From Deltaproteobacteria bacterium (GTDB taxonomy: Bacteria; Myxococcota_A; UBA9042; PHBI01), in assembly GCA_020632715.1 (NCBI GenBank), contig JACKFA010000007.1, positions 14,462 to 78,461 of the forward strand: a DNA stretch of 64,000 bases, written 5' to 3'. The position numbers were made by a program, and so were the translations under genes. Below the pieces are notes generated by a model. The model was not told where the DNA came from. It ran no database searches and saw nothing but the letters and a program-made list of their open reading frames with translations. Below, piece after piece: positions 1 through 64,000 of the stretch (positions within the stretch are counted from its first letter, which is position 1; each line of letters opens with the position of its first letter).

Positions 1-87
1 CCGCGCGACGACCTCGTCCGGCACTACGATGCCCATCGTGTCCTTCTCGCCACCGCGCACCACGCGCGCCCTGAACGCCTCGCTCAT
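1..87 (-). CDS. Partial CDS (N-terminal 29 aa: MSEAFRARVVRGGEKDTMGIVVPDEVVAR), DUF1905/YdeI-like; continues beyond the window start
   Basis: ATG at 87..85 overlaps the MarR TGA (ATGA). Translation resembles the N-terminus of DUF1905-type proteins. Only 29 codons are visible. Confidence 0.3.
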   Translation of the reverse strand, partial: MSEAFRARVVRGGEKDTMGIVVPDEVVAR

Positions 88-560
88 CCGCCGCCTCCCT
101 CGCCGTACGCCGGGTGGCTCCCCGGCAAGAGCCCCCGGCCCCGCGCCACCTCGCGCAGGAGCCGCTCCAACACCCCGCGATCGCTCGCCGACAGCCCGGC
201 GAGCAGCTCCTCGTCGAGCGCCGCGCTCACCGCCTCCACGGCCGCGAAGAGCCGCTCCCCGTCCGCCGTCGCGTGCAGGTGGTTGCTCCGCCGATCCGCC
301 GGGTTCGTGCGCCGCTCGATCGCCCCCATGGCCGCGAGCTCGTCGAGCCACCCGACGAGCCGGCTCGGCAGCACCCCGAGCCGCTCCCCGAGCGCCGCCT
401 GCGTCATCGGCGCCGCGCTCGTCGCCACGAGCCGCAGGATCCCGACCTGATGCACGCCGAGCCCGAGCGGCCTCACGCGCTCGGCGAACGCCGCCGCCGC
501 GTGATGCCCGAGCTGCGACAACAGATAGGCCGGTCCGACCTGGGGTCCCGATTCGTCCAC
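84..560 (-). CDS. MarR-family transcriptional regulator
   Basis: 158-aa ORF with a winged-HTH MarR-like core (..HQVGILRLVATSAAPMTQAALGERLGVLPSRLVGWLDELAAMGAIERRTNPADRR..). GTG start at 560. High GC3. Confidence 0.8.
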   Translation of the reverse strand: MDESGPQVGPAYLLSQLGHHAAAAFAERVRPLGLGVHQVGILRLVATSAAPMTQAALGERLGVLPSRLVGWLDELAAMGAIERRTNPADRRSNHLHATADGERLFAAVEAVSAALDEELLAGLSASDRGVLERLLREVARGRGLLPGSHPAYGEGGGG

Positions 561-600
561 GATCGTTCTCGCAAGAAACTATTCTCGACGTGAACGATCT
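561..600. promoter_or_regulatory. Inverted repeat GATCGTTC-N24-GAACGATC immediately upstream of the MarR start; candidate autoregulatory operator
   Basis: Read directly: gatcgttctcgcaagaaactattctcgacgtgaacgatc. AT-richer than the surroundings. Confidence 0.3.
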
Positions 601-701
601 AGCCGGGAAACGCCGGCGGCGCAACCCCGAGCAGCCCGGACGCGCGAAGGCGGCGACCGGGCCTCCCCGATCGCCGCCTCCGCCGACGCGCTCCTACCCC
701 G

Positions 702-3107
702 TCAGGTCCCGAACACCAGGTCGAGCGTGACCGTCGCCGGCGCCTTCCCGGCCGCGACCGCGGCGAGCGTCATCGTCCGCAGCCTCGCGATGAGCCCCGA
801 CATCGACGCGAGCGCGCTGACGCCGGTGGACTTCAACATCCGCGCGCTCAGCGCCCGCCCGTCCGCGCCGAAGCGGAGCTCGATCCGGATCGTCCCGGTC
901 GTCGCCTTCACGTTCGCCGCCCGGACCGTCGCGTCGAGCGACGCCTGGTTCGCGCGGATCCACGTCTTGGCCTCGGCGACCGCGCCCGCCGTGGTGCTCG
1001 TCACCTGGACCACCCGCACCGTCCGCAGCGTCCCCGCCGCCTTCCCGTCCGGCTTCTTCTCGACCGGCGCCTCGACCTCGGCCTCGTCCGCGTCCACGCT
1101 CGGCGCCGGCTCCCGCACCGCCATCTTCATCGGCCGTGGCGGGGCCGCCGACGGCGCCGCGCTGTAGCTGCGCGACCGCCCGAGCACCCCGCCGCCCGCC
1201 GAGCCGTACGCCATGCCGCCGACGGCGCTGTCCTCGACCCCCTCCGGCAGCGGCAGCGGCTGCTTCACGGTCGTCGACTTCCCGTCCTTGTTCCGGACCT
1301 CCTGATCGACCGCCACGAACGACGTGTACTCGGTCATCAGGTGGTAATCGAGCCCGAGCTGCGTGACCTCCTTCACGCGCGCGTCGTCCGCGCGCAGCCG
1401 GTTCAGGTCCGACAGCGCCGCGATCCGGTGCCGCGCCCACAGGTAGCGGAGCGCCTCGTTCCCCGCGCTCGGCTTCGAGTCCGCCACGTTCAGCGTCTTC
1501 TCGAACTTGCCCTCGCCCGAGAGCCCGCTCACCGTGATCGTCCCGCTCGCCTTCCCGCGGTACTTCCCGAACACGAGCACCGGCCGCGACGCGAACAGGT
1601 CGGGCACCGTCTTCGGCTCGACGTCGTACGCGTCGAACCCGCTGTACGTCACGCTGATGTTGGTCAGCGCCGGCGCGTCGATCATCGCCACGAGCTTCGC
1701 CGACTTCTCGGCCGCGTCGTCGTCGTGCATCACGATGAACGGCTCGCCCATCCCGACGCGCGCCATCCCCTCGATGAGGTAGCGGTTCACGCTCGACCCG
1801 ATGCCGAACGCGAAGAGGTTGGCGTTGCCGAGGTTGTCGCGGATGAGCTCGAACACCTCCGGCTCGACCGAGATGTAGCCGTCCGTCACCACCACGAACG
1901 TGCGCGAGAAGCTCTCCGGCGTCGGCAGCGACAGCGCCTTCTTCAGCGCCTCGAGGATCCGCGTCCCGCCGCCGCCCGTCGACGCCGCGAGCTGCGCCTC
2001 GGCCGCCTTGATGTTCGCCTCGGTCGCCGGGAGGCTCTCCGGCGAGAGCAGGCGCGGCGTGCTCTCGAACTCCATGATGTTGAAGCGGTCCGTCGGCTTC
2101 ATCCCCTTGAAGAGGCCGTACATCGCCTTCTTCGCGGTCTCGAGCGGGAAGCCGTGCATCGACCCCGACACGTCGAGGATGAAGATGTACTCGCGGCTCG
2201 GCATCTGCTTCGGCGCGACGCGCGCCGGCGGCTGCACCATCGTCATGAAGAACTTCTCGCCCTTGTCCTCGAAGAGCAGCACCCCCGACGCGATCTTGTC
2301 GCCCGCGAGCTGGTACTGCAGCACGAAGTCCTTCGTGCCCGCAGCACCCTTGTTCGGGAGCGTCACCGTCGCCGTGTCGCCGTTCGCGGAGAGCGTCGTC
2401 GAGATCGGGTGCGACGACGACGTCACACGCTTGATCGGCAGCCCCGCCGCGATCGTCGCCGTCACGTCCCAGCCGTACGACGGCTTCTCGCCGGCGTGCG
2501 TGTAGGGCGTCTCCGTGAAGCCCTCGGCCTTCCCGCTCTCGCCCGTGAAGCGCGGCCCCACGACCGCCGGGTAGACGAGCTCGTACACGCCCGCCTCGGG
2601 CACGAGGACCTCGGTGTAGTCGAGCTCCACCGTGATGCGGTCGCCCGGCAGGATGTTCGCGACGTTCATCGTGAAGACGTTCGGCCGGTCTTGCTCGAGC
2701 AGGCTCGCGCTCTTGCCCTCGGCCTTCGCGGCCTCGTAGAGCTTGCGCGCCTCCTCCTTCTTCTGGATCTCGGCCACGATGGTCCGCTCACCGATCGTCA
2801 TCCGCATCCCGAACACGGCCGACTTCGTCGACCCGGGGAACACGTAGATGGCCTCGAGCGTGTCCTTGCCGTCGTTCTTGTAGACCTGCGTCACCTTCAC
2901 GGAGGCGATGGTCCCCGCGATGTGGACGTCCGCCTTCGTCGACTCGAGCGGCATCGTGTCGGTGTCTCCGGAGCCTCCCTTCACGACGAAGTAGGGGGAG
3001 CCGGTGCGATCGAGGTCCTGCTTCTCCGGCGTCGCCCCCGCGGGTGCGGCGGCGGCGGCGGTGACGAGGAGCGTCGAGAAGAGCGCGAGAAGTGGGCGCA
3101 AGGTCAT
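702..3107 (-). CDS. Secreted VIT (vault/inter-alpha-trypsin) + von Willebrand factor A domain protein
   Basis: MIDAS motif in ..YIFILDVSGSM.. and a VIT-like N-terminal region. Signal peptide MTLRPLLALFSTLLVTAAAAA. ATG at 3107 is preceded by CCAGGAGGA. The upstream 20 codons of the tracked ORF are rejected. Confidence 0.8.
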   Translation of the reverse strand: MTLRPLLALFSTLLVTAAAAAPAGATPEKQDLDRTGSPYFVVKGGSGDTDTMPLESTKADVHIAGTIASVKVTQVYKNDGKDTLEAIYVFPGSTKSAVFGMRMTIGERTIVAEIQKKEEARKLYEAAKAEGKSASLLEQDRPNVFTMNVANILPGDRITVELDYTEVLVPEAGVYELVYPAVVGPRFTGESGKAEGFTETPYTHAGEKPSYGWDVTATIAAGLPIKRVTSSSHPISTTLSANGDTATVTLPNKGAAGTKDFVLQYQLAGDKIASGVLLFEDKGEKFFMTMVQPPARVAPKQMPSREYIFILDVSGSMHGFPLETAKKAMYGLFKGMKPTDRFNIMEFESTPRLLSPESLPATEANIKAAEAQLAASTGGGGTRILEALKKALSLPTPESFSRTFVVVTDGYISVEPEVFELIRDNLGNANLFAFGIGSSVNRYLIEGMARVGMGEPFIVMHDDDAAEKSAKLVAMIDAPALTNISVTYSGFDAYDVEPKTVPDLFASRPVLVFGKYRGKASGTITVSGLSGEGKFEKTLNVADSKPSAGNEALRYLWARHRIAALSDLNRLRADDARVKEVTQLGLDYHLMTEYTSFVAVDQEVRNKDGKSTTVKQPLPLPEGVEDSAVGGMAYGSAGGGVLGRSRSYSAAPSAAPPRPMKMAVREPAPSVDADEAEVEAPVEKKPDGKAAGTLRTVRVVQVTSTTAGAVAEAKTWIRANQASLDATVRAANVKATTGTIRIELRFGADGRALSARMLKSTGVSALASMSGLIARLRTMTLAAVAAGKAPATVTLDLVFGT

Positions 3108-3312
3108 TCCTCCTGGTGGTGACGCTGACAGAGGGCTTCGACGGCCGGTCCCCCGCTTGGGTCTCATTTTTCTCCCGCTCGCGACCCGCGCCGGAGCCCA
3201 GGCCGCTGGTGACGCCGCGCCCGTCCTGGTTTAGGGTCGTGCCCACGCGACGACGCCCTCGCGGCGCCGGCGCCCCGCCGACGACCGATCCGCCGCCGAC
3301 GACGAGGACCCC

Positions 3313-4263
3313 ATGAGTATCGACGAGACCGACCAGATCCTGGACCGCCTGGAGTTGATCGAGGACCGCTGCGAGCTCGCCGACGACGACGAGCGCGAGC
3401 TCGTGCTGGCGAGCCTCCGGTCCGACGACGAGGACGTGCGCGAGGCCGCCAAGGCCGCCGCCAACGCGGCCATCGACGACGCGCTCTGCGAGGCCCTCCT
3501 CGACCTGCTCGCCGACGGCGACGCCGATCCCGAGGCCCGGAGCGGCGCCGCCATCGCGCTCGGGCCGTCGCTCGAGCTCTGCGACGTCGACGGCTTCGAC
3601 GACGAGGACGCGACGCCGCCCATCAGCGAGGAGATGTTCACGCGGACGCGGGCCGCGCTGAAGGCGATCTATCGCGACGCCAAGGCGCCGACGATCGTGC
3701 GCCGGCGCGCCCTCGAGGCGGCCGTGCGCGCCCCCGAGGAGTGGCAGGAGGGCGCCGTGCGTGGCGCGTGGAAGTCGGGCGACCCCGAGTGGCGCGTGAC
3801 CGCCATCTTCTCGATGGGGATCCTCGGCGGCTTCGACGAGACCATCATCGAGGCCATGGACGACGCCGACGTCGACATCGCCTGCGAGGCCGTCTACGCG
3901 TCCATGGAGGCGAGTATCGAGTCGGCCGTGCCGAAGCTCATCGGCTTCGCGCGCAACGCCGACGCCGATCAGTCGCTGCGGCTCGCCGCCATCGAGACGC
4001 TCGGCGGGATCGGCGGGGATCTCGGCATCGCGGCGCTCGAGGAGCTCTCGGCCGACGACGACGACGAGATCGCCGCCGCCGCGGACGACGCGCTGGACAT
4101 GCAGGCCGCCATCACGGAGCTCGTCGGTGTCGGCCTCGACGACGACGACGACTACGAGTTCGAGGACGACGACGCCGACGACGAGGACGACGACGACGAC
4201 TACGAGTTCGAGGACGACGACGCCGATCCCGAGGACGACGAGGAGAAGGAGCCGCCGAACTGA
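3313..4263 (+). CDS. HEAT-repeat protein with a highly acidic C-terminal tail
   Basis: Repeated ..LRLAAIETLGGIGG.. and ..AAIALGP.. HEAT/PBS-lyase-like units. DDDDYEFEDDDAD is duplicated at the C-terminus. GAGGA lies 7 nt upstream of the ATG. Confidence 0.65.
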   Translation: MSIDETDQILDRLELIEDRCELADDDERELVLASLRSDDEDVREAAKAAANAAIDDALCEALLDLLADGDADPEARSGAAIALGPSLELCDVDGFDDEDATPPISEEMFTRTRAALKAIYRDAKAPTIVRRRALEAAVRAPEEWQEGAVRGAWKSGDPEWRVTAIFSMGILGGFDETIIEAMDDADVDIACEAVYASMEASIESAVPKLIGFARNADADQSLRLAAIETLGGIGGDLGIAALEELSADDDDEIAAAADDALDMQAAITELVGVGLDDDDDYEFEDDDADDEDDDDDYEFEDDDADPEDDEEKEPPN

Positions 4264-4293
4264 CGTCGGGCTCCGCCCTGGCTACGAGCCCGA
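4264..4293 (+). terminator. Perfect 9-bp stem hairpin (GTCGGGCTC-N12-GAGCCCGAC) directly after the HEAT gene stop
   Basis: Seen in the sequence. No T-tract, which is usual for a high-GC genome. Confidence 0.3.
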
Positions 4294-4539
4294 CGCTGCC
4301 GTGCTCGGCGCGCTGTGCTGGTCGACGTTGCCCGCGAGGGCGAGGAGGCCGCACTCGACGAGGTCGAGGAGGAGCCGCGCGTCGGTCGGCTCGAGCGGCT
4401 GGCTGGTCTGGACGCGCTGGCGGATGAGGGCGAGACGACGACGGATGGTCGGAGTTTCCATGAGGCGATTCTTCGGGCCGTCGGGAGCGACCCTTGAGCA
4501 GAATCGTCGGTCTGGTCAGCGCGCCGCGCTATGGGGCGA

Positions 4540-5994
4540 TCACGCAGGCCCCGGCGAGGTCGCTGGCGCGTCGGCCGTCACGGGCTTCCGCGCCGCGCGG
4601 ATGAAGTAGAGCATCGATCCGAGGAAGAACGCCGTGCAGAGGATCGAGGTCAGGTACGAGAACCCGCGGAAGAACGGGAGCCAGCCCACGTCGTGGCTCC
4701 CGAAGTCCTTGTAGAGCACGACGAAGACGTAGCCGAGGTAGCCCACGGCGTCGGTCACGTAGATCATGAAGCCGGCGGTCGCGACGATGCCGACGGCCGC
4801 GATGAGGCGGTCGAAGAGGACGCACCCGAAGGGCACGTAGGCGAGGTAGAGGCCGAGCCCGATGAGGATCATCCAGGTGACCGCGTCGATGGCGCCGGCG
4901 TCGAAGAGGGCCATCGACACGCCGACGAGCGCCGTCCCGGCGGCCATCAGGAGGTGCACGACCCAGAGGGCGCGGCGGTTGTTCCGCACGAGGAAGAGGA
5001 AGCCGAGGGCGATCATCACGCCGAACGCGATGGGGAGCTCGGTCCCGGTCATGAGCGCGGCCATCTCGTCGCCCTTCTTGCCGACGGCGTTCCAGATCTC
5101 CTTCGCGAAGTCGTCGCGCACCCCGCGGTACGCCGTGAGGAAGAAGTAGAGCGCCGTGAGCAGGAGGAGCCCGGGCCAGTACCGCTTCAAGAAGGCGCGC
5201 CGCTTCGCGCCGTCCATCGGCTCGCGCTTCGTGCGGAGCGCCTCGTCCTCGGCGGTCGGCGGCGGGAGCTGCGACAGGAGGAAGACCACGAGCAGGAGCG
5301 GCAGGACGAAGAAGGCGCCGGAGACGAAGGGCATCAGGTCCTCGGAGACGCCGAGGTCCTTGTGGACCCAGGTCCCGACGGACTTCATGATGCCGCTCGC
5401 GATGATGTACGAGGCGGAGAGGCCGGCGCCGAGGATCTCCGAGACCTTGCGCCCCTCGAGGTAGCCGAAGACGAGCCCCCAGATCATGCCGAGCGGGAGC
5501 CCGTTCACGAAGAGCCAGAGGGCGCTCCAGGGGTGCGGCGTCACGGCGAAGAGGCCGAGCGCGCCCTCGGCGACGCCGATGAGCAGCACGATGGCGAGCC
5601 CGCGGCGGGCGCCCGACATCTCGCTCACGATCTTGATGCCGGCGAACTTCGACAGCGTGTAGCCGAGCACCTGCGAGATGACGAAGAGCGACTTCAGCGC
5701 GAGCGGCGGGAGCGCCGCGATCGCGACCGACTCGCCCTCCCAGGAGCCGGCCGTGAACGGCTTCCGGAACCCGTACATGCACAGGTACGTCAGGAACGCC
5801 GCGGCGATCGCGTACGTCGAGAAGGCGGCCGAGTTCGTGCGGCTCAGCCAGCGGGTGATGGGCGACCGGGGGTGCTGCGCGACGACGGACACGGGCGCTC
5901 CAGGCACGGGAGGGAGTCCGGCGGACTGCACCACATCGCCGCCGGGCCCGCCACCGGGGCCGCGTGACAATTGCGTGACGGATCGGGCGCTCAC
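4540..5994 (-). CDS. Polytopic membrane protein (about 12 TM, DUF5690/MFS-like)
   Basis: Long hydrophobic segments and a ..CMYGFRKPFTAG.. motif. The N-terminus is low complexity, so the true start may be the GTG at 5892. Confidence 0.65.
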   Translation of the reverse strand: MSARSVTQLSRGPGGGPGGDVVQSAGLPPVPGAPVSVVAQHPRSPITRWLSRTNSAAFSTYAIAAAFLTYLCMYGFRKPFTAGSWEGESVAIAALPPLALKSLFVISQVLGYTLSKFAGIKIVSEMSGARRGLAIVLLIGVAEGALGLFAVTPHPWSALWLFVNGLPLGMIWGLVFGYLEGRKVSEILGAGLSASYIIASGIMKSVGTWVHKDLGVSEDLMPFVSGAFFVLPLLLVVFLLSQLPPPTAEDEALRTKREPMDGAKRRAFLKRYWPGLLLLTALYFFLTAYRGVRDDFAKEIWNAVGKKGDEMAALMTGTELPIAFGVMIALGFLFLVRNNRRALWVVHLLMAAGTALVGVSMALFDAGAIDAVTWMILIGLGLYLAYVPFGCVLFDRLIAAVGIVATAGFMIYVTDAVGYLGYVFVVLYKDFGSHDVGWLPFFRGFSYLTSILCTAFFLGSMLYFIRAARKPVTADAPATSPGPA

Positions 5995-6030
5995 CCAGCG
6001 CGCGCCGCGCTCATCGCGCGGGAGGCGGCG

Positions 6031-7059
6031 TCAGAAGCAGGCGTCCGCCTGCCGTACGCGGGCGATCTCGTCGAGGAGCTCGGGCGCGAGGACCAGGTCC
6101 TCGAGGACGTCGTCGTCGATCCCGAGGCTCGGCGTGTCGGCCGTGAGGTCGAGGAACATCCAGGCGCGCCCCCACACGGTGAGCACGAGCTCGCGCCAGC
6201 AGGCGTCGCCCGTGATGAAGGCGTAGACCTCGGGGGCCTCGAGGCGCGTGAGGTGGAGGTAGCGCTCCATGTACCAGAGGAACGTGAGGATCCCGTCGCG
6301 CGCGGTGATCGACGCGAAGCGCGGGATCTGGTCCTGGAAGGCGTAGTCCGTCGCGAGCGAGTTCACGTACTGGACGGCCTCCTCCATGAGCATGTTGAAG
6401 CCCTGCTCGCTGCCCGGGTCGACGAGGTAGGTCTGCTTGTAGAAGTCGTCGGGGAGGAGGGCGTCGTAGGCGTCGGCCGTGATGGCGCTCCGCGGGAGCG
6501 TGTTGCCGCCGCGCGCCGTGGTGTCGCCCTTCCGGCACGTGAGGATCGTGGCCTCGTCGATGACGTAGGTGTTCACGCCGAAGCCGCCGCGCGCGCCGTC
6601 GAGGAGGTGCCCGCACTCGTGCACGATGGTCGACAGGCGCTGCGCCATCGTCTCGGCCGAGCCCGTCGCGCCCTGCGCGAACGCGGTCACGCAGTTCGTG
6701 CGCGTGTACTCGGTGACGGCGTGCGTGACGAGGAAGGCGCCCGTCGGGTAGCGCGACGCGAGCGTGCTCGTCACGAAGCCGTCGTACGCCGCGGCCGAGT
6801 AGCCCGAGAGCGCCGACGTGATGTCCGCCGCGACGACCGGGAGCGCCTCGCTCCAGGTGCCGTCGGTGCAGCGCGGGTCGCGGATGGGCGTCTCGCCGGG
6901 CGCGACGAAGGTGTCCGCGCCGGTCGTCGTGTCACCGGAGACGGCGTCGCCGGAGACGGCGTCCGAGGTCGCGCCGCCGCCACCGCCGCCCGGGCTGTCG
7001 CACCCGCCCGCGGCCGCCGCCAGCGCGAGCGCCAGCATCGCCTCCCGTAGCCCTCGCAT
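6031..7059 (-). CDS. Lipoprotein with an HExxH zinc-metalloprotease motif
   Basis: Start MRGLREAMLALALAAAAGGC (lipobox) at 7059, then ..IVHECGHLLDG.. The upstream 79 codons of the tracked ORF are rejected. Confidence 0.6.
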   Translation of the reverse strand: MRGLREAMLALALAAAAGGCDSPGGGGGGATSDAVSGDAVSGDTTTGADTFVAPGETPIRDPRCTDGTWSEALPVVAADITSALSGYSAAAYDGFVTSTLASRYPTGAFLVTHAVTEYTRTNCVTAFAQGATGSAETMAQRLSTIVHECGHLLDGARGGFGVNTYVIDEATILTCRKGDTTARGGNTLPRSAITADAYDALLPDDFYKQTYLVDPGSEQGFNMLMEEAVQYVNSLATDYAFQDQIPRFASITARDGILTFLWYMERYLHLTRLEAPEVYAFITGDACWRELVLTVWGRAWMFLDLTADTPSLGIDDDVLEDLVLAPELLDEIARVRQADACF

Positions 7060-7346
7060 CGTGTCTCGCCTCCGTCCGTCGCGTCGTGTCGTGTCGTGTC
7101 GTGGCGCGCGTCTGCCCGCGCCGGCAGGGTAGACAACGTCGGCCCGGCGCGCCGTTCGAAAACCCGGCCCGCGGTCGATTGTAACTACCGGCATGGGCGC
7201 CGAAGCGCACGCGGAATGGACAAGAACGCCGTTTGTTCCTATGCGCTGCGCGATCGAGGCGCCCGCCGCTGGGGAGCGTGCCGGCGCCGAGACCACCCCG
7301 CACCTTCACCCGCGGGTCGCGCCTCTCCCGCTCCCATGGAGTGTCC

Positions 7347-8657
7347 ATGCCCGTCCCCGAGAACGAGCCCGGGTTCCGAGACCTCGACGACGTCGGCCCG
7401 AGCGAGCTCACCGAGACCGTCGTCCGCCGGGACGACGGCGACGACGGCCTCCTCGCCCGGAAGACGCCCCCCGGCTGGCTCTGGCTCACGGCCATCGCCG
7501 CCGCGGTCGGCGTCTACTTCGCCGCCGTGTCCGCGCACGACTTCATCCTCCACCTCGACGGGCAGGTGCACGCGATCACCTGCAGCGTCGCGCCCGGCTC
7601 CGACCCGGTCCTCGGCGCGTCGGGCTGCAAGGCGGCGATGCTCTCGCCCTACTCGTCGTTTTTCCGGCAGAGCTACTGGGGCGGGATCCCGGTCGCCGTG
7701 CTCGCGCTCGGGGTCTTCGCGTTCCTGACGGCGTTCGCCGCGTACCTCGCGCTCCGGCGCGGCACGAGCCGGAAGGACACGGGCTTCCTGTGGCTCGCGA
7801 CGCTGCTGCCGGTCGGCACGAGCGCCGTCTACTACTACCTCGCGACGAGCGAGGTCGGCGCCATCTGCCAGGTCTGCGCGGGGATCTACGTGGCCTCGGC
7901 GCTCACGTTCGTCCTCGCCGGGGTCGCCCACTGGCGCGCGGTGAGCGGCGGCCCGGGCGGGCTCCCGTGGGGGCGCTACGCGCTCTGGTTCGCGGAGGGC
8001 GTGGCGTTCGTCGGGCTCATGGTGCTCGTGTACGTGTCGGCCGCGCCGACGGAGCGCCACACGCTCTCGGGCTGCGGGCGGCTCGTCGAGACGAAGGCGG
8101 AGCCGGGGCTCCTCATCTCGCTCCCGCGCGCCCCGGAGGCGGACACGCCGGCGCTCGCGGTGCTGGATCCGCTGTGTCCGGCCTGCAAGGCGTTCGACCA
8201 GCGGGTCGCGCAGTCGGGGCTCGGCGGGCGGCTCGCGACGGACGTGCTGCTCTTCCCGCTCGACAAGCCGTGCAACTGGATGGTGAAGGAGTCGCTGCAC
8301 CCGGGCGCGTGCGCGGTGACGGAGGCCATCCACTGCGCTCCCGAGGACGCGCAGGCGATGCTCGACTACGCGTTCGCGCACCAGGAGGAGCTGCTCGCGC
8401 TCGGGCGCGAGGACGACGCGAAGCTGCGGGCGGAGCTCGAGCGGGTGTTCCCGAAGGTGCAGGGGTGCCTCGGGAGCGCGCGGGTGAAGGCCATCGTGAA
8501 CAAGAGCCTGCGCTGGGCGGTGCCGAACGCGCTCAACGTGCAGACGCCGCAGCTCTTCATCGAGGGGAAGCGGCTCTGCGACGAGGACACGGACCTCGGG
8601 CTCGACTACACGCTGAACCGGTTCCTGAACGGCCCGAAGGCGGAGGTGACGCCATGA
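7347..8657 (+). CDS. Vitamin K epoxide reductase (VKOR) membrane domain fused to a DsbA-like thioredoxin domain
   Basis: Four or five TM segments with Cys pairs (..ITCSVAPGSD..GASGCK.., ..CQVCAG..), then a periplasmic ..DPLCPACKAF.. CxxC thioredoxin fold. Confidence 0.75.
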   Translation: MPVPENEPGFRDLDDVGPSELTETVVRRDDGDDGLLARKTPPGWLWLTAIAAAVGVYFAAVSAHDFILHLDGQVHAITCSVAPGSDPVLGASGCKAAMLSPYSSFFRQSYWGGIPVAVLALGVFAFLTAFAAYLALRRGTSRKDTGFLWLATLLPVGTSAVYYYLATSEVGAICQVCAGIYVASALTFVLAGVAHWRAVSGGPGGLPWGRYALWFAEGVAFVGLMVLVYVSAAPTERHTLSGCGRLVETKAEPGLLISLPRAPEADTPALAVLDPLCPACKAFDQRVAQSGLGGRLATDVLLFPLDKPCNWMVKESLHPGACAVTEAIHCAPEDAQAMLDYAFAHQEELLALGREDDAKLRAELERVFPKVQGCLGSARVKAIVNKSLRWAVPNALNVQTPQLFIEGKRLCDEDTDLGLDYTLNRFLNGPKAEVTP

Positions 8658-9343
8658 GGATCGACGTGCGCCACATCGCGGCGCTGGTGGTCGGCGCGGC
8701 GGTGCCGGCGGTGATGTTGTCGTCGTGGCTCGGCGACGCGAGCGAGAGCCTGGCGGCGGCGGGGCCGTCGCCGCGGAAGGTGGCGGTGGCGAGCGTCGCG
8801 GAGGAGGGCTACTGCACGGCGAACCTGAAGCAGATCGTGCGGCGGGTGGCCGGGAGCTGTGGGCTCATCGACGCGAGCGGCGGCCGCGGCTGTCAGCCGG
8901 CGGACGCGGCGAAGGTGGCGTCGCTGTCGGGGGAGGACTTCAACGCGCTCTTCCTGCCGCTCGCGGACCGGGTGCGCATCATCCAGTTCGACCAGGCGAA
9001 GGCGGACCTCGACGAGGGGGCGGTGCGCGCGGTGGAGGAGGCGTGGGCGGACCGGGGAGGCGCGAGCTTCTTCTTCGTGGTGGCGCGGGCGAGCCCGGAG
9101 GGTTCTGTGGACAAGAACCGGGAGCTGTCGGAGAAACGCGCGAAGGCGGTGCTCGACCACCTCGAGGCGCGCTTCGGGGACCCGGACATCAAGCGCCAGG
9201 TGGGTCTCCTGTGGCTCGGTGAGGAGTTCGCCCAGCTCGACGAGACGTTCTGTCAGTGGAAGCGGAGCCGAGGAGATCAGGAGTGCGACGCGAAGCAGAT
9301 CAACCGCAGCGCCTTCATCGCGTGGATCGATTGCTCGATCTAG
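8654..9343 (+). CDS. OmpA/MotB C-terminal-like domain protein
   Basis: ATG overlaps the VKOR stop (ATGA). Contains ..FFFVVARASPEGSVDKNRELSEKRAKAVLDHL.., an OmpA-like peptidoglycan-binding signature. Confidence 0.55.
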   Translation: MRIDVRHIAALVVGAAVPAVMLSSWLGDASESLAAAGPSPRKVAVASVAEEGYCTANLKQIVRRVAGSCGLIDASGGRGCQPADAAKVASLSGEDFNALFLPLADRVRIIQFDQAKADLDEGAVRAVEEAWADRGGASFFFVVARASPEGSVDKNRELSEKRAKAVLDHLEARFGDPDIKRQVGLLWLGEEFAQLDETFCQWKRSRGDQECDAKQINRSAFIAWIDCSI

Positions 9344-9963
9344 CAGGCTTCATCGGGGTCGTCGCCGTGGTCGCGCTGACGACCGCGGCGTGCGGCGGGA
9401 AGAAGGGCGGCGACGGCGGCGCGGGGGCGGCGGCCGTGAAGCCGGCGCCGGTGCTCGCGCCGATGGACATGGAGGCGGCGAAGTCGTTCTGCGACCGCTC
9501 GTGGCCGGGCGAGGGGGCGGGGGCCGTGGACTGGGCGGCGCCTGCGCTGAAGGAGCTGCCGGGGACGCAGGCGGCGCCTGAGCCGAAGGCCGGGTGGCGC
9601 TGGATCAACTTCTGGGCGACGTGGTGCGCGCCGTGCCTCGAGGAGATGCCGCTGCTCGCGAAGTGGGCGGCGGCGCTCGGGGGCGAGGGGGCGCCGGTCG
9701 CGATCGAGCTCTGGAGCATGGACGAGGACCAGGGCAAGCTCGCGGCCTGGGTCCGGAAGAACGGGGCGACGGCGGCGGGGCCGGTGCGCTGGGTGGAGAG
9801 CACGGCGGCGCTGTCGGCGACGCTGACGAAGCTCGGGCTCGACCCGGACGCGTCGCTGCCGATCCACGCCCTCGTCGACGGGAACGGGAAGCTCCGCTGC
9901 GTGCGGATGGGCTTCGTCCACGCGAACGACTACGGCACGATCCGCCGCATCATCGGGCTCTGA
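9322..9963 (+). CDS. TlpA/ResA-like thiol-disulfide oxidoreductase lipoprotein
   Basis: ..WINFWATWCAPCLEEMP.. CxxC motif and an ..ALTTAACGG lipobox. The start is placed at the GTG at 9322 and is approximate. Confidence 0.7.
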   Translation: MDRLLDLAGFIGVVAVVALTTAACGGKKGGDGGAGAAAVKPAPVLAPMDMEAAKSFCDRSWPGEGAGAVDWAAPALKELPGTQAAPEPKAGWRWINFWATWCAPCLEEMPLLAKWAAALGGEGAPVAIELWSMDEDQGKLAAWVRKNGATAAGPVRWVESTAALSATLTKLGLDPDASLPIHALVDGNGKLRCVRMGFVHANDYGTIRRIIGL

Positions 9964-10112
9964 GGCAGGCGGGCGGCCACGAGGGCCGCCCCTACGTGGC
10001 GACGAGGTCGGCGGCGGCGCGAACGACTACGCGGCACGATCCGCCGCATCATCGGGCTCTGAGGCAGGCGGGCGGCTACGAGGGCCGCCCTTACGTGGCG
10101 ACGAGGTCGGCG
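9923..10112. repeat. Tandem duplication of about 97 bp covering the last 41 nt of the tlpA-like gene plus an embedded REP-like hairpin (GCGGGCGGCCACGAGGGCCGCCCCTACG)
   Basis: The two copies, 9923..10019 and 10020..10112, differ by a few substitutions. Confidence 0.55.
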
Positions 10113-10134
10113 TTCGGCGCGACCACTGCGGGCA

Positions 10135-10380
10135 CCGCCCGCGCGACCCCAGTCGACCCGGCGCGACCGCGGTCCGCCCTGCGCGACCCTGCGAGCGCGC
10201 GACCCCGCGGTCCGCCCCGACGCGACCCCGCGGTCCGCCCCGACGCGACCCTGCGGTCCGCCCCGACGCGACCCTGCGGTCCGCCCCGACGCGACCCTGC
10301 GGTCCGCCCCGCGCGACCCTGCGGTCCGCCCTGCGCGACCCGCGGTCCGCTCTGCGCGACCCTGCGGTCCGCTCCGACGC
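10135..10380. repeat. Tandem array of about 10 units of a 22-23-bp repeat, GACGCGACCC(C/T)GCGGTCCGCCCC
   Basis: Seen directly. The units degenerate toward both ends. Confidence 0.6.
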
Positions 10381-10386
10381 GCTTCA

Positions 10387-10416
10387 CCGTAGGGGCGGCC
10401 CTCGTGGCCGCCCGCT
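10387..10416. repeat. Inverted copy of the REP-like hairpin element (CGTAGGGGCGGCCCTCGTGGCCGCC)
   Basis: Reverse complement of the motif at 9968..9995, and of the array at 45901..46230. Confidence 0.6.
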
Positions 10417-10422
10417 GGCCGC

Positions 10423-12447
10423 TCAGCGCAGCCCGAGGAACGCCCTCATCGCCTGCCAGGTCACGGCGTGCCGCATCGCGGTCTTGCTGTCCCAGCTGTT
10501 GTGGAGCGCCACGACGTCGCCGTCGCGGTCGAACAGCGGGCTCCCGGAGTGGCCCCAGTACGTCCACGCGTCGTGCTTCGTGCGCCCGAGCGACTGATCG
10601 CCCAGCGGGTCGCCCACGAAGCCGCGGATCTTCCCGACCGACACGTGCCAGCGATCGTAGCCCGTCTCCTCGCCGTTCGGGGAGCGCGTCCCCGGCATCC
10701 CGATCACCACCACCCCGTCGCCGACGCGCGGCGCCCGCGGCGCCACGCGCGCCGTCGGCAGCCCGGCGCCCCCCTCGAGCGTCACGAGCGCGAGGTCGTG
10801 CTCGGCGTCGAGCTTCGTGCACACGCCCGCGAGCTGCGTCCCGTCCGGGAAGAGCACCGCGAACCGCTTCCCGACGTTGTCCGCGACGTGCGCGTTCGTG
10901 AGCACGAGCCCGCTCGCGAGCAGGTTCACCCCCGTCCCCCCGCCGATCTTCACGACCGCCGGCTGCACCCGCCGGATCGCCGCCCGCCACGCCGGGTCCT
11001 CGATCGCCGCGTCCACCTTCGCGAGGTGCGGGTTCTCCCGCGCCGCCGGCTCCGCGCGCGCGGAGGCCGGCGCCGTCGGCGCCACCTCCGCGAGCCCGTT
11101 CAGCGTCGCCCGCGCGATGGCGTCGGCGAGCTCCGGCGACGTCCCCCGCAGGGCGTCCGCCGCCGCGCGCTGGTACGCCACGAACGCCGCCTCCGTCTGC
11201 GCGCTCACGTCCCAGCGCGCCGCGATGTAGCGGTGGTAGCGCGCCACGAGCCGCAAGGCCTCGAGCTGCCCGGCCACGACGGCGTCCCCACCGCCCGCCC
11301 GGCGCGCGAGCGCCCCGAGGTTCTTCGCGTCCTCCGCGAAGCGCGACAGATCCGCCCGCAGCATCGTGTTGCCGCCGCCGCGGTAGTCCTTCCCGACCCA
11401 CACCGTGAACTGCGTGTCGCCGCGCTGCGGCTGCGTCCGCTGCCGGATGAGCGCCGGTGTCAGCTTCGCCGCGAGCGCCGCCACCTGCGCCGCCTGCGCC
11501 GCCGGCAGCGCGCCGTTCGCCCTCGCGTAGCGCGCGATGAGGTCCCGCGCCTCGGCCGCCCGCGCGTCGTCGAGCGGCCCCACCGCGAGCTCGCCGAGCC
11601 GCCCCTCGGGCGTCGCACGCTCGCGCCCGAGCGCCACGTGCACGAACCAGTCGACGCCCGGCCCGCCCTCGACCGCCTCGCCGTACGACGCCAGCACGTG
11701 CAGGATCCGCTGGCTCCCCGGGAGCTCCGGCCGCCGCGCCGCCTGGAGCAGCGCGTCCGGCAGCGCCGTCATCAGGTGCCGCGCCGTCTCCGCCTGGTCC
11801 TCGCCCGGGTTCTTCGCGCAGTAGTCGCCGACCGCGTCGCGGAGGACCCTGCCCGCGGCGCGCTTCTCGAGCGCCGCGAGGTCGCTCGCCGAGATCCGCG
11901 CGGCCGGGTAGGGGCGCTCCCCGCTGACGGCCGCCTCGAAGCGCGCGTCGTCGGAGGTGAAGTGGCGGCGGTGCGTCTCGCCGTCGGCCGTCCCGTCGAC
12001 CGCGTGGAAGACCTCGTGATGGAACGTCAGCGGCAGCTGCTGGGCGTTGTAGAACGCGGCGACGATGGTGTCCTCGCCGTTCCACTGCCCGAAGTAGACG
12101 TAGCCGCCGCGCTCCTCGTCGTAGGGGCGGAAGCCGTCGCCCTCGTCGTCGACGCAGGCCGCGAACACGGCGATGTGCTTGAGGCCGACCTTCGCGAGGT
12201 AGCCCGGCGGGTACTTCCGCGCCTCGTCGAGCAGGATCCGCGCGGCGTCCGCGCGCCGCTCGGCGTCGAGCGGCGGCATCCGGTCGTAGCCCGCGCCGGG
12301 CGGCAGGCCCTCCTGGACGAAGGTGAGCTCGACCCCGGTGAGCTGCTCGAAGGCGGCTTCAGCGCCGGTCGCGCGGGCGCTGGCCGCGGCGGGCAGGAGG
12401 ACGAGGGTCGAGAAGAGCGCGAGGGCGACGGGCACGTTGCGCGGCAT
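10423..12447 (-). CDS. Secreted chimeric protease with an N-terminal HExxH metalloprotease-like domain and a C-terminal trypsin-like (S1) serine peptidase domain
   Basis: Signal peptide MPRNVPVALALFSTLVLLPAAASA. ..TFHHEVFHAVDG.. (HExxH). C-terminal ..LVLTNAHVADN.., ..HDLALV.. and ..GHSGSPLF.. match the S1 His/Asp/Ser neighbourhoods. Confidence 0.7.
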   Translation of the reverse strand: MPRNVPVALALFSTLVLLPAAASARATGAEAAFEQLTGVELTFVQEGLPPGAGYDRMPPLDAERRADAARILLDEARKYPPGYLAKVGLKHIAVFAACVDDEGDGFRPYDEERGGYVYFGQWNGEDTIVAAFYNAQQLPLTFHHEVFHAVDGTADGETHRRHFTSDDARFEAAVSGERPYPAARISASDLAALEKRAAGRVLRDAVGDYCAKNPGEDQAETARHLMTALPDALLQAARRPELPGSQRILHVLASYGEAVEGGPGVDWFVHVALGRERATPEGRLGELAVGPLDDARAAEARDLIARYARANGALPAAQAAQVAALAAKLTPALIRQRTQPQRGDTQFTVWVGKDYRGGGNTMLRADLSRFAEDAKNLGALARRAGGGDAVVAGQLEALRLVARYHRYIAARWDVSAQTEAAFVAYQRAAADALRGTSPELADAIARATLNGLAEVAPTAPASARAEPAARENPHLAKVDAAIEDPAWRAAIRRVQPAVVKIGGGTGVNLLASGLVLTNAHVADNVGKRFAVLFPDGTQLAGVCTKLDAEHDLALVTLEGGAGLPTARVAPRAPRVGDGVVVIGMPGTRSPNGEETGYDRWHVSVGKIRGFVGDPLGDQSLGRTKHDAWTYWGHSGSPLFDRDGDVVALHNSWDSKTAMRHAVTWQAMRAFLGLR

Positions 12448-12604
12448 GGGCAGAGTCTCCGGGGGTGCCTGCGTGACGTTTTCCTTTCGAGGGTGTCGCC
12501 GCCGAGGGACGCGCGGCGCATGGAGCGTCTTACGCGCAAACGACCCGGAAGATTCTTCGCGAGGGCGGGTTTTACGCTCTCTTCACATGGAGCGAGGCGG
12601 TGCG

Positions 12605-12650
12605 GCGCCGGGCTCCGAAAAGACGAAGCGCCGACGGGCGCGAAGCCAGC
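12605..12650 (-). terminator. Hairpin (GAAGCGCCG...CGGCGCTTC) followed by GTCTTTTCGG on the minus strand, downstream of the small membrane protein gene
   Basis: Seen directly. The loop is long, so the call is weak. Confidence 0.3.
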
Positions 12651-12680
12651 CGGCGCTTCTCCTTCGGTTACAGCCGCGCG

Positions 12681-13319
12681 TCAGCCGCGGGCGCCGATCA
12701 TGCTCACACCCGACAGGATGTGGCCCACGCCGAGCCCGCCCAGGCCGCCGTAGAAGGCCGCCTGCAGGAGCCCGGTCGAGTCGAACATCTTGGCGATGAT
12801 GAGGACGAGCATCAGCGCCGCGCCGATGCCACCGATGAGGAGGACGGCGCCCGCCGCCTTGTCGAGGCCGCCGCTCGGCTTCGACGGGTCCCGATCCGCG
12901 CCCGAGAGGTGGGCGATGCCGCCGAGGATGCCGTTGAGCGCCGCCGTGCCGAAGAGCGCGTACAGCGTGATCTCGCCGAGCGTCAGGGACTTGGCGAGCC
13001 CGGCCACCACGACGAGCACGAGGGAGACCGTCACGAGGAGGGAGAACGTCCCGGCGAGCGCGCTGGTGCTGCCGCGCACCTTGCCATAGCCGAACCAGCC
13101 GATGCCGTTGCAGATGCCGCCCGCGAGCAGGAGCACGAACGCGAGCAGGAGCAAGCCGCCGCCGGCCTCATCCGACATCCCGACGCGGCCAGCGCCCGAC
13201 AGCGCCATGATGACCCCGACGCCGATGACGAAGAGGACGATGAGATAGGCCGCGCCGTTGAGGAAGCCGCCGACCGCGCCGGTCATGAGCGAGCCGTTGG
13301 GCCGATCGCTGTTGGCCAT
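12681..13319 (-). CDS. Glycine-rich small integral membrane protein (212 aa), function unknown
   Basis: Start MANSDRPNGS at 13319. Four or five TM segments rich in G/A/L. The upstream part of tracked ORF 12681..14189 is rejected. Confidence 0.5.
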   Translation of the reverse strand: MANSDRPNGSLMTGAVGGFLNGAAYLIVLFVIGVGVIMALSGAGRVGMSDEAGGGLLLLAFVLLLAGGICNGIGWFGYGKVRGSTSALAGTFSLLVTVSLVLVVVAGLAKSLTLGEITLYALFGTAALNGILGGIAHLSGADRDPSKPSGGLDKAAGAVLLIGGIGAALMLVLIIAKMFDSTGLLQAAFYGGLGGLGVGHILSGVSMIGARG

Positions 13320-13532
13320 GGAAAAACTCCGTATTTCTAGATGGTTGGATGGTGTCCCGGGACTGGGCCGCACGCTACCACGAGCGTTGCGGCCGTCAAG
13401 TGACCCCTCGCGCCCCCAGCGGGGGCAACGATCCTCGCGAACGGCGCTCACGCCCACGTCTGCGGCGTCCGAGCCGGTCTTCGAAGCGCTCATCCGTTGT
13501 GACAGCCGGGGTCCCGCGGCTACCATGGGCGC

Positions 13533-15377
13533 ATGTCTGCCACCGACCGTCGCCACGCGCTCGCCGTCCAGCACTACGAAGCCGCCGAGGAGCTCCTCGA
13601 GTACGCCAAGCCCGAGCTCGCCCTCGCGAACTACCGGCAGGCCGCCGAGGCCCTCGAGGGGCTCGCCGACCCGCCGCTCGAGGCGCGCTGCTGGACCCGC
13701 GCAGGCGCCGTCGCGCTCGACCTCGGCGACGTCGCCGCCGCGCGCGCGCACCTCGCCGACGCCGTCGCCGTCGAGCGCGCCGCCGGGCGCGACCGCGAGC
13801 TCACCGCGACGCTCGCGCTCGCCGCCGCCGCGCACCGCCGCGCGGGCGCCCCGGGGGAGGCCGCCGCGGCCCTCCGGGAGTCGCTCGAGATCGGGGAGCG
13901 CCTGGGCGACGACCTCGTCATCGGCGCGATGGCGGGCGAGCTCGGCGAGCTCGAGCTCAACCGCGGCGCGGTCGCCGAGGCGCGCGGCCTCCTCGAGCGC
14001 GCGGTGGGCGCCTTCGGCCGCGCCGGCCGCGTGGACGCGCAGGCGAGCGCGGCGATGACCCTCGGCGACGTCGCGCGCGCGAGCGGCGACGTCGCGGCCG
14101 CGGAGAACGCCTACCGCGAGGCGCTCCACGTCTTCGGCCACGCCCGCGACCCCATCGGCAACGCCCGCGCGCTCGCGTCGCTCGGCCACCTCTCGCGCGA
14201 CGCCGGCAAGCTCGGCGACGCCGAGCAGCTCTATGACGCGTCGCTCTCGATGGCGAGCTTCGTCGGCGACCGCGAGGGCATCGCGTGCGCCGTCCAGAAC
14301 CTCGGGAACCTCGCCGCCTCGCGCGGCGACCTCCCGCTCGCGCGCGACCAGTACGAGTCGGCGCTCGAGCTGTACGAGGAGCTCGACGACGCCCAGGCCA
14401 TCGCGGGCCTGCGCGTGAACCTCGCGAACCTGCTCGCGACCGAGGGGCAGCTCGAGGGCGCGCTCGGGGCCTACGAGGCCGCCATCGGCGCGCTCGAGCG
14501 GGTGCGCGCGGCGCGCGCGGTCGTCGACGTGCGCTGCCTCATCGGGCAGCTCGAGGCGCGCCTCGGGCGGCTCGACCGCGCGGAGGCGGCGTTCCGCGAG
14601 GCCCGCCGTCAGGCCGACGCGCTCGGCTACCGCCCGGCGCAGGCGCGGCTCGGCGTGAACCTCGCGGCCATCGGCTACGCGCGCGGCGACATCCAGGCGG
14701 GGGTCGCCGGCTTCGGCGCAGGCGCCGCCGACCTCGAGCGCCTCGACCGCCCCGCCGACGCGGCGACGACCTGGCTCGTCGCGGCGGACGCCCTGCTCGC
14801 CGCCGGGCGCGACGACGACGCGAGCGACGCGGTCGCGCGGGCGCGGGCGCTCCTCGGCGGTGACGCGGAGGGGCAGCGCGAGCAGCTCGACTGCGACTGG
14901 CTCGCCGCCCGGGTCGCCTTCTCGCGGGCGCCGTCGACCGAGACGCGCGAGGACCTGCTCGCCCTCGCCGACCGGCTGACGCTCGGCGGGCGCGAGGCGG
15001 ACGCGCTGTCGGCGCGGCTCGCCGTCATCGACCGCGCGCTCGCGCCGGAGCTCGATCAGCCGCTCGCGGACGCGGTCACGCGCGCCGCCCTCGCGCTCGA
15101 GGTGGGGCCCCTCGCGATGGACGCGGAGTCGGCGGCGCTCGCGCTCGAGGCGTCGCCGACCGACGCGGACGTCGCGCGCGCGAGAGCCATCGTGGCGAGC
15201 GCGGCGGAGGCGGGGCTCGCGCTCTTGCGTCTCCGCGCGGAGCGGCGGCTCGCGCAGGTGCTCGCGCGCGCTGGGCGCGACGCGGAGGCGGCGGCCGTGA
15301 GGGACGCGGCGCTCGCGCGGGCGCGCTCGATGGGGGCCGTGGCGGAGGCCGCGCGGCTCGGCGAAGGCGCCGCCTGA
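13533..15377 (+). CDS. Tetratricopeptide (TPR) repeat protein
   Basis: At least ten degenerate 34-aa A/L/G-rich TPR-like units (..ALASLGHLSRDAGKLGDAEQLYDASL.. and similar). Confidence 0.7.
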   Translation: MSATDRRHALAVQHYEAAEELLEYAKPELALANYRQAAEALEGLADPPLEARCWTRAGAVALDLGDVAAARAHLADAVAVERAAGRDRELTATLALAAAAHRRAGAPGEAAAALRESLEIGERLGDDLVIGAMAGELGELELNRGAVAEARGLLERAVGAFGRAGRVDAQASAAMTLGDVARASGDVAAAENAYREALHVFGHARDPIGNARALASLGHLSRDAGKLGDAEQLYDASLSMASFVGDREGIACAVQNLGNLAASRGDLPLARDQYESALELYEELDDAQAIAGLRVNLANLLATEGQLEGALGAYEAAIGALERVRAARAVVDVRCLIGQLEARLGRLDRAEAAFREARRQADALGYRPAQARLGVNLAAIGYARGDIQAGVAGFGAGAADLERLDRPADAATTWLVAADALLAAGRDDDASDAVARARALLGGDAEGQREQLDCDWLAARVAFSRAPSTETREDLLALADRLTLGGREADALSARLAVIDRALAPELDQPLADAVTRAALALEVGPLAMDAESAALALEASPTDADVARARAIVASAAEAGLALLRLRAERRLAQVLARAGRDAEAAAVRDAALARARSMGAVAEAARLGEGAA

Positions 15378-15379
15378 GG

Positions 15380-16672
15380 ATGCGCCGACCCAGCGCGGGG
15401 AGCGCGCGCGGCGCCAGGGGCGTTGTGCAGTGCAGCATGATCTTGGCGCTCGTGCTCGCTCTTGGCGGGTCCGGGCCTGGGTGCAGTGCGGAAGGAGGCG
15501 CCCCGACGGGTGACGCGGACGCCGCCGCCGACACGGCCACGGACACGGACACGGTCGCGGACGCCGAAACGGACACGGCCGCGGACACGGCCCCCGACTC
15601 CGACCCCGACACGGTCGCGGACACCGACCCCGACACGGACACGGACCCCGACACGGACACGGCCACGGACACGGCCGAGCCCCTCACCGAGTTCGAGCAG
15701 GTCGTCGCGCGCTACGACCTCCTCACGACCGCCGCCGGCACGGGCCTCATCACCGACAAGTCCGTCAGCGGCTGGCTCCCGACCTACGAGGGCGGCCCGG
15801 CCTCGGCCGCCGAGCTCTCGCGCCCGCACATGGCGCAGGCCGACGACGCCGGCGTCATCTACATCGCCGACAAGGACGCCCACGCGGTGCGCGCCGTCTG
15901 GACCGACGGCACCATCCACACCGTCGCCGGCACGGGCGCCCCGGGCGACGACGGCGACACCCCCGCCGTCGCGACGACCGTGCGCCTCGACGAGCCGAAC
16001 GGCCTCCAGGTCCAGGGCGACGGCACCCTCTACATCCTCGACCTCGGGAACGAGGCGATCCGCAAGGTCACGCCGGGCGGCGTCATGACGACCCTCTTCC
16101 GCGTCGAGCTCGGCCTCGCGACCGGCCGCGGCCTCTGGGTCGCGCCCGACGAGTCCTCGGCCTTCGTCGCCTCGGGCACCTGGATCGCGCGCTGGACGCC
16201 CTCGGGCGGCGCGTCCGTCTTCGCGACCGGCTTCACCGACCTCGGGAACCTCGTCGTCGACCCGGGCGGCGACCTCGTCGTCACCGACCGCGGCGCGAAC
16301 CGCGTCTACCGCGTGCTCGCCGACGGCACGAAGACCGCCATCGCCGGCAGCGGCGCCACCGCCGGCGGCGGCTCCGGCTCGCGCGCGCTCGAGAGCGGCC
16401 TCTACGGGGTGCGGGGGATCTGGTTCCTCGACACCGGCGGCTACCTGCTCGCGACCCACGAGGGCAGCCAGGTCTGGTACGTCGACACCGACGGGATCCT
16501 CCACCTCTTCCTGGCCGGCCAGAAGGGCGCCCACGCCGGCGACGGCCAGTACTTCCGGAACCCCGGCGCCAAGGTGTCCGAGGTCCGCGCCGTCACCGTC
16601 GCGCCGAGCGGCGACGTCCTCGTCACCGAGCACGACGGCGGCTTCGTCCGCGTCGTCCACCGCCGCCCCTGA
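15380..16672 (+). CDS. NHL-repeat beta-propeller lipoprotein with an Asp/Thr-rich linker
   Basis: Start overlaps the TPR gene stop; the ATG at 15437 is an alternative. ..LALGGSGPGC lipobox-like. Repeated ..G.LY..D.GN..IR.. NHL-like blades. Confidence 0.6.
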   Translation: MRRPSAGSARGARGVVQCSMILALVLALGGSGPGCSAEGGAPTGDADAAADTATDTDTVADAETDTAADTAPDSDPDTVADTDPDTDTDPDTDTATDTAEPLTEFEQVVARYDLLTTAAGTGLITDKSVSGWLPTYEGGPASAAELSRPHMAQADDAGVIYIADKDAHAVRAVWTDGTIHTVAGTGAPGDDGDTPAVATTVRLDEPNGLQVQGDGTLYILDLGNEAIRKVTPGGVMTTLFRVELGLATGRGLWVAPDESSAFVASGTWIARWTPSGGASVFATGFTDLGNLVVDPGGDLVVTDRGANRVYRVLADGTKTAIAGSGATAGGGSGSRALESGLYGVRGIWFLDTGGYLLATHEGSQVWYVDTDGILHLFLAGQKGAHAGDGQYFRNPGAKVSEVRAVTVAPSGDVLVTEHDGGFVRVVHRRP

Positions 16673-16714
16673 AGGCCGGTGGACTCACCCCCACACCTCG
16701 CGCGTTCCCCGCCC

Positions 16715-18103
16715 ATGCGCCACACCGCCCTCGCCGCCCTCGCCCTGCTCGCGCTCGTCACAGCACCTCGCGCCCGCGCCGACCTCCCGCCCGGGCCGCT
16801 CCCGCGCGTCGAGCCCGCGCCCGCCTGCGTCCCCGGGAGCACGGTGCGCGGCGAGCTCGCCGCCGGCACGCCCCGCGCCTACCGCGCGCTCGACGCCTGG
16901 GAGCGCGCCTGGAGCCCCGACGCCCTCGACCGCGTCCTGCTCGACGCGAGCGACATCGCGCGCTTGAACGGCCGCAACATGGACCGCCCCGAGACGTGGC
17001 AGGACGTCATCGCCGCCGACCGCGACCTCGGGCGCGTCGAGGCCGAGCTCGGCGACCGCTTCGCGCACCTCCGCGAGGCGTTCGTCGGCGGCGGGCTCGT
17101 CGAGGACGTCGTCGGCTCCTTCGGCGCCTCGCAGACCCTCGCGCGCGCGGCCACGCCCGTCGACGAGCTGCGGGTCGTCGTGCACCCCGTCGACCTCCGC
17201 TGCGTCCCGTCCCACGGCGGCTTCTTCCGCCGCCCCATCGACCGCGACTTCGACCGGAACCAGTGCGCGGAGCTCCACCCCGGCGAGCTCGTGCGCGTGG
17301 CCCTCGTCTCGCCCGACGGGCGCTGGCAGTACGTCCACGCCGGGCACGCCGTCGGCTGGCTCGAGGACGCGACGCTGACACCGCCGCTCTCGCCCGCCGC
17401 GGCCCGCGCCTACCGCGACGACGGCGCCCGCGCCGTGGTCGTCGACGACTGGGTCGAGACGGCCGCGCCCGACCTCTACCTCCGCCTCGGGACGGACCTC
17501 CCGCTCCTCGGGCGCGACGACGACGTCGGCGGCGCCTGGGTCCTCGCCCCGTCGGCCCTCGGGCTCGAGCCGCTCTGGGTGCCGGACGCGAGCGGGCTCC
17601 ACGAGGGCTTCCTGCCGCTCACGCGGCGCAACGCGCTCGCGCTCGTGACCGCGCGGATGGGCGATCCCTACGGCTGGGGCGGCGTCGGCGGCGGGCGCGA
17701 CTGCTCGCGGCTCCTGCTCGACGTGATGGCCACCTTCGGCGTGCGCCTCGGGCGGCACTCCTCGGTGCAGGCGGGCAGCGGGGCGCTCACGCGGGACGTG
17801 GCGGGGCTCTCGGACGAGGCGAAGCTCGCCGCCATCCACCAGGCCGGGCAGCTCGGGGTCGTGTTTCTGTACATGCCCGGCCACATCATGTTGTATCTCG
17901 GCGAGCTCGACGGCCGCCCGTGGGCCGCCTCGGCCATCAGCGAGTACCTCGTGCCGTGCGCGGGCGGGGGGCGCGAGACCGTCCGGCTCGACAAGGTGGA
18001 GGTGACGACGCTCGAGCTCGGGCGGGGGACGGAGCGCACGGCCTTCATCGAGCGGATCGCGACCCTCGCCGTGTTCGGAACCGGACCTGGACCCTCGCCA
18101 TGA
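16715..18103 (+). CDS. NlpC/P60 (C40) family cell-wall peptidase with N-terminal SH3-like region
   Basis: ..MGDPYGWGGVGGGRDCSRLLLDV.. catalytic Cys and a downstream ..GHIMLYLG.. His. Signal peptide MRHTALAALALLALVTAPRARA. Confidence 0.7.
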   Translation: MRHTALAALALLALVTAPRARADLPPGPLPRVEPAPACVPGSTVRGELAAGTPRAYRALDAWERAWSPDALDRVLLDASDIARLNGRNMDRPETWQDVIAADRDLGRVEAELGDRFAHLREAFVGGGLVEDVVGSFGASQTLARAATPVDELRVVVHPVDLRCVPSHGGFFRRPIDRDFDRNQCAELHPGELVRVALVSPDGRWQYVHAGHAVGWLEDATLTPPLSPAAARAYRDDGARAVVVDDWVETAAPDLYLRLGTDLPLLGRDDDVGGAWVLAPSALGLEPLWVPDASGLHEGFLPLTRRNALALVTARMGDPYGWGGVGGGRDCSRLLLDVMATFGVRLGRHSSVQAGSGALTRDVAGLSDEAKLAAIHQAGQLGVVFLYMPGHIMLYLGELDGRPWAASAISEYLVPCAGGGRETVRLDKVEVTTLELGRGTERTAFIERIATLAVFGTGPGPSP

Positions 18104-19941
18104 TCGCCCTCCTCACCCACCTCGTCCTCGCCCAGCTCGGCGCCGCCACGGCCCCGACGGGCCCAGGCGGCGTCGACGTCGCCGCGCTCGCGTCGTGCGA
18201 GGACAGCCTCGACGTCGCCATCTTCCAGTCGCCGCGCCGCCCGGACGCGCGCGCGCCGATGCGCGTGATGATCGTGAGCGACCAGGACCTCGGCGCGGGG
18301 GTGACCGTCGTCGAGGTCGCCCCCGACGGCGCGCAGCGCGAGGTCGCGGCCGAGGCGTTCGGCGGGCCGCCCTGGGGCTGGGTGGTCATCGACGCCAAGC
18401 CCACGGTCGGGACGCACCGCTACGCGCTGGTCGCGGGCGGCGCCGTCCGCGCCTGCCAGGACGTCGAGGTGCGGAAGTCGGCCGGCGGCGGGCGCGCGCA
18501 CACGCCGGGCGAGGCGGCGTGGGACGACTACATCAAGTGGGAGCGCGACACGGAGAACCTGTACAGCCTCTGGGTGGAGCGCCTCTTCCTCGCGCCGCTC
18601 GAGGAGGACATCAGCTGGAACCCGCTCCACGACGTGCTGCGCGACCCGTCGCGGAACCTGCTCTACGACCACCTCGGGCTCGACGAGGACGCGGGCGGCA
18701 AGAAGGGGCTCAAGCTCGCGCCCGACTGCGCGGACTTCCCCTACTTCCTGCGCGCCTACTTCGCCTGGAAGATGGGGCTCCCGATGGCGTTCCGGCCGTG
18801 CCGGCGCGGGAACCGCGAGCGCGCGCCGACCTGCGGCGACATCGTCACGAACGAGCTCACGAGCGACGCGGACACGCGCGTCGGGGCGTTCAAGGACTTC
18901 GTGCGGAAGCTGCAGGGGACGGTCCACAGCTCGAGCCTGCGCGGCGTGCCGGAGGACGAGGACAGCGACTTCTACCCGGTGAAGCTGAACCGGCGCGGGC
19001 TGCGGCCGGGGACGATCTATACCGATCCGTATGGTCACACGATGATGGTGGGCCGCTGGTACCCGCAGGAGGCGGGGAAGCCGGGCGTGCTGATGGCCAT
19101 CGACGCGCAGCCGGACGGGACGATCGGGCGGCGGATCTTCTGGAAGGGCTCGTTCATGTTCCCGGAGGACGACGCGCTCAAGGGGGCGGGCTGGAAGCGG
19201 TTCCGTCCGGTGCGGCGCGCGCGCGGCGGGCACGAGGAGCTCGGCAACGAGGCGATCGGCGAGAGCGTCGACTACGGGGACTTCTCGGTGGAGCAGTGGT
19301 CGCGCGGGCAGGAGGGCTTCTACGAGCTCATGGACGAGGTCATCAACCCGGAGCCGCTGCCGCCGGAGCTCGCGCTGATGATGACGATCGACGCGCTCGA
19401 GCAGCAGGTGGCGCGGCGGGTCGAGAGCATCGACACGGGCGAGCAGTACGTGCGGTCGCACCCGGGGAAGCCGGTGAAGATGCCGGACGGGCCGGCGATC
19501 TTCGTGACGGCGGGGCCGTGGGAGGACTACTCGACGCCGGCGCGGGACCTCCGGATCCTCATCGCCATCGACACGGTGAAGGCCTTCCCGGACCGCGTGC
19601 GGCGCTACCCGTCGCGCTTCGAGCTCGCGGCAGGGGCCGACATGGACGCGGTCGTGGCGGGGCTCCGCGAGAAGCTCGCGGCGGAGACGGGGCGGCGGTC
19701 GATCACCTACACGCGGACGGATGGGTCGAAGCAGACGCTGACGCTCGCCGAGGTGATGGCGCGGTCGAAGGCGCTCGAGATGGCGTACAACCCGAACGAC
19801 TGCGTGGAGTGGCGCTGGGGGGCCCCGGAGGGGTCGGACGAGGCGTCGACGTGCAAGCGGCGGGCGCCCGAGGGGCAGCGCGACAAGATGGAGCGCGAGT
19901 ACCGGGGCTGGTTCGAGCGGCGCTACCGGCCGGTCGAGTAG
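18100..19941 (+). CDS. Secreted hypothetical protein (613 aa), possible transglutaminase-like papain-fold domain
   Basis: ATG overlaps the NlpC/P60 stop (ATGA). Signal peptide MIALLTHLVLAQLGAATA. ..APDCADFPYFLRAYFAWKMGLP.. (Cys) and ..YTDPYGHTMMVGRW.. (His) are spaced like a transglutaminase-core Cys/His/Asp triad. No strong family match by eye. Confidence 0.5.
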   Translation: MIALLTHLVLAQLGAATAPTGPGGVDVAALASCEDSLDVAIFQSPRRPDARAPMRVMIVSDQDLGAGVTVVEVAPDGAQREVAAEAFGGPPWGWVVIDAKPTVGTHRYALVAGGAVRACQDVEVRKSAGGGRAHTPGEAAWDDYIKWERDTENLYSLWVERLFLAPLEEDISWNPLHDVLRDPSRNLLYDHLGLDEDAGGKKGLKLAPDCADFPYFLRAYFAWKMGLPMAFRPCRRGNRERAPTCGDIVTNELTSDADTRVGAFKDFVRKLQGTVHSSSLRGVPEDEDSDFYPVKLNRRGLRPGTIYTDPYGHTMMVGRWYPQEAGKPGVLMAIDAQPDGTIGRRIFWKGSFMFPEDDALKGAGWKRFRPVRRARGGHEELGNEAIGESVDYGDFSVEQWSRGQEGFYELMDEVINPEPLPPELALMMTIDALEQQVARRVESIDTGEQYVRSHPGKPVKMPDGPAIFVTAGPWEDYSTPARDLRILIAIDTVKAFPDRVRRYPSRFELAAGADMDAVVAGLREKLAAETGRRSITYTRTDGSKQTLTLAEVMARSKALEMAYNPNDCVEWRWGAPEGSDEASTCKRRAPEGQRDKMEREYRGWFERRYRPVE

Positions 19942-19964
19942 GCGGCGCCTGCGTCGTCGCTACA

Positions 19965-20153
19965 AGGAGCCTGTAGCGCATTAGGGCTTCGAGCGGATTC
20001 GAGGCGTTCTCGGAGCGGATCGGCGAGGCGACGCGAAGCGTCGCCGGTTCCAAAACCCGAGGCGAACCAGCAGGTTCGCCGCAGTGGTTTTGGAACGCCG
20101 AGACGCCCGAGAACGCCCGAAGACGCCGAAGCATCTATGCGCTACAGGCTCCT
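19965..20153. mobile_element. 189-bp MITE-like element, copy 1, with perfect 17-bp terminal inverted repeats AGGAGCCTGTAGCGCAT / ATGCGCTACAGGCTCCT
   Basis: Near-identical to 23998..24186. There is an internal palindrome (GGTTCCAAAACC...GGTTTTGGAACG). Its terminal CTAG supplies the TAG stop of the UbiA gene. Confidence 0.7.
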
Positions 20154-21051
20154 AGAGGAACACGTTGGCGACGAGGCCGGCGCGGGCCCAGAGGGCGGTG
20201 CCGACGAGGAAGATCGCGAGGAGTGCCGTGCCGAGGTGCGTCAGCAGGATGCAGTCGCGGGTCGTGAGGCCGCGGCGGAGGCGCGGGCGGTAGAAGGCGA
20301 GCTGGATCCCGGGGGCGAGGAGCATCAGGAGCTCGCGGAGGCCGACGGCGCCGGTGAGGAAGGCGGCGAGGAGCACCACGGCCGAGGTCGCGAGGAGGGC
20401 GTCGATGATCTGGCGCGCGCGCTCGGGGCCGTGGACGACGGGGTAGGTGGGGACGTTGGCGAGGCGGTCGCCGTCGAGGTCGCGGAGGTCGTAGAGGATC
20501 TCGTAGGTGATCTCGAAGGCGACGAAGAAGACCGCGAGCCAGGCGACGGCGGCGGGGCCGCCGGGGTAGACGAGGCGCCAGTCGGCGGCGACGAGCGGGT
20601 AGATGAAGACGGTCAGGACGAAGAGGACCGCCGACATGAAGTTCTTGAAGAAGTACAGGTCCTTGAAGCGCCGTAGCCCGCTCGGGGTGGGGACGAGGCG
20701 CCAGCTGTAGCCCATGCCGATGAGCTGGACGACGACGCGCCAGGGGGTGAGGGCGGGCAGGAGCGCGACGGTGACGGCGAAGGAGCCGACGAAGACGGCG
20801 ACCCACGCGACGAGCACGGCGCGCTGGGCGCGGGCGACGCGCTCGGTGCCGCGGATCCCGTTGGCGAGGTCCTCCTTCAGGTCGGTGACGCGGTTCAGGA
20901 GGTTGATGAGGAGCCAGTCGACGCCGCCGATGAGGGCGACCGCCCACGGGTAGACCCCCGTGAGGACCCAGCCGAAGACGACGGCGGCGGTCATCGCGAT
21001 GAGGATGATGTGGATCCGCAGGATGGAGGCGGCGTCGGCGAGCCAGGACAT
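20152..21051 (-). CDS. UbiA-family aromatic prenyltransferase (membrane)
   Basis: Start MSWLADAASIL at 21051. Eight or nine TM segments and Asp-rich motifs (..NRVTDLKEDLANG.., ..YDLRDLDGD..). The upstream 114 codons of the tracked ORF are rejected. Confidence 0.75.
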   Translation of the reverse strand: MSWLADAASILRIHIILIAMTAAVVFGWVLTGVYPWAVALIGGVDWLLINLLNRVTDLKEDLANGIRGTERVARAQRAVLVAWVAVFVGSFAVTVALLPALTPWRVVVQLIGMGYSWRLVPTPSGLRRFKDLYFFKNFMSAVLFVLTVFIYPLVAADWRLVYPGGPAAVAWLAVFFVAFEITYEILYDLRDLDGDRLANVPTYPVVHGPERARQIIDALLATSAVVLLAAFLTGAVGLRELLMLLAPGIQLAFYRPRLRRGLTTRDCILLTHLGTALLAIFLVGTALWARAGLVANVFL

Positions 21052-21139
21052 GCGCGGGCGTTTACCGCAGCGGGCGGGCAGCGGGCAACTGCCGTCGGTG
21101 TGTGGCTGCCGGGTGGCTCGGGGACCGGCCGAACGTGAC

Positions 21140-21545
21140 CACGGAGACACGGAGACACGGAGGGAGGAGGGAGAGGAGAGAGGCGTGGTACCGGTTGGGC
21201 GGTGGGAGTCGCGCTGTTGGGGGCCCTCGGGGCTCCGCGGGAGGGAACCACGGAGGCACGGAGGCACGGAGGGAGCAGTGATCTCCGGGGCTTCCGTCTC
21301 CGATAGGCGCTCGTGGTCTTCGGAGGGAGAGGAGGGCTCTCCCTCTCCTCCCACGCGCCCGCGGGGGTTCGACCCGGCCGCCAGGCAGGTCACCCCCCCG
21401 AACCCTCCGTGTCTCCGTGTCTCCGTGGTGAAGAAACGGAGTACTATCAGGCACTAAGCGCCGGAAGAGGGCGCGAGGTCCGAAGAGCCTCCCCTCCGTC
21501 CTCTCCCTCCTCCCTCCGTGTCTCCGTGTCTCCGTGGTTGAAAGT
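21140..21545. repeat. About 400-bp nested inverted-repeat element built on (CACGGAG)3-type arms (GACCACGGAGACACGGAGACACGGAGGGAGG ... CCTCCCTCCGTGTCTCCGTGTCTCCGTGGTTGAAAG)
   Basis: Outer arms lie at about 21142 and 21503, inner arms at about 21236 and 21393. The same arm motif recurs at 43168..43400. Confidence 0.5.
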
Positions 21546-21589
21546 CCCGCAACACCAGGGTGTTGCGACTTCGCCCCCCCGCCCGGCGG

Positions 21590-22072
21590 TCAGACCTGCT
21601 TCACGTACGTGATCAGGTCGTCGCCCGACTTATAAAAATCGGTGATGCGTCCGACCTCGACCATGTCGATTCGGTGATAGAACGCCTGGGTCGCGCCGTA
21701 GCTCTCGGTCGACGACGTCTCGATGCGCACGAGCTTCCCGCCCACCTCGCGCACCCTCGCCGCGCACGCCGCCCAGAGCTTCTTCCCGACCCCGAGCCCG
21801 CGCGCCTCCGGCGACACGACGATCCAGTACAGGTCGTACGTGTGCTCCGTCATCGGCGTCGCCCCGAAGCACACGTAGCCCAGCACCTCGCCCCCGCGCT
21901 CGGCCACCTCGACCCGGTACGTCGTCGCGTCCGGGCCGAGGAGCGCCTCGTCGATGAGCTCGAGCGCCACCACCACCTCGTCGGACGCGAAGTTCTCCGT
22001 CCGCTCCAGGATCGCCGCCAGCGCGAAGCGATCCCGCGCCTCGAGCGGCCTCACCACGATGTCTGCCGTCAC
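21590..22072 (-). CDS. GNAT-family N-acetyltransferase
   Basis: GTG start overlaps the ATP-grasp stop (GTGA). ..LYWIVVSPEARGLGVGKKL.. acetyl-CoA binding motif. The upstream 200 codons of tracked ORF 21590..22681 are rejected as low complexity. Confidence 0.75.
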   Translation of the reverse strand: MTADIVVRPLEARDRFALAAILERTENFASDEVVVALELIDEALLGPDATTYRVEVAERGGEVLGYVCFGATPMTEHTYDLYWIVVSPEARGLGVGKKLWAACAARVREVGGKLVRIETSSTESYGATQAFYHRIDMVEVGRITDFYKSGDDLITYVKQV

Positions 22073-23184
22073 ACCTGCACCCACAGGAGGTCTTCTCGCC
22101 CCGCGACGAGTCGCCCGGGCCGCCCGGCCCGGCGCTCCTTCAAGCTCGCGTCGTCGAGCAGCATCTCCGCGAGCCGCTCCCACGCGACCCCGCGGCTCTT
22201 CGCCGCGAGGCAGAACCCCGCCTCCGGATGCACGTCCGGGTTCGGGTTGATGTCGATGACACACGGCCGCCCCGCCGCGTCGAGCCGCATGTCGACCCGC
22301 CCGTAGCTCGTCCCGCGGATCGCCTCGAACGCCCGCCGCGCCACCTGCACCACCGCCCGGTGCAGCTCCGCGCCCAGCGTCTCCGCCGTCGCCGGCTTCG
22401 AGAACGCCGTCGACTCCGGACAGTCCGGCGTCCACTTGCAGTCGTACGTCACGATCGGCGCGTAGTCCGTCGGGTAGCCCGTGAAGTCGATCTCCGTGAT
22501 CGCGAAGAACCCCGTCAGCGGGTTCGGGCAGATCGCCACGTTGATCTCCCGCCCCGGCAGGTACGCCTCGACCAGATACGGCCCCGGGATCCGCTCCGCC
22601 AGCCACGCGAGCCGCTCCTCGAGCGCCGCGCGGTCGCGCACGAGCGACCCCTGGTCCACCCCGACCGACCCGTCCGCGCACGCCGGCTTCACGAACAGCG
22701 GGAACGGCAGCGTCGCCGCCGCCCGCCGCGCCTCCTCCGGCCCGTCCACGACCAGCCCCGGCGCCACCGGCACCCCACGCCGCTCGAGCAGCGTGCGCGC
22801 CACGTGCTTCGCCTGCGCCGCGAGCAGCGCCCGCGGCCCGTTCCCCGTGTACGGCACCCCGGCGACCTCGAGCAGCGCCGGCACCTCGTGCTCGCGGCTC
22901 CCGTCGCCCCCGAGCGACTCCACCAGGTTCACCACCCGCCCGGCCCCCGCCTGGACGATGTCCTCGACCAGCGCCTCCGGATCGTCGTCCACCGACATCA
23001 TCACGACGTCGTGGCCCGCCGCGGCGAGGTGCTCGCCGAACAGCCGCGCCACGTCCGCGGACTCCTCGCCGGCCTCGCAGCCGATCGCGTCGGCGGCGCT
23101 CCCGCCGGGCAGGTAGTCGCGGTTGTAGGCGATGACGACAGGGCCGGGCCGGCCCGAGGGAGGCTCCTCTTCGCGCTTCTGCAT
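22069..23184 (-). CDS. ATP-grasp enzyme of the D-alanine--D-alanine ligase family
   Basis: Ddl-like N-domain (..VVIAYNRDYLPGGSAADAI..) and ATP-grasp C-domain (..LFVKPACADGSVGV.., ..CVIDINPNPDVHPEAGF..). Start is at MQKREEEPP (23184). Confidence 0.75.
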   Translation of the reverse strand: MQKREEEPPSGRPGPVVIAYNRDYLPGGSAADAIGCEAGEESADVARLFGEHLAAAGHDVVMMSVDDDPEALVEDIVQAGAGRVVNLVESLGGDGSREHEVPALLEVAGVPYTGNGPRALLAAQAKHVARTLLERRGVPVAPGLVVDGPEEARRAAATLPFPLFVKPACADGSVGVDQGSLVRDRAALEERLAWLAERIPGPYLVEAYLPGREINVAICPNPLTGFFAITEIDFTGYPTDYAPIVTYDCKWTPDCPESTAFSKPATAETLGAELHRAVVQVARRAFEAIRGTSYGRVDMRLDAAGRPCVIDINPNPDVHPEAGFCLAAKSRGVAWERLAEMLLDDASLKERRAGRPGRLVAGREDLLWVQV

Positions 23185-23490
23185 CTTCAGTGGCTCCTCG
23201 GCGAGATCGCGTGCGATTGACGCCGGCGCGCCCCCCGCGACGTGGCTCTCACGTCGCGCGGCGTCCGGCTCTCGGTTCCGAGCTTCCCGACCCTGACGCA
23301 GACCCGCGCCAGGCATCCCCGGGAGCCACCTCGGAGCACCCCCGTTGGTGCGAACGGGTAACGACTTTGAAGCCGCGCGTCAAGCGGCGGGACGCAGTGT
23401 TTGCAACATCGGCGCGGCCGCCTGGGCAGCGGCTCTCCGCGGGTAACCGCGACGCCCCGCGAGGCTTCTCGCGACCGGAGCGCCCCCGGT

Positions 23491-24009
23491 ATGTTCCGAG
23501 CCGGAGAGGAGGGCTCCGTGAACGCGAGACAGGCCGCGATCCTGGCCGGCGTCGTGGCGATCGTCGCCGCGGGCGTCACGTGCGACGACGACGGTGGCCC
23601 GCGGCGGATCATCGACAACTTCTGCGCCACCGACCTCGACTGCGGCGCGCTCCTCTGTGTCGGCAGCGCCTGCGCCGATCCGGAGGGGGATCTCGACGGC
23701 GACGGCGTCGTGAACGGCGTCGAGCGCCGGATCGGCACCGACCTCACCCGCCCCGACACCGACGGCGACGGCAAGGGCGACTACGACGAGACGAGCGGCG
23801 GCTCCCTCACCCCGCCCGACCGCGACGGCGACGGCGCCATCGACGCCCTCGAGCGCGCCGACGTCGACACCGACGGCGACTGCCTCCCCGACGAGGCCGA
23901 CCCCGACGACGACGTCGTCGACCCCGACGCCTGCGGCCCCGACGCCTTCTGCGACGGCGACCTCGCCTGCGCCCCGCGCCGCGCCGACGGCGACCCGAGG
24001 AGCCTGTAG
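23491..24009 (+). pseudogene. 5' portion of a secreted Asp-rich (calcium-binding-repeat-like, DxDxDG) Cys-rich protein gene, interrupted by a MITE
   Basis: Signal-like ..AAILAGVVAIVAAGVTC.. and repeated ..DTDGDGKGDYDET.., ..DRDGDGAIDALE.. motifs. The frame ends on a TAG created inside the element terminus. Confidence 0.45.
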
Positions 24010-24186
24010 CGCATTAGGGCTTCGAGCGGATTCGAGGCGTTCTCGGAGCGGATCGGCGAGGCGACGCGAAGCGGCGTCGGTTCCAAAACCCGAGGCGAAC
24101 CAGCAGGTTCGCCGCAGCGGTTTTGGAACGCCGAGACGCCCGAGAACGCCCGAAGACAGCGAAGCATCTATGCGCTACAGGCTCCT
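23998..24186. mobile_element. 189-bp MITE-like element, copy 2, inserted within a coding region
   Basis: Same 17-bp TIRs as copy 1 and about 98% identical over its whole length. Confidence 0.7.
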
Positions 24187-25036
24187 AGCGACGACCCCGG
24201 GCAGTGCGCCTCGGGGGTCTGCTACGCGGGCCTCTGCGGCGCCACCTGAGTGTCCCGACGACGCCGGGTGCGACGGCCTCCTCTGCCAACCGAAGGGCCT
24301 CGGCGGCGCCGCGTGCGACGAGCCGCGCGAGTGCCTCTCCAACATGTGCGAGGCCGGCCTCTGCACCGGCTGCGCGGCCGACGCCGACTGCGACGACGGC
24401 GAGCCCTGCACCGACGACCGCTGCGACGACGCCGTCTGCGTGCAGGTCCCGAACACCGCCGCCTGCGACGACGGCGACGCCTGCACCTTCGCCGACGCCT
24501 GCGCCGGCGGCGCTTGCGCCGGCACCGCGGTCGTCTGCCAGGACGACCCCGGCCCCTGCGGCGCGAACCGCGCCTGCAACGGCACCGCCGCCTGCACCGT
24601 CACCTACCCGGGGAGCGGCACGGGCTGCAACGACGGCAACGCCTGCACCGTCGGCGACCACTGCAACGGCGGCGGCGCCTGCGTCGGCGGGGGGGCCGCG
24701 ACCAACGGCACCGGCTGCGGCGCGGCCGCCTCCCGGCGCTGCTGCGGCGGCACGTGCGTCGACACGAGCGCGGACGCCAGCAACTGCGGCGGCTGCGGGA
24801 TCGTCTGCGGCGCGGGCCTCGCCTGCGAGGATCCCGGCGTCACCACCGGCTGCGGCACCGCCGACTCCTCCGGGCGCTGCCGCTGCACCGGCGCGAACGC
24901 GCAGTGCCCGGGGTCGCAGATCTGCCGCACCTTCACCCCGTGGAACAACCGCTGCGCCCCCGTCGACGCCGGCAGCTGCGCCCCCGGGCAGCACGTCGTC
25001 GCGCTCTCGAGCTGCCCCGACCTCTGCAGCTATTGA
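24170..25036 (+). CDS. Cysteine-rich repeat protein (Myxococcus-type C-x-DGD-x-C-T-x-D-x-C-x-GG-x-C repeats); its first ATG lies inside the MITE
   Basis: At least nine Cys-rich units (..CDDGDACTFADACAGGACAGT.. and similar). No signal peptide from this start. Likely the 3' part of the disrupted gene, possibly still expressed. Confidence 0.45.
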   Translation: MRYRLLATTPGSAPRGSATRASAAPPECPDDAGCDGLLCQPKGLGGAACDEPRECLSNMCEAGLCTGCAADADCDDGEPCTDDRCDDAVCVQVPNTAACDDGDACTFADACAGGACAGTAVVCQDDPGPCGANRACNGTAACTVTYPGSGTGCNDGNACTVGDHCNGGGACVGGGAATNGTGCGAAASRRCCGGTCVDTSADASNCGGCGIVCGAGLACEDPGVTTGCGTADSSGRCRCTGANAQCPGSQICRTFTPWNNRCAPVDAGSCAPGQHVVALSSCPDLCSY

Positions 25037-25103
25037 GCGCCGACGCGCGGCCCCCAGCGACGTCGCGGTTGCCAAAAGCCCCCGTTCGCGCTTCCTTCCA
25101 GGC

Positions 25104-27335
25104 ATGCCCGCCCCCCGGAAGCCGCTGCTCGCCACGCTCAAGGACGCCCTCTCCGTCCCTGAGCGGCGCCTCAAGGCGTGGCTCGTCATCGCGCTCATCG
25201 CCGGCGCCTACCTCTTCGGCGTGGGCGTCCGCCTCGCCTGGGTCCCGAAGGTCGAGGCCAACCCGCAGGCCGTCTGGGCCGGCCACGTCACGCTCACCGC
25301 GACCGACGGCTACTTCTTCGCGAGCGCCGTGCAGCACGCCGTCGAGGGCGGCGAGCCCACGAACATGCGCCTCCCGCCGTGGGAGAAGCACGCGATCACC
25401 ACGATCGCCACGGCCGCCGTGCACGTCCTCGACGCCGCCCCCCTCGAGGTCACCTTCTACCTCCCGGTCTTCCTCGCGCCGCTCCTCGCCGTGCCCCTCG
25501 TGCTCCTCGGGCGCCTCGTCGGCGCGCCCCTCTTCGGCTTCGCCGCCGGCGCCTTCGCGGTCGTCGGGCTCAGCTACTTCAACCGCTCCCTGCCCGGCTA
25601 CTTCGACACCGACATGGTGTCCGTCACCTTCCCGATGGTGCTCGTCTGGCTCCTCGCGAGCGCCGTCATGGCGCGCGACGGCGACGGCGGCCCCGACGAG
25701 CCCCGCGCCCTCCGCTACGCCATCGCCGCCGCCTTCTGGACCGCCTCGGGCACCTTCTTCTACAACCGCATCGCCCCGGTGCTCCTCGCCTTCTCCTTCG
25801 GCTTCATCCTCTACGCCCTCATCTTCCACCGCCGCGAGCGCTGGGTGTGGGTCGCGGCGCCGCTGCTCCTCGTCGCCGTCTGGGGGATCCCCTGGTGGGC
25901 CCGCGTCCTCGCCCTCGTCCCGCTCGCCGTCGTCGCGACGCGCGTCCGCCTCTCGCGCAACGCCCTCATCGCCGCCGGCGCCGTCGCGCTCGTCGTCTTC
26001 TTCCTGACGAGCCCCGGCCTCGACCTCGTGATGAACCCGATCGAGCGCTTCTCCGACCGCGCCGGGAGCACCGGCGAGGGCGGCATCAAGTTCGTCTCCA
26101 CGACCTCCCTCATCCGCGAGACCGCGAAGCTCCCCTTCGACCGCCTCGCCCAGCGCTTCGCCGGCTCGACCCTCGCCTTCGTCATGGGCGTCGTCGGCTA
26201 CCTCCTCCTCTGCGCCCGCCACCGCGCCTTCCTGCTCGCGCTGCCCGTCGTCGCCCTCGGCGCCTTCAGCCTCGACGGCGGGCTCCGCTTCACCATCTTC
26301 GGCGTGCCCATCGCCGCCCTCGGCGCCACCTGGCTCATCTTCCTCGCGCTCGGCTGGCTCGTCCGCGCCGCGCGCGCCCTCGCCTCGCGCCGCGCCGTCC
26401 TCGCGATGCACGTCGTGGGCGTCCTCGCCGCCGTCCCGCTCATCGCGCCGAACGTCGAGGCCGACCTCGCGCGCACCCCCGCGACCGCGCTCCCGGCCGG
26501 CGAGGCCGAGCTCATGCGCGATCTCCGCGCCATCCGGAAGCCCGGCGACTACGCCGTCGCCTGGTGGGACTACGGCTACCCGCTCTGGTACTTCGCGGGC
26601 GTGAACACCCTCGTCGACGGCAGCAAGCACGCCGCCGACACGCTCGCCGTCTCGCAGATCCTCTTCTCCGACTCCCAGCTCCAGGCCGCGAACCTCGCGC
26701 GCGCCGCGGTCGAGCTCTACGCGACGACCAAGCTCCCGAACGCCCCCGCGCTCCCGCGCCTGTTCCGGCGGGCGCGGAAGGAGGGCAAGACCCCGCGGCA
26801 GCTCCTCGCCGAGATGGCGACGCCGGCCTACGAGCCGCCGCCGAAGACGCGCGAGATCTACCTCTACGTGCCGCAGCGGATCCTGCCGCTCATGATCTCC
26901 ATCGAGAAGTTCTCGCAGGACGCGCGCCGCCCCGAGGGCGTCGCCGAGCCGCACCAGCCCTTCTCCGTGTTCTCACCGGCCGTCAAGGAGCTCCCGGGCG
27001 GCGTCGTCGAGCTCCAGGGCGGCTATCGCGTCGATCCGCAGCGCGGCGTCGTCCTGCGCACGCGCAACGGCCGCGAGGAGAGCATGCCCATCGCGACCCT
27101 CTGGGAGGTGGGCGTCAACAAGTCCTTCGAGCCCATCTCGCGCGCGCTCAAGACCTACGCCCCGACCGGCGCGCACGTGCTCCTCATGCGCTCCTACGGC
27201 TCGGCGCTCATCCTCGACGAGGCGCTCCTGCGCTCGAACCTCGTGCAGATGTACCTCTTCGGCAACGTCGACAAGGACCTCTTCGAGCCCGTCCTCCGCA
27301 CCGCCTTCGGCACCGTCTACCGCGTCATCCGATGA
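25104..27335 (+). CDS. pglB: PglB/STT3-type oligosaccharyltransferase (N-glycosylation OST, 743 aa)
   Basis: 13 predicted TM helices plus a C-terminal periplasmic domain. The hallmark WWDYGYPLWYFAGVNTLVDGSKH compares with C. lari PglB WWDYGYP...TLVDGGKH. N-terminal ..TATDGYFFAS.. gives the Asp, ..YFDTDMV.. the DxD and ..TSLIRE.. the TIxE-like motif. The upstream 300 codons of tracked ORF 24204.. are rejected. Confidence 0.8.
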   Translation: MPAPRKPLLATLKDALSVPERRLKAWLVIALIAGAYLFGVGVRLAWVPKVEANPQAVWAGHVTLTATDGYFFASAVQHAVEGGEPTNMRLPPWEKHAITTIATAAVHVLDAAPLEVTFYLPVFLAPLLAVPLVLLGRLVGAPLFGFAAGAFAVVGLSYFNRSLPGYFDTDMVSVTFPMVLVWLLASAVMARDGDGGPDEPRALRYAIAAAFWTASGTFFYNRIAPVLLAFSFGFILYALIFHRRERWVWVAAPLLLVAVWGIPWWARVLALVPLAVVATRVRLSRNALIAAGAVALVVFFLTSPGLDLVMNPIERFSDRAGSTGEGGIKFVSTTSLIRETAKLPFDRLAQRFAGSTLAFVMGVVGYLLLCARHRAFLLALPVVALGAFSLDGGLRFTIFGVPIAALGATWLIFLALGWLVRAARALASRRAVLAMHVVGVLAAVPLIAPNVEADLARTPATALPAGEAELMRDLRAIRKPGDYAVAWWDYGYPLWYFAGVNTLVDGSKHAADTLAVSQILFSDSQLQAANLARAAVELYATTKLPNAPALPRLFRRARKEGKTPRQLLAEMATPAYEPPPKTREIYLYVPQRILPLMISIEKFSQDARRPEGVAEPHQPFSVFSPAVKELPGGVVELQGGYRVDPQRGVVLRTRNGREESMPIATLWEVGVNKSFEPISRALKTYAPTGAHVLLMRSYGSALILDEALLRSNLVQMYLFGNVDKDLFEPVLRTAFGTVYRVIR

Positions 27336-28449
27336 GCCGGTAGAGGGCCGCCGTCCGCGCCGCGATGGGGCCCCACGCGAGCGCCCCGCGGGCGAAGGCG
27401 CGCCCCCGCTCCGCGCAGGCGGCGCGCGCGTCGTCGTCGGTCAGGAGGGCGACGATCGCGTCGGCGAGGGCGTCCGCGTCCCCCGGCGGGGCGAGGAGGC
27501 CGCAGCCGGCAGCGCGCACGAGCTCCCCGAGCCCGCCCACGTCGCTCGCCACGATGGCCCGCCCGCGGGTCGCCGCGAGGACGGCCACACCGCTCTGCGA
27601 GATCTCACGGTACGGCAGCACGACGAGGCGCGCCGCGTCGAAGAGCGAGGGCAGGGCGCCGTCGGGGACGAAGCGCTCGTCGAGCTCGGCGCGGCCTTCG
27701 CGCGCGAGGGCCCGGACGCGCGCGAGCACCTCGCCGACGTCGCCGCGCGGCCGGCCGACCACGCGGAGGTGCACGTCGGGGACCGCGCGCCGCACGCGCG
27801 GGAGCGCGTCGAGCAGCACGTCGAGGCCCTTGTAGGGGCCGATGAAGCCGAACGCGAGGAGGTCTGTCGGCGGCGCGGGCGGCGCCGGGTGCGCGTCGAG
27901 GTAGGCGAAGTTCCCGTGCGGGAGGCGGTGGACCCGCTCGGCGGGGACGCCGAAGGTGGTCGTGAGCGCGCCCGCTGTCGCCGCGTCGTGGGCGACGATC
28001 GCGCGCGGCGCGCGGTAGATGGCGCGCCAGAGCGCCGTCTGCGCCGGGGTCGGCGGGGCGTCGTGGGGCGTCGCGTTGTGCGCCGTGTAGACGAGCGGGC
28101 GCAGGCGCGCGAGCGCGTGGAGCGGGGCGACGTCGACCTCGGGGACCGGCAGCCACTGCACGTGGACGACGTCGTGACGCCGCGCGAGGCCGAGGGCCCG
28201 CGCCATGCCGGCCGCGTGCTCGGCGAGGCGCGCCACGCGGGCGGCGCGGCCGAAGAGGCCGGCGGCGCGCGAGGCGGCGAGCGTGCGCCGGTAGAACGAT
28301 GGGTCTACCGTGTAGGACGGGGCCGGCAGGCCGGCGAGCTCGCGCGCCCAGGCGCCGCAGGTCAAGAGCGTCACGCGCGCGCCGTCGGCCGTGAGCGCCT
28401 CGCAGAGCGGGTGCACGTAGCCGAAGGCGGACCCCGATGGGTTGAGCAT
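27325..28449 (-). CDS. Glycosyltransferase family 4 (GT-B, group 1)
   Basis: ..AFGFIGPYKGLDVLLDA.. and ..GVAVLAATRGRAIVASDVGGLGELV.. with the EX7E-like region. Convergent with pglB, overlapping it by 11 nt. Confidence 0.75.
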   Translation of the reverse strand: MLNPSGSAFGYVHPLCEALTADGARVTLLTCGAWARELAGLPAPSYTVDPSFYRRTLAASRAAGLFGRAARVARLAEHAAGMARALGLARRHDVVHVQWLPVPEVDVAPLHALARLRPLVYTAHNATPHDAPPTPAQTALWRAIYRAPRAIVAHDAATAGALTTTFGVPAERVHRLPHGNFAYLDAHPAPPAPPTDLLAFGFIGPYKGLDVLLDALPRVRRAVPDVHLRVVGRPRGDVGEVLARVRALAREGRAELDERFVPDGALPSLFDAARLVVLPYREISQSGVAVLAATRGRAIVASDVGGLGELVRAAGCGLLAPPGDADALADAIVALLTDDDARAACAERGRAFARGALAWGPIAARTAALYRLIG

Positions 28450-28537
28450 GAGGACGTCCAGGGGGCCTCCGGGCGCGGCGGCGGCGCGGGCGTTTGGTTT
28501 TGTCGCGCCGCGCGAAATGCTTCACTCTCCACGGCGC

Positions 28538-29569
28538 ATGATACACGACGAGCCCGCCGGCGACGCCCCCGGCGCCGCCTGGCCGGCGGTGAGCGTGGTC
28601 GTGCCGATGCGGAACGAGGCGGGCTTCGCGCGGCGCTGCCTCGACGCGCTGCGCGGGCAGGACTACGCAGGCGAGCTCGAGATCGTCTGCGTCGACGGCC
28701 TGTCGGACGACGGCACCCGCGACGCGCTCGCCGCCATCGCGGCCGAGGATCCGCGCGTCCGCGTGGTCGACAACCCGGCGCGCACGACGCCCGCGGCGAT
28801 GAACGTCGGGATCCGCGCGGCGCGGCACGCGCTCGTCCTGCGCATGGACGGGCACGCCCTCGCCGACCCAGACTACGTGCGCGAGAGCGTCGCGGCCATG
28901 CGCGAGACGGGGGCCGATCAGGTCGGCGGGCGCTGGCTCATCGAGGGGGAGGGCCTCGTCGCGGGCGCCATCGCCGCCGCGATGGGCTCGCCGTTCGCCG
29001 TCGGCACGGCGCGCTGGCGCTCGAGCGACGCGCCGGGCTGGGTCGACACCGTGCCCTACGGGCTCTGGCGGCGGGAGCGGCTGCTCGCGCTCGGCGGCTT
29101 CGACGAGCGGCTCGTGCGGAACCAGGACTACGAGCTCGCGTACCGGCTGCGCGCCGCGGGGGGGCGGATCTGGTACACGCCGGCCGTGCGCTCGCGCTAC
29201 TACGCGCGCCGCGACCTGCGCGCGCTGTGGCGCCAGTACTGGCAGTACGGCGTCTGGAAGGCGCGCGTCGTGAAGCTCCACCCGCGGTCGCTCGAGCCGC
29301 GGCATCTCGTGGCGCCGCTCTTCGTCGCGGGCGTCGTGCTCGGGCTCCCGCTCGCGCTGCTCCTCGGCGGGGTCGTGGCGTGGCTCTACCTCGGCGCGCT
29401 CGCGGTCTACGGGGCGCTCGCGGGGTTCGCGGCGGCGCGGGTCGCGGCGCGCACGCGGTGGCGCTACGTGTGGCTCCTGCCGGCGATCTTCGCGCTCCTG
29501 CACGTCGCGTGGGGGGCCGGCTTCTGGGTCGGGCTCGGGAGCCGCGGCGGCCTTGCGGAGGAGGGCTGA
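28538..29569 (+). CDS. Glycosyltransferase family 2 with a C-terminal membrane anchor
   Basis: ..VSVVVPMRNEAGF.. and ..LRMDGHALADPDY.. (DxD/DxH region), then about three TM helices. Start is placed at the ATG at 28538; the upstream TTG or ATG starts overlap the divergent GT4 start. Confidence 0.7.
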   Translation: MIHDEPAGDAPGAAWPAVSVVVPMRNEAGFARRCLDALRGQDYAGELEIVCVDGLSDDGTRDALAAIAAEDPRVRVVDNPARTTPAAMNVGIRAARHALVLRMDGHALADPDYVRESVAAMRETGADQVGGRWLIEGEGLVAGAIAAAMGSPFAVGTARWRSSDAPGWVDTVPYGLWRRERLLALGGFDERLVRNQDYELAYRLRAAGGRIWYTPAVRSRYYARRDLRALWRQYWQYGVWKARVVKLHPRSLEPRHLVAPLFVAGVVLGLPLALLLGGVVAWLYLGALAVYGALAGFAAARVAARTRWRYVWLLPAIFALLHVAWGAGFWVGLGSRGGLAEEG

Positions 29570-29601
29570 CGGGGGGAGACTCGCGGCGGAGGTGTTCCGA
29601 T

Positions 29602-31260
29602 ATGAGGCTCCGCGCGACCGTCGTCCTGCCCCTCGTCCTCGTGCTCGCCGCGTGCGGCAAGAGCGCGCCTGCGCCTGCGCCTGACGCCGCGGCGCCTCCG
29701 CCCACGGAGACGCAGGCCCCGCCGACGTCGGCGCCCCCCGAGGCGGCGGCGGACGCGGCGCCTTCGGAGTCGCCGGAGGACGCGGGGGCGGCGACGACCG
29801 CGGCGGCAGACGAGGACGCGGCGGCGACCGCGGCGGCGAATGAGGACGCGACGGCGGCGGCGCCGAAGGGGGACGCGATGCTCTGGGCGGGGGCGGTCAC
29901 GGCGCCAGGCGGGATGGAGCTCGGGATCGAGGTCGCGCTCGCGAAGAACGCGGACGGGGCGTGGTCGGGGACCATCAGCATCCCGATGCAGAACGTGAAG
30001 GACCACGTCCTCGACGGGGTCGCGGCGGACGACCACGCGCTCGCCTTCACGCTGAAGCTGCCGGGCATGCCCGAGGCGGCCTGGGCGAAGTTCACGGCGA
30101 CGCTCGCCGAGGACGGGAAGACCGCCGCCGGCACGCTCCACCAGGGCGGGCTCGATCTGCCGCTGAAGCTCGAGCGCACGACGGCGGAGGCGCTGGCCGC
30201 GAGCGCGCCGAAGCGCCCGCAGATGCCGGCGCCGCCGTTCCCGTACACGGTGCGCGAGGTGTCCTTCAAGCACCCGACCACGGGGGCGACGCTGGCCGGC
30301 ACGATCACGGCGCCCGCGGACGACGCGAAGCACGCCGCCGCCGTGCTGATCACGGGCTCGGGCCTCCAGGACCGCGACGAGACCATCTTCGGGCACAAGC
30401 CGTTCCTCGTGCTGGCCGACTGGCTGACGCGCCACGGGGTCGTGGTGCTGCGCGTCGACGACCGCGGCGTGGGCGGCTCGACCGGAGACGCGGAGTCGGC
30501 GACCGTGCTCGACAACGCGACGGACGTCGAGGCGGCCTTCCGCTTCCTGCGCGAGCAGCCCGAGGTGGACCCGGCGAAGGTCGGGCTCATCGGCCACTCG
30601 GAGGGCGGGATCATCGCGCCGGTCGTGGCGTCGCGCGTGCCCGAGGTGGCGTTCGTCGTGGCGCTCGCGGGGACCGGGATGACCGGCGAGGAGCTGATCC
30701 CGCTCCAGTACGCGCTCATGGCGAAGGCGGAGGGGGTCGCGGACACGGCCGTCGCGGCGACGCTCGCGCTCGAGAAGGCGGCCATCGCGGCGGCGGCGAA
30801 GGGGGAGCCGCGCGACGTCGTGAAGACGGCGGTGAAGGCGCTGGTCGCGGCGCAGTCGCCGGAGATCGCCGGGGTGTCGAAGGAGGAGCTCGAGAGCGAC
30901 GCGTTCCTCGAACGCGCGGTCGATCAGCTGCTCGGCGTCTGGTTCCTCTCGTTCCTGCGCCTCGACCCGAAGGCGTACTGGAAGCAGGTGAAGTGCCCGG
31001 TGCTCGCGGTCGGCGGGAGCCTCGACATGCAGGTGCCGGCCGAGGAGAACCTGGCGCTCATCGCGGCCGCCGTGAAGGAGGGCGGCAACGAGGACGTGAC
31101 CACGATGACGCTGCCGTCGTTGAACCACCTCTTCCAGACGGCGACGACGGGCGGGCTCTCGGAGTACGCGACCATCGAGGAGACCTTCGCGCCGACGGCG
31201 CTCGAGCTCCTGAGCACGTGGATCGCGGGGAAGACGGGGGGCGCCGCGCCGGAGAAGTAG
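29602..31260 (+). CDS. Alpha/beta-hydrolase fold lipoprotein (S9/dienelactone-hydrolase-like)
   Basis: MRLRATVVLPLVLVLAACG lipobox and an A/P/D-rich linker. ..VGLIGHSEGGIIAP.. GxSxG nucleophile elbow. The upstream 600 codons of the tracked ORF are rejected. Confidence 0.75.
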   Translation: MRLRATVVLPLVLVLAACGKSAPAPAPDAAAPPPTETQAPPTSAPPEAAADAAPSESPEDAGAATTAAADEDAAATAAANEDATAAAPKGDAMLWAGAVTAPGGMELGIEVALAKNADGAWSGTISIPMQNVKDHVLDGVAADDHALAFTLKLPGMPEAAWAKFTATLAEDGKTAAGTLHQGGLDLPLKLERTTAEALAASAPKRPQMPAPPFPYTVREVSFKHPTTGATLAGTITAPADDAKHAAAVLITGSGLQDRDETIFGHKPFLVLADWLTRHGVVVLRVDDRGVGGSTGDAESATVLDNATDVEAAFRFLREQPEVDPAKVGLIGHSEGGIIAPVVASRVPEVAFVVALAGTGMTGEELIPLQYALMAKAEGVADTAVAATLALEKAAIAAAAKGEPRDVVKTAVKALVAAQSPEIAGVSKEELESDAFLERAVDQLLGVWFLSFLRLDPKAYWKQVKCPVLAVGGSLDMQVPAEENLALIAAAVKEGGNEDVTTMTLPSLNHLFQTATTGGLSEYATIEETFAPTALELLSTWIAGKTGGAAPEK

Positions 31261-31284
31261 GCGGGGGCGAGGTCTCCGGCGGGG

Positions 31285-32811
31285 TCAGGCCCCGCGGCCG
31301 CCGAGCACGACGCCGACGGTGCGGAGCAGCACGCGCGCGTCGAAGGTCAGCGAGGCGTGCTTGATGTAGTAGACGTCGTACTCGAGCTTGGCGATGGCGT
31401 CGTCGACGGACGAGCCGTAGGGGAAGCAGACCTGCGCCCAGCCGGTGACGCCCGGCTTCACGAGGTGGCGGAGGTCGTAGTAGGGGATGAGCTGCTCGAG
31501 CTCGGCGGTGAACTCGGGGCGCTCGGGGCGGGGCCCGACGAGGGACATCTGCCCGACGAGGACGTTCCAGAGCTGCGGGAGCTCGTCGAGGCGGGTGCGG
31601 CGCATGAAGCGGCCGAGCGGGGTCACGCGGGGGTCGTTGGCGCTCGCCCAGCGCGCGGCGCCGTCGGACTCGGCGTCGGCGCGCATGGTGCGGAGCTTCA
31701 GGAGGGTGAAGGGGCGCTTCCAGCGGCCGACGCGGACCTGGCGGTAGAGCACGGGGCCGCGGCTCGTGGTCTTGACGAGGACGGCGAGGACGAGGAGCAC
31801 GGGGGCGGCGAGGAGGAGGCCGACGAGGGCGCCGCCGATGTCGATGGCGCGCTTGGCGCTGGCGTACCAGAGGGAGGCGCCGCCGTGGAGCTGCTCGTCG
31901 TGGAGGAACCAGCCGTGGTCGTCGGCGGAGAGGGGGATGCGCTCCTGGACGTCCTCGATGAGCTGGCTCGGGGTGAGGACGGGGACGTTCTTGATCCGGT
32001 AGTGGATGAGGTCGGCGAGGGTCTCGCGGGGGAGGGCGTCGGCGGGGGTGGCGAGGACGACGGCGCGGACGGCCCCCTGCATCTGGGCGTCGAGGGCGGA
32101 CAGCGGGAGGGGGCCGCCGGCGCCGGCGGTGGGGGCCGGGGTGTCGGCGGCGAGGGCGGGGTCGAACCAGACGACGCCGTGTTGTTGGCCGCCGGTGGCG
32201 AGGCGCTCGGCGAGGGCGGCGGCGGCGGGTTGGCTGCCGATGACGAGGACGCGGGCGCGGGCCTCGGCGCGGCGGAGGGCCCAGGCGAGGGCGGCGCGGG
32301 AGAGGACGACCCAGAGGGCGAGGAGGAGGGCGAGGCCGACCATGCCTTGGGAGGCGGGGGGAGAGAGGGCGCGGATGGCGGCCTTCTTGGAGAGGTACTT
32401 GAGGATGATCCAGGCGACGGCGAGGCCGCCGGCGGTGCCGAGGGCGGTGACGCGGGAGACGCGGCCGCGCTCGGCGCGGTAGCCGCCGGCGAGGAAGGTG
32501 CCGAGGAGGGCGCCGGCGACGAGGAGCCAGCTGACGGGGCCGGAGCTCGGGACGTCCCAGGCGAGGAAGGGGAGGCCGATGACGTAGAGCCAGGCGACGA
32601 GGGCGTCGGCGAGCAAGAGGGCGAGGGCGACGCTGCGGCGCGAGCGGGCGCCCCGGTTCGGCACGACGACCTTGCGAGCGGCGCGCTCGAGCTCGATACG
32701 CCGGTCGGTGCGCGCGCGGTCGGAGACGAGGGCGGCGCGGCCGACCGGCGCGTGAGGCGCGGTCCGTGGTGACTCCTGTGACGTGGCGACCAGCCCTCCG
32801 TCGAGCGGCAC
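31285..32811 (-). CDS. WbaP/ExoY-type polyprenyl-phosphate hexose-1-phosphate transferase (initiating phosphoglycosyltransferase)
   Basis: C-terminal bacterial sugar transferase domain (..[15 protein letters not shown].., ..LLKLRTMR.., ..[22 protein letters not shown]..). The start is uncertain. The GTG at 32811 is chosen because the 5' 88 codons of the tracked ORF run through palindromic repeats. Confidence 0.65.
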
Positions 32812-32902
32812 GCGGCCGAGGATGACGGAGCCGAGGCCGCCTGGCAATGAGCGCGACAGGACCGGCCCGTTGTCGAACCCAGAACGTGAACGCCGTTCAC
32901 GC

Positions 32903-32978
32903 GACAGTCCCCGGGGACTGTCATGTAAAGCAACGTAATCGACCCCGACCGGGGGACGGCGACAGTCCCCGGGGACTG
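32903..32978. promoter_or_regulatory. Two copies of the palindrome GACAGTCCCCGGGGACTGT(C), spaced 58 bp apart within a 54-bp direct repeat, upstream of the sugar-transferase gene
   Basis: Sites at 32903..32922 (perfect 20-bp palindrome) and 32961..32978. Each is followed by ATGTAAAGCAA(C/T)GTAA. Confidence 0.45.
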
Positions 32979-33080
32979 CGATGTAAAGCAATGTAAGCGA
33001 AGCGACTCGGGGGCGACCGCCCGGAGCCGGAGAAGACCAGGAAACCAGGCACGCGAGGCCAAACGCAAGGAGCACCCCGG

Positions 33081-33240
33081 GGAGAACCAGCAGCCGCAGG
33101 CGCCGTGGAGATGTGGGAAACCTCGGGCCCGGCTGGCCGCAGGCCGGCCGGGTCCGAGGTTTTCAAAGGCGATGGGCAACTCGGTCGTTCCCGCCGGCGG
33201 CGGGGAACGCCGAGTTGTCCAGGGGGGTGGGCGGCCTCGG
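33081..33240. repeat. Left arm of a roughly 160-bp inverted repeat pair flanking the HNH-endonuclease pseudogene
   Basis: Reverse-complement match to 34795..34940, including the CAACTCG...CGAGTTG and GAAACCTCGG...CCGAGGTTTTC sub-hairpins. Confidence 0.55.
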
Positions 33241-33613
33241 GGCGGGCCGGAGGTCGCGGGGGCGGAGCCCCTGCGACCGCAGGGCTGTCCCCAGGCCGTC
33301 CACGCCCCCGTCATCGCCGGCATCTCCACGGCGCGCACGGGGCTCCGCGGCCACCCCAAAGATTCTAGAATCACGTCACTTTCTGCTTGACGGGTTCTGG
33401 GCGAGCACACCTCGCCAAAGGCCCGGACGACGGCCAGGAATCGCCAGGTTGGCGCCTCCCAGCCCGTCCACCGCGCTGATCAGGGCCAAGCCACCGCGAG
33501 AGGTGGACGAGGTGCCGTTCGTTGAACCTGGAGCGTCCTGGAGGGGCTCGGCCGGCCCTGAAAGCCCCGTGCTATAAGGGAAATCAAGCCGAGACGCCAC
33601 GGAGCACGGACCC

Positions 33614-34700
33614 ATGAACCCCTCGCACGCCCAGTCACGACGCCCCCGACGAAGCCCGGAGCCACGCAGCCCCGAGCGCTCCTCGCCGAGCTCGCGCGCC
33701 ACGCCGCTTCGTCGTTCGAGAAGACGGCCGACGTCCTGCGCCTCCTCGGCGAGGTCGACCGCACCGGCGCCTGGTCCGAGAAGCCCTATGGCTCCCTCTT
33801 CGCGTACTGCCTCGGTGAGCTGAACTGGTCCGAGGGAGAGGCCGCGAAGAAGATCCAGGCCGCGCGGGCGGCGCGGCGCTTCCCGATCCTGCTCCAGCGC
33901 GTCCGCGCAGGGCGGCTGCACCTCGCCGGCGTCGTGCTCCTCGCGGCGAAGCTCAACGACGACAACGCGCGGGAGCTCATCGACGCCGCCTGCGGCAAGT
34001 CGAAGCGCGACGTCGAGGCGCTCCTCGCGGCGCGGTTCCCGCGGCCGGACGTGGCGCCGTCGATCCGCAGGCTGCCTGCGCCATCGCGCCGGGTGGAGGC
34101 GGCGACGCCGTCGCTGCCGATGTCATCGACGCCTTCCGTCGTGCCGGCGGTGCCTGCGCGCCGGGAAGACCTCGGCTCACGCTCTCTCCGTGGGCGGCCG
34201 CCGCGCCGACGTCGCGCCGCTCTCCGCCGAGCGCCACAAGCTGACCGTCACCATCAGCAGCGCCACGCGCGACCGCCTCGCCCGGCTCGCCGCGCTCACG
34301 AGCCACCGGAGCGCCGAGGCGCGCTCCGTCGAGGGCTGCTCGACGCCGCCCTCGAGCTCCTCGAGGCGAAGCTCGTCAAGGAGCGCTTCGGCGTCGGGGC
34401 GAAGCCGCGGAAGGTCGAGGCCCCGAAGAAGTCGGCGCGAGCGTTCTCGAAGGCCGACAGGCGCGCGATCGTGGCGCGCGACGGGCTCCAGTGCTCGCAC
34501 GTCGACGCCGCGACCGGCGTCCGGTGCAGCGAGACGCGCTGGCTGACGCTCGACCACGTGGAGCCCTGGGCTCACGGCGGGGAGAGCGTGGCGGAGAATG
34601 GGCGGGTGCTTTGCAACGCCCACAACCAGGCTGCGGCGCGCCGGGTGCTCGGAGAAGAGCTCGTCCGGAGCCGGGTCGCGGAGCGGCGCGGAGGCGACGT
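33614..34700 (+). pseudogene. DUF222-type HNH endonuclease gene (REP13E12-like) carrying at least two frameshifts
   Basis: Frame 1 has ..LLGEVDRTGAWSEKPYGSLFAYCLGELNWSEGEAAKK.. and the HNH core ..RDGLQCSHVDAATGVRCSETRWLTLDHVEPWAHGGESVAENGRVLCNAHN. The middle segment (..RHKLTVTISSATRDRLARLAALTS..) reads in another frame. Confidence 0.55.
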
Positions 34701-34794
34701 CGGCGGTGAGGGCGGGGTGCTACCGGCGAAGGGGCGCTCCCGCGCCGTGGAGATGCCGGCGATGCCGGGGGCGTGGACGGCCTGTGGACGGCCG

Positions 34795-34940
34795 CTGCGC
34801 GGCCCGCCCACGAGTCCGCCCACACCTTTGGACAACTCGTGACTCCGCGCCCCGCGGGCGCGGAGCCCCGAGTTGCCCACATCGCCTTGGAAAACCTCGG
34901 ACCCGGCCGGCCTGCGGCCAGCCGAACCCGGGTTTCCACA
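34795..34940. repeat. Right arm of the inverted repeat pair, partner of 33081..33240
   Basis: See the left arm. Confidence 0.55.
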
Positions 34941-34986
34941 TCTCCACGGCGCCTGCTGCGGCTGCTTTTCCTCGGGGAGGTCTCCG

Positions 34987-35164
34987 GACAGTCCCCGGGG
35001 ACTGTTGGTCTGGGGTGACCGGGGACTTCGTGTCGGCCGTGGCCCATCCGCACCCGTGGGGAACAGTCCCCGGGGACTGTTGGTCTGGGGTGACCGGGGA
35101 CTTCGTGCCGGCCGTGGCCCATCTCAGTCCGCACGCGAGGGGGGCGACAGTCCCCGGGGACTGT
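34987..35164. promoter_or_regulatory. Three further copies of the ACAGTCCCCGGGGACTGT palindrome; the first two sit in a 66-bp tandem repeat
   Basis: Sites at 34987..35005, 35063..35080 and 35146..35164. The last lies 60 bp upstream of the AI-2E transporter ATG. Confidence 0.45.
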
Positions 35165-35224
35165 TCGCCCGGGGGGGCTTCGTGCCCAATTGTGGGCGGG
35201 GGATTCCTCGGGCATGGTCTCTTC

Positions 35225-36301
35225 ATGGTTGAGCCCGAGAAACCGCGTACGCCGACGCAGACCTACTTCCTCGGCTTCATCGCCTTCGTGGTGCTCGCGG
35301 CCGTCCTGTATTACGCGCGGCCGGTGGTGCTGCCCGTCGTGGTGGCCTTGTTCCTCGCCGTGCTCGTGCGGCCGCTGCATCGGCGCCTGAAGCGCGTGGT
35401 GCCGAGCTCCGTCAGCCTGGCCCTCGTCAGCCTCGCCGTGGGGCTCTTGCTCGTCGCCATCCCGGCCGCCTTCGCCGCCAACATCGACGCCATCCTCGCC
35501 AAGCTCCCCGACTACGCCCCTCGCATCCACGCCATCGTCGAGGACGTCCACGACTTCGCCCTCCGCCTCGGCGTCGACATCGCCCAGCTCGACCTCGACC
35601 CCGTCGCCTCCCTCAAGGACTTCGGCCTCGACGCGCTCACGAGCGGCGTCACCTTCTTCGGCAACGTCGTCCTCATCCTCTTCACCATGCTCTTCATCCT
35701 CTCCGAGGCCGAGATCTTCCGCGACAAGCTCGCCGTCGCCTTCAACCCCTCCAACGAGGCGCGCCTCATCGCCTCCGTCGTCTCCGTCCGCGCCCTCATC
35801 ACGCAGTACGTCGCCACGAAGACCCTCATCGCCTTCCTCTCCGGGCTCGCCGCCGGCGCCGTCACGCTCGCCCTCGGCGTGGACTTCCCCTTCGTCTGGG
35901 GCGTCCTCACCTTCATGCTCTACTACATCCCCAACGTCGGCTCGATGCTGGCCGTGATCCCGCCCTTCCTGCTCGCGATCATCCAGTTCGACGGCCCGAC
36001 CCGCGCGCTCGTGCTCCTCGCCGTCCTCATCGTCGTCTTCAACCTCGTCGGCAACGTGCTCGAGCCGCGCCTCATGGGGCGCACCCTCTCCCTCTCGCCC
36101 CTCATCGTCTTCGTGTCCCTCATCTTCTGGGGCTGGTTCTGGGGCTTCGTCGGCGTCGTCCTCGCCGTCCCCCTCACCGTCGTCACGAAGATCCTCTGCG
36201 AGCACATCGAGGTGCTCCGCCCCGTCGCCGTGCTCATGAGCAACAGCGTCGACGACCACCGCGGCGGACCACCCCCGCCGGCCGCCCCGCCGCGCCGCTG
36301 A
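35225..36301 (+). CDS. AI-2E family (PerM/UPF0118) transporter
   Basis: Eight TM helices with the family's characteristic C-terminal ..FWGWFWGFVGVVLAVPLT.. region. The upstream 209 codons of the tracked ORF are rejected. Confidence 0.75.
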   Translation: MVEPEKPRTPTQTYFLGFIAFVVLAAVLYYARPVVLPVVVALFLAVLVRPLHRRLKRVVPSSVSLALVSLAVGLLLVAIPAAFAANIDAILAKLPDYAPRIHAIVEDVHDFALRLGVDIAQLDLDPVASLKDFGLDALTSGVTFFGNVVLILFTMLFILSEAEIFRDKLAVAFNPSNEARLIASVVSVRALITQYVATKTLIAFLSGLAAGAVTLALGVDFPFVWGVLTFMLYYIPNVGSMLAVIPPFLLAIIQFDGPTRALVLLAVLIVVFNLVGNVLEPRLMGRTLSLSPLIVFVSLIFWGWFWGFVGVVLAVPLTVVTKILCEHIEVLRPVAVLMSNSVDDHRGGPPPPAAPPRR

Positions 36302-36323
36302 CGTCCGCGCCGCCTCTCGCCCG

Positions 36324-36824
36324 TCAGTTGTCGGGCGCCCCGGCCGTGATCCACTCGCGCAGCTTCGCGATGCCGCAGTTCACGCTGATCGGCTCCTCGG
36401 CGCCGTTCGGCATGAGCACGCCCTCGTCCGTCTCCATCGTGTCGGAGACCTTCTGCACCATGAAGCTCGCGTCCGGGTCGTTCGGCACCACGAGCAGCTT
36501 CCCGCGCGCCGACGCCTTCTCGTCTTCCGCCAGCACGTTCACGAGCCGCCCGTGGAGCCCCGCCACCGTCTCGAGGTCGAGGTCCGTGTCGCTCGAGCCC
36601 TTCTCGTGGCACGCCGAGAACACGCACGACCGCGCGAAGTAGTTCTCCTGCAGCGACGAGAGCGTCGCCTCCGTCTTGCAGACGGGCGTCGTCTCCCCAG
36701 GCGCCGAGTCGCACGCCGCCGCCCCGAGCGACCCCATCATCACGAGCCCGACCAGCACCGCCGAGAATCCCCTCACGTCCCGCTCCTCTCCGGAATCGTT
36801 CGCCTTCCTCACCGCGCCGCGCAT
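36324..36824 (-). CDS. Lipoprotein with a PSCyt1-like (planctomycete cytochrome c-like) domain in which CxxCH is replaced by C-x4-CH
   Basis: ..GLVMMGSLGAAAC lipobox. ..ENYFARSCVFSACHEKG...LVVPNDPDASFMVQKV...LMP...IAKLREWITAGA.. parallels the PSCyt1 consensus. Heme binding is doubtful. Confidence 0.45.
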   Translation of the reverse strand: MRGAVRKANDSGEERDVRGFSAVLVGLVMMGSLGAAACDSAPGETTPVCKTEATLSSLQENYFARSCVFSACHEKGSSDTDLDLETVAGLHGRLVNVLAEDEKASARGKLLVVPNDPDASFMVQKVSDTMETDEGVLMPNGAEEPISVNCGIAKLREWITAGAPDN

Positions 36825-36977
36825 CCCGCATCGCAACAAGGGCTCAGCGCCGCACCGTATCGGCCCGCGCGCCTCGACTCAATCTGAAATCTTCGCACTT
36901 GCACAATGCCCCGGCCGCCGCGCGCGCCGACCGACGCGTGACGGCGCGCCGAGGGTCGGCGCCCCCGAGCCCGCTCT

Positions 36978-38204
36978 TCAGAGGAACTGGTTCAGGTAGT
37001 CGCACACCCAGTGGCCCGGGCAGCACACCTGGTCGCCCGCGACGCCGTTGCCGATGTTCCCCGGGCTCACGCAGAGCCGGTAGCCCTGCGACGGGTAGTA
37101 GTAGGCCCAGAAGAAGCACATCTCGGCGTTCGCGCTCTCACCGAAGCGCACCGTGTGGTTCGACGTGTTCTCCCACGTGCACCGGTAGCGGAAGCCCTGC
37201 CCCTCGCTGAACGTGAGCGGCGGGTCGTAGGTCGACACGGGCGGCTCCTCCCAGTCGAACTTCACGCCCTCGTCGGGGTAGACGGAGGTGCCCTCGTCCT
37301 CGGCGTCGGTCGCGTAGGAGACCTCGACGTTCTTGCCGTACGCGTGCTCGTGGCCCGTCAGGGCGAAGACCTTGCTCCCGGCCGGCACGTCGAGGAAGCG
37401 CCACGGCGTCGTGAGCGTCTGCCCGGCCGGGATCTCGAAGTCGGGGTTGCCGTAGAAGAGGAGGTTCGCCTCGTCGGTCACGCGGTCGGCGGCGATGGCG
37501 TCGAAGTGGATGTCGCCGTGGGCCGTGATGCTCTCGGGGAAGTAGTTCAGGTAGTGCGCCTCGATGCGGATCATCTGGTGCGGCGCGAACTTGAAGGCGA
37601 CCCCCGGCGGGAACGTGAGCGTCTCCTCGCGGATCTGCGTGATCATGAGCGGGTACGTCGTGCCCTTCAGCGTCGAGACGAACGGGTCGCAGTTGAACGG
37701 CGTCGTCCGCTCCTCGGTCTCGTCCGACACGTAGATGATCATGTGGTGCGAGCCCTTGGCGAGCTCGGTGCGGATCTGCGAGACCCAGAGGTCGTCCTCG
37801 TTGTCGAGGCGGCGCACCACGCACTTCGTGACCTCGCGCCCCGGGTCCATCTGCCAGTCGCCGATGAACGTCGACGAGGTGCCCACGATCGGCGGCGGCT
37901 CGAGCGGCGTCGTGTCGACCGGCGTCGCCGTGTCCTCGGGCGTCGTCGTGGTCGCGTCCTCCGGGCTCGTCGTGGTCGCGTCCTCCGGCGGGGCCGTGGT
38001 CGTCGCGTCCTCGGGGGCCGTCGTCGTGCCGGTGGCGTCGTCCCCCGGGGTCGTCGTCGTCGCGACGTCGTCGCCGGTCGCGTCGTCGCCGCCGACCGCG
38101 TCGACCGCGCCGGTCGCGCCGTCTTGGGTGCCGCTCCCGCCGCTGTCGCAAGCGCCGAAGGAGACCAGGGACAAGACCATGAGCGGGGCCAGAACACGTG
38201 TCAT
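36978..38204 (-). CDS. Secreted lipoprotein with a PHM/DBH-like copper type II ascorbate-dependent monooxygenase fold
   Basis: Lipobox ..LVSFGAC and a T/D/P-rich linker. ..KGSHHMIIYVSDE.. gives the CuH HHM motif. ..LTGHEHAYGKN.. (HxH) and ..NAEMCFFWAYYYP.. give the CuM site with its Met. Confidence 0.55.
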   Translation of the reverse strand: MTRVLAPLMVLSLVSFGACDSGGSGTQDGATGAVDAVGGDDATGDDVATTTTPGDDATGTTTAPEDATTTAPPEDATTTSPEDATTTTPEDTATPVDTTPLEPPPIVGTSSTFIGDWQMDPGREVTKCVVRRLDNEDDLWVSQIRTELAKGSHHMIIYVSDETEERTTPFNCDPFVSTLKGTTYPLMITQIREETLTFPPGVAFKFAPHQMIRIEAHYLNYFPESITAHGDIHFDAIAADRVTDEANLLFYGNPDFEIPAGQTLTTPWRFLDVPAGSKVFALTGHEHAYGKNVEVSYATDAEDEGTSVYPDEGVKFDWEEPPVSTYDPPLTFSEGQGFRYRCTWENTSNHTVRFGESANAEMCFFWAYYYPSQGYRLCVSPGNIGNGVAGDQVCCPGHWVCDYLNQFL

Positions 38205-38331
38205 GGCCGGCACTTTGGCATAGGCCAAACCCCCGCTTCAAGCGCCAAAGCGGCGCCAGCGGTTCTCGCTTCGAAACTCCGGACGAGGCATAGTAGCGCG
38301 GCCCCTGCCCCGCCGAAGGAGTCCGTGCCCG

Positions 38332-41300
38332 ATGTGTCGCCGCGCTCGCCTGGCCGTCTTCGCGCCCCTCGCCCTGCTCTCGCTCCTGCTCGTCCCGGCC
38401 TGCGCCGACGACGCCACCACCGGCGGCGTGGACGTCGCCGACGGGATCCTCGAGCCCGACACCCTCGTCGTCGACACGAGCGTCCCCGCGGACACGATCG
38501 TCGTCATCGACACGAGCGCCGACACCGCGGGGCCGGTCGACACGGGCGGCGGGAGCGACGTCGAGGGCGGCTTCGGCGCGCCCTGCCAGGGCAACGTCGA
38601 CTGCCTCGACGGCTTCTGCGTCGAGGGGGAGGAGGGCTTCTTCTGCACGAAGATCTGCGAGGAGAGCTGCCCCGACGGCATGGACTGCAAGTCGGTCCTC
38701 ACGGCGGGCGCCGACCCGGTCTTCCTGTGCCTGCCGCGCCTCGCGAAGGTGTGCGTGCCCTGCAAGAGCGACTTCCAGTGCACGGGCGGCGCGTGCCTCG
38801 AGATCGACGGCGCGGGGCAGTGCGCGATCAGCTGCGAGGGCGCCGGCGACTGCCCGACCGGCTACGACTGCGCCGCCGACCCGGCGGGCGTCCGGAGCGG
38901 CGACTTCTGCCAGCCGCGCTCCGGGAGCTGCGACTGCACGCCGGAGCTCGACGGCGCGCAGCGCACGTGCGTCGTAGCGAACGACGTCGGCACCTGCTAC
39001 GGCGTCGAGACGTGCGACGCCGAGACGGGCTGGGGCGGCTGCAACGCGCGCACGCCGGCCGAGGACCTGTGCGACGGGCTCGACAACGACTGCAACGGCC
39101 TCGTCGACGACGGCGTCGAGGACGGCGGCGCCTGCAACAAGACGATCGCGGGCGTCGGCACCTGTCACGGCGTCGAGGTCTGCCTCGGGCCGCAGGGGCT
39201 CGTCTGCAGCGCGCCGACCCCGGAGGCGGAGACCTGCGACTTCAAGGACAACGACTGCGATGGCGGCGTCGACGAGGACTTCAAGGACGCCTCGGGCGAG
39301 TGGACGACGACCGCCAACTGCGGCACGTGCGGCAACGACTGCAGCACCAAGATCCCGCACGGCGTGGGCCGCTGCGAGGCCGTCGGGCAGGGGTCGCCGG
39401 TGTGCGTGGTCGACCACTGCGACGCCGACTACGTCGCCATCAACCAGTTCCAGTGCTCGCTCCCGCCCGACGTCTCGTGCCAGCCGTGCGCCGGCGACGA
39501 CGACTGCTTCGGCGGCTCCTGCGTGGACCTCGACGGGCAGCGCGTGTGCGTCTCGCCGTGCGGCGGGGCGGCGCGCTCCTGCGGCGACGGCTACGCGTGT
39601 CAGGCGGTCGGGAGCGGCGGGGAGCGCTGCCTGCCGGTGACGGGCTCGTGCGTGTGCAACGCGACGACGGACGGGCAGGCGCGGGCGTGCGTGCGGACGA
39701 ACGCGGCGGGGACGTGCTTCGGGCAGGAGGTCTGCGACGCGATGTCCGGCTGGAGCGGGTGCAACGCGCGGGAGCCGGCGGCCGAGGTGTGCGACGGGGT
39801 CGACAACGACTGCAACGGCGTCGCGGACGACGGCGTCGTGCCGCCGACGGAGCCGTGCGAGAACGCGGTCGCGGGCGTCGGGACCTGCACGGGGACGTGG
39901 TTCTGCGCGAGCAATGGCGCGGGCGGGGTGGCCTGGACCTGCAACGCGGCGACGCCGGAGCCCGAGGTGTGCGACTTCCGCGACAACGACTGCGACGGGC
40001 AGGTCGACGAGGGCTACAAGGACCAGGCGACGGGCGTCTACGGCGCCGACGACGCCTGCGGCTCGTGCGGGGTCTCGTGCGACACGGCCGTGCCGCACGC
40101 GAGCGCGGGGTGCCTCGTGGGCGCGGGCGTCGCGCGCTGCGAGGTGCTCGAGTGCGACCCGGGCTACTACCAGGCGGGGCCGCTCACGTGCCTGCCGGTG
40201 ACGGAGGACCTGTGCACGCCGTGCGCGACGGACGCGCAGTGCCCGACGCCGGGGGACCGCTGCCTCGACCTCGACGGCGGGCGCTTCTGCGGGCGCGACT
40301 GCGGCGCGACGAACCTGCACGGGACGGCGGCGGGCGTGTGCCCGAGCGGGTTCGCGTGCCAGGCCGTCCTCGGCGGGGCGGACCAGTGCGTGCCGGCGAC
40401 GGGGAGCTGCAGCTGCCTCGCGGGGGACGTGGGGGAGCAGCGGACGTGCATCCGGTCGAATGCGCTCGGGACGTGCTACGGGCAGGAGACGTGCGCGGCG
40501 GGCGGGTGGTCGAGCTGCACCGTGACGGCGCCGGTCGCGGAGGTGTGCAACGGCAGGGACGACGACTGCAACAGCGCGATCGACGACGTGGCCGGCCGCG
40601 GGCAGGCGTGCAGCATCACGAACGCGAACGGGACGTGCCCGGGGGTGAAGGACTGCCCGGCGAGCGGGGCGGCGCTCGTGTGCGTCGGGAAGACGCCGGC
40701 CGCGGAGAGCTGCAACTACGCGGACGACGACTGCAACGGCGTCGCCGACGACCCGTGGGCGGCGACGCTGTTCCAGTCGTGCTCGAAGGGGCAGGGGGTG
40801 TGTCAGCGGTTCGGCTTCATGGCGTGCAAGGCCGACGGGAGCGGCGTCGAGTGCAACGCGCAGCCGGGGCCGCAGGGGGAGGAGATCTGCGACGGCCTCG
40901 ACAACGACTGCGACGGGGAGACCGACGAGGGCCCGTGGGATGAGAAGGGGCAGCCGTGCACGGCGGGGCTCGGCGTGTGCCAGGTGACGGGCGTCAAGGT
41001 GTGCAGCCCCGACGGGGCGACGCTCGTGTGCTCGGCGACGCCGCCGGCGCCTGGCACGAGCGACCCGTGCGATGGGCTCGACAACGACTGCAACGGCGTC
41101 GTCGACGACGCGTTCGCCGCGCAGAAGGGGGCGGTCTGCTCGAACGGGCAGGGCGTGTGCAAGGCGTTCGGCAACCTCGTGTGCGGGAACGGGGGCGCGA
41201 GCTTGGTCTGCAACGCCACGGAGGGCACGGGGACGCCCGAGGTGTGCGATCTCGTCGACAACGACTGCGACGGCGCGACGGACAACGGCTTCCAGGTCGG

Positions 41301-43137
41301 CGGGCGCTACGTGAGCCCGACGGCGTGCGGCAACTGCTTCACGAACTGCGAGGCGATCTTCGGCGTCGGCGGCGGCTACGGGACGTGCAACACGACGCCG
41401 CCGCTGCCGGTGTGCGCGCTGAAGTGCTGCCGCGCGGGGGACACGAGCCATGGGTGCGACGGCGGCAACTACTTCGACCTGAACGGCGTGCCGGGCGACG
41501 GGTGCGAGTTCGTGGTCGACACGACGGCGGTCTACGTGGCGACGACGGACTCGGGGGCGGTCGACGACGGGACGTGCGGGCTCGCGCCGACGGTGACGGG
41601 GCTCGGGCACCCGTGCAAGAGCATCACGAAGGGGATCGCGCGGGCGGCGGCGCTGTCGCGGGGGAAGGTGCTGGTCGCGAGCGGGCAGTACACGGAGACG
41701 GTGACGGTGGTGGACGGCGTGTCGCTCTACGGCGGCTACAGCGCGCAGACGTGGCAGCGGGCGACGGACCTGTTCCTGACGGCGGTGACGGGGAACACGG
41801 CGAGCGGGCACCGCGTGACGCTCAACGCGACCGACATCACGACGAAGAACACGGTGGTCGACGGCTTCACGATCTACGGGCAGACGGCCACGGGCGTGGC
41901 CGAGAACAGCTACGCGGTGCTCGCGCGGCGCTCGAACCAGCGGCTCACGCTCACGCACAACGTGGTGTGGGCGGGGGCGGGCGGCCCGGGCGACAGCGGG
42001 ACGCGCGGCGGGGACGGCACGAACGGCGGCGGCGGCGGCGCGGGGCACGTGGCGTTCGAGGCGGTCGGCTCGGGCTCCCCGTACTACTGCTGGCGGACGT
42101 GCAACGCGGCCGGCGCCTCGAACGCGGGCGGCAACGGCGGCACGAACGGCTCGTGCAGCGCCGCGAACGGCGGCAAGGGCGGGACGGGCGACTGCCCGGA
42201 CTACAACAACAGCGTCGACACCTGCATCAACTGGACGTTGACGTCCTTGCAGACGCAGACCACCAAGGGCGTCAACGGGCAGGGCGCGAGCCCGGGCGCG
42301 GGCGGTGTGGGCGGCTGTGATAGCCTCATCGACCCCTACGCCCTCGACGGCACGTGCGACTGCAAGCCGGCGGAGTTCGACGCGGCGCAGTGCCCGAACG
42401 GCACGTTCTCGGCGGCGGGCACCGACGGCGGCAAGGGCTCGTCGGGCTCGGCGGGGACGCGCTGCAGCACGCCGGCGGGGCAGCTCGTGAGCGGGCACTG
42501 GCAGGGCAACGCGGGGAGCGTCGGCGGGGCGGGCGGCGCGGGCTCGGGCGGCGGTGGCGGTGGTGCCGGCGGCGGCGTCGAGCAGTACAACGACGGCTCG
42601 TGCACGACGGGCGGGTCGGACTTCGGCGGCTCGGGCGGCGGCGGCGGGGCCGGCGGGTGCGGTGGCGGCGGCGGGACGGCCGGGAAGGCCGGCGGCGGGG
42701 CGTTCGGGATCTTCGTGGTGTTCGAGACGAACCCGGGGACGGCGGTACCGGCGATCCGCGACAACACGATCCACACGGGCTACGGCGGCGTCGGCGGGCG
42801 CGGCGGCGAGGCCGGGACGCCGGGGACGGGCGGCTCGGGCGGCGGCGGCGGCGGCGGCGGCGTGTCGGGGACGAACTACTGGTGCGCGAGCCCGGGGTCG
42901 AAGGGCGGCGAGGGCGGCGACGGCGGCCCGGGCGGCGGCGGCGGCGGCGGGTGTGGCGGCGCGAGCTACGGCGTGTGGGTCGGCGGCCCGTACACGGCGT
43001 CGAACCTGAGCGGCTGGACGAACGCGGTGACGCTCGACGGCGCGGGTGGCGCGGGCGGCCCCGGCGGGCAGACGACGGCGGGCGGCAACAAGGGCCAGGA
43101 CGGCCTCGCGGGGACGCACGCGCTGAAGAACTACTGA
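38332..43137 (+). CDS. Giant lipoprotein (1601 aa) with at least nine MopE-type putative metal-binding C-DG-x-DNDC-DG-x-DE repeats, a central beta-helix-like region and a Gly-rich C-terminus
   Basis: MCRRARLAVFAPLALLSLLLVPAC lipobox. Repeats such as LCDGLDNDCNGLVDDG, ICDGLDNDCDGETDEG and VCDLVDNDCDGATDNG. The antisense and other-frame ORFs across this span are rejected. Confidence 0.8.
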   Translation: MCRRARLAVFAPLALLSLLLVPACADDATTGGVDVADGILEPDTLVVDTSVPADTIVVIDTSADTAGPVDTGGGSDVEGGFGAPCQGNVDCLDGFCVEGEEGFFCTKICEESCPDGMDCKSVLTAGADPVFLCLPRLAKVCVPCKSDFQCTGGACLEIDGAGQCAISCEGAGDCPTGYDCAADPAGVRSGDFCQPRSGSCDCTPELDGAQRTCVVANDVGTCYGVETCDAETGWGGCNARTPAEDLCDGLDNDCNGLVDDGVEDGGACNKTIAGVGTCHGVEVCLGPQGLVCSAPTPEAETCDFKDNDCDGGVDEDFKDASGEWTTTANCGTCGNDCSTKIPHGVGRCEAVGQGSPVCVVDHCDADYVAINQFQCSLPPDVSCQPCAGDDDCFGGSCVDLDGQRVCVSPCGGAARSCGDGYACQAVGSGGERCLPVTGSCVCNATTDGQARACVRTNAAGTCFGQEVCDAMSGWSGCNAREPAAEVCDGVDNDCNGVADDGVVPPTEPCENAVAGVGTCTGTWFCASNGAGGVAWTCNAATPEPEVCDFRDNDCDGQVDEGYKDQATGVYGADDACGSCGVSCDTAVPHASAGCLVGAGVARCEVLECDPGYYQAGPLTCLPVTEDLCTPCATDAQCPTPGDRCLDLDGGRFCGRDCGATNLHGTAAGVCPSGFACQAVLGGADQCVPATGSCSCLAGDVGEQRTCIRSNALGTCYGQETCAAGGWSSCTVTAPVAEVCNGRDDDCNSAIDDVAGRGQACSITNANGTCPGVKDCPASGAALVCVGKTPAAESCNYADDDCNGVADDPWAATLFQSCSKGQGVCQRFGFMACKADGSGVECNAQPGPQGEEICDGLDNDCDGETDEGPWDEKGQPCTAGLGVCQVTGVKVCSPDGATLVCSATPPAPGTSDPCDGLDNDCNGVVDDAFAAQKGAVCSNGQGVCKAFGNLVCGNGGASLVCNATEGTGTPEVCDLVDNDCDGATDNGFQVGGRYVSPTACGNCFTNCEAIFGVGGGYGTCNTTPPLPVCALKCCRAGDTSHGCDGGNYFDLNGVPGDGCEFVVDTTAVYVATTDSGAVDDGTCGLAPTVTGLGHPCKSITKGIARAAALSRGKVLVASGQYTETVTVVDGVSLYGGYSAQTWQRATDLFLTAVTGNTASGHRVTLNATDITTKNTVVDGFTIYGQTATGVAENSYAVLARRSNQRLTLTHNVVWAGAGGPGDSGTRGGDGTNGGGGGAGHVAFEAVGSGSPYYCWRTCNAAGASNAGGNGGTNGSCSAANGGKGGTGDCPDYNNSVDTCINWTLTSLQTQTTKGVNGQGASPGAGGVGGCDSLIDPYALDGTCDCKPAEFDAAQCPNGTFSAAGTDGGKGSSGSAGTRCSTPAGQLVSGHWQGNAGSVGGAGGAGSGGGGGGAGGGVEQYNDGSCTTGGSDFGGSGGGGGAGGCGGGGGTAGKAGGGAFGIFVVFETNPGTAVPAIRDNTIHTGYGGVGGRGGEAGTPGTGGSGGGGGGGGVSGTNYWCASPGSKGGEGGDGGPGGGGGGGCGGASYGVWVGGPYTASNLSGWTNAVTLDGAGGAGGPGGQTTAGGNKGQDGLAGTHALKNY

Positions 43138-43167
43138 GCGGGGGATTGGTATCTAAGTCTCTGTGGT

Positions 43168-43400
43168 GGATAGGTTTTCAACCACGGAGCACGGAGGCAC
43201 GGAGGGTCCGGTGGAGCGACCGGGTCCCTGCCGCGGTCGCACGGCCGGTCCAGTGGGAGACGGTGGGGAGGAAGGGAGGACGATTGCCTCCTCCCCTCCT
43301 CCCCGCCCCGAGCACCACGGAGCGCGAGCCGGAGGCATAAGTCTCCGAATCCACTGGACCCTCCGTGCCTCCGTGCCTCCGTGGTTTCCCTCCACGGACT
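43168..43400. repeat. Second copy of the (CACGGAG)n hairpin element (TTTTCAACCACGGAGCACGGAGGCACGGAGGG ... CCCTCCGTGCCTCCGTGCCTCCGTGGTTTCC)
   Basis: Inverted arms about 170 bp apart. Related to 21140..21545. Confidence 0.45.
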
Positions 43401-43558
43401 TCGCCACGACCCCACAGCGTGTCCTCCGGCCGCGCGGCCACGATGCCGCACGACCCCGGATCGGCACCGCCTCCCGGAATTCGCCCCCGCCCACCTCGTC
43501 GCGATCCACCCGCCCGTGATAATCGTAGAGCACTCACACACGGAGAGAGGAGCTCGCG

Positions 43559-44872
43559 ATGACCACGGACGCGCTGCCGCTGCCGCCCGGATCGGGTGGT
43601 ATGCCCTTGCTCGGTGAGACCCTGCCCATGCTGAAGGACGGCTACGCCTTCGTGCGTGAGCGCGTCGAGCGGCACGGGCCCGTCTTCCGCACGAACGTCC
43701 TCTTCAAGAAGACCGCCGTGCTGGTGGGGCCCGACGCGCTCGGCGCCTTCCTCGACCCGGCGAACGTGACGCGCGTCGGGGGTCTGCCGCCGCACATCGC
43801 CGACCTCTTCGGCAAGGGCGCGATCAACCAGATCGACGGCCCGGTGCACACCGCGCGGAAGACCATCATCCTCGCCGCGCTCGACCGCGCCGCGCTCGAG
43901 TCCTACACGGCGGACGTCGTCGCCATCACGCGCGACCACCTCACGCGCTGGCGCGCGCGCGGCGAGGAGCGCGTCGCCGACGCCGGGAAGCGCCTCGCCA
44001 TCGCGCTCGTCGGCAAGAACATCTTCGATCTCGCCGAGGGGCCCGATCTCGACGCCCTCTACGACGACGTCCAGCTCATCGGCGGCGGCTTCTCGGGGCT
44101 CCCGGTGAACCTCCCGGGCACGGCGTTCAACAAGGCGCTCAAGGCGAAGAAGCGCCTCTTCGCGCGCTACGCGGCCATCGTCGCCGACCACCGCGCGCGG
44201 CCGCGCGAGGACGGGCTCTCGCGCATGCTCGCCGCCGAGGTCGACGGCACGCGCCTCGACGACGAGGCCGTCGTGCGCGAGCTCCACCACCTCCTCCTCG
44301 CCGGCTACATCGTGTGGGGGATGTTCATCGCGGGCCTCCTGCGCCTCGGCGCGGAGCCCGCCCTGGCCGACGCGCTCCGCGCCGAGGTCGGCGCCCTCCC
44401 GGAGGCCCCCGACGCGAGGGCCCTCCTCCACCTCCCAGGGCTCGCCGCGTTCGCGCAGGAGGTGAAGCGGACGACCCCGATGATCCCCATCTTCTTCGGG
44501 GTCGCCGCGCGCGACTTCGAGGTCGCGGGGCACCGGGTCCCGGCTGGTTGGCGCGTGCTCTGGGCGATCCACGCGAGCAACAACAGCGGCGTCTCCGCGT
44601 TCTCCGACCCCTCCCGCTTCGATCCGGCGCGCTTCGGCGAGGCGCGCCGCGAGGACGCCCGCCACCCGCACGCGCTGTCGCCGCAGGGGTCGGGGCCGCC
44701 GACCGGCCACCGGTGCGCAGGCGTGGAGTACTCGACCCTGCTCCTGCACGCGTTCTTCGCCGAGCTCCTGCGCGTCGGGCGCTTCACCGTGCCGGAGCAG
44801 GATCTGCGCACCAACGCCGCCACGATCCCGCCCGAGTACCCGGGCGGGGTGCGCGTGCGCTTCGAAGGGTGA
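43559..44872 (+). CDS. Cytochrome P450
   Basis: Heme-thiolate loop ..FSDPSRFDPARF...LSPQGSGPPTGHRCAGVEY.. and an I-helix ..LLAGYIVWGMF.. The RBS GAGAGAGGAG is directly upstream. Confidence 0.85.
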   Translation: MTTDALPLPPGSGGMPLLGETLPMLKDGYAFVRERVERHGPVFRTNVLFKKTAVLVGPDALGAFLDPANVTRVGGLPPHIADLFGKGAINQIDGPVHTARKTIILAALDRAALESYTADVVAITRDHLTRWRARGEERVADAGKRLAIALVGKNIFDLAEGPDLDALYDDVQLIGGGFSGLPVNLPGTAFNKALKAKKRLFARYAAIVADHRARPREDGLSRMLAAEVDGTRLDDEAVVRELHHLLLAGYIVWGMFIAGLLRLGAEPALADALRAEVGALPEAPDARALLHLPGLAAFAQEVKRTTPMIPIFFGVAARDFEVAGHRVPAGWRVLWAIHASNNSGVSAFSDPSRFDPARFGEARREDARHPHALSPQGSGPPTGHRCAGVEYSTLLLHAFFAELLRVGRFTVPEQDLRTNAATIPPEYPGGVRVRFEG

Positions 44873-44881
44873 CCTCGGGCG

Positions 44882-44910
44882 TGGGGCGGGGAGGGGCGTT
44901 CCGCCCCACC
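44882..44910 (+). terminator. Hairpin GTGGGGCGG-N11-CCGCCCCAC, 10 nt after the P450 stop
   Basis: Seen directly. No T-tract. Confidence 0.3.
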
Positions 44911-44965
44911 TCCTGGCACGGTGCGCTGGTCAAGAGGCGCCTCTCGGCCTTATGCTGGGCGTTGC

Positions 44966-45889
44966 ATGACGACGACGACCCTCCCGTGCTCCCAGGCCTC
45001 CCTCGACGTCGGCGAGCCGATCTACGCGACCGCGGCGGAGAAGACGGACGTCTGGCTCCTCCTCGAGCATGACGGGCAGTGGGCGCCGAAGGTGCTCGAG
45101 AGCCCCGGCCTCGCGCCGCGCACGCGCGCCTGGCTCGAGGAGTTCCTCGCCGACAACCCGACGGCGCGCGTGCAGCTCATCCGGAGAGGGCCGTCGCCGA
45201 ATCGGGATGACAAGCAGCGCTTCTTCTTCGCCACGACGGGCGAGGACAACGCGGCGATGTGGTCTTTCGGGTACACGGACCCCGCCGAGCTCGAGAAGAT
45301 CGACCTCTACGCCCTCCTCGAGAGCCCGCGGGCGCTGCCGGAGAGCCGGCGCTTCCGGCCGCTGTTCCTCGTCTGCACGCATGGTAAGCGCGACGCCTGC
45401 TGCGCGCGGCTCGGGCCGGCGATCTACCAGGCGCTCCAGCCGGAGTGGGAGGACGAGGTCTGGCAGACCTCGCACATCGGCGGTCACCGCTTCGCGGCGA
45501 CGATGCTCTGCTTCCCGCACGGCCACTGCTTCGGGCGGCTCGACGCGGCGGTCGCGAGGCGCGTGGCGAGCGGGTACGCGGCGCGGCGGCTGACGGATCT
45601 GCTGCACTACCGCGGGCGGTCGACCTACGCGCGCCCCGTGCAGGCTGCGGAGTACTTCCTGCGGCAGGCGACGGGATCGTACGCGATCGACGCGCTGCAC
45701 TACTCGCGCGGCGAGCTGCTCGACCCGGACCGGTGGCGGATCTGCTTCTTCGACAAGGCGTCCGGCGAGACGCACGAGCTGACGATCGCGCGGGTCGTGG
45801 GCCCGGACCGGGCGCCGGCGAGCTGCGGCGAGGCGCCGAAGCCGGTCGACAGGCTCGTCCTCGAGAGCCACCGGCAGCTGACGTCGTAG
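44966..45889 (+). CDS. Sucrase/ferredoxin-like (thioredoxin-fold) family protein
   Basis: ..LFLVCTHGKRDACCARLGP.. and ..HIGGHRFAATMLCFPHGHCFG.. are typical of the Suc_Fer-like family. Start is at MTTTTL (44966). Confidence 0.65.
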   Translation: MTTTTLPCSQASLDVGEPIYATAAEKTDVWLLLEHDGQWAPKVLESPGLAPRTRAWLEEFLADNPTARVQLIRRGPSPNRDDKQRFFFATTGEDNAAMWSFGYTDPAELEKIDLYALLESPRALPESRRFRPLFLVCTHGKRDACCARLGPAIYQALQPEWEDEVWQTSHIGGHRFAATMLCFPHGHCFGRLDAAVARRVASGYAARRLTDLLHYRGRSTYARPVQAAEYFLRQATGSYAIDALHYSRGELLDPDRWRICFFDKASGETHELTIARVVGPDRAPASCGEAPKPVDRLVLESHRQLTS

Positions 45890-45900
45890 CGGGCTCGGTC

Positions 45901-46230
45901 GCGGGCGGCCACGAGGGCCGCCCCTACGGGGATCGGCCGGACGCGGGCGGCCACGAGGGCCGCCCCTACGGTGATGGGCTGGACGCGGGCGGCCACGAGG
46001 GCCGCCCCTACGGTGATGGGCTGGACGAGTGCCGCCCCTACGGTGGGGGCCGCGTGGCGCGGGCGGCCACGAGGGACGGCCGTAGGGTGGGGCTTCACGC
46101 GGGCGGCCACGAGGGCCGCCCCTACGGTGAGGCTTCACGCGGGCGGCCACGAGGGCCGGCCATACGGTGGGGGCTGGCGGCCACTAGCCAGGGGCGTGAG
46201 CATCGGTAGGGGCGGCCCTCGTGGCCGCCC
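45901..46230. repeat. REP-like array: about seven direct copies of a 43-bp unit (GCGGGCGGCCACGAGGGCCGCCCCTACGG + 13-14 nt), closed by one inverted copy
   Basis: The hairpin core GGCGGCC-ACGAG-GGCCGCC is self-complementary. The same unit is found at 9968, 10069 and 10387. Confidence 0.7.
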
Positions 46231-46365
46231 TCAGGCACCCCACCGTCGACGCCCGATCGCCTTGACGTAAGCCTCGGGAGCCCTGCGACTCCGGCCCCCC
46301 GAGTCGGCCGCTGCGCGGCCTTGGTCGGGGGCCTCCGTCTCCGGTCTCCCGAGGCCCGATCGCAG

Positions 46366-47325
46366 CTACTTCGCGGCCGCCTTCGCCTTCTTCGTGAGCT
46401 CGGCCGCCCGCTCCGGCGCCGCCTCGGCCGCCGCCGCGTAGAGCTTCGGGAGCGTCGTCTTCACGCTCACGAGCCCCACCTGGAGCTTCAGCGACTGGCC
46501 CTCCTGCGTGATCGCCCGCACCGCGAGCGCCTTCGCGCCCGGCGCCACCTGCGCCGGCTGCGCGAGGACCGTCAGCGGCTGATCCGTGTCGGCGCTCGCC
46601 TTGCCCGTCAGCGTCGCGATCGGCACCCGCGCCCGCGTCGTGACCTCCTCGAGGTAGTACTCCACGCCCACCACCGTGCCGCCCTCGACCTTCGCGGCCC
46701 AGGTCACCACGACGTCGTCCCACGGCCACGCCGCGGAGGCGTCGGTCACGCCGAGCTTCTTCACGGTCTTCGCCACCGTCTTGTCAGACAGGATGCTCAT
46801 CGGCAGATCGGGGTTCTGGTCGTCCATCCCGCCCGCCGCCGTCACCGTCGCGCCCGGCTTCCCCGTCGGCACCGCGAGCGGCGTGCACGCGCCCTCACCC
46901 GCGCACAGGAAGTAGGTGCGCCCGTCCTTCGAGAAACCGCCGGCGATGGCCCACGTCGCGTGCGACACACCCGCCCAGCCGTCGATCTCCGCGCACGGCG
47001 CCGGCCACGTCGCGAGCGCGCCGTCCTCGCCGGCGGGCGCCGGACCCTCGCCCCGCGGGGCGTCCTCCCCAGCGACCAGCACCTGATCGCAGCCCTCGTA
47101 CCCCATCGCCTCGAGCGGGCGCTTCGGCGGCTCCGGCGCCGGCGGCTCGGGCTCCGGCGCGACGACCGGCGGCGGATCCGCGGGCTTCTCCTGCTCGCGG
47201 ATGGTGGTACAGGCGCTCGCCCCGAGAAGGGACGGGAGGGCGAGGGAGGCGAGCCAGACACGACGAGACCGAAGGGACAGCTTCACGCGCAGCTCCGAAG
47301 GCGAAGGATGGCGCACGCCGGTCAT
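46366..47325 (-). CDS. Lipoprotein with a Pro/Glu-rich linker, function unknown
   Basis: ..LASLALPSLLGASAC lipobox. High GC3. The GTG at 47286 is an alternative start. Confidence 0.5.
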   Translation of the reverse strand: MTGVRHPSPSELRVKLSLRSRRVWLASLALPSLLGASACTTIREQEKPADPPPVVAPEPEPPAPEPPKRPLEAMGYEGCDQVLVAGEDAPRGEGPAPAGEDGALATWPAPCAEIDGWAGVSHATWAIAGGFSKDGRTYFLCAGEGACTPLAVPTGKPGATVTAAGGMDDQNPDLPMSILSDKTVAKTVKKLGVTDASAAWPWDDVVVTWAAKVEGGTVVGVEYYLEEVTTRARVPIATLTGKASADTDQPLTVLAQPAQVAPGAKALAVRAITQEGQSLKLQVGLVSVKTTLPKLYAAAAEAAPERAAELTKKAKAAAK

Positions 47326-47476
47326 CCGGCGAGCGGGCGAATACTTGAACCCAAACCCAGGGCTTGTATACGGCGAATCGTCGTCGATCCCCGCGCGACG
47401 GCCCAGGGCGCGCCTCGCCCCGCGCTCGCACGCGTCGCGCCACGAAGTGAACGTCGTTCACGCCGCCGCGGCCCGC

Positions 47477-49381
47477 TCAGGCGGTGGTCGCCTCGCGCTC
47501 TCGCGGCATCGCCCGCGCGATGATCTCCGCCATCGTCGCGAGCCGGTACGGCTTGTGGAGGAGCCCCTGCGCGCCCGCGTCCATGAGCCCGCGCACGGCC
47601 TCGTCGTTGCCGAAGCCCGTGCAGAGCACGACGCGCACGTCCCGATCGAGCTCCCTCAGCGCGTGGAAGCAGCTCTCGCCGTCCATCTCGGGCATCACGA
47701 GGTCGAGGAGCACCAGATCGAACGGCGGGTGCGCGTGCTCGAACACCGCGATCGCCTGGATCCCGTCGTTCGCGGTGACCGCGGTGTAGCCGAGGCTCTC
47801 GAGCATCCGCGCCGCCACGCGCCGCGCGACCTCCTCGTCGTCGACGACCAGGATCCGCCCCCCCGACGCCGGCGTCGCGGCGCGCGTGAGCGCCGCCCGC
47901 GGCACCTCGTCGCACGCCGGCAGCAGCACCGAGAAGGTCGTCCCCTTCCCGCGCTCCGTCTCCACCGTGATGGCGCCGCCGTGGTTCCGCACGATGCCGT
48001 ACGCCATCGCGAGCCCCATCCCGGTGCCGCGCGTGCCCTCGCGCGTGGTCACGAACGGCTCGAACAGCTTGTCGCGCACCTCGTCCGGGATTCCGACCCC
48101 CTCGTCGATAACGTCGACGAGGACGTGCTCGGCGCCCGGGACGCCGTCCGCGGCGACGTGACGCACGCGGAAGGTGAGCGTCCCACCGTCGGGCATCGCG
48201 TCGCGCGCGTTCAGCGCCATGTTGAAGAACACGAGCTGGAGCTGGTTCGGATCGCCCATGACGACGGGCGTCTTCTCGGCGCGCTCGTGCACGACGCGGA
48301 GCCGCTTGTCGAGGCTGTGCTGGAGCAGCTCGATCAGCTCGTCGACGAGGTCGTCGAGCTGGACCGGGCGCGTCTCGTACTTGCCCTGGCGCGCGAAGCC
48401 GAGCAGCTGCCGCGTGAGGTTCCCCGCCTGCTGCGCGGTCTCGATGATCGTCTGCGTCAGGCTCTTGGCCTCGTCCGGGAGGCGCGCGTCGAGCAGCAGC
48501 AGCTCCGCCGAGCCGAGGATCCCGACGAGGAGGTTGTTGAAGTCGTGCGCGACCCCGCCCGCGACGCGGCCTATCGCCTGCATCTTGCGCGCCTGGAACG
48601 CCTTCTCGTCGACCCGCTTCCGGTCGGTGATGTCGACGAACGTGACGAGCGCCCCGAGGAACTCGCCCGTCAGCGGCCCGCGCACCGGGACCGCGGTGAA
48701 GATGGCCCACGCCATGGTGCCGTCCGGTCGGCGGACGCCGATCGTCAGCGGCGGCTGCGGGCGCTGCGTCCCGAGGCAGCGCGCGACGGGGTAGTCTTCC
48801 ACGGGGCAGGGCTCGCCGTTCTCGTAGAACGTGGCGGGAGCGAAGTCCTCGATGTAGCGCCGCGTGAGGACGTCGTAGCTGAGCCCGAGGAGCTCGCGCG
48901 CGACCGTGTTCGCGACGCGCACGGCGCCCGCGGTGTCGACGAAGACGACGCCGCCAGGGACGTTGTCGATGATGGTGCGCTTGAGCTGGCTGTCCGCGTC
49001 GAGCTGGTGCTCGGCGAGGTCGGGCACGTCGATGGGCGTGAGGAAGCCGGTGACGACGGCCTGGCCGTCGGCAGAGGGCACCACGCGCCCCTGGTCGGTG
49101 ACCCAGCGCACGTCGCCGTCGTGCCCGATCCACCGGTACTGCAGCGCGAAGCGATCGCGATCCGGTCCGAGCGATGACAGCCGCTCGAGCACCAGCGGGC
49201 GGTCGTCGTGGTGGATGTACGACGCGAACGACGCGCGCGGGCCGTCGGGCTCGAGGCCGAGGCGGCCGACGTCGCCCACGAGCGCGTCGAAGGCCGCGTC
49301 GAAGGAGGCTGGCCGACGGTACACGAGCCCGGGCAGTCCAACAGAATCCGGCGCGGCGGCTGGCGTGTCCCACAGGCCCAT
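47477..49381 (-). CDS. Hybrid sensor histidine kinase/response regulator (PAS-PAS-HisKA-HATPase_c-REC)
   Basis: H-box ..VAHDFNNLLVGILGSAELL.. ATPase N, G1 and G2 boxes (..FFNMALNARDAM.., ..DEGVGIP.., ..GTGMGLAM..). Receiver ..ILVVDDEEV...LVLLDLVMPEMDG... The alternative start at 49435 adds 18 aa. Confidence 0.8.
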   Translation of the reverse strand: MGLWDTPAAAPDSVGLPGLVYRRPASFDAAFDALVGDVGRLGLEPDGPRASFASYIHHDDRPLVLERLSSLGPDRDRFALQYRWIGHDGDVRWVTDQGRVVPSADGQAVVTGFLTPIDVPDLAEHQLDADSQLKRTIIDNVPGGVVFVDTAGAVRVANTVARELLGLSYDVLTRRYIEDFAPATFYENGEPCPVEDYPVARCLGTQRPQPPLTIGVRRPDGTMAWAIFTAVPVRGPLTGEFLGALVTFVDITDRKRVDEKAFQARKMQAIGRVAGGVAHDFNNLLVGILGSAELLLLDARLPDEAKSLTQTIIETAQQAGNLTRQLLGFARQGKYETRPVQLDDLVDELIELLQHSLDKRLRVVHERAEKTPVVMGDPNQLQLVFFNMALNARDAMPDGGTLTFRVRHVAADGVPGAEHVLVDVIDEGVGIPDEVRDKLFEPFVTTREGTRGTGMGLAMAYGIVRNHGGAITVETERGKGTTFSVLLPACDEVPRAALTRAATPASGGRILVVDDEEVARRVAARMLESLGYTAVTANDGIQAIAVFEHAHPPFDLVLLDLVMPEMDGESCFHALRELDRDVRVVLCTGFGNDEAVRGLMDAGAQGLLHKPYRLATMAEIIARAMPREREATTA

Positions 49382-49702
49382 ACAGTTTTTTTTGTAACAG
49401 ACGTCCGACGCGGAGTCACGCGCCCGTCGTGCCATCGTGAACGGGACCCCGCCGCGAACGGGGCGGATCTCCGGCGCTGTGTGAAATGACCCAGCGGCGA
49501 GCGCAAACCGTGAACGGAGTTCACGTCAGCCGCCAGGAGCGCGCCTGCGCGTCGTCTGCGCGTCACCGCGCCCGCCGAGGCCGCGGCACGGGGTGAGCAC
49601 GCTTTGAGCAGTCATCCGTCGACCGTGGCGGCGGGCGCCGTGGTTCACTCCAGCGTGGCGCCGCGCTCGCCCGCGCCGGCGCACGTCGCGCAGGGAGACA
49701 CC

Positions 49703-52700
49703 ATGAGAGCTGCATTGACGCGTCCCCGCTGGGTCGTCGCCGTCTGCGCCATCCTGGTCGCGGGGCCGGCTTGCGGTGACAGCGAGACCGCCGGGGTCGA
49801 CGCCTCCGCGGCGGACAGCGTCGCGACCGACATCGTCACGGACACGACCAGCGAGGAGCTCGACAGCGGCGACACACCGCCTGACGCCGTCGCGGACGGC
49901 GACGGTCCCGAGGACACCGACCGCGCCGACGTCGAGGAGGTCGCGGAGGACGTCGACGTGGCCGACGGCCACAGCCCCGACGCCGACGTGGACCCGACGG
50001 ACAGCGGCGCGGCGGACGCCGACGCCGACGACGCCGCCGACGCCGACACGGACGTCGCCCTCGACGCCGACGCCGGCGCCGACGCCTCCGGCGAGGACGT
50101 GGCCCCCGACGCCGACGAGGACGCCGGCGACGCCGTCGCGGACGGTGACGACGGCGGCGACACCGCCGTGGCCATCGACTGCGCAGAGCAGGACACCGCG
50201 TGCGTCCGCTTCGTGCGCGACGGCGCGAGCGGCGTCTGCGTCCCGATCGATCGGCCCCCCGGCACGGTCTGCGACGATGGCGACGGCTGCACGCTGAACG
50301 ACACCTGCGCGAGCGGCGTCTGCGTGCCCGGGACCGCCCTCGCGTGCCGCCCGCCCGGCCCCTGCGAGGGCCCCGGCGTGTGCGCGCCCGCGACGGGCAC
50401 GTGCGCCTTCCCGACCCTCGACGACGGCGTGACCTGCGGCGACGGGGATCCGTGCACGACCGACGACGTCTGCACGGGCGGGATCTGCGCCGGCACGGCC
50501 CGGGACTGCGACGACAACGTCGCCTGCACCCTCGACGCCTGCGATCCGGGCGCCGGCTCCTGCGTCCACGACCCCGCGCCGTGCGAGTGCCAGAGCGACG
50601 ACGACTGCGACGACCACGACGATTGCACGGGTGACGAGACGTGCGACCCGGACCTCGGGACCTGCGTCGCCGGCACGCGCGTCGATTGCTCGCAGTTCGA
50701 CACGGCCTGCCTCCGCGGGACATGCGACCAGGACGTCCTCGGCTTCTGCACCGCGGTGCCGCGCGACGACGGCCTCCTCTGCGATGACGGCAGCGGCTGC
50801 ACCGTGGATGACGCGTGCCACGACGGGATCTGCTGGGGCGTGCCGCGGAGCTGCCCCGCGGGCGGCCCGTGCGGCGCCCCGGGGTTCTGCGACCTGGACA
50901 GCGGGGTCTGCGCCGCCGCGCCCGCCGAGGGCAGCACGTGCAGCGACGGCGACGCCTGCACGACGGTCGACACGTGTCAGGGCGGGGCGTGCGTCGGCGA
51001 GGGCGCGAAGGTCTGCCCCGCCGGTGACGCCTGCCGCTTCCCCGCGACCTGCAACCCCGTGTCCGGCGCCTGCAGCCAGACGAACCGGGCCGACGCGACC
51101 CCCTGCGACGACGGCGACGCGTGCAGCGTCGGCGACGCGTGCTCCGGCGGCGTGTGCGCCCCGGGCGCGCCGATGGCCTGCCTCGAGGGCGGTCCCTGCG
51201 CGGTCGACGCGCCAGGCGCCTGTGAGGATGGCGTCTGCCAGTACGAGCACCGGGCCCAGGGCTCGCGCTGCGACGACGGCGATCCCTGCACCCTCCGCGA
51301 CGCGTGCGACGCCACCGGCGGCTGCGTCGGCGCTCCCGTCACGTGCACCACGCCGGGGGCAGCCTGCCGCGTCCCGGTCGGGGTCTGCGGGGCGACCGGC
51401 GCGTGCGAGTACGCGGCGGCCGATGACGGCACCGGCTGCGACGACGGCGACGCCTGCACCGACGACAGCTGCCACGGCGGGGTCTGCGTCGGCGCGCCGG
51501 TCGTCTGTGACAACGACGATCCCGACTGCACCGTCGTCGCCTGCGTCGCCGCCACGGGCTGCGTCCCGAGCCCGCGCTACGACAACGCCCGCGGCGACTT
51601 CGCGCGCGTCCTCGCGGCGAGCACCGCCACGACGGCCACCCACACGCGCCTCGACGACGGCACCATCGCCATCGTCGGGACCCTCACCGGCGCCACCCAG
51701 TTCGCGCCGACCCTCGTCCTCGCGACCGGCGGCGCGGCGCAAGGCCTCTACCGCGTCGACCTGCCCCCCGGCGGGAGCGTCGCGACCCGCGGCGTCGTGT
51801 TCGCCGAGGGCGCGGTGCTCGCGGCCGACGTGGTGCTCCCCCAATCGGACGCGGGCCTCATCGTGGCCGGGTCGTTCAACGGCGCGGTCCGGTTCGGGAC
51901 GGGCGAGACCGGCGTGGACGCGGCTACGAGCGGGACCGTCGAGAGCTTCGTCGCGCGCTTCGACGCCGATGGGCACGCGCTCTGGGTGCGCCTCATCCGC
52001 GGCGGCATCCTCACGGGCGTGACGAGCGGCAGCGTCCACGGCGCGAACGGCAACGTGGCGTTCGCCGGGATCAGCGCCCTCGCCCCCACCTTCGACGGTG
52101 TCGAGCCCCCGACGACGCTCGCCGGCGGCGGCACCTGGGTCGCGGTGTACGGGGCCGACGGTACGCTCATGATGGCGACGCGAGCGGCCTCCGTGGCGAT
52201 GGCGCGGTCCGTGGTGAGCTACGTCACCGGGACCCGGGTCCGCCTCGTCGGCGTGTGGGACGCCGCCTCGGTCGTCGTCGGCTCGGGCCCGACCGCGACG
52301 ACGATCTCGCGGTCTCCGAACTTCGGCGGGGCGAAGGAGGGGCTCCTCGCGGTCTTCGAGCTCGACGGCGCGGTCGCGTACGCGCGCTCCGTGTTCGGTG
52401 ACGTGGGGGCCGGCCGCCTCGCGTATCTCGGGACGGACAGCGCGGTGGGGGTCGCGGCGTTCACCGTGGGCGCCGTCGGAGCGGCGACCCAGGGGCTCCC
52501 GTTCGCGGTCGGCGGCACCGACGACGTCGCGCTCTACACGTTCAACGACGCCGGCTCGCCGCTGAAGCAGGTGGTCATCGGCGGGAGCGGCCAGCAGGAG
52601 CTCCTCGGGCTCACGAGCGCCGGCGGCTCCGAGCTCGTCGCGCTCGTGCGGAGCACCGGGGAGCTCGCGATCTGGGCGCAGGCGTCGCACGGCCCGGGCG

Positions 52701-53017
52701 CCCCGACGACGGCGCCGACGTTCACCGCGTCGTCGGCGTCCGACGAGGTCTTCATCCTGAAGTGCCGTGCCGACGGGAGCCTCGTCTGGGCTCACTCCCT
52801 CGGGCTCTCGGGGGCTGGGCTCCTCGCGACCGCCGCGTCCCAGCTCACCCTCGACGAGGACGACGGCGCGGCCTTCGTCCTCACGGGGCACCTGACCGGC
52901 GCGACGACGGCGCTGGCCTCGTCGCCCTGGCCGCTCGCCCCGAACGGGACCGCGGCGACCACCTTCGTGATGCGCGTGGACTCCGAGGACGCCTGGGAGC
53001 AGTGCGTGGCAGACTGA
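49703..53017 (+). CDS. Large lipoprotein with at least 12 Myxococcus-type cysteine-rich repeats (C-x-DGD-x-C-T-x-D-x-C-x-G-x-C) and a C-terminal region of about 480 aa, possibly a beta-propeller
   Basis: MRAALTRPRWVVAVCAILVAGPAC lipobox and an acidic D/A/E-rich spacer. Repeats such as CDDGDGCTLNDTCASGVCVPG and CDDGDPCTLRDACDATGGCVGAP. Confidence 0.75.
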   Translation: MRAALTRPRWVVAVCAILVAGPACGDSETAGVDASAADSVATDIVTDTTSEELDSGDTPPDAVADGDGPEDTDRADVEEVAEDVDVADGHSPDADVDPTDSGAADADADDAADADTDVALDADAGADASGEDVAPDADEDAGDAVADGDDGGDTAVAIDCAEQDTACVRFVRDGASGVCVPIDRPPGTVCDDGDGCTLNDTCASGVCVPGTALACRPPGPCEGPGVCAPATGTCAFPTLDDGVTCGDGDPCTTDDVCTGGICAGTARDCDDNVACTLDACDPGAGSCVHDPAPCECQSDDDCDDHDDCTGDETCDPDLGTCVAGTRVDCSQFDTACLRGTCDQDVLGFCTAVPRDDGLLCDDGSGCTVDDACHDGICWGVPRSCPAGGPCGAPGFCDLDSGVCAAAPAEGSTCSDGDACTTVDTCQGGACVGEGAKVCPAGDACRFPATCNPVSGACSQTNRADATPCDDGDACSVGDACSGGVCAPGAPMACLEGGPCAVDAPGACEDGVCQYEHRAQGSRCDDGDPCTLRDACDATGGCVGAPVTCTTPGAACRVPVGVCGATGACEYAAADDGTGCDDGDACTDDSCHGGVCVGAPVVCDNDDPDCTVVACVAATGCVPSPRYDNARGDFARVLAASTATTATHTRLDDGTIAIVGTLTGATQFAPTLVLATGGAAQGLYRVDLPPGGSVATRGVVFAEGAVLAADVVLPQSDAGLIVAGSFNGAVRFGTGETGVDAATSGTVESFVARFDADGHALWVRLIRGGILTGVTSGSVHGANGNVAFAGISALAPTFDGVEPPTTLAGGGTWVAVYGADGTLMMATRAASVAMARSVVSYVTGTRVRLVGVWDAASVVVGSGPTATTISRSPNFGGAKEGLLAVFELDGAVAYARSVFGDVGAGRLAYLGTDSAVGVAAFTVGAVGAATQGLPFAVGGTDDVALYTFNDAGSPLKQVVIGGSGQQELLGLTSAGGSELVALVRSTGELAIWAQASHGPGAPTTAPTFTASSASDEVFILKCRADGSLVWAHSLGLSGAGLLATAASQLTLDEDDGAAFVLTGHLTGATTALASSPWPLAPNGTAATTFVMRVDSEDAWEQCVAD

Positions 53018-53032
53018 CGCGCAGCGCGCCGC

Positions 53033-55006
53033 TCAAGGCCCGGTGGCGAGGGAGCACGCGAGCTCCGCGAGCCAGAGCGCTTCGGTGACCGCCGCGACGC
53101 CGGCCGCGAGCGCGCGACGGTACGTGGCGAACGAGAGGCCGAGCTCCGCCGCCGCGGCGAGCTGCTTTGGAGCCGGGGTCACGTAGGTGCGGTGCATCAC
53201 GCCGCGCACGCGCTCGTCTGCGGCGGTGACCTCGGCGATGGTGTCCTCGAGCAGCGCGCGCAGCGCGGCGCCGATCGCCTCCGAGGGCGTCGCCACCAGC
53301 TCCCGCAGGGTGACGGCGCGCACGGCGACCGGCGTCCGCGCGAGCCGGGTCCCGGCGAGGCGCTGTGGGTCGCTCATGACGCGCAGCGCGTCGCGCACGG
53401 CGAGCGTGAACTCGTCGCGATCGAGCGCCTCGATCGCGGGCGGGAGCGCCATCGCGACCGGGAAGAGCTGCGCGTGGAACCACCCCGCGATGTCGCGGAC
53501 CCGCAGGTCCTGGAGGACGACGTAGAAGTCCATGTCACCGACGCGGACCACCTCGAACAGGCCGAGCCCCTGGGTGTGCTCGATCATGGGCCGCCACAGC
53601 TCGACCGGCCCCACGGTCGAGCAGATGCCCGCGAGCCCGCCGCGCCCGAGCCCCATGGCGAGGGCCATCATCATGATGCGCATGTTGCCGGCCGCCGACG
53701 CGAAGCCCTCGCGCGCGCTGACGGCGAGCCGCGAGAACATGAGGCTCGCCTCGGGTCGGTAGCCGAGCCGGGCCACGAGCGCGCGCGCGGCGGCGACGAC
53801 CGGGTCGTCGACCGGGGTGTCCTCGAAGAGGAGCGCCGTGTCGAGGACGCACGCGACCTCGCTCGGCTCGCCGTCCTCGCCCTCGAGGACGTGCACGGTC
53901 GCGCGCCCTCGCTCGATCCACGCGGCCGCGTGCTCGAGGTTCTCGCGCGAGACCACCTCGGAGAGCAGGCCTCGAAACGCCGCGACGTCCTCGAGGACGC
54001 GCTGCGGCCCGGGTACGATGGCGCCGCGGTGCGCGGCGATGCGGCAATAGACCGGGTGGTCTATCAGGAGGTGACCCGCGTCGGGGAGCGCCGGCGCCCC
54101 GTGCTCGCGGAGCCGCGCGACCACGCGCTCGGCCACCGCCGCGAAGAGGCGCTCGTAGCGGGCGCGGTCGCGCCACTTCGCGTCGGCCCGGAGGGCGTCG
54201 CGGATGAGGTCGTGCGGGTAGACCCCGTCCCGGTCACGGTGGGCCCAGCCCTGCTCGACCATGGCGGACAGCGCGGCGGAGAGCCGCTCCGGCGGGACCT
54301 TCGGGAACAGTTCCCAGAGGAGCGCGTCGGTCGTGCGCCGCGCGATGCTGCAGACGGTGTTGACGTCCCGCGTCAGCGCGGCGTCGCGCGCGAGCCCTGC
54401 GCTCGTGACGAGCGCGACCACGAGCTCCGGGGAGGCGTCGAGGCCATCGTTCACGAAGGCGTCGAGGTCGGTGACGCGCGAGGCGAGGACCAACGCGAGC
54501 GGGTGACCGTGGCAGAGCTCGGAGACGACGTCGTGCGCGACCTCGGGCACCCCCCAGTGGCTCAGGAGCGCGGCCGCGGCTTCGGGGGACAGGCGGTCGA
54601 GGCCCAGGGCGAGGAAGCCGCCGGGGCCGAGCTCCGCGGCCCATCTCGGGTCCGGGGGCTCGCGTGACGCCACGATCAGCCGCGCGCCCGAAGGGAGGCG
54701 CGGGAGGACCTGGCGCCGGATGAGCTCGGAGAGGCCGGGGCGCTGCTCGAGCCCGTCGATGACGGTGAGCTCGGCGGCCCGCACGCGGGCGACCAGCTCG
54801 CTGAGATCCGACGGCAGCGCCGTGCTGTCGACCTCGTCGGTGGCGAGCGTGGGGTGCGCGGCGAGGAACGCGCGGACGAGCGTCGACTTCCCGATGCCGC
54901 CCACGCCCCAGACGTAGGCGACGCGCGGGCCGGCGCCGTCGAGGACCGGCAGGAGCGCGTCGAGCTCGGCCTCGCGGCCGAACAGGTGGGGGGGGATCGC
55001 TACCAT
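53033..55006 (-). CDS. STAND-type P-loop NTPase (NB-ARC-like) with a C-terminal HTH-like segment; putative signal-transducing regulator
   Basis: Walker A ..VWGVGGIGKSTLVRAF.., Walker B-like ..RLIVASRE.. and a GxP motif ..CHGHPLALVLA... C-terminal ..LGLSFATYRRALAAGV.. is HTH-like. The MGRP start at 55069 is an alternative. Confidence 0.6.
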   Translation of the reverse strand: MVAIPPHLFGREAELDALLPVLDGAGPRVAYVWGVGGIGKSTLVRAFLAAHPTLATDEVDSTALPSDLSELVARVRAAELTVIDGLEQRPGLSELIRRQVLPRLPSGARLIVASREPPDPRWAAELGPGGFLALGLDRLSPEAAAALLSHWGVPEVAHDVVSELCHGHPLALVLASRVTDLDAFVNDGLDASPELVVALVTSAGLARDAALTRDVNTVCSIARRTTDALLWELFPKVPPERLSAALSAMVEQGWAHRDRDGVYPHDLIRDALRADAKWRDRARYERLFAAVAERVVARLREHGAPALPDAGHLLIDHPVYCRIAAHRGAIVPGPQRVLEDVAAFRGLLSEVVSRENLEHAAAWIERGRATVHVLEGEDGEPSEVACVLDTALLFEDTPVDDPVVAAARALVARLGYRPEASLMFSRLAVSAREGFASAAGNMRIMMMALAMGLGRGGLAGICSTVGPVELWRPMIEHTQGLGLFEVVRVGDMDFYVVLQDLRVRDIAGWFHAQLFPVAMALPPAIEALDRDEFTLAVRDALRVMSDPQRLAGTRLARTPVAVRAVTLRELVATPSEAIGAALRALLEDTIAEVTAADERVRGVMHRTYVTPAPKQLAAAAELGLSFATYRRALAAGVAAVTEALWLAELACSLATGP

Positions 55007-55087
55007 GACGGAATCGTCCGAACGATTAGCACGCGCGCGCCGACCGCGCCATTCGGTGGGCCGCCCCACCGGCGGCCGACACCTCGA

Positions 55088-56416
55088 TCAAGCGCTGCCG
55101 GCGGCGTCGGCGCGCGCGGGCACCTCGCGCCGCGGCTCGAGCCCGCCGGCGCCCTGCGCGCGGGCGGCGGCGGCGAGGAGCACGGGGATCGCCATGCGCA
55201 CGACGTCGAGGCTCGGATCGAGCTGCTTCCCGAGCCCCTCGGCCACCACGAGCGCGATGTTCACCACCGTGAACGACGGGTCGATGGTCACGCGGAAGCG
55301 CCGCAGGATGTTCATGACGCCGCCCACGATCTCGCTGATCTCGACCTCGCCGAGCGCGCGCCCGTGGAAGCGGTCGAAGTGCTCGACGAGCGCGCGCTCG
55401 TACGCGGCGTAGTCGATCTTCCCGACCGACGGCGCGTAGACGTAGAGGAGGCGCGCCACCTCGGCCCCGTCCTGCTGCCCGAGGGCGAGGAAGGTGGCCG
55501 TCCACGGGCGCATCATCGCGCGGTCGATCGTCGCGACGAGCCCGAGGTCGATGAAGATCACGCGCCCGTCGTCGGTGAGGATGATGTTGCCCGGGTGGAG
55601 GTCGGCGTGGACGAAGCCGTCGACGAAGACCATCTTGAGGATCGCCTCCGCGCCGAGGCGCGCGAGGCGCGCGCGGTCCCCGCCGACCTCGTCCGGCTGG
55701 CTCCCCTTCACCCCCTTCACGAGCTCCATCGCGAGCACGCGCGACGTCGTCAGCTCCGGGTAGAGGCGCGGCACGCCGAAGTCCGGGAACGCGGCGAACA
55801 TCTCGGCGAAGCGCAGGTTGTTCGCGGCCTCGACGCGGAAGTCGAGCTGCCCCTCGAGCGCGTCGGTGAAGCGCTTCACGGAGCCCGGCAGCGAGAGCGG
55901 CTTCAGGCTCGGGATCACGTGCAGCGCGCGCGCCCAGAAGCCGAGGATGGCGGCGTCGCCGCGGATCCGCCGGTCGACCCCGGGGCGCTGGATCTTGAGC
56001 GCGAGCTCCTCCCCCGTGTCGAGGACCGCGCGGTGCACCTGCGCGACCGAGGCCGCCGCGATGGGCGTCTCGTCGACGTGCGCGAGGCGCGCGCGGGCCG
56101 CGGGCGCGAGCTCGCGGTCGAGGACCGCCTGGATGGCCGGCCAGCGCTCGGGGGCGACCTGGTCCTGGAGGCGCGAGAGCGGCTCGATGTAGCCCGGGCC
56201 GAGGAGATCGGGGCGCGTCGAGAGGATCTGCCCGAACTTGATGAAGGTCGCGCCGAGCCGCTCGCAGGTGGTCGCCATGACCTGCCCGCGCAGCCGCTCC
56301 TTCGCGGCCGGCGCGAGGCGCCAGCGCACGGCCCGCCGCGCGCCGTACGAGACGAACGCCCAGAGCACGACCAGCGAGATCCAGATGGCGCGGGGGACGA
56401 GCCAGAGGCGGCGCAT
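55088..56416 (-). CDS. ABC1/UbiB-family atypical protein kinase
   Basis: ..IAAASVAQVHRAVL...LALKIQRPGV.. and ..FVHADLHPGNIIL..IDLG.. ATG overlaps the hisD stop (ATGA). Confidence 0.8.
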   Translation of the reverse strand: MRRLWLVPRAIWISLVVLWAFVSYGARRAVRWRLAPAAKERLRGQVMATTCERLGATFIKFGQILSTRPDLLGPGYIEPLSRLQDQVAPERWPAIQAVLDRELAPAARARLAHVDETPIAAASVAQVHRAVLDTGEELALKIQRPGVDRRIRGDAAILGFWARALHVIPSLKPLSLPGSVKRFTDALEGQLDFRVEAANNLRFAEMFAAFPDFGVPRLYPELTTSRVLAMELVKGVKGSQPDEVGGDRARLARLGAEAILKMVFVDGFVHADLHPGNIILTDDGRVIFIDLGLVATIDRAMMRPWTATFLALGQQDGAEVARLLYVYAPSVGKIDYAAYERALVEHFDRFHGRALGEVEISEIVGGVMNILRRFRVTIDPSFTVVNIALVVAEGLGKQLDPSLDVVRMAIPVLLAAAARAQGAGGLEPRREVPARADAAGSA

Positions 56417-57693
56417 CAGCTCTCCTCGACCCCCCGGTGGCGCGCGAGGGCCGCGCGCGCGTGCGCCTCGAGCCCCTCGTGGCGCGCGAGGTCGGCGGCG
56501 TCGGCGACGAGCCCCGCCGCGCCCGCGGCGTCGTCGATGGCGAGCCACGTGCGCACCCGCAGGAAGTCGAAGACCGAGAGGCCGCCCGAGAGGCGCGCCG
56601 TGCCGCCCGTCGGCAGCACGTGGTTCGGGCCGGCGCCGTAGTCGCCGAAGACCTCGGCCGCGCCGGCGCCGACGAAGAGCCCGCCATAGTGGCGGAGGCG
56701 CCCGGCGAGCGTGTCGGCGTTGGCGGTCATCACCTCGAGGTGCTCGGGCGCGAGCTGATCGCAGACGCGCACCGCCTCGTCGAGGTCGAGCGCCACGACG
56801 CAGAAGCCGTTCTCGACCGCCGCGCGCGCCGTCTCCGCCGTCGGGAGCGTCGCGAGCTGCCGCACGAGCGCGTCGTTCACGCGCTCGGCGAGGCCGGCGT
56901 CCGTCGTGACCAGCACGGGGACGGCGTCGGGATCGTGCTCCGCCTGGCCGAGGAGGTCGGCCGCGACGACGTCGGCGTCGGCCGTGTGGTCCGCGAGCAC
57001 GACGAGCTCCGAGGGGCCGGCGAGCATGTCGATGCGCACGCGGCCGCTGACGATCTGCTTCGCCGCGGTCACGTAGCGGTTGCCGGGGCCGACGATCACG
57101 TCGCACGCGGGCACCGGCCCCGCCCCGTACGCGAGCGCCGCGATGGCCTGCGCCCCGCCGCACGCGAGGAGCGCGTCGGCGCCGGCGACCGCGGCCGCCG
57201 CGAGCGTCATCGCGGTCGGCTTCGGCGACGCCACCCACACGAGCTCGACCCCCGCCGCGCGCGCCGTCACGGCCGTCATCAGGACCGACGACGGCAGCGG
57301 GAAGCGCCCGCCCGGCGCGTAGCAGCCCGCGCGCTCGACCGGCGCCACGGTGTGGCCCGCGCGCCCGCCGGGGATGGCGACGGTGACGTCGCCGAGGGCG
57401 CCGCGCTGCGCCTCGGCGAAGGCCCGGATCCGCGCCGCCGTGCGCTCGAGGAGCGCGCGATCCGCGGCCGGCAGCGCCGCGAGCGCCGCGTCGAGCTCGG
57501 GGCGCGCGATGACGAGCGGCGCGCCCTCGGCGATGTCCCCGAAGCGCTCGGCGTGGTAGCGGAGCGCGCTCTCGCCGCGCTCGGCGACGTCCGTCACGAT
57601 GGGGCGCGTGGCGTCGACCGTCGCGAGCGAGACGGGGTCGCGCCGGAGATCGGGCAGCGCCTTGGCGGACACGCGGCGGAGGACGGTCGTCAC
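56416..57693 (-). CDS. hisD: Histidinol dehydrogenase
   Basis: ..GGAQAIAALAYG.., ..IVGPGNRYVTAAK.., ..MLAGPSELVVLAD.. and ..LLGQAEHDPD... GTG start overlaps the hisA::IE stop. The upstream 370 codons of the tracked ORF are rejected. Confidence 0.85.
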   Translation of the reverse strand: MTTVLRRVSAKALPDLRRDPVSLATVDATRPIVTDVAERGESALRYHAERFGDIAEGAPLVIARPELDAALAALPAADRALLERTAARIRAFAEAQRGALGDVTVAIPGGRAGHTVAPVERAGCYAPGGRFPLPSSVLMTAVTARAAGVELVWVASPKPTAMTLAAAAVAGADALLACGGAQAIAALAYGAGPVPACDVIVGPGNRYVTAAKQIVSGRVRIDMLAGPSELVVLADHTADADVVAADLLGQAEHDPDAVPVLVTTDAGLAERVNDALVRQLATLPTAETARAAVENGFCVVALDLDEAVRVCDQLAPEHLEVMTANADTLAGRLRHYGGLFVGAGAAEVFGDYGAGPNHVLPTGGTARLSGGLSVFDFLRVRTWLAIDDAAGAAGLVADAADLARHEGLEAHARAALARHRGVEES

Positions 57694-59012
57694 GGCGCGT
57701 CCTCCTCGGAGCCGGACTCCGAGGCGGGCGAGGACGCAGGCGCCGCCTCGGCCTCGGGCTTGGCGTCCCCCTTCCGCCGCGTGATCGCCAGCGCCCGCCG
57801 GTCGAGCTCGGCCTCCACGCGCGCGAGCGACACCCCGGCCCGCGTCGCCGCGACGAGCGCGAAGTAGAGCACGTCGGCCGTCTCCCAGGCGACGTCGTCC
57901 TGCCCCTGCGCGGCCGCGAGCTCGCCGGCCTCCTCGAGGAGCTTCTTCCGGAGGAGCTCCGGGTCCTGGAAGAGGCGCCGCGTGTAGCTCCCGTCGGGGG
58001 CCTGCTGCGCGCGCTCGGCGAGCTTCCGCGCGAGCCCGGCGACGCCCTGGTCGGCGCCCCAGCAGGTCCAGGTGCCCTCGTGGCAGAAGCCGGAGCCGTC
58101 CTGGCGCACGGTGAAGCGGAGCGCGTCGCGGTCGCAGTCGAGGTCGATGGCGAGCAGCTCCTGCACGGCGCCCGACGACTCCCCCTTCACCCATAGGCTC
58201 TGCCGCGAGCGCGACCAGTAGACGCCGCGCCGCGTGCGCACGGCCTCGCGCACGCTCTCGGCGCTCGAGTACACGAGCCCGAGCGCGCGCCCCTGCTCGT
58301 CGACGACGACCGTCGGCCAGAGGCCGTCCGCGCGGTCCGTGCGGAGCGGGGCGGCGATGGCGTCGCCGAGGTCCATGCGGCCGCTGTAGAGGGCCATCCC
58401 GACCTGCGCGTCGGCGCCGAGCCGGTCGAGCTGCGCGATGTCCTCGGGCGTCGTCACGCCGCCCGCGATCGTCACGCGCGCGCTCCCGGCGGCCGCGACG
58501 AGGTCCTTCACCTGGTCCATGTTCGTGCCGCCGAGGCGCCCCTCGCGCTCGACGAACGTGACGAGGTAGCCGCCGACGAGCCCGTCGAGCTCGCGCATGC
58601 GCTCGTGGATCCCGCGCCCCGTGCGGCGCTGCCAGCCCTCGACCACGACCTCGCCGTCGCGCGCGTCGAGCGCCGCGATGACGCGGTCCTTCGGGAGCTG
58701 CGAGAGGATCTCCGGGGTCGCCGCGGTGCCGAGGATGACCTTCCGCGCGCCCGCGTCGAGCCAGCGGAGCGCCGTCTCGGCGTCGCGGATCCCGCCGCCC
58801 ACGCGGCACGGCGCCTCGCGCACGAGCCGCTCGATCGTCGCGCGGTTCGAGCCCTTGCCCATGGCGGCGTCGAGGTCGATGACCGCGATCTCCCCGGCGA
58901 GGCGGAAGCGGCGCGCGATGGGGACCGGGTCGCCCGCGTCGATGGCGAGGCGCTCGCCGCCGACGAGCTGCACGGCGGCGCCCCCCTGGAGGTCGATGCT
59001 CGGGACGATCAC
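57690..59012 (-). CDS. hisA: Fused HisA (ProFAR isomerase), HisI (PR-AMP cyclohydrolase) and HisE (PR-ATP pyrophosphatase)
   Basis: N-terminus ..VIVPSIDLQGGAAVQLVGGE.. (HisA). Middle ..YWSRSRQSLWVKGESSGAVQELL..DCDRDALRFTV.. (HisI). C-terminal ..LLEEAGELAAA...DVLYFALVAA.. (HisE). One uninterrupted frame. GTG start overlaps the hisF stop. Confidence 0.75.
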   Translation of the reverse strand: MIVPSIDLQGGAAVQLVGGERLAIDAGDPVPIARRFRLAGEIAVIDLDAAMGKGSNRATIERLVREAPCRVGGGIRDAETALRWLDAGARKVILGTAATPEILSQLPKDRVIAALDARDGEVVVEGWQRRTGRGIHERMRELDGLVGGYLVTFVEREGRLGGTNMDQVKDLVAAAGSARVTIAGGVTTPEDIAQLDRLGADAQVGMALYSGRMDLGDAIAAPLRTDRADGLWPTVVVDEQGRALGLVYSSAESVREAVRTRRGVYWSRSRQSLWVKGESSGAVQELLAIDLDCDRDALRFTVRQDGSGFCHEGTWTCWGADQGVAGLARKLAERAQQAPDGSYTRRLFQDPELLRKKLLEEAGELAAAQGQDDVAWETADVLYFALVAATRAGVSLARVEAELDRRALAITRRKGDAKPEAEAAPASSPASESGSEEDAP

Positions 59013-59770
59013 GGGCGCACCTCGAAGCCGGCCTCCGCGATGGCCTCCTTCACGGAGGCGATGTCGTGGACGCCGTCGTGGAAGATCGACGCCGCGAGGA
59101 CCGCGCTCGCGCCGGCCTCGAGCGCCTCGACGAGGTGCTCCGGCCCGGCGGCACCGCCCGACGCGATGACCGGGATCCGGACGGCCGAGCACACGGCGCG
59201 CAGGAGCTCGAGGTCGTAGCCCTCGCCGGTGCCGTCCTTGTCCCACGAGGTCAGGAGGAGCTCGCCCGCGCCGCGCTTCTCGCACTCGCGCGCCCACGCG
59301 ATGGCGTCGATCCCCGTGCGCTCCTTGCCCGAGCTCACGACGACCTCCCAGCCCTTCTTCCCGTCGTGGCGCCGCGCCGCGTCCACCGCGACGACCGTGC
59401 ACTGGCTCCCGAACTCCTCGGCGAGCCGCGTCACGAGCGACGGGTCGCGCACGGCCGCCGTGTTCACGCCGACCTTGTCCGCGCCTGCGTCGAGGAGGGC
59501 CTGCGCGTCGGCGAGCGTGCGCACGCCGCCGCCCACGGTCAGCGGCACCGCGAGGACCTCGCGCACGCGCCGCACCGTCTCGAGCGCGTTCCCGCGCCCC
59601 TCGGGGGTCGCCGAGACGTCGAGCAGCACGAGCTCGTCGGCGCCCGTCTCGGCGTAGTGGCGCGCGCGCTCGGCGGGGTCGCCGGCGTCGCGGAGGCCCT
59701 GGAACTTCACGCCCTTGACGATGCGCCCGTCGCGCGTGTCGAGGCAGGGGATGACGCGGTGCGTGAGCAT
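59009..59770 (-). CDS. hisF: Imidazole glycerol phosphate synthase cyclase subunit
   Basis: MLTHRVIPCLDTRDGRIVKGVKF...ADELVLLDVSA... and ..VIASGGAG.. Confidence 0.9.
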   Translation of the reverse strand: MLTHRVIPCLDTRDGRIVKGVKFQGLRDAGDPAERARHYAETGADELVLLDVSATPEGRGNALETVRRVREVLAVPLTVGGGVRTLADAQALLDAGADKVGVNTAAVRDPSLVTRLAEEFGSQCTVVAVDAARRHDGKKGWEVVVSSGKERTGIDAIAWARECEKRGAGELLLTSWDKDGTGEGYDLELLRAVCSAVRIPVIASGGAAGPEHLVEALEAGASAVLAASIFHDGVHDIASVKEAIAEAGFEVRP

Positions 59771-60393
59771 CAGGTGGTCTCCTCGGCCGCGCGCGCGAGC
59801 CAGCGCACGAGCAGCTCGTTCCCCCAGGGCCCCGAGAGCTCGGGGTGGAACTGGCACGCGAGGAGCGCGCCCTTCTCCATGGCCGCGACGAAGACGCCGC
59901 CGTGGTCGGCCGACGCCGCGAGCCAGCCGGCGGGCGGGCGGTCGAGGCGGTAGCTGTTCGCGAAGTAGGCGAAGCCGGGGCGCAAAAAGCGCATGCCAGG
60001 GGTCGGGGTCACGCGGTTCCAACCGAGCTGCGGGACCTTCACCTTCCCGGAGAAGCGGCTCGCCTTCGCCTCCACGATCCCGAGGCCCGCGACGCCCGGC
60101 GTCTCCGCGCTCTCGGCGCCGAGGAGCTGGAGCCCGAGGCACACCGAGAGCAGCGGGCGCCCGGCGGCAGCGCGGGCGCGCAGCGGCTCGACGAGGCCGT
60201 GCTCGGTGAGCGCGCGCATGCCGGCCCCGAAGGCGCCGACCCCCGGGAGGACCACGGCGGGAGCGCGCTCGACGTCGGCCGGGTCGACCGTCACGAAGGG
60301 CGCGGCGCCCGCGCGGCGGAGCCCGGCGAGGACCGACGCGAGGTTCGCGACGCCCGTGCGGAGCACGGCCACCGGCAGCGGCGCGGCGGCCAC
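59770..60393 (-). CDS. hisH: Imidazole glycerol phosphate synthase glutamine amidotransferase subunit
   Basis: ..VVLPGVGAFG.., ..LLSVCLGLQLL.. (catalytic Cys) and ..QFHPE... GTG start. Confidence 0.85.
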   Translation of the reverse strand: MAAAPLPVAVLRTGVANLASVLAGLRRAGAAPFVTVDPADVERAPAVVLPGVGAFGAGMRALTEHGLVEPLRARAAAGRPLLSVCLGLQLLGAESAETPGVAGLGIVEAKASRFSGKVKVPQLGWNRVTPTPGMRFLRPGFAYFANSYRLDRPPAGWLAASADHGGVFVAAMEKGALLACQFHPELSGPWGNELLVRWLARAAEETT

Positions 60394-60995
60394 TAGAGGA
60401 CCCCCTTGGTCGAGGCGACGTCGTCGCGGTGATCGGGGTCGAGCGCGACCGCGTGGCGGAGCGCCACCGCGACCGCCTTGAAGGCGGCCTCGGCGCGGTG
60501 GTGGTCGTTCTCGCCCTTCAGCACGTCGACGTGGAGCGTCGTGCGCGAGGCGAAGGCGAGGGAGGCGAGCACGTGGCCGATGTTCTCGCAGGCGAGCCCG
60601 CCGAGGGCCTCACGCCGGAGGTCGAGGGCGATGACGGCGTAGGGGCGGCCGGAGAGATCGACCACGGCGCGCGCGAGGGCCTCGTCGAGGGGCGCGTAGG
60701 CGTGGCCGAAGCGGAAGACGCCGCGGCGGTCGCCGAGGGCCGAGTCCAGCGCCTGCCCGAGGGCGAGGGCGCAGTCCTCGGCGGTGTGGTGGTCGTCGAT
60801 GTGGAGGTCGCCCGCGCAGCGCAGCGTGAGGTCGAAGCGAGCGTGCTTCGCGAGCGCGGTCAGCAGGTGGTCGAGGAAGCCGATCCCCGTCTGGACGTCG
60901 GCCTCGCCGCGCCCGTCGAGCACGAGGCCCACGGTGATGTCGGTCTCCTTCGTCTTCCGGGCGACGTCGGCCCTCCGGGGAGCGGCGGCGGTCAC
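60393..60995 (-). CDS. hisB: Imidazoleglycerol-phosphate dehydratase (monofunctional, 200 aa)
   Basis: ..[12 protein letters not shown].., ..[13 protein letters not shown].. and ..[14 protein letters not shown]... GTG start overlaps the hisC stop. Confidence 0.85.
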
Positions 60996-62281
60996 GGGAG
61001 CACCTCCTCGAGCGCGTCGGGGTGGGGGACGACCCGCGCGGACGCGGACTGGAGCGCCGCAGGCGCGCTCTCCGGGGCGGGGTCGAGGGCGATCGGCACG
61101 GCGCCCATCGCGCGCGCCGCGGCGAGCGCGGCCGGGTCGGCCGAGAAGAACCAGGCGGCGGCGCCGTCGACGGCCTCGAGCGCGAAGAGGTCGTCGACGA
61201 TGAGCGCGGTCGGCGCGAGCGCGGCGCGGACGGCGCGCAGCACGCGGTCGAGGGCGGCGGCGTCCCCGGGGCACGTGACGCGCACGGCGTCCTCGAGGTG
61301 CGGCTCGCCCGGGAAGGCGCGCACGCCGATGCCGAGGGCGGCGAGGGCGTCGCGCAGCCAGAGCGCGCGCGCGGGCGCGCGGAAGCGCGCGAGCACGAAG
61401 TTGCCCTGCGACTCGGGGCAGTCGACGCCGAGGTCGACGAGGAGCCCGCGGAGCGCCCCGCGCTCGGCGCGAACGCGGTCGCAGTAGCGCGCCATCTGCG
61501 GCTCGCCGCTCGCGAGGTGGGCCAGCGCGAGCGCGGCGGAGGGCGCCGACACGCTGTACGGGTTCCCGGCCGCGCGCAGCACGGCGACGAGGGGCTCGGG
61601 GCCGACGACGTAGCCCACGCGCGCGCCGGCGAGCCCCCACGCCTTCGAGAGCGTGCGGAACACGAGGGCATTGTCGAGCTCGAGCGCGACCGCGGTGAGG
61701 TCCTCGTCGGCGAACTCGGCGTAGGCGAGGTCGCAGAGGATCGCGGCGCCCGGGGCGGCGGCGGCGAGCTCGCGGAGCGCCGCGCCCGTGATGACGGCGC
61801 CCGTCGGGTTGTTCGGGCTCACGACGGCGACGGCGCCGGTGTCCGGGCCGATCGCGGCGAGCGCCGCGTCGAGCGGCCACGGGCCGCCGGGCCAGGGGAT
61901 GGTCCGCACGGTCGCGCCCGCGAGGCGCGCGTAGCGCTCGAGCATGACGAAGGTCGGCACGGGCAGCACGACCTCGCGCCCGGGCCACAGGAAGGCGCGG
62001 AAGGCGCGGTCGAGCGCGTCGTCGCCGCCGGCGGTGACGAGCACGCGGGTGGGGGCGACGCCGAGCCGCTCGGCGAGCGCGGCCTCGACGGCGGCGGTGC
62101 CGGCCGGGTAGCGCTGCAGGAGCTCGGGGCCCCGCGCGGCGAGCGCGTCGTAGAGCGCCGCGGGCGGCGGCGGGCCCTCGTTCGCGTGGAGCCACAGGTC
62201 GATGGGCGCCGGGTGGCGGGGGACCTTGTAGGGCCGCTCGCCGCGGAGCGCCGGGGCCGGCGTGGGGCCCGTCGTCGTCAC
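60992..62281 (-). CDS. hisC: Histidinol-phosphate aminotransferase with an extra C-terminal extension of about 75 aa
   Basis: ..[11 protein letters not shown].., ..VVSPNNPTG.. and ..[17 protein letters not shown].. (PLP lysine). GTG start at 62281 overlaps the hisG stop. Confidence 0.8.
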
Positions 62282-63141
62282 GGCACGATCTGGGCGAGCG
62301 TCGACACGACGATGTCGCTCCCGCCGCACGCCTTGAGCTCGGGGATGAGGGTCGGCAGCGCCTTCCGCGGGACGGCCGCCTTCACGGCGTAGGCGTTCTC
62401 GGCGTGGAGCGGCGAGATGGTCGGGTGGCGCATGCAGGGGAGGGCGGCGCAGAGGCGCTCGAGGTCGGCGGCGCCGACGTTCACCTCGAGCATGACGCGC
62501 TGCCGCGCGTCGAGGACCGAGCGCACGAGGAGCACGAGGTGGTCGATGCGATCGCGCTTCTCGGGGTCGTCGAGGGCACGCGGCGACGCGAAGAGGCGCG
62601 TGGAGCTCGTCATGACGACGTCGACGACCGACAGGCCGTTCGCGCGGAGCGTGGAGCCGGTGGCGCTGTTGTCGACGATGACGTCGGCGTCCTCGGGCGG
62701 GAAGACCTCGGTCGCGCCGTAGCTCCTGACGACCGTGGCGTCGACGCCGCTCGCGGCGATCCAGCCGGCCGTGAGGCGGGCGTACTCCGAGGCGACGACC
62801 AGGTGGCGCGCGGGGAGCTTCCCGGCCTCGAGGAGGGCCGTGGGGGCGGCGACCACGATCTGCACGGGGTCGAGGGCGGTGTCGAGGAGCTCGACGAGGT
62901 CGGCGTCGAGCTCGGCGACCCAGTCGGCGCCGGCGAAGCCGACGTCGCGCGAGCCGAGGTGCAGCATCTCGACGATGTTCTGCGGCTTCAGGATCTTCGT
63001 CTCGAAGCCCGGGAGCGAGACCTGCGGGCGGTAGCCGCGCTCGTCGACGGTCACGCGGATCCCGGCGTCGTGCAGGAGCTGCATGACCGAGGCCTGCATG
63101 CGCCCCTTCGGGAGGGCGAGGCGGAGGGAGGAGGCGGTCAT
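62278..63141 (-). CDS. hisG: ATP phosphoribosyltransferase (long form)
   Basis: [16 protein letters not shown].., ..[15 protein letters not shown].., and a C-terminal regulatory domain. The upstream 152 codons of the tracked ORF are rejected. Confidence 0.85.
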
Positions 63142-63367
63142 CGGGCGGGCTCCGTTCGGGCGGCTCCGTGGGTGGCTCCGGAGGGGGCCGGCGCCGTCGT
63201 CGGCGCGCGAGGCGAAGCCCGATTTGTAGTTTAGAAGCGGCGCGAATCCAAGCTCGTAGACGGCTCGGGGCCGCGGCTGCGGCTTGCCAACGCCGCGGCG
63301 GTCCCTAGAATGACGAGCGTTCGACCAACTCGAACCGCGACACTCCCTTGCCGACGTTGGAGGCGAC

Positions 63368-63613
63368 ATGTTCTGGGGCATCGTGCTCGGTGGCTGCGCA
63401 GTCGCCGCCATCATCGCCTTCCTGAAGGGGCAGAACCCGCTGTTCTGGGGCCTCTCGAGCGTCCCGGGGGCGCTCCTGCTCGGCGTCATCCCGCCCGCGA
63501 AGGGCGGCGCGCTCGGCGAGCAGAAGCGCGCGCGGCGCGAGGTCGGCGACAAGCTCGGCCTGATGACCTCGGGCGTGATGCTGGTCATCATGATCATCTA
63601 CGGGATCCTGTAG
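63368..63613 (+). CDS. Small membrane protein (81 aa, 2-3 TM)
   Basis: GGAGG lies 7 nt upstream of the ATG. High GC3 and hydrophobic segments. Confidence 0.5.
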   Translation: MFWGIVLGGCAVAAIIAFLKGQNPLFWGLSSVPGALLLGVIPPAKGGALGEQKRARREVGDKLGLMTSGVMLVIMIIYGIL

Positions 63614-63717
63614 GCTTTCTGACCGACCACCTTCCCGAGGACGACCTCTTCCGCCCGCGCGGCGGCCGCGACCGCCGCGAGCCGCCCGACGAGGCCGAGA
63701 TCCGCCGCGTCGCCGAG

Positions 63718-64000
63718 ATGTTCGGGAACCGCCTGAAGAAGCGCGCCCGCCACCTCGGGAAGTGGGCGAAGCGCGAGGGCGTCACGTGCTTCCGGGTCTA
63801 CGAGAAGGACATCCCCGAGATCCCCCTCATCGTCGACCGCTACGACCACGCCGTGTGCGTGTCGGAGTTCGCCCGGCGCGACGACAGCCGCGGCGGCGCC
63901 TGGGTCGACGCCATGGCGGCCGCCATCGAGGGCGCCCTCGAGGTCGACAGCGAGGCGATCTACTGGAAGCAGCGCGCGCGCCAGCGCGGGAGCGCCCAAT
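63718..64000 (+). CDS. Partial CDS at the window end: class I SAM-dependent rRNA methyltransferase, RlmK/RlmL C-domain-like
   Basis: MFGNRLKKRARHLGKWAKREGVTCFRVYEKDIPEIPLIVDRYDHAV.. parallels the FANRL..[23 protein letters not shown].. signature. Runs off the window end. Confidence 0.6.
   Translation, partial: MFGNRLKKRARHLGKWAKREGVTCFRVYEKDIPEIPLIVDRYDHAVCVSEFARRDDSRGGAWVDAMAAAIEGALEVDSEAIYWKQRARQRGSAQ

Follow-up and report, generated by a model that had tools for sequence, protein, structure and literature searches.

Our analyses of the neighborhood at 36324–45889 of a 64,000-nt stretch of DNA from an uncultured myxobacterium (the window; Deltaproteobacteria bacterium, Myxococcota_A, UBA9042, PHBI01; GCA_020632715.1, contig JACKFA010000007.1, positions 14,462–78,461 of the forward strand) suggest that the functional unit is probably a two-gene, envelope-located module, comprising a PHM/DBH-type monooxygenase and a c-type cytochrome as its putative electron donor, and not the 9.5-kb neighborhood as a whole. 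A sequence-only reading had assigned five genes, encoding the PHM-like protein, a giant protein with MopE-type motifs, the cytochrome-like protein, a cytochrome P450 and a Suc_Fer-like protein, to one exported system for copper handling or oxidative tailoring. All five genes are present by third-codon-position GC and Pfam, and their proposed reading frames are those favored by third-codon-position GC. The exported, oxidative character holds for the PHM-like/cytochrome module, but the five genes do not constitute one system: the cytochrome gene stays syntenic in relatives, the MopE-motif gene does so only in part, and the P450 and Suc_Fer-like genes do not. Profile searches placed Cu2_monoox_C above its cut-off and matched the MopE motif (PF11617), whereas the PSCyt1 match to the cytochrome, at 17.2 bits, fell under the Pfam cut-off of 22.

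The monooxygenase-like lipoprotein and its pairing with a cytochrome

The gene at 36978–38228 (minus strand) encodes a 416-aa PHM/DBH-type two-copper monooxygenase-like lipoprotein, in which a signal peptide and a lipobox cysteine (Cys27) are followed by a Thr/Asp/Pro-rich linker reaching to about residue 110 and by a two-domain catalytic core. Pfam Cu2_monoox_C matches the product with an E value of 2.4e-12 (47 bits; cut-off, 23); the Pfam model for the N-terminal domain of PHM/DBH gave no match to it. Both domains are nonetheless covered when the family profile is compared with PDB profiles, the alignment spanning PHM residues 27–289, with E values of 2.9e-5 for DBH (4zel) and about 6e-5 for PHM over the whole core. 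SHHM, EAHY, GHEHAYG and AEMC motifs are recognizable. The putative CuH ligands (H161, H162, and H225) and CuM ligands (H293, H295, and M370) are invariant among 30 family sequences and align with PHM residues H107, H108, H172, H242, H244, and M314, as do the disulfides C136–C180 and C350–C371 with C81–C126 and C293–C315 of PHM. An AlphaFold2 model of the protein has a mean pLDDT of 80.8, most blocks of 10 residues in the core exceeding 90, and the top 31 Foldseek matches of this model in the PDB are all DBH or PHM (probability 1.00, E values down to 1.9e-14). Profile, fold, and ligand conservation thus bear out the assignment to the two-copper monooxygenases. The accompanying remark on the rarity of PHM-like enzymes outside animals was too strong, given at least 533 relatives and 220 loci in species-representative genomes, nearly all of them in Myxococcota.

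Like PHM, the catalytic core of PAM (1PHM, 1OPM, and 1SDW), the window enzyme is an exported or secretory-pathway protein built as a two-domain beta-sandwich (Foldseek E about 1e-14, target-normalized TM 0.6–0.66), with equivalent positions for the three His of CuH, the His, His, and Met of CuM, and the two disulfides. Unlike PHM, with which it shares about 16% identity, it is a bacterial lipoprotein whose putative reductant is a cytochrome c and not ascorbate. DBH, in a group with tyramine beta-monooxygenase and MOXD1, shares the ligand set and provides the best single PDB match by profile as well as by fold (4ZEL). The window enzyme differs from it in lacking a DOMON or dimerization domain, its accessory module being a cytochrome c, supplied by a separate gene or, in other proteins, by an N-terminal fusion. 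DBH-type proteins carry an accessory N-terminal DOMON domain, and DOMON domains bind heme in some other proteins, which offers a loose precedent for a heme-bearing accessory partner.

The link between the PHM-like protein and its cytochrome-like neighbor, suggested at first by co-localization, proved real on the grounds of conserved adjacency and gene fusion. Both products start with a signal peptide and a lipobox cysteine, and the two genes adjoin in 13 distinct related loci. Counted from the monooxygenase side, 12 of 83 PHM-like loci (11 distinct places) have the cytochrome gene as a direct neighbor, namely loci in the window's clade as well as L014 and L024. The pairing is kept with the most divergent cytochrome homolog (35% identity; L168/L169), and in L081 the two genes are 12 bp apart. 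Relatives conserve the gene order but not the strands, and the two genes therefore do not form an operon in every case. Nor is the pairing obligatory for the PHM-like family, since an adjoining cytochrome gene is missing from about 70 of the 83 loci, among them all those of the Polyangiaceae/Kofleriaceae clade. Fusions into one protein, with one or two cytochrome domains preceding the PHM-like core, form 61 protein clusters, from Planctomycetota in nearly all cases with a named source. None of the 61 contains CXXCH, and all except one truncated cluster contain C-x4-CH; across 26 aligned members, the C-x4-CH, MP, HH, H, HxH, and M positions are all invariant. The fusion profile finds FoxE (3.9e-9), dockerins, and DBH (5.3e-3) in the PDB. 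We found no published description of a PHM/DBH-type monooxygenase paired with a cytochrome c.

Candidate substrates

What might the monooxygenase act on? Residues R240, N316, and Y318 of PHM, which we take to anchor the carboxylate and backbone of the peptidyl-glycine substrate (1OPM complex), are aligned to T291, F372, and W374, invariant in the PHM-like family. The anchoring residues that would mark a strict PHM (EC 1.14.17.3) are therefore not kept, and with their replacement by Thr, Phe, and Trp the substrate is probably not a glycine-extended peptide, as judged from the alignment. No PAL-like gene, which would encode the lyase partner of PHM, was found beside the module, and the sole NHL-repeat protein of the window (15380–16672) matches teneurin-like proteins in the PDB, not PAL.

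It is conceivable, if rather unlikely, that the enzyme targets large, Cys-rich repeat proteins that are secreted, its 1601-aa neighbor being an example, and perhaps hydroxylates residues in their Asp/Asn-rich loops. An animal parallel exists in calcium-binding EGF domains, which are hydroxylated by an unrelated iron enzyme. Large Cys-rich ORFs occupy 14 of 144 adjacent slots as against 20 of 553 non-adjacent ones (odds ratio 2.9, Fisher p 0.007, uncorrected for shared ancestry), and the neighbors include at least three repeat types (the MopE motif, Dicty_CTDC, and one other). The window itself encodes a Dicty_CTDC-like protein of 1137 aa (49604–53017); other genomes have relatives of it upstream of PHM-like genes. 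However, the enrichment is modest and stems from roughly four lineages, and the background rate is high because large Cys-rich proteins are common in these genomes. In two proteins (P0092 and P0094) about 12 CGDDGCGGSCG repeats are fused straight to a PHM-like core, an arrangement that would be explained equally well if the repeats served as a stalk displaying the enzyme.

The cytochrome and its proposed role in supplying electrons

PHM and DBH, copper enzymes by which animals produce peptide hormones and noradrenaline, are non-coupled two-copper monooxygenases, in which CuH, bound by three His, takes up electrons, and CuM, bound by two His and a Met, activates O2 and hydroxylates a C–H bond. 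The animal enzymes receive their electrons from ascorbate, and cytochrome b561 mediates its regeneration. In the window, the gene at 36324–36839 (minus strand; a 171-aa ORF, with Met6 probably being the true start) encodes a small lipoprotein whose single cytochrome c domain is of the FoxE/PSCyt1 type. Its family profile matches the diheme cytochrome FoxE of Rhodobacter ferrooxidans (5mab, E 1.5e-6), with the C..CH, MP, and WI.GA elements aligned. H78 and M143–P144 of the window protein correspond to the CH and MP of FoxE, and M143 is probably the axial Met; a disulfide probably links C54 to C155.

We infer that the cytochrome reduces the copper enzyme in the place of ascorbate; the adjacency and fusion of the PHM-like enzyme with cytochrome c domains argue for a reductant other than ascorbate. 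In such a scheme, the product of 36978–38228 would function as a lipid-anchored PHM/DBH-class enzyme, and that of 36324–36839 as a lipid-anchored, monoheme c-type cytochrome with probable His/Met ligation, which would deliver two electrons per turnover to CuH. We see about an even chance that these proteins represent an undescribed bacterial class of PHM/DBH-type monooxygenases, served by dedicated C-x4-CH c-type cytochrome donors instead of ascorbate, encoded with an adjoining lipoprotein gene in Myxococcota and as a cytochrome–dockerin–cytochrome–monooxygenase fusion in Planctomycetota, and acting at the cell surface on a substrate other than peptidylglycine.

Even for PHM and DBH, which are textbook examples of copper enzymes, the electron path over roughly 11 Å between the copper sites and the coupling of reduction to substrate binding are still debated. 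To our knowledge, all mechanistic work so far has been done on animal enzymes with ascorbate. A bacterial homolog with a built-in or co-encoded donor would provide a genetically tractable model, and a protein donor would provide a defined electron entry point, allowing electron transfer to be triggered and timed. If the proposal is correct, this enzyme class has been wired independently to heme proteins, and predatory and particle-associated bacteria could be searched for new kinds of extracellular hydroxylation chemistry.

The physiological partner of the cytochrome could also be a different one, given that the solved homolog FoxE functions as an Fe(II) oxidoreductase. One may consider the pair as an electron-transfer couple, in which a FoxE-like cytochrome passes electrons from an external donor, for example Fe(II), to a copper protein that reduces O2 or relays electrons. 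FoxE is the only solved homolog of the cytochrome, both products are envelope lipoproteins, and the copper protein offers no assignable substrate pocket, the substrate residues of PHM not being kept. We nevertheless regard this as improbable: two phyla keep the full sets of CuH and CuM ligands without variation, together with the disulfide next to the CuM Met, PHM and DBH need this ligand pattern for O2 activation in C–H hydroxylation, and no protein with the PHM fold is known to us as a pure oxidase. The window cytochrome also departs from FoxE, with which it shares the heme motif, the M-P axial-ligand motif, and a C-terminal W-I-x-x-G-A helix, in being a lipoprotein of one domain, not two, with C-x4-CH in the place of CXXCH, and its association, by pairing or fusion, is with a copper monooxygenase-like protein and not with iron oxidation.

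Does the cytochrome-like protein bind heme at all? The domain had been called a degenerate PSCyt1. Its cytochrome c homology stands, as seen from the FoxE match, but its heme motif, C72-x4-C77-H78 (SCVFSACH), is conserved across the family and is thus a variant and not a degenerate one. Among 36 diverse family members, the Cys, the Cys–His, and the Pro of MP are invariant, and the Met nearly so (one Gln). Canonical CXXCH, absent from the window protein, occurs at the same position in 2 of the 36, and PSCyt1 is detected at E ≤ 0.01 in 20 of them; a relative in L010 scores 27.3 bits. The wider family comprises 9883 representatives at E ≤ 1e-3; in the best 150, the homologous site bears C-x4-CH 194 times and CXXCH 143 times, some proteins having both. 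A very improbable reading is that heme has been lost, leaving a structural or copper-delivery partner that donates no electrons. It could draw on the sub-threshold PSCyt1 match, on the varying motif spacing (C-x5-CH in P0124), and on a structure prediction without a confident fold (pLDDT 42), but the conservation of the ligand residues in the diverse sequences and in the fusions, and the alternation of C-x4-CH and CXXCH domains within single multi-domain proteins, speak against it. In addition, C-x3-CH and C-x4-CH motifs bind heme in known multiheme cytochromes.

Genes surrounding the module

Divergent from the PHM-like gene, and separated from it by 103 bp, the gene at 38332–43137 (plus strand) encodes a Cys-rich predicted lipoprotein of 1601 aa with MopE-type repeats (PF11617). 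The repeats noted earlier are confirmed by Pfam Cu-binding_MopE (E 1.5e-32, seven stretches), and nine C-D-G-x-D-N-D-C-[DN]-G-x-x-D-[DE] repeats were counted by eye within residues ~240–1000. The C-terminal region of about 600 aa has a Gly-rich tail, and its 621 residues have no Pfam match at E ≤ 1. The reading of these repeats as evidence for copper handling does not follow, and the Pfam name alone is no proof of it: neither the protein (no PDB match at E ≤ 1) nor the repeat profile (none at E ≤ 10) matches a solved MopE structure, the nearest, non-significant PDB matches of the repeat being D-x-D-x-D-G-type loops in subtilisins. The Cu(I) site of MopE consists of His132, His203, and kynurenine-130 in its secreted C-terminal domain and involves no Asp/Cys repeat (PMC3423442). 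The likeness to MopE/CorA of methanotrophs (2VOV) is confined to the short Asp/Cys motif and to a surface-associated or secreted location, whereas the window protein is five times larger, with nine repeats and a C-terminal region without a family match. It is a Cys/Asp-rich surface protein, with repeats resembling calcium-binding loops more than copper sites. An ortholog adjoins the PHM-like gene in five loci (L001, L002, L004, L005, and L007) and does not in L081 and L083; the gene thus neighbors the module in the closest relatives only. It may be there through descent, or its product may serve as a scaffold or be a substrate.

The downstream genes encode a cytochrome P450 of 437 aa (43559–44872, plus strand; Pfam p450 E 1.5e-19 over residues 9–416), with a G-H-R-C-A-G Cys-ligand loop near its C-terminus, and a thioredoxin-fold, Suc_Fer-like protein of 322 aa (44921–45889, plus strand; Pfam E 1.5e-22). 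Both identities stand as first proposed, and inspection by eye found no signal peptide in either. NCBIfam equivalog matches of the P450 all lie far under their cut-offs, and a metagenome scan gave no close relative of it. C152-x8-C161 and H185-x-G-G-H189 of the Suc_Fer-like protein, conserved in L005, resemble the C-x8-C and H-x-G-G-H motifs of the Apd1/Aim32-type thioredoxin-like [2Fe-2S] proteins, which are the cluster ligands in Apd1 and Aim32; the window protein differs from these in being bacterial, with no conserved link to the P450 or the copper module. Synteny links the two genes neither to the module nor to one another: a P450 homolog occurs in 0 of 83 PHM-like loci and beside 0 of 80 Suc_Fer relatives, and a Suc_Fer-like gene in 1 of the 83. 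Both are bystanders unrelated to the module.

A single system of all five genes is barely tenable, since synteny already goes most of the way to refuting it. In its favor, the genes form a contiguous block of 9.5 kb, each bears a redox- or metal-flavored Pfam name, and in five close relatives the MopE-motif ortholog still adjoins the PHM-like gene. Against it, the P450 and Suc_Fer-like genes do not accompany the module and have no visible signal peptides, the MopE-motif gene is missing beside the module in L081 and L083 and its product has no match to the solved copper domain of MopE (PMC3423442), and the window genes scanned included no copper-homeostasis genes.

On the other side of the module, outside the range of the sequence-only reading, lies a gene for an AI-2E family transporter (35220–36301, plus strand; Pfam AI-2E_transport E 9.2e-50). 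The ORF start at 34598 is over-extended, homologs being about 360 aa long and the domain beginning at ORF residue 225. The gene adjoins the cytochrome gene in the nearest clade (L001, L002, L005, L007, L081, L083, L166, and L170), and the transporter may be a clade-specific third member of the module.

A copper monooxygenase-like lipoprotein with a cytochrome c neighbour

The sequence-only reading had taken five genes (36324-45889) for a single exported copper/oxidative system. All five lie where it placed them and their Pfam labels hold; the pairing of a copper monooxygenase-like gene with a cytochrome gene stands, whereas the neighbourhood as one copper system does not.

The 416-aa lipoprotein encoded at 36978-38228 (minus strand) matches Pfam Cu2_monoox_C (2.4e-12) and resembles peptidylglycine alpha-hydroxylating monooxygenase (PHM) and dopamine beta-hydroxylase (DBH). 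At least 533 relatives were identified, none of them named and each with PF03712; across species-representative genomes the family occupies 220 loci, almost all in Myxococcota, and a genome often carries several paralogues. Among 30 aligned members, six putative copper ligands (H161, H162, H225, H293, H295 and M370) are invariant, as are four cysteines (C136, C180, C350 and C371). When compared with the PDB, the profile built from this alignment retrieved DBH from human (2.9e-5) and PHM from rat (about 6e-5). The match to PHM spans both domains and places the six residues on PHM H107, H108, H172, H242, H244 and M314, while the cysteines align with the PHM disulfides C81-C126 and C293-C315. The catalytic core covers residues about 110-416. 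The AlphaFold2 model has a confident core, and a Foldseek search of the PDB places only DBH and PHM structures among its 31 best matches (E values down to 1.9e-14). Because profile, fold and ligands agree, the initial PHM-like assignment is upheld and the product belongs to the PHM/DBH superfamily, with predicted copper ligands.

In PHM, the peptidyl-glycine carboxylate is held by R240, N316 and Y318. The window protein differs from PHM proper in presenting T291, F372 and W374 at these positions, and no gene for PAL, the lyase partner of PHM, was found near the module. With the carboxylate-holding residues replaced and PAL absent nearby, the protein would, judged by its sequence, fall outside PHM in the strict sense. 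An NHL-repeat beta-propeller protein (15380-16672) was considered as a PAL candidate and rejected, its best solved matches being bacterial teneurin-like proteins (2.3e-39) and not PAL.

The adjacent 171-aa lipoprotein (36324-36839, minus strand) scores 17.2 bits against Pfam PSCyt1, under the cut-off of 22, and its cytochrome domain had been regarded as degenerate. Across the family, sampled as nine homologues from related loci and then as 36 diverse members, the lipobox cysteine, a C-x4-CH motif, an M-P pair and a C-terminal W-I-x-x-G-A helix are kept, save for a Met-to-Gln replacement in one member. An ordinary CXXCH occupies the same column in 2 of the 36, and 20 of them match PSCyt1 at E <= 0.01. 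Conserved in this way, C-x4-CH is a variant motif rather than a relic. The family profile has one solved match in the PDB, the dihaem cytochrome FoxE (1.5e-6), whose CXXCH, MP and WI..GA align with the corresponding family motifs. A word-indexed search with the cytochrome sequence recovered only 6 proteins, whereas an exhaustive profile search at E <= 1e-3 yielded 9883 family representatives, of which many contain two to five domains in tandem; the best 150 contain 194 C-x4-CH and 143 CXXCH motifs, sometimes both in one protein. AlphaFold2, supplied with six sequences, modelled the 171-aa protein at a pLDDT of 42, too low for the model to be used. On the sequence comparisons, we take this protein to represent a genuine family of cytochrome c domains whose variant attachment motif is conserved and has not decayed, and it probably binds haem.

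Linkage of the enzyme and cytochrome genes

We searched 83 PHM-like loci, 80 from genomes and the others from metagenome assemblies, with the window proteins and an HMM of the cytochrome. A cytochrome gene adjoins the PHM-like gene in the numbered relative loci L001, L002, L005, L007, L009, L010, L014, L023, L024 and L081/L082, and lies about 2 kb from it in L083. In a neighbour-joining tree, the paired loci fall within the clade of the window and a single sister clade; no cytochrome neighbour occurs in the large Polyangiaceae/Kofleriaceae clade of PHM-like loci. The PHM-like paralogues of two cultured carriers, Polyangium sp. 6x1 and y55x31, have no cytochrome gene beside them. In searches that began with the cytochrome, the most divergent homologue (35% identity) likewise adjoins a PHM-like gene.

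The two domains also occur within one polypeptide. Among the cytochrome family representatives is a 639-aa protein (P0255) that joins a C-x4-CH cytochrome domain, a dockerin, a second C-x4-CH cytochrome domain and a PHM-like core, in that order. Its relatives form 61 clusters, from Planctomycetota in all but one case where the source is named, and in all of them one or two cytochrome domains precede the PHM-like core. CXXCH occurs in 0/61 and C-x4-CH in every cluster except one that is truncated; in 26 aligned members, C-x4-CH and MP on the cytochrome side and HH, H, HxH and M on the enzyme side are invariant. In the PDB, the fusion profile matches FoxE (3.9e-9), dockerins and DBH (5.3e-3). 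Two fusion loci (L084 and L085) have no shared neighbours, and on these two examples the Planctomycetota genes appear to stand alone.

Genes kept side by side in one phylum and fused in a second are the classical signature of two cooperating proteins, and the co-localisation of this pair, first noticed in the window, is borne out on both counts. We therefore regard the two genes as a well-supported module in which a copper monooxygenase of PHM/DBH type has a dedicated cytochrome c partner of the C-x4-CH kind. In the simplest reading of adjacency and fusion, the cytochrome would reduce CuH, the copper held by three histidines. The module is apparently undescribed as far as could be found. Searches of open-access literature and of a 2025 PHM review turned up neither bacterial homologues nor a cytochrome partner, which is a weak negative confined to open-access sources, and those on bacterial PHM-like enzymes, Cu2_monoox and PSCyt1 gave nothing on a cytochrome-monooxygenase pairing.

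The order cytochrome then PHM-like is constant between the AI-2E transporter and MopE-motif flanks despite differences in strand. The genes at all four positions point in the same direction in L001, L002 and L081, the PHM-like gene alone is flipped in L005 and L007, and cytochrome and PHM-like genes are both flipped in the window. These differences look like single genes inverted in place. Inverted repeats on either side could have accounted for the flips, but a search of the window for them gave only GC-rich, chance-level matches.

Genes flanking the module

The AI-2E transporter gene (about 35220-36301, plus strand) lies outside the range first singled out. Immediately beside it, both in the window and in L001, L002, L005, L007, L081, L083, L166 and L170, lies the cytochrome gene; the two stay together in L083 although the PHM-like gene has been displaced. 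The transporter gene is missing from more distant cytochrome/PHM pairs, and may be a clade-specific third component.

The 1601-aa protein at 38332-43137 (plus strand; Pfam Cu-binding_MopE, 1.5e-32) had been linked to copper through its MopE-type repeats. PDB searches with the protein, and with a profile built from its nine repeats, gave no match to a solved MopE sequence; the sole weak, non-significant hits were Asp-rich loops of subtilisins. In MopE itself, Cu(I) is bound within the secreted C-terminal domain by His132, His203 and kynurenine-130, and calcium stabilises the protein (PMC3423442). Because similarity to solved MopE is lacking and the MopE copper site is of the His/His/kynurenine type rather than an Asp/Cys repeat, the Pfam name is not evidence of copper handling; by composition, calcium binding is the more natural guess for the repeats.

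An orthologue of this gene adjoins the PHM-like gene in L001, L002, L004, L005 and L007, and is not beside it in L081 and L083. In L081, a 63%-identical relative, its place directly after the PHM-like gene is taken by a flavin-dependent halogenase-like gene (11339-12649 of that locus; Trp_halogenase, E 4e-44), and a gene of >11,000 codons lies 5 kb further on.

Other large Cys-rich proteins recur nearby. The window encodes a 1137-aa predicted lipoprotein (49604-53017, plus strand) whose Cys-rich repeats are Dicty_CTDC-like; in L014, L017, L018, L019, L024, L036 and L042, a gene for a relative of it lies directly upstream of a PHM-like gene and points the same way. Two proteins from the L027 region (P0092 and P0094) carry about 12 N-terminal CGDDGCGGSCG-type repeats fused to a PHM-like core. 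Large Cys-rich ORFs fill 14/144 slots adjacent to PHM-like genes versus 20/553 non-adjacent ones (odds ratio 2.9, p 0.007, uncorrected for shared ancestry), which suggests a modest general tendency of PHM-like genes to adjoin, or be fused to, several kinds of large Cys-rich repeat protein. These repeats could be substrates, scaffolds or merely common surface-protein stalks.

The P450 gene (43559-44872, plus strand; Pfam p450, 1.5e-19) and the Suc_Fer-like gene (44921-45889, plus strand; Pfam Suc_Fer-like, 1.5e-22) had been counted in the same system. Homologues occur in 0/83 and 1/83 (L005) PHM-like loci, respectively, and no signal peptide was seen by eye in either protein; the best reading is that the two genes are neighbours unrelated to the module. 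The C-x8-C and H-x-G-G-H motifs of the Suc_Fer-like protein are marks of Apd1/Aim32-type [2Fe-2S] proteins. The two genes were also considered as a conserved pair, and this was rejected: none of 80 metagenome Suc_Fer relatives, including those with 68% and 60% identity, adjoins a P450 gene. No P450 relatives were confirmed in metagenomes.

Gene calling, repeats and other window features

The window is 70-78% GC, and real genes were distinguished by a third-codon-position GC of 0.93-0.99 with GC1 > GC2. Nearest relatives of its proteins all come from uncultured Myxococcota genomes. Rfam and tRNA scans of the window were empty, a promoter/terminator scan of 36200-38450 gave no sites and is uninformative at such GC content, and NCBIfam holds no model for the PHM-like, MopE-motif and Suc_Fer-like proteins. 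Between the Suc_Fer-like and 1137-aa proteins are encoded a 319-aa lipoprotein-like protein of no family (46366-47325) and a hybrid histidine kinase (47477-49435), both on the minus strand.

A REP-like hairpin repeat, GCGGGCGGCCACGAGGGCCGCCCCTACGG, is present in 9 copies (allowing up to 3 mismatches, against a chance expectation of 0) within two intergenic clusters, 9969-10415 and 45901-46232, in both orientations. In the latter, about 7 copies are arrayed in tandem with a period of 40-42 bp, immediately 3' of the Suc_Fer-like stop codon. A second repeat with the palindrome ACAGTCCCCGGGGACTGT (34985-35207, three to four copies) lies upstream of the likely true AI-2E start, within an ORF over-extended to 34598 (567 aa; homologues are about 360 aa).

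Elsewhere, a PglB/STT3-type oligosaccharyltransferase (24204-27335), GT4 (27325-28449) and GT2 (28442-29569) glycosyltransferases and a Bac_transf sugar transferase (31285-33075) form what looks like a myxobacterial protein N-glycosylation locus (24204-33075). A VIT-VWA protein (702-3167) and a DUF5690 protein (4540-5994; 8.5e-144) are unrelated to the module. A VKOR-thioredoxin fusion protein (7233-8657) is likely a disulfide-forming system, of interest here because the genome encodes many exported Cys-rich proteins.
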